A DNA stretch of 29,810 nucleotides from an archaeon. Lineage in GTDB: Archaea > Iainarchaeota > Iainarchaeia > Iainarchaeales > JAAZKV01. The stretch is from positions 1-29,810 of the forward strand of contig JAVHOV010000036.1 in the NCBI GenBank assembly GCA_036170245.1, in the 5' to 3' direction. The translations under genes were made by a program, and so were the position numbers. Positions 1 to 29,810 of this stretch are shown piece by piece; positions within the stretch are counted from its first letter, which is position 1, and every line of letters starts with the position of its first letter. The notes under the pieces are model-generated. The model was not told where the DNA came from and did no database searches. It saw nothing but the letters and a program-made list of their open reading frames with translations.

Positions 1-212
1 TGTTTAACAAAACTATTTACAATCAACGTGCGTTAGCTGAAACAGTAAACTCTGCGATTAAACAAACCCTCGGAGGGTTTGTTCGTGCTCGCAGTGCGAG
101 CAATCAACAAAAAACAGTAACAATCAAAGCATTAGCATACAACATTGAACACATCGGACGAATCATAAAAATTAAGCTTTGGATACAAACCAAATAGGAT
201 TTCTACAGAACC
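1..212 (+). mobile_element. Right end of an IS5-family (DDE) insertion sequence, truncated by the window edge
   Basis: The frame starting at nt 3 encodes a transposase C-terminus. It is followed at once by GGATTTCTACAGAACC (197-212), which resembles the terminal IRs I recall for archaeal IS5-family elements. The left IR is outside the window. Confidence 0.75.
3..197 (+). CDS. IS5-family transposase, C-terminal 64 aa (partial, not in ORF track)
   Basis: Manual translation: FNKTIYNQRALAETVNSAIKQTLGGFVRARSASNQQKTVTIKALAYNIEHIGRIIKIKLWIQTK*. It contains the Y-x2-R-x3-E-x6-K (YREK) signature and a downstream AYN. Confidence 0.8.
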   Translation, partial: FNKTIYNQRALAETVNSAIKQTLGGFVRARSASNQQKTVTIKALAYNIEHIGRIIKIKLWIQTK

Positions 213-257
213 GTTGATTTAGTAAGTCTTTTATTCTTGTTTTATCAGGGTTATTAA

Positions 258-2834
258 ATGGATAATAATATTTTTAAGCATCATTCTTTTGTTGGATTTA
301 CTGACAATGAAGCTGCAAAATTACTCCTTACGCACGGGTATAACGAAATTCCTTCTGCTAAAAAAAATACTTTTGTGCATATAATACTTGAAGTTCTAAA
401 AGAACCAATGTTTCTATTGCTGATTGCATGTGGGGTATTGTATTTTTTGTTCGGTGAAATTAATGATGCGTTGCTTTTGATGATTTTTGTTTTTTTGGTG
501 ATTGGGATAACAATTTACCAGGAAAGAAAAGTTGAGAGGGCTCTTGAGGCATTAAGAGATTTGTCAAGTCCTAGGGCTTCAGTAATTAGAAATGGGGAGC
601 AAAAAAAGATTCCTGGAAGAGAAGTAGTTGTGGGGGATTTAATTGCACTTGAAGAAGGGGACAGAGTTCCGGCTGATGCAGTAATACTTGAATCAAGCAA
701 TTTGGTTGTAGATGAGTCTCTTCTAACTGGAGAAAGTTTTCCTGTAAGAAAAATAGAGGGTGATGAAAAATCAAAGTTTCATCCTGCTGGGGGAGAAGAT
801 ACTCCTTTTGTTTATTCAAGCACGCTAATAGTTGGGGGACATGCAATTGCAAGAGTATTAAAAACGGGAATTAATACTCAAGTTGGGTTAATTGGAAAAG
901 AATTAGAAAAACCTCAAAATGAAGAAACGATGCTTCAAAAAGAAACAAATAAAATAGTTGCTATTTTTGCGACAGTTGGATTTATTGTTTGTATATTGAT
1001 TGTTTTCTTTTATTATTTAACGACAAATGATTTTATTCAAGCACTTCTTTCAGGTCTTGCAGTAGCAATGTCAATAGTTCCAGAAGAGTTTGCAGTTGTG
1101 TTAACTGTGTTCTTGGCTCTTGGGGCTTGGAGAATGTCAAAATATAATGCTCTCACAAGAAAATTAAATTCAATTCAAAATATTGGGGCTGCAACAGTGC
1201 TTTGTGTTGATAAAACTGGAACTTTAACAATGAATAAAATGGTTCTAAAAAAAGCATTTGCTAATGGGAAAGAATATGATTTTGAGACTATGGAAGTTCC
1301 AAAGGTATTTCAAAGATTGTTAAAATTTTCAGTGCTTGCAAGCCAAAAAATCCCTTTTGATCCTATGGAAAAAGCGATTAAAGAAGCAGTGAAGCAAAAA
1401 TTATCTTTTTCTGATGATGAAGCCATGGAATTAATCAAAGAATATCCTCTTTCAAAAGAACTTTTAGCACTTTCGCATGTTTGGGGAAATGAAAATAAAA
1501 AAGAATTTATAGTTGCTTCAAAAGGGGCTCCTGAAGCAATAATTGATTTATGTCACTTGGAAAAAAATGAAAAAGAAAAGATACTAAAGCAAGTAAATCA
1601 TTTTTCAAACCAAGGTTACAGAGTTCTTGGAGTTGCTTCTTCAGATTTTAAATGTTCAAAAAATAAATCGCTTGAATTGGATCTTCCAAAAATACAGCAT
1701 GATTTTGAGTTTGAATTTCTTGGGCTAATTGCTTTAGAAGATCCTGTAAGAGAAAGTGTGCCTAATGCAATTAAGGAATGTTACTCAGCAGGCATTAAAG
1801 TAATAATGATTACTGGGGATTATGCTGGTACTGCGCAGCACGTTGCAAAGCATGCTGGGTTTTCTTCTTTTAGTGAAGTCATAACGGGAAAAGAGCTTGA
1901 CAACATGACTCAAGAAGTGTTAAGAGAAAAATTAAAGACAGTAAATTTATTTGCAAGAATTGCTCCTGAACAAAAATTAAGAATAGTTAATGCTCTAAAA
2001 GAAAATAAAGAAATTGTTGTAATGACGGGGGATGGAGTAAATGATGCGCCTGCGCTCAAAGCAGCACACGTTGGAATTGCAATGGGTGCAAGGGGAACAG
2101 AAGTAGCAAGAGAATCTGCTGCAATAGTTTTAGTTGATGATGATTTTGCTTCAATAGTAAAAGCTGTAAGAATGGGCAGAAGAATATTTGATAACATAAA
2201 AAAAGCAATGACTTACATTATAGCAATACACATTCCAATAGCTGGGCTTGCGCTATTTCCTGTGCTATTTGAATGGCCACTCATATTTTTTCCAGCGCAT
2301 ATTGCATTTTTAGAACTTGTAATTGATCCTGTGTGTTCAATTGCATTTGAAGCAGAACCTGAAGAAAAAGATATTATGAAAAAGAAGCCAAGGAAATTAA
2401 GCGAGCCTCTTTTTGATAAAAAAACTTTATTCATAGGGATAGTACAAGGAATATTTGTTCTTTTAGTTGTTCTGATTGTGTTTGGTTTTGCTTTGTGGAC
2501 AAATCAAACTGATGTTAATGCGCGAGCTTTGGCTTTTACAATATTAATAATTTCAAATTTACTTATAGTGTACTCAATGCGATCAAATTCTCAGACAATA
2601 ATAGAGACTTTGTCTTCCCCAAACAAAGCACTTTATGTTGTTTCAGGGGTTGCAGTTTTGTTACTGTTAATAGTTCTTTATGTTCCGTTCTTCCAGCAAT
2701 TATTTCACTTCTCTTTCCTTCATCCAATTGACTTGGTTTACTGTATAATTGCAGGCCTAATGACAGTAATTCTGTTTGAAGCATTAAAAGTTTATAATAG
2801 AATAATTGGGGCAAATGGTACAGTGACACAATAG
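258..2834 (+). CDS. Cation-translocating P-type ATPase (P2-like)
   Basis: Motifs TGES, PEEF, phosphorylation site DKTGTLT, KGAPE, MITGD and TGDGVNDAPALK, plus about 10 hydrophobic segments. The transported ion cannot be determined. Confidence 0.95.
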   Translation: MDNNIFKHHSFVGFTDNEAAKLLLTHGYNEIPSAKKNTFVHIILEVLKEPMFLLLIACGVLYFLFGEINDALLLMIFVFLVIGITIYQERKVERALEALRDLSSPRASVIRNGEQKKIPGREVVVGDLIALEEGDRVPADAVILESSNLVVDESLLTGESFPVRKIEGDEKSKFHPAGGEDTPFVYSSTLIVGGHAIARVLKTGINTQVGLIGKELEKPQNEETMLQKETNKIVAIFATVGFIVCILIVFFYYLTTNDFIQALLSGLAVAMSIVPEEFAVVLTVFLALGAWRMSKYNALTRKLNSIQNIGAATVLCVDKTGTLTMNKMVLKKAFANGKEYDFETMEVPKVFQRLLKFSVLASQKIPFDPMEKAIKEAVKQKLSFSDDEAMELIKEYPLSKELLALSHVWGNENKKEFIVASKGAPEAIIDLCHLEKNEKEKILKQVNHFSNQGYRVLGVASSDFKCSKNKSLELDLPKIQHDFEFEFLGLIALEDPVRESVPNAIKECYSAGIKVIMITGDYAGTAQHVAKHAGFSSFSEVITGKELDNMTQEVLREKLKTVNLFARIAPEQKLRIVNALKENKEIVVMTGDGVNDAPALKAAHVGIAMGARGTEVARESAAIVLVDDDFASIVKAVRMGRRIFDNIKKAMTYIIAIHIPIAGLALFPVLFEWPLIFFPAHIAFLELVIDPVCSIAFEAEPEEKDIMKKKPRKLSEPLFDKKTLFIGIVQGIFVLLVVLIVFGFALWTNQTDVNARALAFTILIISNLLIVYSMRSNSQTIIETLSSPNKALYVVSGVAVLLLLIVLYVPFFQQLFHFSFLHPIDLVYCIIAGLMTVILFEALKVYNRIIGANGTVTQ

Positions 2835-2885
2835 GTTTTTGCTTTAGGCATTAATTTTTAAGCACTTAATGAATAAATTATTGTT

Positions 2886-3590
2886 ATGAAAACAAAAGTA
2901 CAACCAAAGATTGTTAAAGAAAAAGAAAACCTTTTTTCTAATGCGCTGAGCTTTACAAAAGAAAACAAAGGATTCATGATTGCGTTGATAATTCTTTTGA
3001 TTTCAATTTTATTTTTGCAAGTTTCTTTAAAGAGCGATTTCTCACAAGAAAAAGCAACTTATATTTTAGATATGCACACCAATAATCAAACTGAAATTGA
3101 CACTTATCTAAGTTCAATTGATACCCAATTAGCTGAAGATAAAGAAGATGTGCTTGATGATTATTTTTTAGCTTCAGCAAGAAGCGATTTTGTTTGGTTG
3201 AAAGAAAAAGAAACTCAATTGTATAATTCAAAACCTAGTACGGATTTGTATGCAAAGGAAGCAGCATTCTCTACTTTTTTATTAAAAATGATTGAATTAA
3301 ATGAAGCTTTTGGAGTAAGAATTGGAGAGCCAGATTATGCTACAACAATTGAACAAGCAAAAACTGAACAAATTACAGTTCCTTTAATTTTTACTCAAGA
3401 AAAAATAGTTACTTTGCTTGACGGGGATGTAAGAGAAGCAAATATTTTTTCAAATACTCTAAATTATTTGTTCAATGAATATATTGAAATGAAGAAAAAA
3501 ACAATTTCAGAAGACACTGTGCTTGAATCAAAGTATGTTGAATCAAAAAAATTGCTTTTAGTTCCTCAGTTGACTGAGTATACCGAATAA
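2886..3590 (+). CDS. Hypothetical protein with one N-terminal membrane anchor
   Basis: 234-aa ORF with basic N-terminus, hydrophobic stretch FMIALIILLISILFLQV and an acidic remainder. Confidence 0.75.
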   Translation: MKTKVQPKIVKEKENLFSNALSFTKENKGFMIALIILLISILFLQVSLKSDFSQEKATYILDMHTNNQTEIDTYLSSIDTQLAEDKEDVLDDYFLASARSDFVWLKEKETQLYNSKPSTDLYAKEAAFSTFLLKMIELNEAFGVRIGEPDYATTIEQAKTEQITVPLIFTQEKIVTLLDGDVREANIFSNTLNYLFNEYIEMKKKTISEDTVLESKYVESKKLLLVPQLTEYTE

Positions 3591-3612
3591 AAAATGCAGT
3601 TTATTTTTTTAG

Positions 3613-4320
3613 TTATTCTTTTTTTGGCATCATTGCAATCAATTCGTCAATAGTAATTTCTCCAAGTTCACTGTCTGAAAAAAACAAAATTCCTTTCTTT
3701 GGAGAGTAATGCCACACACTCAAAAAAGATTTTTTGTCAACTTCCTTAAAATAATCTTGGACTTTAGCATAATAATTTTTTGATTCAATTGAAAGATTCT
3801 TTTCTGTGCTTTGGTATAATTTGCAGAAAGGGTATTGTTCCCTAAGATCAGGCATTGCAATAAATGGAAATAATCTGCATGGGGTAGGCCTTGCTTCATA
3901 AACTTTACAGCAATTTTTTGCATCAATAAAAATACAAGCATTTCTTTTTTCCCTTTTTATTATATTCTTAAAAAAAGTCTGCGTGATTACTTCTTCTCTT
4001 TTTAGAACAATTTGGGGTACAATAAAAAAACTATCTGCGATTTGGAAATTTTTTTTCTTAATTAAATTAATTATGCTTTGTGGAAAAAAAGTACTTGGGA
4101 AAGTTAAAACTCCTTGCGTGCTTTTTGGGTAAATTTTTACATTCAACATGCAGTATTCTTCCAAAAACTTTTTTTTGGTAATGTTTAATTCATTTGCAAG
4201 TTTAGTTAATTCCGTAGGAAGTATTGTAATCCAGTATCTTTTACAACATTCTCCGCACTCAAGGCAAAGAACTGATTCCTCTTTTTTTGAGAGTTTTGGC
4301 TGAATTTGGCCCATATTCAT
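3613..4320 (-). CDS. YkgJ-family (CxxCxxCC) cysteine-cluster protein
   Basis: CLECGECC near the N-terminus and CIFI...CKVYEARPTPCRLFPF later. Confidence 0.85.
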   Translation of the reverse strand: MNMGQIQPKLSKKEESVLCLECGECCKRYWITILPTELTKLANELNITKKKFLEEYCMLNVKIYPKSTQGVLTFPSTFFPQSIINLIKKKNFQIADSFFIVPQIVLKREEVITQTFFKNIIKREKRNACIFIDAKNCCKVYEARPTPCRLFPFIAMPDLREQYPFCKLYQSTEKNLSIESKNYYAKVQDYFKEVDKKSFLSVWHYSPKKGILFFSDSELGEITIDELIAMMPKKE

Positions 4321-4419
4321 TTTAGGATTGAATAGGGAAGGCTTTAAAAGTTTATTAAATGAAAAATATGTAGTAAATCACAAGACAAAGTTTTGTGAAA
4401 TCAAAAAGCATTAATTAAT

Positions 4420-4525
4420 GCCCTTATGGCTCAGTTGGTAGAGCGCCGGTTTTGTATCCGATTGCGACGAATAGTTGGATTGGTAAATTAACCGATGGTC
4501 GTGGGTTCGAATCCCACTAAGGGCT
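4420..4525 (+). tRNA. tRNA-Thr(TGT) with 33-nt intron (4457-4489) at position 37/38
   Basis: Acceptor GCCCTTA/TAAGGGC; D arm GCTC/GAGC; anticodon stem CCGGT/ACCGA (C27-A43 mismatch); anticodon TGT at 4453-4455; T arm GTGGG-TTCGAAT-CCCAC; U73. BHB motif: TTTG/TAAA central helix, 3-nt bulges, CCGA/TTGG outer helix. Spliced length 73 nt. Confidence 0.93.
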
Positions 4526-4581
4526 TTTTCTTTTTTTTTAGTAAGTTTTTTTGGGAATGCAATACCTTTAGCAAAGGGATT

Positions 4582-4623
4582 GCGGGTTAGAATCCCTACT
4601 ATGGGGCTTTTTCTTTTTTTTTA
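4582..4623 (+). repeat. Degenerate direct copy of the tRNA-Thr 3' end plus oligo-T
   Basis: GCGGGTTAGAATCCCTACTATGGGGCTTTTTC versus tRNA GTGGGTTCGAATCCCACTAAGGGCTTTTTC. The 20 nt at 4604-4623 are identical to 4521-4540. Confidence 0.85.
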
Positions 4624-4750
4624 ATATATTTATCTTTGTTAGTAAAGTGTTATGCAGTGCTAATTGAGCATTAAACACACCAAAAGAATATTCTTTTCTT
4701 AAGTAAAAAATTAAAAAAAACTAAAAATTAGACTTCTTAAAAATTTAGAA

Positions 4751-4772
4751 AGAAAAGGATTTCTCCCTTTCT
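4751..4772 (-). terminator. Hairpin followed by a T-rich tract downstream of the CxxC-x17-CxxC gene
   Basis: Minus strand AGAAAGGGA-GAAA-TCCTTTTCT, then TTCTAAATTTTT, about 20 nt after the stop codon. Confidence 0.55.
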
Positions 4773-4792
4773 TTTGCTAAAAATCAAAGATT

Positions 4793-5029
4793 TTACTCTT
4801 CTTGAGATTCGTCAGACTCGTTGTCCCCGCCTTCTCTTCTGAAGCTAGGTCTGTTTGTTGGTCTGTCGTTTTTGTGCTTCTGGTAGCAATCTCTGCAATA
4901 AACTGGTCTGCCTTCAATTGGTTTGAATGGCACTTTAGTTTGTGCACCGCAGTCAGAGCATGTTGCGTCGCTCATTTCTCTAGGCCCGCCGAAGCTAGGT
5001 CTACTATTTCCGTATCGTCTTCCTTCCAT
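4793..5029 (-). CDS. CxxC-x17-CxxC zinc-ribbon domain protein
   Basis: ATCSDCGAQTKVPFKPIEGRPVYCRDCY matches the family pattern; AGGTGA RBS upstream of the ATG. Confidence 0.92.
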   Translation of the reverse strand: MEGRRYGNSRPSFGGPREMSDATCSDCGAQTKVPFKPIEGRPVYCRDCYQKHKNDRPTNRPSFRREGGDNESDESQEE

Positions 5030-5120
5030 TATATTTCACCTTTGTTTTTACAAAAGCTGCATTCTTCACTTATTCAGTGCTAATTACTAGCTTTTCTAAT
5101 TTAATTATTATCTGGTGGGG

Positions 5121-5130
5121 GTTATAAACC
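5121..5130 (-). promoter_or_regulatory. TATA box of the CxxC-x17-CxxC gene
   Basis: Minus strand GGTTTATAAC in an otherwise GC-richer patch; implies a 5' UTR of about 70 nt. Confidence 0.55.
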
Positions 5131-5279
5131 TATTGGGAGGGGTCTGCCGGCGAGGTAAAAATTAGGATTTTTTTAGAAAAAGAACTCTTTTGAAAGTAAC
5201 TTTTTACGGTTAAAGAAAGATTTTTATAGTATTTTGAATGAAATAATACTTAGTATTTAACTTTAAATAAGGTGAAAAA

Positions 5280-5444
5280 ATGGCTGATAATCTAGAAAAG
5301 GGAATTCTTTGCATAATTGCTGCAGTATTCTTTCTATTTTCAGGACTTGAGATACTTGATTTTCAGGTATTTGACCCAGGGTTTAGTATGATTTTAGCAT
5401 TCATTTGCCTAGGCGTTGGAATGTATTTTATAACAAAGAAATAA
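5280..5444 (+). CDS. Small two-helix membrane protein, 54 aa (not in ORF track)
   Basis: AGGTGA RBS at 5270-5275; MADNLEKGILCIIAAVFFLFSGLEILDFQVFDPGFSMILAFICLGVGMYFITKK*. Confidence 0.75.
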   Translation: MADNLEKGILCIIAAVFFLFSGLEILDFQVFDPGFSMILAFICLGVGMYFITKK

Positions 5445-5610
5445 AGTTTTTCTAACATAAAATTATTTTTTTATTAGGCTAACCTTTTTTTAGAAGTTCT
5501 CTCTAAAAAAGTCAAAAAAATTTTTATTTTTTAAAAAAATATTGGAAAACCTGTTTCTTTTGAAATTTAGTAAGGTTTATTAACCACGACAACGTTCTCC
5601 TTTAATTAAA

Positions 5611-8600
5611 GTGATTTTTTTGGGAATTTATACTTACCTTGAAGATAAATGGTATGATTTAGTCGACTGGCTAAATCAATATATCCCAATTGCAAATGTA
5701 GTTGATTCTGTTGATAGAGTAATCCCTAGTTTTATCCTTTTCCTAGCTCTTTTGCTATTATTATTAGTTGGAATTTTTGTTTTAATATTTTCTGGTGGTG
5801 GAGCAGGATTTGGCTCAGTTTTTGAAGCTGAAGTTACTGTTTTGTCTAGACAAGGTGCGCCAGTTCCTGAAGCAATAGTTTCATTCGGTCAGGTTTGTTC
5901 AACTTTAGGGGATGTAACAATAAGAACTGACTCTGAAGGTAAAGCTACTTTCAAAGCATGTTCTGATTCTGCAAATGTCAGAGTCTCAAAGGAAGGATAT
6001 TCTACTTTGAGTCAGGATATTTCTTTTGAAAATAATAAGGCAAAAATTTATCTTTCTCAATTGACAACTGCTCAAAGAATAATAAACTTGAAAGTAAAAG
6101 ATTCTTCAAAGAAAATAATTCCTGATGCAAAATTATATTTATTGTGCGTGAAAGGCGGAAACATTGATGTGAATTTGGCTGAAAATGGAAATCAGTCTTC
6201 TTCAGGTTATTTAATTACTCTCCCTAGTGGATGTGATTCAATTCAATTAAAGGCAACCGCTGAAGGGTATAATGAAAAGAAAGAAATAATTGGACTTGTT
6301 GAGGAAAATAAAACCATTTTCCTTGAAAAAAATGAAACAAACGGGACTGTTGTATTTACAGTTGACAGTGCTTCTGGAAAAAAAGATGCAGTTATTTTAG
6401 TTACTGATGAACTTGGAAGAGAGGACACAATAATAATTGATGATTCTACAGGAAGTTCTACAAAAAATTATTCTTCAGGAAGTTATTCTTACACTGCAAC
6501 TTTGTATGGAGTTCAAAAAAGCGGAACTTTTATTGTAACAACTGGGCAAACAACTGACGTTGAAATATTTTTCAAGAGCGTTACTCCTGCTAGTATAGAT
6601 CCTGTTGTAAAAGGAACTGCATCTGGAATTTATTTGAAATTACTTGACGGAAATATTGGTGTTGGGGGAGCAGAATTAAGAGTATTTTACAAAAAAGGAA
6701 ATGACACTAATTATTTTACAAAACTTTATTCAAGCTATAGCGGAATAGTTGGTCATTCCCCTGTAAGCGATTATAACTCAAAAGAATATTATGTTTTAAT
6801 AAAATCACTTGAATATGAAACAAAATTAGTTAAGGTTGATTTGAAAACTGCAACTGAAGCTCCTCAGGAAATTATTCTTTCAAAGGGCGGAGCAGATTTG
6901 AAAATTAAAGTAATTGATGATGTTAATGCAGTTGTAAAAAATGCAGTTGTTTCTCTAAAGAAAAGCGATTTTGGAATAGCAAATTTTGAAGAACCTCAAA
7001 CTACTGACAGCAATGGAAGAGTTGAATTCAAATCTTTACCAAATGGGTATTACAAAATAACTGGAGTATCATCTACTCAGGAAGGAACAATAGGTTCACT
7101 TAGAGTAAGCGGGGACGCGGAAGTTGTTTTGACCATAGTTACTGGTACAGGAAGCATAAAATTTAATTTAATTGACAACAAGGGTGAAACAAGAAATGCT
7201 TACTGCGAACTTTTTGAGTCAGTGAACAATAGTAATGACGTTTTGCTTTCAAGTGCAAACACTACTTTAGGATACTTCCAAGCAGCTTCTCTTAAGGCAA
7301 AGAAAAATATTTACTTGTCTGTTCCTGACACTAATTACATTTACGTTGAGAGCCCAGTAGTTGAAGTAAAAAGAGGAACTCAGACTAGAGACATTATTTT
7401 GTACAAGCAATCTGAATTGCCTAATTCAAACAAGGTTCAGATGTTTCTTGAAGGCATTTTTGAATCAAACCCTTGGGCTACAAACGAATCAAAGGCAACA
7501 AAACTGCTTCCTGGAAAAAAATATTACATGCTTTTTACTTTAATTGCAAATAATGAAACCAGTGTTAATACTACTGCAAATATTTTTGTTTCTCCAAAAG
7601 ACAAAAACGCAATTGATGCTAATACAAAAATGTTTTTGGAAGATGCTTACTCAACAAGATCAGCAATAGTTCAAACTTCTTTAGTGATGAACTCTTCAAT
7701 TATTCCTTATAACCCATTGACTCCAAGTAACCCTACTCACGCCAAGCAACTGAATGTTTACTTTGGCGAAAAACAGGGGCTAATTGCATTCCCTTTGCTT
7801 GTACAGGTAAGCATTGATGCAAATGCAGTAGGGAGCACTACTCTTTATTGGGAAGGAATTGCAGGAAACAACAAAAGTATTTTGTATTCAAAAGAATTTA
7901 CTTTAGGTCAGTCATTTTGCTTTGGAGCACATGATTGTCCTGATTTGTTATTTTCAAATTACATAAAGCGACAGGGAACTAATGAATCATGGGTTCCTAT
8001 TGGAAATTATTCAACAATCCAGATAGGAGAGTTGTACGATTTGAATGTAGTAGTTGAGAACCTTACTGATGTAGAAATTGGATCAGCAAACATAGTTGGA
8101 AAAATAAAACCAACTTCACAGACTAAAGTACTATTTGAAAATGATTTAAACAAAGTTTTATCAAGTGTAAATGTTTCTCAGTTTGATACAAATTGGGCTA
8201 AGTTTGTTTTGGAACCTTTAGCAGTTTCTCCTGCAGTGAGCGTAATTGAATCACTTGAAAACGGAAGCGAACTTTCTAGCTATAACGGAAACAATGCTGA
8301 AGTAAAATTTGCTGTAAAGAATAAGGAAGATATCAATATGCAGGTAATTGCAACAAATACTCTCAACACAATATATGCGGGCACTGAGTATTCTTTGTTT
8401 TACATAAAAACTTTTTACAAGTCAAATAAACTTCCTTCAAAAACAATTTGGGAAGCAAAAGTTAAAGGGGCAAATTTTTCTTTCGCAACAGGAACTACTG
8501 ATGAAAATGGGGAGTGGCTTGGCTCAATGGATTTTTCAGGATTTGAAAAAGGAACTGTAATAGTATTTACTGCACATGATGCAAACGGATCAAATCCTGC

Positions 8601-11600
8601 AACTCTTGAAATAACTCTTACAGAAGCATTTTCTGATCCAACAACTGAATCAGTTGCTGATTGTATTACTATCAAAATTGGTGGAACTGATATTAAGACA
8701 ATGGATACTCCTACGGTTTCTGCTGTAATTGGCGGTTCGCAAGGAAGTTTCACTGTTGATTCTAATTGTGTTGATGACAGACTTATATTGATAAAGAGTG
8801 ATCTTGGAGTTACTCCAAGTAATCAGTTCACTATTAAACATGGTGCTTCTAATGTATCTGTTACATTAAGTGATCCTGGGACAGTTGCAATACAAAGATC
8901 AGGTGTAGCAGACTCTCCTCTTCTTGGGGCTTATCCAATGCAGATATTGCAAGTAGTAAATAAATCAAAGTTTAACCAAATAGGGTTCATTGATGTTATT
9001 GTTACTCAAGATGGAAGTACATTTACATTAGCAAATCCAATCTTTGACATGAGAAGCAGCGGTTCATTTAATGGGACTATTATTAATAATAATTTCAACG
9101 GACGACAGGATATATATTATCCACAAATGGATATCAGCACAAATTCAGTTGGATTAACTTATACTAAGCCAGGTGTTCCTGCAACAGTTGACTTCAATGC
9201 AGTTGTAAAAAGCCATGCTATTGAAGCCATTTCAACTTCATACTCTTATGGTTCTTTAATCCACCAGTGGAATAAAAGAAATAAGTGTAACTCTAAAGAA
9301 ACAATTGCTGCCCCTGACGATCTTATCTTTACAGATCTTGCCCAAAGCAATTCCGCTGACAGAGTTGGATTAGTAACTGATGCAATAAATGCAGCAGAAG
9401 TTATAACAACTCCTGATGCAAATGATAGGGATCCTTCAAAATCATTTTATGCATTACCTGTTCCAATCCAGCAAAAGATTAGGTCAGAACTCTCTGCAAC
9501 AAGCGGAACATACTCGGCAACTGCTTCAACAGCACCAGTTGATTCTTCTGAACAAAAAGTGCTTCTTTCAAGCGCTTCATTTACAGCAGCTAGTGCTGAT
9601 AATGAGCTTAGCGGAGATCCAATGTCTCCCGGTACTGGCGACACTTATGAAATAATACCTACAATGGCTGGAGATTTTAGTAATTCTTCATGCGACCCAA
9701 TCCCTTACCTAAATGAAGGGGCTTGTGATGGTGTGGGCTCTGAGGAAGGATCTTATAGTGACGATGAAGGTTCTGTTGGAGTTTATGATAGCGATGCCAT
9801 TATAGATGATTCAGATTCCGGAGAAGTTAGTTCAACTTGCAGTAAGTGCGAGATAAATTATGATCGTGTAAGAATTGATCCAAAGTCTCCTACAGGTTAT
9901 GATGGATCTAGTTGCAATGGTGTTGCTTCAAGCGGGGCAAGTACCGAAGCCACTGATGTTACTTCTGGTGACGAGCTTGGCATGGGAACTTTAAGTGGGG
10001 TTGTGCAAGAAAAGGTTACTATTGGAAGCGATTCAGTTTGGACAAAAGTAGTTGAAGATGTAGTAGGCAGACTTAGAGTAATAAAAGTAGGCGGCTGTCA
10101 CCCTTGTCAAATACGTTACTTTGGGGACTGGCTTGGCGGAATTTATACTAAAGGAAAGAAGAAAAGCTGGTGGCATAGTGCTACAGGTGGATTATTTGGA
10201 AGCGGAGGATCAGTTGCAAGTATTTTTGTTCAGGATGAATACATGCACGCGGCTACATTCTTTAATGAAAGAGTATCTACTTGGTCTAAAGAATTAAGCT
10301 TTACCCCAAAAGAAGGAACAGTTGTAAGACTTGAACCAAAGTATGGATCCAATGTTAATCCAAAGTGGATGAATACTGACACTATATTTGATGAAAACGA
10401 TATTGATTATTATAAGGACAAAAATGTTCTTTTAACAGAAGACCTTGTTGTTCCACACGGACTTGTTCCTTTCTCAGTTACTGGCAGTGGCTACGGAGAA
10501 GGATACTCTGCACCAGATCCAACTAACACTTTAGTTGAATATGGAAACAATGGTTTAATTTATTCTGAATTGGACAAAAACAGTATCCCTTCAGGGGTAA
10601 GAGTATTTTTAAAAGGAGGATACATTTATGCTGAATATATTGGGGATGACAAAGCACAAACAGGAAACAATATTGACTTCACCGTTTCAAAAGTAAATTT
10701 ACAAGGCTCAGAATATGCAATAGTTTCAGTAAGAGATTGGGTGCAGGGAGTTAAAGTTGAAAAGACCTTCCAAGTAAAGCTGCTTGGAAATCCAAACAAC
10801 TGTTACTCTACTGAAGGAATTGCTGGTTTAACTGGAAAAGAATTCGCTCCTAAATTATTGTTCAACTGGGACTGGAATACAATAACTTATAACCAGTGTG
10901 ACTCAACGAATTCAAATTATACTTACTGTGATGCAGCACAGTTCACAATCAGCATGTTTAAGAGACTGCAATTGATAAACGAGACAATGCTTTTAAACAA
11001 CAACAGAATGCTTCCCCAATATGCAAGCTTCTACGCTTACTTAATAAAAGATAATTATTCTAGAGCATTTTTGAATGACTTTGATTATTATTATTCAACA
11101 ACTGCTTTTTCAAGCAATGGATTCAACTCAACAAGCGACTCAACTGGATATGATAAATTTATTTCTGAAAATAAGATTGACTATAATCTTAAGACTGGAG
11201 TGGCAAATATCTCATCTGGCGCTTTGGACAAAGGCGGACTTTATAGAGTAGAAATTGAAACTGTATTTGATAACTCCTCAGTTAAGAGTTTGTTCAACCA
11301 AGGAAATACTAATGCAAATATACATGTTATATTTACAAAAATAAAGGAAGCTCCAAATTACAATTTATTCTATGAAACTCCATTCGATGGAGGAGTTGGA
11401 AAGCAGGCTGATGGAACGTTCAAGAGAGTGGGATACGGAACATCACTTGCTGAAGGAGCAGTATTTATTACAGATTCAACAGAAGCTGGCGCAATTCAGG
11501 CAAGAAATTACACTTCGAGCGCTTTAGTTAATATAATTTATTCAAGTTCAGAAGGACTTGCAGTGCTAAATAACCAAAAAGTACTTACTTACACTGATAA

Positions 11601-12222
11601 TGGTTCAAACGGAAAGACTCTTGAATTCAATCCCATGCAGCCAACTCCAATTGTATTATCTATAAAAGATATTGTAGCAGGAAATAATTCTGCAGAAAGA
11701 ACAGTTAAAGCACCTTATGTTATAAGCGGAAACGGATCTAGCGAATCAACTAACAGAACTTGGCAGTTAGTTTCATCAACTCTTGGAAATTCTGGAAAGT
11801 GCACTGATTTTTTAGGAAACCAGGCTTATTCATTCACTGAGCAGAGCAATGGTGCTGAAAAATACTTCCAATGGGAAAAAGTAATTAAATCAGGAACAGT
11901 TGAACTTGGGACAGTATTCTTTACTCCTCCAAATTCAAATACAAAAGTTGATATTTCAAGTGCATACGCAACTAAATTAAAGTTGCTAACTGGTGCAGGA
12001 AGTTCACTTACTTTAGGAACTGCAGTTCAACTTGCAAATTATGATAAAGCTGAATACAATAAATACCAGTCAATAAAAGGAATGCTTGACATGATTGCTG
12101 AAGGAAAATTGTGTGTTTCACAAAACGCTGCAATTAACTTGCAGATATGGTGGAGCCAAGATTATTTGAATGCATTAATAGATTCAGTTCCTTATAACAA
12201 AACAAATTCATGTCTTGATTAG
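5611..12222 (+). CDS. Giant membrane-anchored surface protein with N-terminal carboxypeptidase-regulatory-like (prealbumin-fold) beta domains
   Basis: N-terminal TM segment; repeated V-x-V...G-x-P-V-x-x-A-x-V...TD-x-x-G patterns (TDSEGKATF, TDSNGRVEF, TDENGEW); Ser/Thr/Asn-rich with many N-x-S/T sequons. The start may be TTG at 5620, using GTGAT as RBS. Confidence 0.8.
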   Translation: MIFLGIYTYLEDKWYDLVDWLNQYIPIANVVDSVDRVIPSFILFLALLLLLLVGIFVLIFSGGGAGFGSVFEAEVTVLSRQGAPVPEAIVSFGQVCSTLGDVTIRTDSEGKATFKACSDSANVRVSKEGYSTLSQDISFENNKAKIYLSQLTTAQRIINLKVKDSSKKIIPDAKLYLLCVKGGNIDVNLAENGNQSSSGYLITLPSGCDSIQLKATAEGYNEKKEIIGLVEENKTIFLEKNETNGTVVFTVDSASGKKDAVILVTDELGREDTIIIDDSTGSSTKNYSSGSYSYTATLYGVQKSGTFIVTTGQTTDVEIFFKSVTPASIDPVVKGTASGIYLKLLDGNIGVGGAELRVFYKKGNDTNYFTKLYSSYSGIVGHSPVSDYNSKEYYVLIKSLEYETKLVKVDLKTATEAPQEIILSKGGADLKIKVIDDVNAVVKNAVVSLKKSDFGIANFEEPQTTDSNGRVEFKSLPNGYYKITGVSSTQEGTIGSLRVSGDAEVVLTIVTGTGSIKFNLIDNKGETRNAYCELFESVNNSNDVLLSSANTTLGYFQAASLKAKKNIYLSVPDTNYIYVESPVVEVKRGTQTRDIILYKQSELPNSNKVQMFLEGIFESNPWATNESKATKLLPGKKYYMLFTLIANNETSVNTTANIFVSPKDKNAIDANTKMFLEDAYSTRSAIVQTSLVMNSSIIPYNPLTPSNPTHAKQLNVYFGEKQGLIAFPLLVQVSIDANAVGSTTLYWEGIAGNNKSILYSKEFTLGQSFCFGAHDCPDLLFSNYIKRQGTNESWVPIGNYSTIQIGELYDLNVVVENLTDVEIGSANIVGKIKPTSQTKVLFENDLNKVLSSVNVSQFDTNWAKFVLEPLAVSPAVSVIESLENGSELSSYNGNNAEVKFAVKNKEDINMQVIATNTLNTIYAGTEYSLFYIKTFYKSNKLPSKTIWEAKVKGANFSFATGTTDENGEWLGSMDFSGFEKGTVIVFTAHDANGSNPATLEITLTEAFSDPTTESVADCITIKIGGTDIKTMDTPTVSAVIGGSQGSFTVDSNCVDDRLILIKSDLGVTPSNQFTIKHGASNVSVTLSDPGTVAIQRSGVADSPLLGAYPMQILQVVNKSKFNQIGFIDVIVTQDGSTFTLANPIFDMRSSGSFNGTIINNNFNGRQDIYYPQMDISTNSVGLTYTKPGVPATVDFNAVVKSHAIEAISTSYSYGSLIHQWNKRNKCNSKETIAAPDDLIFTDLAQSNSADRVGLVTDAINAAEVITTPDANDRDPSKSFYALPVPIQQKIRSELSATSGTYSATASTAPVDSSEQKVLLSSASFTAASADNELSGDPMSPGTGDTYEIIPTMAGDFSNSSCDPIPYLNEGACDGVGSEEGSYSDDEGSVGVYDSDAIIDDSDSGEVSSTCSKCEINYDRVRIDPKSPTGYDGSSCNGVASSGASTEATDVTSGDELGMGTLSGVVQEKVTIGSDSVWTKVVEDVVGRLRVIKVGGCHPCQIRYFGDWLGGIYTKGKKKSWWHSATGGLFGSGGSVASIFVQDEYMHAATFFNERVSTWSKELSFTPKEGTVVRLEPKYGSNVNPKWMNTDTIFDENDIDYYKDKNVLLTEDLVVPHGLVPFSVTGSGYGEGYSAPDPTNTLVEYGNNGLIYSELDKNSIPSGVRVFLKGGYIYAEYIGDDKAQTGNNIDFTVSKVNLQGSEYAIVSVRDWVQGVKVEKTFQVKLLGNPNNCYSTEGIAGLTGKEFAPKLLFNWDWNTITYNQCDSTNSNYTYCDAAQFTISMFKRLQLINETMLLNNNRMLPQYASFYAYLIKDNYSRAFLNDFDYYYSTTAFSSNGFNSTSDSTGYDKFISENKIDYNLKTGVANISSGALDKGGLYRVEIETVFDNSSVKSLFNQGNTNANIHVIFTKIKEAPNYNLFYETPFDGGVGKQADGTFKRVGYGTSLAEGAVFITDSTEAGAIQARNYTSSALVNIIYSSSEGLAVLNNQKVLTYTDNGSNGKTLEFNPMQPTPIVLSIKDIVAGNNSAERTVKAPYVISGNGSSESTNRTWQLVSSTLGNSGKCTDFLGNQAYSFTEQSNGAEKYFQWEKVIKSGTVELGTVFFTPPNSNTKVDISSAYATKLKLLTGAGSSLTLGTAVQLANYDKAEYNKYQSIKGMLDMIAEGKLCVSQNAAINLQIWWSQDYLNALIDSVPYNKTNSCLD

Positions 12223-12307
12223 AGTTCATTTAACAGTTCTTTTTTAAAAACTTAAAGTATTTAAATTAAGAAATTCTTTATACTAGTGAATTTGTTGGTG
12301 CTAAATA

Positions 12308-15300
12308 ATGCCTGATATTAAAAATATTGATTCTGAAGAAGGGTATTACACTGATTATAACGAAAAAGAAACTAAAAATACTTCCTCTAAAGAATTTCCT
12401 TTAAAAAAAATTATGGTTGTTTTATTAATCATTTTTGTAATAGGAATTGTTTTAATTTTAGCAATTAATTTATTTTCTCAAGGAAATAATTTACTATTTT
12501 TTTCAGGAGACGGGAGCATATTCAAACAAAATGTGACTGTTTCAAAGAATGGACAAATGATTGAATCTTTTTACAGTGATGGTAACAATTTAGTCCTTAA
12601 AGGAAATCCTCTTGATTCAATTAAGGGAAAAATTTCTTCTCCTCTTTTATCAGGTGGAAAGAAAAACGGAAAAATAACTATTACTGGTGGGGGAGGGAGA
12701 ATCACTATTTTAAATTCAGGAGAAGGATTTTTTATTGATGAAAAAGGAAATGTTATTTTCACTGTGAGCCCTTCAGATCTAATTGATTTGGATGAGTACT
12801 ATGATGAAAATAGCAATGAATACATTTTTCCTGAAGATTTTAATTATTCTACAACATTTGAATTTATTGTAACTGATGAAAACACGGGTGAAGAAACAAT
12901 AATAATTGCTCCAGTGGATTTTATTTTTAGCAATCAAAATTCAAATTCTTGCATAGCTCTCAACAGATCTTTTATCAACGAATCAACACATTATGGTTCT
13001 CTTACAGCAGGAGTTCTAGTTGATGTACTGTGTGAATCTTATTCAAATTTGACTTCTGGTGTAGTTTGGGAAAGCGAAAGAATGGGAAATGTTGAATTAA
13101 TTTTTGGAAATTATAATTATGCTTCAGTTCTTGCGGATTATAATAAAGCTGTTCTTCCTATTCCTCCAACAGGAGAATATCCTTTAATAATAATTTTTAC
13201 TCCATTTAAAGAAGCTGCTGGGAAAAAAGCCTATTTCTCAGTTAATTTTACACTCAACGGAGTTACTTCAAAAATAGATTTTGAAGTTCCAATTGATAAT
13301 CTTGAACAATGTGTTCAAATAACTCCTGCTGATCAATTGGTGTTGAAAAAAGATGATGAATCAGTTTCATTCAAAGTTGATGTGTCTTCATGTTACTCTA
13401 ACAGAATAACTGTTTCTTTGTGTGATAATGACAGCGGATGCTCTGGAGGAACTCAAGGGGGAATCAATTTATCCCAATACAGTTTCCAGTTAAGTCCGAA
13501 AGGCAATTCAAGTAAATTAGTAAGCATTACAAAGGGCGACATGGCAGGGGCATATGGTATTCCAATTTATGCAAGAGTTACTGGTGCATCAAAAGTATTA
13601 GTTGATGAAAAAACAGTTATTGTAGAACCATTTAATGGTGAAACTGTTTTCCCCGAAAAATATGTTGTTTCAACTATTGGCACTGGGAAAGATTCAATCA
13701 CTGTCAGAAACAATGATTTAGCTGAAGAAGTTGAAGTCAATTCCAGCATATGTACATTATACAAAAGTTCACTTGGAATAAGTGCTGGAGCAAATATTTC
13801 TTCATACAATTCTCAATTATTTGGAAAGAGCTGGCTTGCTTCACTTTCAAGTGATTCTGAAAAATATGCAGGAAGCGGGAAATATCAGGCTGCGTTATTC
13901 AGTCTTATGGGGCAGCTTGAAAAAAAGAGAATAGAAGTTCAAAATGAATCCTATGCAAAAAATTCTTCAATAAAAAAATCTTACTTAATGACTGCTGATG
14001 TGTTGGCTAAAGTGAATGCTGCAAATGATAATACTGACTCAATGTTAAAATACTTGAAAAATGTTGACGATAAAATACAGGCTGCAAATGATTATTCTGA
14101 GACAGATATGGCTAGTCAGATTGTTAGTCTTTCAACAGGAGCTTCAACACTATTTACCTCTGCGACATTCTTATCTGCAGATGTTGATGCCGCAGTTGCT
14201 GCGGTAAATGCTGCAAATGCAACTGGTATTGCATGTATTCCATCAAAACCAGGTGTAACTGCTGCTACAGTTGCAACTACAAAAGCTGCAGAAGCTTCTG
14301 CTTCACTGGTCGCCACTACTTCAACAATTTTAGGTATTGCGGGTTCAACTTACGGATTGTACACTGGAATGATTGGACTAACTAGTGATGTTGAGGAAGT
14401 AAATTCTGCATCTGCTTTAAACAATACAAAAAAGACAATTGAGAAACTTCAAGCTGCAAGAGAAGAAGCCAAAACTGCTCTTTCCTTTGCTGAATTAATG
14501 CTGATAAGCGCATCAATAGACAGTTTTTATTCAATATCAAAAGAAGATTTAACTGCAGAAGATTATGAGGGGGATGTTCTAACCCACATTCAAAATGTTT
14601 TGGATCTTTTGGGAGATGCTCAAACATACTTAACTAATGCAATGGATGATATTACAATAGGGCTTCCTGACACTAAATCAAATGTTGAATCAATCATAAG
14701 CATAGCAGCTTCTGTTGCAAGTCTTGTTACAATGCTTCCTGGTGCAGAAGCAAATGCCAGTGAAGTAATATCTGAAATGAACATTGCTTTTACTTCAATG
14801 AATACTGCTGTAGCTGCAGCAACTCCTGCCTGTGATGTTCCTGCTACTAGTGCGGCTTGCTGTCCGTTTGTTCCATTAGGGACGACTGCTGCTACAAAAT
14901 TAGGTGCAACAAACCTGACTGGACTTTCAACTCTTGCTTCAGTTACGCAATATGCTTCTATTGTTAATACTTGTTACAGTCTTCTTAGAACATATCAGAC
15001 GTTGACTGACAATTATGCAGAGGATTACTCAAAAGCAGCTACCCAGATGAGCGATTTAATTCCAAAAATAAATGAAGCAAAATTAGCTGCGCAAGCACTT
15101 GTTGATTTTCTTCCAACTTCAATTGATGCGACAAACTGGCTTGGAGTTGAATCAAAGAAAACAAGTGACGTTGCAAATTATACTAGCGAAGAATATGGTA
15201 TTGATGACGAGCAATATAATAAGAAAAGATTGAATGGAGTGGTGGGAACAGTTCTTGCAAATGCATTTGTTAATGGAGCATATGAAGGGGGAGTTTATTC

Positions 15301-17521
15301 TGAAGAAAGCAATGCTTACTTAAGCGGGGCAAGCACATCAAGCAAAATGTGTGATGATAAAAATAAACTAACTTTTGCTGACGAATCAGCTTGGAAAGAG
15401 AACTGTGCAAATAAAGTGAAACTTACTCTTTTAGATTATAAACTAAATTTGCTCCAAGATGCTCAAAAACCAAATCTTTCTACTCAAGGAATAGTTACTT
15501 ATTGGGATTTTTCTAATTCTAAAGTATATGATGTATTTGAAGAACAAACTGTAGATTTGTTATTTGCAAATACTGGACTCACTAAAAATACTTACGGGGT
15601 ACTGGAATTTCCTTTAACAAAACATATTCATGCTAATCCCACAGAAGTTACTTCAAATTTTGGTCCATTTGATGTTCCTGATGAATCTGAAAATATTACT
15701 TACAAGTACCACATGAAATTTAATACTGTTCCAAGAAAAAGTAATAACTACACAAAAGAAACAGGGGCTAACAGTTGCAGTATTGGGATACTGCGAGGAG
15801 ATACAGGAAATACTCAAAGCCTTCCAAAGATTATTCTTTCATGGGATTGGAACAGTGTTGTTCTTCCTACTGAATCACAAATGCAAAATAATTCAAATTA
15901 TTCAAGAAAACTTAATTCAGCAGTAATTGGAACTAATTCGCCTAATGAACCTTATCTTGATGCATCCCAGTTAAGCATACTTATAAGCAAAAAACTTGGG
16001 TCCCTTGAGTATTTCCTAGATAGTGTTCAAACTGGTTGCCCACTTAACCCAGTGGATGAAATACTTACTCAAATAGCACCTAATATTGTTGTACAAAGCC
16101 AAAATGAAACTGGCTATACTTCTGAAGAAATTACTCCTACAACGCAGAAGTGTTACCTTCCTTTAACTACAAGAGAATATGATGGAAAACCAGCTTTATA
16201 CTATTACTTGTCTAAATCAAATACTTCACAAGATGCTGATTTCTTTAATTCGGCAAAAGATATTCAGAAAACAAATACTAGAGAAGAATTCTTAACATTA
16301 GTTGATTTTAATGCGTTTTTAATGAGAGATGGATATGGAATTGATTTCCAAAGTGATTTTGTTACAAGTTTCTCTACAAAATTATTTGCTTCATCTTATT
16401 CTTTCCTCAATGATCAATCAGGGCTAAAAACATATTTCTTTAATCCTGACAGATTTTATTTTAGTTCAAAAGCAAATTCATTGGTGTCAAAGAAAGAATG
16501 GGCTTTACCAGATGCGGGGAAATATAGAGTTAGAGCAGTAATTGATTTTGATAATACTGCAAAATTATTTGAATCATCTTCAACTGCAGCAAAAATAATT
16601 ATTTTGCTTGATTTAATTGAACCAGTAAGCAGTGACTATAGTCCTCTCTACTACACTCCTATTGATGGATTCACTGGACTTTCTGCAAATAACAATAGAA
16701 TTGGATACGGTTCTGCACTATCAGGCGGATATGATTTACCAATAGTTAATTCTCAAGGGGCAATTCTTTCAACCCAGCAAAAAAATTCCTTAGCCAAGAT
16801 AAAACTTGTAAAATCCAGTGATTTCTTTTTGCTAAATGCTCTGCCTTCAATGCGCTCAAAAATACTTGACTATAGTTTATCTTTGATATTGACTAATGAA
16901 TCTTCAATAGTATTTACTCCTACTACTGCCACTCCTTTGCTGTTTGAAATAAATGAAACCCAAGGAAACAGAACTCTGTTGAATTACTCAGTAGCAAGAG
17001 AAAATACTGAATTAATTTCAGGAATGAATTCATTATTTATTTTATCTAAATTAGATGGCTGTTATGATTATACAGGAAAAGAAGAATCTGCATTTGTGAA
17101 CAATGGGCCGGATTATGGGAACGGTTTAATATTTGGATTATACTTGCCTATTGCTAAAAATGATGGGTTAAATTTTGTTAAGACTGTAGCATATGCTCCA
17201 ACTCAAAATAATTACTATTTGAAGAAACCATTAATGGGTACAATTTATTCTCCTCTTTCACCAAATGCAACAAATAATGATATTATTCTAAGCGGAGTGC
17301 CAAATATGAAATCAAATAATTCAATAGGTAATGAAACAGTTGATTCATTGGAAAAGATAATGCAGGGAGTAGAAGCAGGAACTATTTGCGTTGCAAATCT
17401 AGGGACAAGAGAGGTATTCTTTTGGCCAGAAGAAAATATGTTTGATAAGAAGTACGTTGGTGAAGAATTTAGTCAAAAGCAATTGAGTGCAATGAATAGT
17501 TGTACAAAACAACAAAACTAA
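12308..17521 (+). CDS. Giant membrane-anchored surface protein, paralog of the upstream gene, with a central Ala/Thr-rich helical region
   Basis: GGTG RBS; N-terminal TM (IMVVLLIIFVIGIVLILAINLF); C-terminal motifs shared with the 2203-aa protein (PKxxxxWDWN, RxGYG, TPxDG). Confidence 0.8.
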   Translation: MPDIKNIDSEEGYYTDYNEKETKNTSSKEFPLKKIMVVLLIIFVIGIVLILAINLFSQGNNLLFFSGDGSIFKQNVTVSKNGQMIESFYSDGNNLVLKGNPLDSIKGKISSPLLSGGKKNGKITITGGGGRITILNSGEGFFIDEKGNVIFTVSPSDLIDLDEYYDENSNEYIFPEDFNYSTTFEFIVTDENTGEETIIIAPVDFIFSNQNSNSCIALNRSFINESTHYGSLTAGVLVDVLCESYSNLTSGVVWESERMGNVELIFGNYNYASVLADYNKAVLPIPPTGEYPLIIIFTPFKEAAGKKAYFSVNFTLNGVTSKIDFEVPIDNLEQCVQITPADQLVLKKDDESVSFKVDVSSCYSNRITVSLCDNDSGCSGGTQGGINLSQYSFQLSPKGNSSKLVSITKGDMAGAYGIPIYARVTGASKVLVDEKTVIVEPFNGETVFPEKYVVSTIGTGKDSITVRNNDLAEEVEVNSSICTLYKSSLGISAGANISSYNSQLFGKSWLASLSSDSEKYAGSGKYQAALFSLMGQLEKKRIEVQNESYAKNSSIKKSYLMTADVLAKVNAANDNTDSMLKYLKNVDDKIQAANDYSETDMASQIVSLSTGASTLFTSATFLSADVDAAVAAVNAANATGIACIPSKPGVTAATVATTKAAEASASLVATTSTILGIAGSTYGLYTGMIGLTSDVEEVNSASALNNTKKTIEKLQAAREEAKTALSFAELMLISASIDSFYSISKEDLTAEDYEGDVLTHIQNVLDLLGDAQTYLTNAMDDITIGLPDTKSNVESIISIAASVASLVTMLPGAEANASEVISEMNIAFTSMNTAVAAATPACDVPATSAACCPFVPLGTTAATKLGATNLTGLSTLASVTQYASIVNTCYSLLRTYQTLTDNYAEDYSKAATQMSDLIPKINEAKLAAQALVDFLPTSIDATNWLGVESKKTSDVANYTSEEYGIDDEQYNKKRLNGVVGTVLANAFVNGAYEGGVYSEESNAYLSGASTSSKMCDDKNKLTFADESAWKENCANKVKLTLLDYKLNLLQDAQKPNLSTQGIVTYWDFSNSKVYDVFEEQTVDLLFANTGLTKNTYGVLEFPLTKHIHANPTEVTSNFGPFDVPDESENITYKYHMKFNTVPRKSNNYTKETGANSCSIGILRGDTGNTQSLPKIILSWDWNSVVLPTESQMQNNSNYSRKLNSAVIGTNSPNEPYLDASQLSILISKKLGSLEYFLDSVQTGCPLNPVDEILTQIAPNIVVQSQNETGYTSEEITPTTQKCYLPLTTREYDGKPALYYYLSKSNTSQDADFFNSAKDIQKTNTREEFLTLVDFNAFLMRDGYGIDFQSDFVTSFSTKLFASSYSFLNDQSGLKTYFFNPDRFYFSSKANSLVSKKEWALPDAGKYRVRAVIDFDNTAKLFESSSTAAKIIILLDLIEPVSSDYSPLYYTPIDGFTGLSANNNRIGYGSALSGGYDLPIVNSQGAILSTQQKNSLAKIKLVKSSDFFLLNALPSMRSKILDYSLSLILTNESSIVFTPTTATPLLFEINETQGNRTLLNYSVARENTELISGMNSLFILSKLDGCYDYTGKEESAFVNNGPDYGNGLIFGLYLPIAKNDGLNFVKTVAYAPTQNNYYLKKPLMGTIYSPLSPNATNNDIILSGVPNMKSNNSIGNETVDSLEKIMQGVEAGTICVANLGTREVFFWPEENMFDKKYVGEEFSQKQLSAMNSCTKQQN

Positions 17522-17554
17522 TTATAAAATTTCACTTTAAAAAATTTAGTTTGT

Positions 17555-18124
17555 TTATTTTATTCTCATTCTTGCTTTTAGTAGTCTGTCTTTATTTAGA
17601 ATGTTTTGCGGAGCAATAGTTTGCTTTGACAAAAAATTTTTTTTAATTAAGTTTCTTCTTGCTGCTTTTCGTTTTAGGTGAGCTTCAAGAGTTTTAATTG
17701 AATTATTTGGATCATTAGCTTCAGTAGCTTTTGGCTTATAATTGCTTCGCTTCATATAAAATTCGTCTGCAAGTGAAACAAGTTCTGCACGATGAACTCT
17801 TCTTGCAATAAAGTAAGAGTTAAGTTTTCCAACTAATTTTGGTCCGATTCTTCTGTGTTTCAAACCTTTTCTGGTTGAGACAACTAATACTTCTCCAAGC
17901 TTTTCTCCATTATCTTTAATTATCCTGCCTTTAACATAGCCAACTATTTTTCTTTGACCTGAAACATTTTCTCGTGCAACAAACACAACTTCGTTTTTTG
18001 ACTCAGGGACATGAGTCATTTTTGAGTAAAACTGATCCATTTCATTTTTTAGTTCAGTTAAATCAGATTTTTTTGCAACACTGACTGAAACGCTCAAGGG
18101 AGGCAATTTAATTTTTGAATCCAT
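17555..18124 (-). CDS. GNAT-family N-acetyltransferase-like protein with basic C-terminal tail
   Basis: KIVGYVKG strand, motif-A-like VSTRKGLKHRRIGPKLV, and ADEFYMK. Confidence 0.6.
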   Translation of the reverse strand: MDSKIKLPPLSVSVSVAKKSDLTELKNEMDQFYSKMTHVPESKNEVVFVARENVSGQRKIVGYVKGRIIKDNGEKLGEVLVVSTRKGLKHRRIGPKLVGKLNSYFIARRVHRAELVSLADEFYMKRSNYKPKATEANDPNNSIKTLEAHLKRKAARRNLIKKNFLSKQTIAPQNILNKDRLLKARMRIK

Positions 18125-18196
18125 GTTAATTAATTTGACTTTAGAAAATAAAATACTTGCTTTTTACTGCAAAATCAATCTTTCAGAGGCCAGCAG

Positions 18197-19189
18197 TTAG
18201 TTTCTGTCAATTATTTTTGTTTTATATTTAGAAGATTTATTTTTTAGCAAAACAATTCTTGAATTATCTTTCTCGTTTTCAAATTTAAATGAAGGTAATA
18301 GTTCAAGCAATTTATTTGTGAAGGCCTTTGTTTCTAAAAAAGAAGGGGTGTTTTCTTCCTTTAATCTTTGTCTTGAAAAACCAAGCCACATGTATGATTT
18401 TATTTCAATAAAATCTGGCTGAACTGCTTCTAAAACTTCACCGAATTCTTTTATTGTTTCTTCACTATCATTAATTCCTTTAATTAAAGTTAATCTAATT
18501 ACAGTTCTTGTCGGCAAAAGTGCAAGTAATGCTAAAGAAGTCAAATAATTTTTCCACCCCTTTTTATCATTGTTGCAGGTAATGCTCTTGTAAAGTTTTT
18601 CATTTGGGCCAACCATTGAAATGTATAACTGAGTCGGAAGAGAATCTTGTTTTGCTAATTTTTTAAGCATACTCGGATTCTGCCCGTTTGAAACCAAAAA
18701 AACTGTTTCGGTTGTTTTTCTATTTTTTAGTTCCTTGATTAATTTTGGCAAGTTTTTGTATAATGTCGGTTCTCCAGAAAGAGAAATTGCCCAGTGCTTT
18801 GTATTCATTGCATTGTCAAATTGTTCTTTTGTTACTTGTGAGTTTCCTTTAAATCCAGTGAGAAGTTTTTTTCGTTCAACAATTAAACCTTCAATCAATT
18901 CTTTTGGATCTGTGTCTTGTGCAATATTGTCGGGAACACAGCCCATGTACTCCTTTGGTCTCCAGCAGAAAATACATGAATTGTTGCACCAGAATGTTGT
19001 TGGTGCAATTTGGTGGCAGGAGATTGTATCTGCCCCATAAAAATCCTGTTTATAACAATGACCTTCTCCACGAAGAGCTTTTTTATTCCATTCACAAACT
19101 TGAATACTCGCATCTTTATAAAAGCCATATTTTTTATGTGAAAAATTATTTAATAAGTTTTTTTTGCTTAATTTAGCCATCTGTATCAA
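18197..19189 (-). CDS. taw1: 4-demethylwyosine synthase TYW1/Taw1 (radical SAM)
   Basis: CYKQDFYG, radical-SAM motif WCNNSCIFCWRP, AISLSGEPT, PTQLYIS, FIEIKSYMWLGFSRQRL. The start is probably the ATG at 19180. Confidence 0.92.
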   Translation of the reverse strand: MIQMAKLSKKNLLNNFSHKKYGFYKDASIQVCEWNKKALRGEGHCYKQDFYGADTISCHQIAPTTFWCNNSCIFCWRPKEYMGCVPDNIAQDTDPKELIEGLIVERKKLLTGFKGNSQVTKEQFDNAMNTKHWAISLSGEPTLYKNLPKLIKELKNRKTTETVFLVSNGQNPSMLKKLAKQDSLPTQLYISMVGPNEKLYKSITCNNDKKGWKNYLTSLALLALLPTRTVIRLTLIKGINDSEETIKEFGEVLEAVQPDFIEIKSYMWLGFSRQRLKEENTPSFLETKAFTNKLLELLPSFKFENEKDNSRIVLLKNKSSKYKTKIIDRN

Positions 19190-19210
19190 AAATAGAGGGA
19201 TAAGGAATGC

Positions 19211-19219
19211 TTATAAATA
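19211..19219. promoter_or_regulatory. TATA box probably shared by divergent taw1 and DUF2666 genes
   Basis: TTATAAATA on the plus strand, TTTATAA on the minus strand; the clearest TATA-like element in the 74-nt gap between the probable starts. Confidence 0.5.
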
Positions 19220-19254
19220 AAATCAATCAAGATGAATGTATAAGGGTGAGAAGT

Positions 19255-19704
19255 TTGGAAGGAAGTATACAATTAGTAGCGAATTATTTTGACTGGAAAG
19301 TAGTTAAGAAGCAAACAATAACTGATAAAACTGATCCTTTGACAGTTGCTGAATTTTTGGCTAGCTTGACTAATAGTGTTGATGGAAAAGTTGAATTTAA
19401 TTTAAGAAAAAAAGTTGCCCTTGATAAATTGGACAAAGTACTCACTGAACTTAATTTAGTAAAAGGAGACGCTGTGCGCGCAATGGAAGAAATTAACACA
19501 CGAACAGTTTCAAAAGTAATAAATGAAATTTCTCAAATACCTGAATTACAAAAAAACCAGCAAAAAGAAGTAGCTGAATTTTGTAAAGTATATGCTACAA
19601 GAAAGGCACTAAAAAGTTGCGGGCTAATGATTGATTATACACAAATTGAAATACCTGGAATGGGAAGACTTAAGAAAAAAGTTCCAAAAGACGCTAAGGA
19701 ATAA
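19255..19704 (+). CDS. DUF2666-family archaeal protein
   Basis: GSIQLVANYFDWKVVKKQTITDKTDPLTVAEFLAS resembles DUF2666 as I recall it. The GGTGA RBS near 19245 supports a TTG start at 19255 rather than 19207. Confidence 0.65.
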   Translation: MEGSIQLVANYFDWKVVKKQTITDKTDPLTVAEFLASLTNSVDGKVEFNLRKKVALDKLDKVLTELNLVKGDAVRAMEEINTRTVSKVINEISQIPELQKNQQKEVAEFCKVYATRKALKSCGLMIDYTQIEIPGMGRLKKKVPKDAKE

Positions 19705-19759
19705 ATTTAATTTGAACTCAATTTGTTGGACAAATTTTAAATTTGATTGGTGAGAAATT

Positions 19760-20665
19760 TTGGTTTTTGAAGAAATAATAGTAAACCAATTCTTCCAATC
19801 TTTCTCAAACCCTCTTCTAAATATATTCTTCCAATTAATCACTTACTTTGGAAACCCTTTGCCTTGGTTTGTTTTTGCAGCATGGCTTTTTTGGGCAGGA
19901 TACGAAAAAAAAAGTTTCACTTTAATGACAATACTTCTCTTCAGTTCGATTGCATCAGGTACATTAAAACAAATAATTGCCAGACCAAGACCTACAGGAT
20001 TACTTGTACTTGATGATGCCACTGGTTACTCCTTTCCTTCAGGGCACTCAACAGTTGCAGGAACACTTGCAGGATACAGTTACTTTTCAAATTTAGTAAT
20101 AAAACAGGCAAAGTGGATAATCATTATTCTTGCAATTCTAACAGGAATATCAAGGTTATATTTAGGAGTTCACTATGTCAGCGATGTTTTGGCAGGATTA
20201 CTGCTTGGTGCAATTTTAGGATGGGTTATTTCAAAACTTGAAATAAAAATAAATAAAGCAAACTTTCATATTTCAAAAATAAAGGAAGAAGCACTACTCG
20301 TAGGATTTTTTGTTTTAATGATTGTTGCAGATTTAGTTATCCCTGCAGAATATTACGGAGCGTATACAATTTTAGGATACTTTATTGGATATGCTATTTT
20401 TAGGCACACAAATTTAAAACAAAATTTGACTTTAGCAAAAACAAAAACCCAACTTGCTGTTGCATTTATTGGAGGGACAATATTTTTGGGAATACTTGGG
20501 GCAAGTGCATACTATTTGACAATAGGAATTGTTAGCCAAGTGCTGTTCTTTTTTTCAGGAATATTCATTACCCTTATTTGGCCAATAGTGATTTCATTTA
20601 CTGTTGCGAAAAGAGAAAAACAAAAAACAAAGAAACCTAAATCTACTAAAAAGAAAAAAAAGTGA
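19760..20665 (+). CDS. PAP2-family membrane phosphatase
   Basis: Motifs KQIIARPRP, PSGH and SRLYLGVHYVSDV; multiple TM segments; GGTGA RBS before the TTG start. Confidence 0.92.
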   Translation: MVFEEIIVNQFFQSFSNPLLNIFFQLITYFGNPLPWFVFAAWLFWAGYEKKSFTLMTILLFSSIASGTLKQIIARPRPTGLLVLDDATGYSFPSGHSTVAGTLAGYSYFSNLVIKQAKWIIIILAILTGISRLYLGVHYVSDVLAGLLLGAILGWVISKLEIKINKANFHISKIKEEALLVGFFVLMIVADLVIPAEYYGAYTILGYFIGYAIFRHTNLKQNLTLAKTKTQLAVAFIGGTIFLGILGASAYYLTIGIVSQVLFFFSGIFITLIWPIVISFTVAKREKQKTKKPKSTKKKKK

Positions 20666-20672
20666 ACTACGC

Positions 20673-21092
20673 ATGATTACAAAAAGAATGATGAGTCTTG
20701 CTTTATTCAAAAAGGGAAAAATGATTCCATCTGCCAGAAACACTATGCTAAAACTAGGGAAAGTTAATCCTATAAAATCAAAAAAATTAGTTGGAGAATG
20801 TAAAAAATTGACCACTGTTCTTAATATCAAATTAGCTGCGCCCAAATCAAAAATAAGAACACTTGAACTTGAAAGACTTGCAAAAAGAATAAGTGATTGG
20901 GAAAAAAGAGCAGATGCTTACGTCCACTCCGAAGAACAGCTCTTAGGGAATATGGCTAAAAACACTCCATCCTATGAAAGAATACATTTGTTTAGAAATG
21001 AATTAACAATAATTCAAGCAACTCTTGAAATAGCAGAACAAAATGGACTGCTTGAAAAGGGCTACACTAAAAAAGCACTGAATATCAGTTGA
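20673..21092 (+). CDS. Hypothetical basic protein
   Basis: Open frame with a Lys/Arg-rich N-half and helical C-half. Start moved to ATG 20673 (after GTGA) to avoid overlap with PAP2. Confidence 0.6.
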   Translation: MITKRMMSLALFKKGKMIPSARNTMLKLGKVNPIKSKKLVGECKKLTTVLNIKLAAPKSKIRTLELERLAKRISDWEKRADAYVHSEEQLLGNMAKNTPSYERIHLFRNELTIIQATLEIAEQNGLLEKGYTKKALNIS

Positions 21093-21181
21093 AGAAAGTA
21101 AAAAATTAACTAAAAACCAACGTTTAAAAAACACTCTCTGAACTAATTATTTACTCAAGTATCAAATTGAGTGGATGAAAT

Positions 21182-21295
21182 CCCCCCTTAGTTTAGCAGC
21201 TAAAACGCTCGGCTGTAGACTCTATAATCCTTGAAAAAGAAATTTTTCAAGTAACAGAGACCGAGATACCCCCGGTGCAAGTCTGGGAGGGGGGA
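21182..21295 (+). tRNA. tRNA-Tyr(GTA) with 41-nt intron (21219-21259) at position 37/38
   Basis: Acceptor CCCCCCT/AGGGGGG with C1:G72 and A73 (archaeal Tyr identity); D arm GTTT/AAAC; anticodon stem CTCGG/CCGAG; GTA at 21215-21217; T arm CCCGG-TGCAAGT-CTGGG; central helix CTGT/ACAG. Spliced length 73 nt. Confidence 0.9.
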
Positions 21296-21364
21296 TTTAC
21301 TTTTTTTAAACAAAAAATTAAATATTACTTGAAACAAACCTTTTTAATTAACTAAATACTTTAG

Positions 21365-21781
21365 ATGATTATGGAAAAGAACTTAATTAAAGTGATTGTA
21401 ATTATTGTTGTTTTAATTGGGTTAATTTTAATTTCCCCTGTCTCTGATTACAAATCTGGCACTACTTGTCCTTATCATACTTTTAAAAGTGATTGCTTAG
21501 GATTAAAATTTCCTAATGTGTTTTTATTTTTTGAGGGAGTAGGGGGTTCAACTCATTGGTCTTGTTTAGGGATAGTTTCAAACACAAAATGTTATCTTAA
21601 TGAATGTTCTTCAGATCCGAATGCAAAATATGAAGTTCCTTGTAATTTTTTAGGTAATTATTCAAAACTTTGTGCTGATGATAGGAATGCATTTTCAAAA
21701 GATATTAATTCATATTATCATTGTTGTAATTTAGTATATGGTTTATGTGATGAGAAATATAATCAATTTAATTCCAACTAA
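21365..21781 (+). CDS. Cys-rich membrane-anchored or secreted protein (unit 1)
   Basis: N-terminal hydrophobic segment followed by 10 cysteines in about 110 aa. Confidence 0.75.
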   Translation: MIMEKNLIKVIVIIVVLIGLILISPVSDYKSGTTCPYHTFKSDCLGLKFPNVFLFFEGVGGSTHWSCLGIVSNTKCYLNECSSDPNAKYEVPCNFLGNYSKLCADDRNAFSKDINSYYHCCNLVYGLCDEKYNQFNSN

Positions 21782-21800
21782 AAACTCTAACTGCTTCCAT

Positions 21801-21824
21801 GTGCAGAGTCTGGGAGGGGGGATT
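21801..21824 (+). repeat. tRNA-Tyr 3'-end copy R1
   Basis: GTGCAGAGTCTGGGAGGGGGGATT; 18 nt (21807-21824) identical to 21280-21297. Confidence 0.92.
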
Positions 21825-21894
21825 CCCAAAAGGGAAGACCAACTGGATGAAGTGCTAGTTATAAAAACTTCTAAACTGATTTTGGTGTGATAAA

Positions 21895-22563
21895 ATGATT
21901 GACTCAATGGATTTATTCGCCAAAGCAATAATGGATAGAATTAATGGGGATAATGCCGACTTCTTTTTTATAGATAAAAATGATAAAAGATTTGTCCATA
22001 ATTTGGACCGATATTACAAGACTCCTTTTCCTGCGACAAGATTAGAAAAAAAACTTATCAAATTATGCTATGGTGACATCCTTGATGTTGGTTCTGCAAC
22101 AGGAAATTATTTTCCCGAACTAATGAAACAAGGGACAGTTACGGGGGTAGAATACAGTACACACTTGGTAAAAATTGCGAAAAAACAAGGGATAACCAAT
22201 ATTGCAAAGGCAGATATTTTTTCATACAAAGCAAGCAAAAAATTTGATACAATAACCCTCTTAGAAAATAACCTCTGCCTTGGCGGAAGTGAAGAAAAAA
22301 CCAAAGAACTTATTAAAAAACTATTAATATTATTAAAAGAAGATGGAAAAATCCTTAGCATGATTTCTAAGCGTGCCAAGGACAACAACTTTTTTATTGC
22401 AGAGTTAACTGCGGAATACAAAGGAAAAAAAGGGACCTTATTCAAATACTTCAACATAAACCCCAACTACCTCAACCAGATGTGTAAAAACATGAATTGC
22501 AATATAAAAATTCTTGGCCAAGACGAAAGAAATTATCTACTGGAACTCAAAAAGGAACGATAA
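21895..22563 (+). CDS. Class I SAM-dependent methyltransferase (unit 2)
   Basis: Motif I ILDVGSATG, VTGVEYS, ADIF, FDTITLL, LKEDGKI. Confidence 0.88.
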   Translation: MIDSMDLFAKAIMDRINGDNADFFFIDKNDKRFVHNLDRYYKTPFPATRLEKKLIKLCYGDILDVGSATGNYFPELMKQGTVTGVEYSTHLVKIAKKQGITNIAKADIFSYKASKKFDTITLLENNLCLGGSEEKTKELIKKLLILLKEDGKILSMISKRAKDNNFFIAELTAEYKGKKGTLFKYFNINPNYLNQMCKNMNCNIKILGQDERNYLLELKKER

Positions 22564-22606
22564 ACCCGAGTCACAAACTACTCGCTAATAACAATAAGCC
22601 AATTCA

Positions 22607-22649
22607 CTCGGTCGCAAGTCTCTGGGGTGGGGATTTACTTTTTATACTT
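22607..22649 (+). repeat. tRNA-Tyr 3'-end copy R2
   Basis: CTCGGTCGCAAGTCTCTGGGGTGGGGATTTACTTTTT versus tRNA CCCGGTGCAAGTCTGGGAGGGGGGATTTACTTTTT. Confidence 0.85.
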
Positions 22650-22657
22650 CTTTTTTA

Positions 22658-22699
22658 TTAACCCCACACAATACCCATTTAAATCTTTTGTGGGGTTAA
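22658..22699. promoter_or_regulatory. 11-bp perfect inverted repeat bracketing the fic TATA box (putative operator)
   Basis: TTAACCCCACA (22658-22668), a 20-nt spacer containing TTTAAAT, then TGTGGGGTTAA (22689-22699); ATG at 22707. Confidence 0.7.
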
Positions 22700-22706
22700 C
22701 TTTGTA

Positions 22707-23651
22707 ATGGTTTACTTTACTGAGAAAAAGATTAAGGGTAAAAAATACTTATATGCGGTGCAGTCGATTAGGCTTCGTGATGGAAAAGTAACAAAAATTT
22801 CAAAATTAGTAAAAGACAAAATACTTACTTCTGAATTAAAAGACTTTTTTAATGAAAAAGAAAAAGAGCTTTTTGGAAAAGAATCAATTGTTTCTTATAA
22901 AACAGATTCTATTTTTACTAAAGATCAAATAATAAAAATTGAAGCTACAAGACAGGAATACAAAAATATTTTACGCAAATTGACAAAAGCTCAGTTAAAG
23001 GATTTATTTGATAGATTTACATCAAATTTTACTTATGAATCAAATGCAATTGAAGGCAATTCTTTAACTCTTAAAGATGTTGCAATGGTACTGTTTGAAG
23101 GTAAAGTCATTGTCGGAAAAGAGTTAAGAGAAATATATGAAACAAGGAATTCAAGAGAAGTAGTGGAATTGATTCTTAAAAATAAATTTAACTCAACTGA
23201 AAAAGATATAATTCAAATGCACAAGTTGCTTGTGAAAGATATGGGTGTACAAGAAGGGTACAAAAAAATACCTAATTACATACTTGGTCGAAAAGTAGAA
23301 ACAACTCTTCCTGAAAATGTTGAAAAAGAAATGAAAGATTTGGTTGATTGGTTAAAAAAAGAAAAATCAATTCATCCTATACAAAAAGCAGCTTTGTTGC
23401 ATGGTAAATTTGAAAAGATTCATCCATTTGATGATGGCAATGGCAGAGTTGGAAGATTCTTGATAAATGTTCTTCTGATTAGTGAAGGTTATGCTCCGCT
23501 AATAATAAGAAAAAGTCAAAGAATTGCTTATATGAAAGCACTAGAAGATTTTGATAATGGTTATACTAAGAACTTAGAAAGATTCTTACTTGATAAATAC
23601 AAAAATACGTTCAAAAATTTCTTTCAAATTTATGCAAAATACTTGAAGTGA
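22707..23651 (+). CDS. Fic-family protein, class II (unit 3)
   Basis: Catalytic motif HPFDDGNGRVGR and N-terminal inhibitory motif SNAIEGN. Confidence 0.93.
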   Translation: MVYFTEKKIKGKKYLYAVQSIRLRDGKVTKISKLVKDKILTSELKDFFNEKEKELFGKESIVSYKTDSIFTKDQIIKIEATRQEYKNILRKLTKAQLKDLFDRFTSNFTYESNAIEGNSLTLKDVAMVLFEGKVIVGKELREIYETRNSREVVELILKNKFNSTEKDIIQMHKLLVKDMGVQEGYKKIPNYILGRKVETTLPENVEKEMKDLVDWLKKEKSIHPIQKAALLHGKFEKIHPFDDGNGRVGRFLINVLLISEGYAPLIIRKSQRIAYMKALEDFDNGYTKNLERFLLDKYKNTFKNFFQIYAKYLK

Positions 23652-23688
23652 TAAAAATGAAACAAGAAAATAATTTGTTTGGTGAAGC

Positions 23689-23736
23689 AGATACCTTGAT
23701 TCCCGTGTGCAAGTCTCTGGAGGGGTATACCTTTTT
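23689..23736 (+). repeat. tRNA-Tyr 3'-end copy R3
   Basis: AGATACC...CCCGTGTGCAAGTCTCTGGAGGGGTATACCTTTTT versus tRNA AGATACCCCCGGTGCAAGTCTGGGAGGGGGGATTTACTTTTT. Confidence 0.8.
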
Positions 23737-23790
23737 CTTCAGCAAATCACTTGCGAATCATTTTTATTAACAATTTAGTGTTATTTTGTT

Positions 23791-24393
23791 ATGGAATTTG
23801 AATTTAAAAATGGTCAAATCTTATTTGATCGAGAACTTAGTGATTTGGATGAATTTGTAACAAAGTTTGTAAACATACTTAATAAGAATAAAGTTAATTA
23901 TGTTCTCGTTTCAGGCTATATTGCAATACTTTTTGGCAGAAGCAGAGAAACAGAAGATATTGATATTATTATAGATAAAATATCTTTTAAAAAATTTGAT
24001 TCTTTGTGGAATGCACTTGGAAAAGAATTTGAGTGTTTAAATACTTCTTCATCAAAAGAAGCATATAAGGAGTTTTTATTAGAGAAATCTTCAATTAGAT
24101 TTGCATATCCTGGAGAATTTATCCCTAATATGGAAATAAAGTTTCCTAAAAAAGAGTTTGAAAGAGAAACACTTGATAATAAATTAATAGTAAAAGGAAA
24201 AAGTTATTCCTTTAATATTTCGAATTTGGAAAAACAAATTGCGTTTAAATTATTTCTTGGTTCAGAAAAAGATTTGGAAGATGCAAGACACTTATGGAAT
24301 ATATTTAAAGATAATCTAAATAAACAATTAATTATTACAAAAGCAAAAGAATTAAAAGTTTTAGATGACTTAATTGATATGGTGTTGGGATGA
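23791..24393 (+). CDS. Putative nucleotidyltransferase (Pol-beta superfamily) (unit 4)
   Basis: YVLVSGYIAILFGRSRETEDIDII (G...R-x-T-x-D-x-D) and C-terminal K...KDLEDA. Confidence 0.75.
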   Translation: MEFEFKNGQILFDRELSDLDEFVTKFVNILNKNKVNYVLVSGYIAILFGRSRETEDIDIIIDKISFKKFDSLWNALGKEFECLNTSSSKEAYKEFLLEKSSIRFAYPGEFIPNMEIKFPKKEFERETLDNKLIVKGKSYSFNISNLEKQIAFKLFLGSEKDLEDARHLWNIFKDNLNKQLIITKAKELKVLDDLIDMVLG

Positions 24394-24536
24394 AATATTC
24401 AAAAGAAGAATTGCAAGAATACAAAAGTCAAAATTTTAAGGAAAGACTCAAATTTATAGATGATTATACAAACTGGTTAAAAAAAACACCAAATAAAGAA
24501 TGGTCAAAGCAACAAAACAAAATTCTTTCTCAATAA
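24390..24536 (+). CDS. 48-aa protein translationally coupled to the nucleotidyltransferase (not in ORF track)
   Basis: ATGA start/stop overlap with GGTG RBS; MKYSKEELQEYKSQNFKERLKFIDDYTNWLKKTPNKEWSKQQNKILSQ*. Confidence 0.7.
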   Translation: MKYSKEELQEYKSQNFKERLKFIDDYTNWLKKTPNKEWSKQQNKILSQ

Positions 24537-24554
24537 TGGATTTAGTTTCCTCTT

Positions 24555-24593
24555 GTGCAGAGTCTTTGGGAGGAGGGTTTACTTTTTATACTT
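24555..24593 (+). repeat. tRNA-Tyr 3'-end copy R4
   Basis: GTGCAGAGTCTTTGGGAGGAGGGTTTACTTTTTATACTT; shares GTGCAGAGTC with R1 and TTTACTTTTTATACTT with R2. Confidence 0.85.
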
Positions 24594-24611
24594 TCTTTGC
24601 GTATTTGATTT

Positions 24612-25589
24612 ATGCAAAAATTAGTTTCAATAATTTTGATTATTTTACTTGTCTTATTCTTGCTTTTAACTGGTTGCGTTCAGCCGACTGTTTGTGGTGA
24701 TGGGGTTTGTCAAATTTGGGAAGATGAAATTAATTGTTCTGTACTTAATGGAGGGGATTGCCCTAAGGTTCATGACGAAAATATAATTAACCTTAAAGGT
24801 CAATACTCTGGATTTTATGAGTTTCCTTCATCTTTTTTTGATTCATCAAATCTTTCTCCAAGTGAAGTGCTCAAAGGAACTGATGCCCAATATTTAGCTT
24901 TAAGCGATTTACATAATAATATTGTTCCTTATTCCTTTGCAAATATTGAGTATGATGAAAATGCTTATGGTTACACCACTCCTGAAGGAATAAAGCTTGG
25001 AGTGTATGCTAACCCTAAATTGAATAACGGGTATCAAAGATGGGAATTAATGGCACATGAACAAGGGCATAACTTTTTTGGAGGAACTAGTTCTTTTTAC
25101 AATATTTTATCTAATGGAGAACCATTTATTCAGGAAAGTTTTTCTGTAGTGAGCGCATTTTATACTAATTATTACATTTTGGATAAAAATTTCAATTTGT
25201 CTGAAAAAATATTAAACGATATGAAGTATGATTTTAATAATGGCAGAAAATATCAAGAACAAATGCATGCTGAATATGTTGATTTAAATAAAAATTTTAA
25301 TACTCTTGATGTAAAAACAAGTCAAGCTTTGAGTTTTGAAATGATTTTGTTAGGCGAACAATATGGTTGGGATAAATTTAAGCAAGTTGCCAAAAATTTT
25401 TCTGAAAAAAATAATGAATTGTTTGATTTTCAAAACGATGGAATTACTTCCGAAGAGCAATCAACATACATTATTGCATCATTAAGTTCGGCTTTTGGAG
25501 TAGATTTTAGAGAGAAGTTTAATAATCTTAATTTTTTAATAGATGATGAATTTTATGAAGAAGTTTATTTTAAATTAACAACTTCTTGA
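24612..25589 (+). CDS. Putative lipoprotein zinc metallopeptidase with Cys-rich N-terminal module
   Basis: Signal peptide ending LTGC, then CGDGVC...NC...DCP, an HExxH motif (HEQGH) and a downstream Glu (QESF). Confidence 0.65.
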   Translation: MQKLVSIILIILLVLFLLLTGCVQPTVCGDGVCQIWEDEINCSVLNGGDCPKVHDENIINLKGQYSGFYEFPSSFFDSSNLSPSEVLKGTDAQYLALSDLHNNIVPYSFANIEYDENAYGYTTPEGIKLGVYANPKLNNGYQRWELMAHEQGHNFFGGTSSFYNILSNGEPFIQESFSVVSAFYTNYYILDKNFNLSEKILNDMKYDFNNGRKYQEQMHAEYVDLNKNFNTLDVKTSQALSFEMILLGEQYGWDKFKQVAKNFSEKNNELFDFQNDGITSEEQSTYIIASLSSAFGVDFREKFNNLNFLIDDEFYEEVYFKLTTS

Positions 25590-25599
25590 TCGTTGTATT

Positions 25600-26343
25600 A
25601 TGAGTGATTATGATAAAGAGAATAGAGCAAAAAAGTATTTGCTTACTGATGAAAGTTATAGGAAGAAATTATTTATTGGCCCGACTTATTTGAATCTTTT
25701 AGGGAATACAAAAGGTAAATCAATTGTTGATATTGGTTGCGGGAGCGGTTTTTCTTCAAGATTAATAAAAAAATCTGGGGCTAAAAGTGTTACTGGTATT
25801 GATAAATCAAAAAAACAAATTTTTTTAGCAAACGAAATTGAAAAGAAAGAAAAGTATAATATAAATTATTTAGTTGGAAATATTGCAAGTACTTCTTTTT
25901 TTAGCAATAATAAATTTGATATTGCTGGTGCTGAGCTTTTATTGCATAATGCAAAAACAAAAAAAGAATTATTTATTATGTGCAAAAATATTTCCCTTCT
26001 TTTAAAAAAAGGGGGAAAATTTGTGATGGTTAATCAGGACCCAGTGAATTTTAAATTAGGTAAAATTAGGTTCAATGAAAAATACGCGTATTCTGGCAAG
26101 AAAGACGGTTCAAAAATAAAATGCACTCTTTATACAAATTCAAAAAGAAAGATTTGTTCAGTTACAGTGTATCATTGGAATAAAGATGTTTATGAACAAG
26201 CACTCATTAAATTTGGATTTACTAATATTAAGTGGTACAATTTAACTAAATCAAAAGATGCAGACCTTATTTTGGGTAAAAAAAGAGCTGATGAGTTCAT
26301 GCAAGCTCTTCCTTCAGTTGGACTCAGCTGTACTAAAAAATAA
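25600..26343 (+). CDS. Class I SAM-dependent methyltransferase
   Basis: IVDIGCGSG, VTGIDKS, FDIA, LKKGGKFV. Confidence 0.9.
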   Translation: MSDYDKENRAKKYLLTDESYRKKLFIGPTYLNLLGNTKGKSIVDIGCGSGFSSRLIKKSGAKSVTGIDKSKKQIFLANEIEKKEKYNINYLVGNIASTSFFSNNKFDIAGAELLLHNAKTKKELFIMCKNISLLLKKGGKFVMVNQDPVNFKLGKIRFNEKYAYSGKKDGSKIKCTLYTNSKRKICSVTVYHWNKDVYEQALIKFGFTNIKWYNLTKSKDADLILGKKRADEFMQALPSVGLSCTKK

Positions 26344-26370
26344 CTTTTATTTGTTTACAAATATTGCTAA

Positions 26371-26679
26371 TTAGTTTGTAAGTATCAGCAAAAATGAAGT
26401 GTTTTTGAGTACCTTAAGTGAATGAACTTCTTTTTTCTTCATATGAATCAAAACATTTTTAGCCATTTTAATTTTTTTACCCTTGAGTGTGAAAATCCCT
26501 TCTCCTTCTATAACTAAAACAAATCCTTCTTTGGTTGAAGTGTGTTCGCTAAGTTCTGAACCTTTGCTCATGCAAAAAAGAGTAGTGTCGCCTGATTCAT
26601 TTTTTACTAGAACTTTACTAAGTATTCCGCTTTTTGGGTATTCAATTAATTTTTCGAGTTCAAAATTATTTTCTTTCAA
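26371..26679 (-). CDS. Cupin-domain protein
   Basis: TLFCMSKGSELSEHTS...VIEGEG...HSL; TTG start preceded by GTGAT. Confidence 0.85.
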   Translation of the reverse strand: MKENNFELEKLIEYPKSGILSKVLVKNESGDTTLFCMSKGSELSEHTSTKEGFVLVIEGEGIFTLKGKKIKMAKNVLIHMKKKEVHSLKVLKNTSFLLILTN

Positions 26680-26935
26680 GCTATCACTTGGTTAGTTTAA
26701 GGGTTAAATGTTAATAAATGTATTTTGTTCTCCTTCTTTTGCAAAATTTAGCTTTTTTACTTAATTAGTTTGCTTAATGAAAGTTTGAATTTTAACCCAA
26801 GAAATACATTTTTAAAGGTTTTTAGGGACTAAGTATGTTAGAAAACTGCTTTTAGTGAACAACTTTTATTTTTCTTGCAGTTAAGAAAGAGAACAGTTAG
26901 AGAGTTAGAATTTTAGAAAAAATGGGGTTATTATT

Positions 26936-27694
26936 ATGAATCATTATAGGGAAATTGAAGGCTTGCCAATTAGTTTAATCAGTGAAAGAACTGCATTCAG
27001 ACCTTTTATGGGTACAACAGCAGTTAACCCTAACTCAAAAATCGAGGGCAAAAAAACAGGGACTACTACAGTTGGAGTAATAGGAAATGGATTTGTTTTA
27101 CTTGCTGCAGATCAACAAGCCACAATGGGAAGCGTTGTAGCTGATGAAGACGCACAAAAAATTTACCAAATTACTGATTACGTTGCATTAACAATTTCAG
27201 GCGGAGTGGGAGATGCACTTGCAATTATAAGATTCTTAAAAGCACAGGCAAATTTATACGAGATAGAAAGGGGAACAAGAATAACTCCTAGAGCAGTTGC
27301 TTCACTTTTATCAAATGTTTTAAACGGAAACAGATATTACCCATTTATATTCATGCCATTAATCGGCGGAGTAAATAACAAAGCTGAACTTTATGAAATA
27401 GATCCTGTTGGAAGTATTGCTGACAAGAAGAGATATGGGGTTACAGGATCTGGATCAGATTTTGCAATTTCAATCCTTGATGCTGACTTTAAAGAAGGGA
27501 TGACTGAAGATGAAGCTTTGGCTCTTGGAGTAAAAGCAGTAATGGCTTCAAAGAACAGAGATATTTACACAGGCGGAAGAACAATTTCTGTAGTAATACT
27601 TGACAAAGAAGGATATAGACAAGTTGATTCAAAAGAAGTTGAAAAAGCAATAGCAAAAACAAAAATTAATTTTGCAAAACTCCCAAAAATGTAA
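26936..27694 (+). CDS. psmB: Proteasome beta subunit
   Basis: Propeptide cleavage site KTG|TTTVG, LAADQQATMG, GSGS, RDIYTG. Confidence 0.95.
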   Translation: MNHYREIEGLPISLISERTAFRPFMGTTAVNPNSKIEGKKTGTTTVGVIGNGFVLLAADQQATMGSVVADEDAQKIYQITDYVALTISGGVGDALAIIRFLKAQANLYEIERGTRITPRAVASLLSNVLNGNRYYPFIFMPLIGGVNNKAELYEIDPVGSIADKKRYGVTGSGSDFAISILDADFKEGMTEDEALALGVKAVMASKNRDIYTGGRTISVVILDKEGYRQVDSKEVEKAIAKTKINFAKLPKM

Positions 27695-27801
27695 AGTAAA
27701 GATGGGAGTTTTTTTGTTTCTTTTGATTATTTAATTTTAGGATTAATATACAATGCAAGACTTTTTTGAATTTACAAAACAATAAAACATGAGTTGATTT
27801 A

Positions 27802-29706
27802 ATGGTACAAAAAATAAAAATATTGGACGATATAAACGAGACTTTGAAAAAAATAGTTCCTGATTCTTGCGGAATAACTAAAGTAGAAATGGAAGGGCCT
27901 GAAGTAATAATATACACTAAAAACCCTGGCGCATTCTTTTCAACTGAAAACTTGGTTTCAAAAATTGCTTTTGAATTAAAAAAGAGAGTAAATATCAGAA
28001 CTGATAAATCTCTTTTAAGTAATCCTGAACAGGCAAAAAAAATTATACTGGAATTAATTCCTGCTGATGCGGATGTAAAAGAAATTTACTTTGAAGAACC
28101 ATTCAGCGAAGTTGTAATTGAAGCAGTGAAGAAAGGAATAGTAATTGGAAAAGGTGGAGAAATATCAAAGAAAATAATTCTTCAAACTGGATGGACTCCA
28201 AGAATCTTAAGAGCACCTACTTCAAAATCAGAAATATTATCTGGAATTCGAAAACACTTATTTAGACACGCTGATGAAAGAAAAAAATTCTTGCTAAAAA
28301 CTGCTGAAGAAATTTATGCTCCAAGAACTGAAACTAAAAGACAATGGATTAGGCTAATGGCTCTTGGTGGATTTAGAGAAGTTGGACGAAGCTGTATGCT
28401 ACTTGAAACTGAAAGTACACGAATTCTGCTTGATGCAGGGTTAAACTTCAGTGCTGATGATCCGTATCCATACATTGATGCTTTAGGTTATCCGTTAAGC
28501 GAGATTGATGCAATTGTAATTTCACACGCACACTCGGACCACACTGGATTACTTCCATTCATTTACAAAATGGGTTTTGACGGACCGGTTTATTGCACAG
28601 AACCAACAAGAGACCTAATGACTCTACTACAATTTGATTATCTTGATGTAAGTGTATCTCAGGAAAAAACTCCTCCTTACTCAGAAATTGATGTAAAAAA
28701 TACTCTATTACACTCAATAACAAGAGAGTACCGAGAAGTAACGGATATTGCTCCTGATGTTAGATTAACTCTTCACAACGCTTCCCATATTTTAGGATCA
28801 AGTTCAGTTCACTTAAATATTGGAGAAGGAGCGCACAATTTAGTTTACAGTGGGGATATCAAATACGGATTAACTCGATTGTTTGATAATATTGATATTA
28901 AATATCCTAGAATTGAAACTTTAATTATTGAAAGTACTTATGGTTCAAGAGATGCTGTGCAATTATCAAGAGAAGAAGCTGAACAAAAACTAATTGAAAT
29001 AATTCAGGAAACTACACAATTCGGCGGAAACGTTTTAATTCCAGTATTTGGGGTTGGAAGAGGACAAGAAATATGCATGGTTATTGAAGACGCATACAAA
29101 AGAGGATTAATCTCAGACAAGAACAGTATTTATGTTGAAGGAATGGTAAAAGAAGCAAGTGCAATACACACAGCATACCCTGAATACTTAAGACAAAGTT
29201 TAGAAAAAAGAATTTTGACAAATGATTCACCATTTGATTCAGGATTATTTAAATCAGTAAAAAAAGAAGACCGAGACAAGATCTGCCAAGGAAGCGGAGC
29301 AGTAATACTTTCAACTTCTGGAATGATGAGTGGCGGGCCGGTAATTGATTACTTCCACAAGTTAGCAGAAAACCCTGCCAACACTTTAGTGTTTGTTGGA
29401 TACTTAGCTGAAGGAACTTTCGGAAGAAAAATTCAGCAGGGACTAAAAACATTGCCAATTTCTGATAATGGAAAAACAAAAAGACTTGAAGTAAAAATGA
29501 GAATAGAAACAATCGATGGATTCAGTGGACACTCTGATTTTAATCAACTTTTAGGTTACGTTTCTTCACTGAAACCAAAGCCAAAGAAAATAATTGTAGA
29601 TCACGGGGATCCTGCAAGAAGTGTAGAATTATCAAAAACACTCTCTGCTAAATTTGGAATAAGTTCAAGTGCAATTAGAAACTTAGAAGCAGTAAGACTA
29701 AGGTAA
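27802..29706 (+). CDS. fttA: Beta-CASP ribonuclease aCPSF1 (FttA), with KH domains, MBL and beta-CASP
   Basis: KH motif VIGKGG, LGGFREVGRSC, SHAHSDH, HILGS, IESTYG, FSGHSD; adjacency to psmB is a known conserved archaeal arrangement. Confidence 0.93.
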   Translation: MVQKIKILDDINETLKKIVPDSCGITKVEMEGPEVIIYTKNPGAFFSTENLVSKIAFELKKRVNIRTDKSLLSNPEQAKKIILELIPADADVKEIYFEEPFSEVVIEAVKKGIVIGKGGEISKKIILQTGWTPRILRAPTSKSEILSGIRKHLFRHADERKKFLLKTAEEIYAPRTETKRQWIRLMALGGFREVGRSCMLLETESTRILLDAGLNFSADDPYPYIDALGYPLSEIDAIVISHAHSDHTGLLPFIYKMGFDGPVYCTEPTRDLMTLLQFDYLDVSVSQEKTPPYSEIDVKNTLLHSITREYREVTDIAPDVRLTLHNASHILGSSSVHLNIGEGAHNLVYSGDIKYGLTRLFDNIDIKYPRIETLIIESTYGSRDAVQLSREEAEQKLIEIIQETTQFGGNVLIPVFGVGRGQEICMVIEDAYKRGLISDKNSIYVEGMVKEASAIHTAYPEYLRQSLEKRILTNDSPFDSGLFKSVKKEDRDKICQGSGAVILSTSGMMSGGPVIDYFHKLAENPANTLVFVGYLAEGTFGRKIQQGLKTLPISDNGKTKRLEVKMRIETIDGFSGHSDFNQLLGYVSSLKPKPKKIIVDHGDPARSVELSKTLSAKFGISSSAIRNLEAVRLR

Positions 29707-29761
29707 AAATTAATTGGATTTTTTTCTGATTAATTTTTCTAATTTTTTCTTTAATATTTTT
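29706..29761 (+). terminator. AT-rich hairpin and oligo-T tracts after aCPSF1
   Basis: AAAAATTAATTGGA-TTTTT-TCTGATTAATTTTT followed by further T runs. Confidence 0.5.
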
Positions 29762-29767
29762 AATTAG

Positions 29768-29810
29768 TCGAGCGGGAAATCTGCATCTTTTAAGATGCGG
29801 ATGAAAGCGA
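29768..29810 (+). mobile_element. Probable end of an IS200/IS605-family element (subterminal hairpin), truncated by the window edge
   Basis: Abrupt rise in GC; GAAA-TCTGCATCT-TTTA-AGATGCGGA-TGAAAG, a hairpin with TTTA loop like IS605-type ends. No tnpA or tnpB visible. Confidence 0.5.

Follow-up and report, generated by a model that had tools for sequence, protein, structure and literature searches.

Structure of the tRNA-Tyr locus

The window analyzed here, the whole 29,810-nucleotide stretch of contig JAVHOV010000036.1 from an archaeon of the Iainarchaeales, carries on its plus strand a tRNA-Tyr(GTA) gene with a 41-nt intron (21182..21295; Rfam RF00005, 42.9 bits; ARAGORN), which an intron-free tRNA scan overlooked and whose C1-G72/A73 was read off the sequence. 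The 3' end of this gene (21275-21297, +) is the anchor site (attB/attL), and it is followed by four degenerate copies of its core, all on the plus strand and 19-55 nt past stop codons: copy 1 (21801..21824), with one additional nucleotide in the T-loop, copy 2 (22611..22635), copy 3 (23707..23727) and copy 4 (24555..24579), the last that is detectable. A preliminary description of this DNA had reported four such direct copies delimiting four plus-strand units of one gene or gene pair each, and both points are borne out. The right arm of copy 1 belongs to a family present at 10/151 sites, and in other runs the odd right half of copy 2 accompanies the Fic unit. The motif does not occur genome-wide. 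In a local-alignment scan of the whole 867-kb genome the copies score 34-43 and the next best match 28. With a PWM trained on loci outside the window, copies 1-4 score 25.3, 21.9, 15.1 and 16.6 bits; the nine genome-wide matches of at least 14 bits are tRNA-Tyr, the four copies and the 3' ends of four other tRNA genes, and the best other match reaches 12.5 bits. Among 31 ARAGORN tRNA calls (several near contig ends), all scanned as had been proposed, only tRNA-Tyr is followed by a series of copies, two other tRNAs having a single partial downstream copy and the Lys matches being adjacent tRNA genes.

Unit 1 (21296..21822, +; 527 bp) consists of a T-run, a TATA-like box, a Cys-rich gene and a truncated left arm, and encodes a membrane-anchored Cys-rich protein of 138 aa (21365-21781, +) with no family match above cut-off; its DNA matches a unit in L060 at 66%. 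Unit 2 (21823..22633, +; 811 bp) encodes a class I SAM methyltransferase (21895-22563, +; Pfam) and a decayed stub whose start, ATA at 22560, overlaps the methyltransferase stop codon; no homologous unit was present among the 89 units compared. Unit 3 (22634..23725, +; 1092 bp) contains a Fic gene (22707-23651, +; Pfam) and an ATG-started stub (MKQENNLF..PVCKS; 23657..23770, +), which is preceded by the ribosome-site-like word GTGAT, reads into copy 3 and is frame-shifted inside the core. The family of this stub is found at 25/112 junctions, and the stub itself is likely a relic of Int(N). Unit 4 (23726..24578, +; 853 bp) holds a coupled pair, a 200-aa nucleotidyltransferase-like protein (23791-24393, +; Atlas look-alikes 0.97, not Pfam) and a 48-aa partner (24390-24536, +), with a short stub from the ATG at 24536. 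Of the cargo named in the preliminary description, the methyltransferase and Fic assignments are thus backed by Pfam, the nucleotidyltransferase comes from look-alikes, and the Cys-rich protein is without a family.

Past copy 4 lie two variable genes (24612..26343, +), encoding a 325-aa lipoprotein-like protein and a 247-aa methyltransferase, which have a cassette-type start, lack a closing copy and are likely older units. The distal flank (26371..27694) comprises a cupin gene (-) and the proteasome beta subunit gene psmB (+); the cupin-psmB flank is also found in L090, and psmB in L027, L035, L039 and L097. Unit order is identical in four assemblies from one study, from which this DNA itself may come. 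As had been noted, the array contains no integrase, and no integrase remnant was found in it either.

Cassette arrays in related genomes

Arrays behind tRNA-Tyr recur in the family and order, with up to nine copies, and the same units reappear in other orders. Units have a median size of 848 bp and hold 1-3 genes, 79/89 being no longer than 2 kb and 101/111 genes co-oriented; in these counts five sites were added, near-duplicate strains were kept, and kin are not independent. Loci that proved to be the same were counted once (L113/L030, L114/L065, L115/L060, L116/L018, L118/L158, L122/L028/L110, L123/L159 and L133/L038). The PWM site set left out six weak or in-gene matches (one of which, L097:1919, later proved real), sites less than 130 nt from a contig start and exact duplicates. 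A unit typically runs from a core through a T-run, often a TATA-like box, 1-3 co-oriented genes and a short left arm to the next core. Left arms accompany the upstream gene and right arms the downstream gene, and both form families that span unrelated cargo. The reading of left arms as decayed copies of intron plus exon was rejected, given that conservation begins near G53; in family f32 the likeness of the arms to the tRNA exon does extend further. TATA-like boxes occur in 32/71 cases, compared with 5.5±2.2 in shuffled sequence. Cargo in relatives is rich in toxin-antitoxin pairs, GNAT, Fic and DUF1697 proteins, and cargo genes are also found outside arrays, as with the Fic homologues of L050 and L051, which have no sites.

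A short ATG-started frame reads into the core at 80/112 junctions, compared with 34.5±4.8 by chance (maximum 48 in 300), with the stub frames split 39/28/13; a ribosome-site-like word is present in 35/79 cases (15.9±3.2 by chance). Some stubs overlap cargo genes and are chance. Stubs were also seen at 45/70 sites not called as tRNA, a count set aside since several tRNAs were mis-called. Arrays are not universal: 15/31 tRNA loci in the family have no copy at all, and L035 and L039 have variable genes and no copies. Hidden or partly deleted sites were found at inner match starts in 9/13 places inspected, and fused units with half-deleted cores also occur. Matched inverted arms are mostly absent from the small units (mean 8.7 bp, 8.4 bp when compared crosswise).

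Exchange of units at the tRNA-end core

Near-identical DNA switches gene units inside the tRNA-end core. For example, L086 and L111 are identical over 3000/3000 nt upstream and then split 9 nt past A73, and L082, identical in the same flank over 483/483 nt, has a third partner behind it. Conversely, L100 and L102 are identical over 700/700 nt downstream, and identity extends back only 14 nt; this shared DNA is preceded by the tRNA in one and by another unit in the other. Similar cases are L074/L109 (106/106 identical) and L061/L063 (143/144), and L090 contains an exact tandem duplicate of a 789-bp unit. Unit 3 recurs from site to site in L029 (84%) and L070 (75%), and in run X9, in another order, with 84 differences over 1058 nt; unit 4 is found in L019 (86%), L063, L066 and L041, directly 3' of the tRNA in the last two. 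Matches to these two units at other ranks and in other genomes begin 5-39 nt past a site. The exchange point is variable, since L083 and L104 differ 8 nt before the end and another comparison places it in the T-loop.

The comparison of relatives, which had been suggested in the preliminary description, therefore shows other genes, other orders and breakpoints inside the repeats, and the interpretation as tRNA-anchored capture is supported. Its further claim of stepwise addition of single cassettes at the tRNA fits single cases only (L100/L102, and the last unit common to L059 and L102), and copies do not decay with distance from the tRNA (rho -0.05, p 0.71). A look for circular units had also been suggested: terminal repeats were found at 0/34 metagenome loci, and neither a circle nor a joined attP was seen in contigs, which drop rare variants. 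A 1085-nt back-joint was rejected as evidence of a circle because it equals an array junction in X9.

Recombinases and integrases at the site

The genome itself (G000) encodes three recombinases, each on contigs other than that of the window. None of these (C11, behind tRNA-Ser; C30, partial; C6, XerA) belongs to the short integrase clade described below, and all were rejected as the cognate enzyme. The search for an orphan recombinase acting on the array thus returned no cognate integrase in this 86% complete genome (best matches 33-38% over long stretches), and no serine recombinase. XerA is the sole recombinase above a family cut-off, which would suit a scenario in which host functions (XerA, homologous recombination, replication slippage) shuffle units without a visiting integrase. 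The 35 bp of identity flanking the L090 duplicate, the variable exchange points and the units without matched arms are likewise compatible with it. However, swapped DNAs share 7-21 nt of identity, which is little for RadA to act on, slippage deletes or duplicates and brings no new units behind the tRNA, and junction cores match a block common to the ends of short-integrase elements; we regard this scenario as quite unlikely.

The proposal of a recombinase acting in trans gained a candidate, namely the tyrosine integrases that occupy this very site in relatives (L018, L028, L030, L038, L060, L062 and L065), within elements of 3.9-11 kb in the same arrays. Short integrases of about 330 aa form one clade (SH-aLRT 95; quick tree, two rows with stops left out) with an invariant H284-x-x-R287 and, one stray match aside, Pfam matches to PF00589 and SAM domains only. 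Their frame stays open at 8/8 loci between the core and the conserved start region, in the two main stub frames, whereas long integrases have a stop in this interval in 9/9. All eight adjoin the tRNA itself, and no stub precedes any of them. The ATG is missing in 5/8 loci; GTG or TTG starts are possible, and three have an inner ATG. L120 (10.8 kb) and L158 (11.4 kb), both complete elements, carry a terminal stub in the matching frame, inverted arms of 17 and 12 bp around the core and, from the T-loop on, a shared block of 21-26 bp; the first site of L132 is without a stub, and the L060 stub match is uncertain, with a possible worn site at about 8570. What is new here is this excess of stubs at junctions together with the matching open frames of short tRNA-Tyr integrases. 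Open in these frames and often lacking an ATG, the short clade probably represents split ("suicidal") integrases that fall outside the SSV family, with a gene predicted to be cut by its own integration. No intact stub-plus-integrase protein was recognized among 120 motif-scanned matches, with N-termini inspected in the best 60 of 120, and viral contigs gave 0 pattern matches and one distant integrase.

These elements also bear on the objection that the units are inert, CIME-like leftovers of large integrase islands, piled up, trimmed and moving only as passengers. In L017 an integrase remnant of 26 C-terminal codons (E 2e-8) lies 20 nt past the tRNA, integrase elements share the arrays, the stubs appear element-derived, units with half-deleted cores have fused, and cores like copy 2 are unable to restore a tRNA. 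Yet 0/79 small units hold an integrase remnant, the size class is narrow, the same unit keeps the same ends across genomes and ranks, three partners stand behind one identical flank, and in X9 different cargo carries an identical 62-nt arm. Inert leftovers are unlikely as an explanation of the arrays; the units may nonetheless have originated from eroded islands.

Evolutionary scenario and comparison with known systems

We favor, as the probable explanation, a stack of small integrase-free cassettes swapped at copies of the tRNA-Tyr 3' end, most plausibly through a borrowed self-split tyrosine integrase. A unit would leave as a circle between two cores, to be reinserted either at the tRNA or into an inner junction. 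The helper is likely the short-integrase clade of about 330 aa, carried by larger elements with the same target site; its Int-N would lie at the far end of the element, joined to the rest only in the circle, and the cassette stubs would be Int-N relics marking descent from short-integrase elements. A second integrase type, intact and with a zinc ribbon, targets this tRNA through a shorter core and probably acts on some units. In a genome without a cognate integrase the array would move only during a helper visit. Loss of all of an element except its last operon may be the likeliest way for new genes to enter a shell.

Integrative elements, CIMEs among them, are known to accumulate in tandem at tRNA 3' ends, and tandem elements have been described in archaea too (PMC5704250, PMC6563490); they share the duplicated tRNA end, chimeric junctions and the stacking of integrase-less with integrase-bearing members. 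As portrayed in the parts of these sources cited here, where thaumarchaeal elements measure at least 2.6 kb and even the smallest encodes an integrase, they differ from the present arrays, most members of which span 0.5-1.5 kb and hold a single gene or gene pair. Up to nine of these members stand in a row; standard arms flank unrelated cargo, and members are exchanged one by one. Alteromonas additive flexible islands (PMC4898812) and Prochlorococcus tycheposon islands (10.1101/2020.12.28.424599) likewise have cassettes at tRNA genes, partial tRNA repeats and an order independent of host phylogeny; their bacterial units are multi-gene or carry integrases, their repeats are scattered, and the cited portions note no stub or split integrase. 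In the suicidal integrases of SSV, pTN3 and pT26-2, too, att lies inside the reading frame of the integrase and is read in two or more frames, with Int-N at one end and Int-C at the other (PMC7253208, PMC8371274). The motif described for the SSV family (R..KxxR..Y, PMC8371274) sets apart the short clade, which has H-x-x-R with PF00589 and SAM domains and whose hosts come from groundwater-type samples. That work saw no tandem insertions, whereas here stubs stand in arrays. As the short clade nests among intact zinc-ribbon integrases, its predicted split layout is likely of separate origin.

Integrons, archaeal ones and CALINs resemble the arrays in their ordered, reshuffled, co-oriented cassettes and similar cargo (PMC9668308, in the part cited), but IntI, attI and the attC hairpin are absent here, the site is a tRNA end, and promoter-like boxes and a T-run mark the units. 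That a true integron or CALIN merely chances to sit behind the tRNA would agree with co-oriented one-gene units, with cargo such as toxin-antitoxin pairs, GNAT, Fic and DUF1697, and with the existence of archaeal attC integrons (PMC9668308). It is extremely improbable: attC boxes R''/R' flank both sides at 1/112 junctions, junction folds have a mean z of -0.4 with z<-2 at 11/112, no protein exceeds the TIGR02249 cut-off (best 197.6 against 265; relatives' integrases 42-49 bits), and integron cassettes are mostly promoterless. "Integron-like" therefore holds for behavior, not for membership, and our literature search found no description of such tRNA-end cassette arrays.

A bolder and rather doubtful proposal is a separately evolved integron equivalent in DPANN archaea, in which cassettes would retain the promoter and start codon of a split, non-SSV integrase, and one that inserts ahead of a resident Int-C would complete the enzyme, enabling excision and reshuffling, the helper would remove itself, and shells would keep gaining genes. 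Completion of Int-C and self-removal would explain why the short-integrase loci all lie at the tRNA. If the self-splitting layout has arisen twice, this would be relevant to the persistence of suicidal integrases, and an enzyme tolerating a worn 14-23-bp core could serve as a tool. The arrays show how surface, toxin-antitoxin and modification genes can be acquired and reshuffled by sub-megabase archaea at a single predictable site with no integron involved, and a named candidate recombinase makes the mechanism testable.

Copies of the tRNA-Tyr 3' end in the window

Behind the tRNA-Tyr(GTA) gene of the window (21182-21295, with a 41-nt intron) lie four degenerate copies of the final 21-23 bases of that gene (hereafter cores; starts at 21801, 22611, 23707 and 24555), which delimit units of 527, 811, 1092 and 853 bp, in agreement with the preliminary description. 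In the host genome (867 kb, 86% complete), only the tRNA-Tyr array and other tRNA genes match the core, so the motif is not a genome-wide repeat independent of tRNA-Tyr, and a scan of all 31 tRNA calls revealed no downstream series of copies behind any other tRNA. ARAGORN's second "tRNA-Tyr" (4420-4525 plus 4582-4608) is likely an intron-containing tRNA-Thr(UGU) with a putative U73, and one worn copy of its own 3' end lies ~57 nt downstream. Other features of the window include a wyosine-forming radical SAM gene (18197-19189) 2 kb upstream of tRNA-Tyr, also present in the related loci L094 and L101, and two very large genes (5611-17521), one encoding 2203 aa with Ig-like domains and the other 1737 aa with no Pfam match.

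Distribution among relatives

The cassette array is real, order-wide and actively reshuffled. The core is present in 32 of 38 family genomes, and arrays extend into further families of the order (e.g., L167, with nine copies, L147, L160 and L168). Copies occur at 16 of 31 tRNA-anchored loci of relatives and are absent from the other 15, counted after removal of weak matches and with some loci ending early at contig ends. L060 carries eight copies, L042 and L028 six each, and none of 60 loci has a copy on the opposite strand. Junctions between units carry a T in 7/9 cases where the host tRNA has T66 (L018, L065, L024, L041, L101) versus 2/53 in A66 hosts.

The tRNA-Tyr introns of L016-L074 vary greatly in length and sequence, and the intron is missing in L059, L100, L119, L132 and L167-L169. 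Two bins each contain two contigs sharing the tRNA 3' exon with different units behind it (L024/L025 and L061/L062), which suggests mixed populations. In the single-contig genome G039, two lone cores lie remote from tRNA-Tyr (L156:3535 and L157:4089, reverse strand), perhaps through rearrangement. The tRNA-Tyr of L032 itself bears a junction-type left box, CCCCGTG (1008-1034), which weakens its own T-stem and may reflect either mis-assembly or a leftward crossover.

Exchange of units at the cores

Relatives exchange whole units at these sites. Window unit 4 recurs in L019, L063, L066, L041 and others, in two cases directly behind the tRNA, and unit 3 (Fic) recurs in L029 and L070. In sequencing runs X5, X8 and X9, from three other studies, the Fic unit starts at 22617, within copy 2; in X9 it lies inside a 16.6-kb array, and 850 different letters precede the nucleotidyltransferase unit. 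Comparison of relatives for gain, loss or reordering at the repeats, as proposed earlier, revealed partners switching within the core in near-clonal metagenome contigs. One pair is identical upstream (3000/3000) and diverges from +9, while a third partner behind the same flank diverges from +4. Another pair is identical downstream (700/700), behind the tRNA in one contig and another unit in the other, with identity extending back 14 nt. The exchange point is inside the core and is not tied to one base. Integrase crossovers in tRNA genes have "sublocations", and RadA needs a certain length of homology. Single cases fit the suggested addition of cassettes one at a time at the tRNA; the copies show no decay gradient with distance from the tRNA.

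Unit anatomy and cargo

Of 89 complete units (median 848 bp), 79 are ≤2 kb, containing one gene (52), two (22) or three (5), and 101/111 genes point away from the tRNA. A T-run comes after 74/112 junctions, and in 32/71 cases (5.5 expected) the first gene has a TATA-like box ahead of it. Cargo includes HicAB, MazEF, ParDE and PIN pairs, Fic, AAA_14+DUF4143, GNAT, DUF1697 and numerous unknown surface-type proteins. Families of left and right arms, the DNA before and after the core, are common to unrelated cargo; window unit 3 and a different, 216-aa unit of L090 have tails that are 87% identical.

Candidate helper integrases at the same site

The preliminary description invoked a recombinase acting in trans, and relatives provide a candidate, with tyrosine integrases seated directly behind tRNA-Tyr or behind an inner copy. 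The genes of the long integrases (400-435 aa, with a zinc ribbon) start at an ATG of their own downstream of an in-frame stop (9/9), and the four elements checked share 7-13 bp between both ends. Short integrases form a clade nested among the long ones in a quick tree; at 8/8 loci no stop codon interrupts the reading from the T-arm to the protein, which uses one of two frames, and five lack an ATG. In the complete elements L120 and L158, inverted arms flank the core, and the start-less integrase at one end is matched by a same-frame stub (a short ATG-started frame reading into the core) at the single further site detected. A third such element is possibly L060, whereas L132 does not fit the split layout at its first site. 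This layout is like that of suicidal integrases as described in PMC7253208, but the short-integrase protein has H-x-x-R in place of the SSV motif. A specific helper, unusual in its design, can be named as a candidate for the array.

A search for an orphan recombinase in the window's host genome did yield XerA, one integrase located at tRNA-Ser and another that is partial, but none is cognate. The second (L057:774-3500, contig C11; 455 aa, zinc ribbon) lies directly behind tRNA-Ser(GGA) and is followed by an AAA_14+DUF4143 ATPase of a family that also occurs as cassette cargo; its contig stops ahead of any attR. The partial integrase (L058:1165-1785, C-terminal 205 aa) adjoins MarR-like and nucleotidyltransferase-like genes.

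Stubs and a possible mechanism

Left arms contain a stub at 80/112 junctions versus 34.5±4.8 in shuffles, with control values of 31 on the reverse strand and 18/39 at tRNAs. Sixty-seven of the 80 are in the two open frames of the short integrases, often with a ribosome-site-like word ahead. In the window, the stub is intact at copy 3, short at copy 4 and has ATA for ATG at copy 2; copy 1 has a truncated left arm.

Units are probably excised as circles and re-enter through the integrase of helper elements, stubs are likely relics of Int-N, and units are probably born by deletion of an element down to its last operon. Only L017 preserves a direct trace of such birth, the tail of an integrase gene 20 nt downstream of the tRNA. 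Against this mechanism stand the lack of matched arms in most small units, the absence of circles from the contigs looked through and the absence of a joined (stub plus integrase) gene among the N-termini inspected. Slippage can also explain the exact 789-bp tandem unit on one metagenome contig.

Place among known systems

The array behaves like an integron but is not one; it failed the tests for IntI and for attC features. A full-text literature search, with most subscription papers outside its coverage, returned no description of archaeal single-gene tRNA-end arrays or of mobile elements of Iainarchaeota. The array falls among cases of tandem accretion at tRNA ends, exemplified by CIMEs, additive islands, tycheposon islands, thaumarchaeal elements and the intN remnants in Sulfolobus (PMC3718332).
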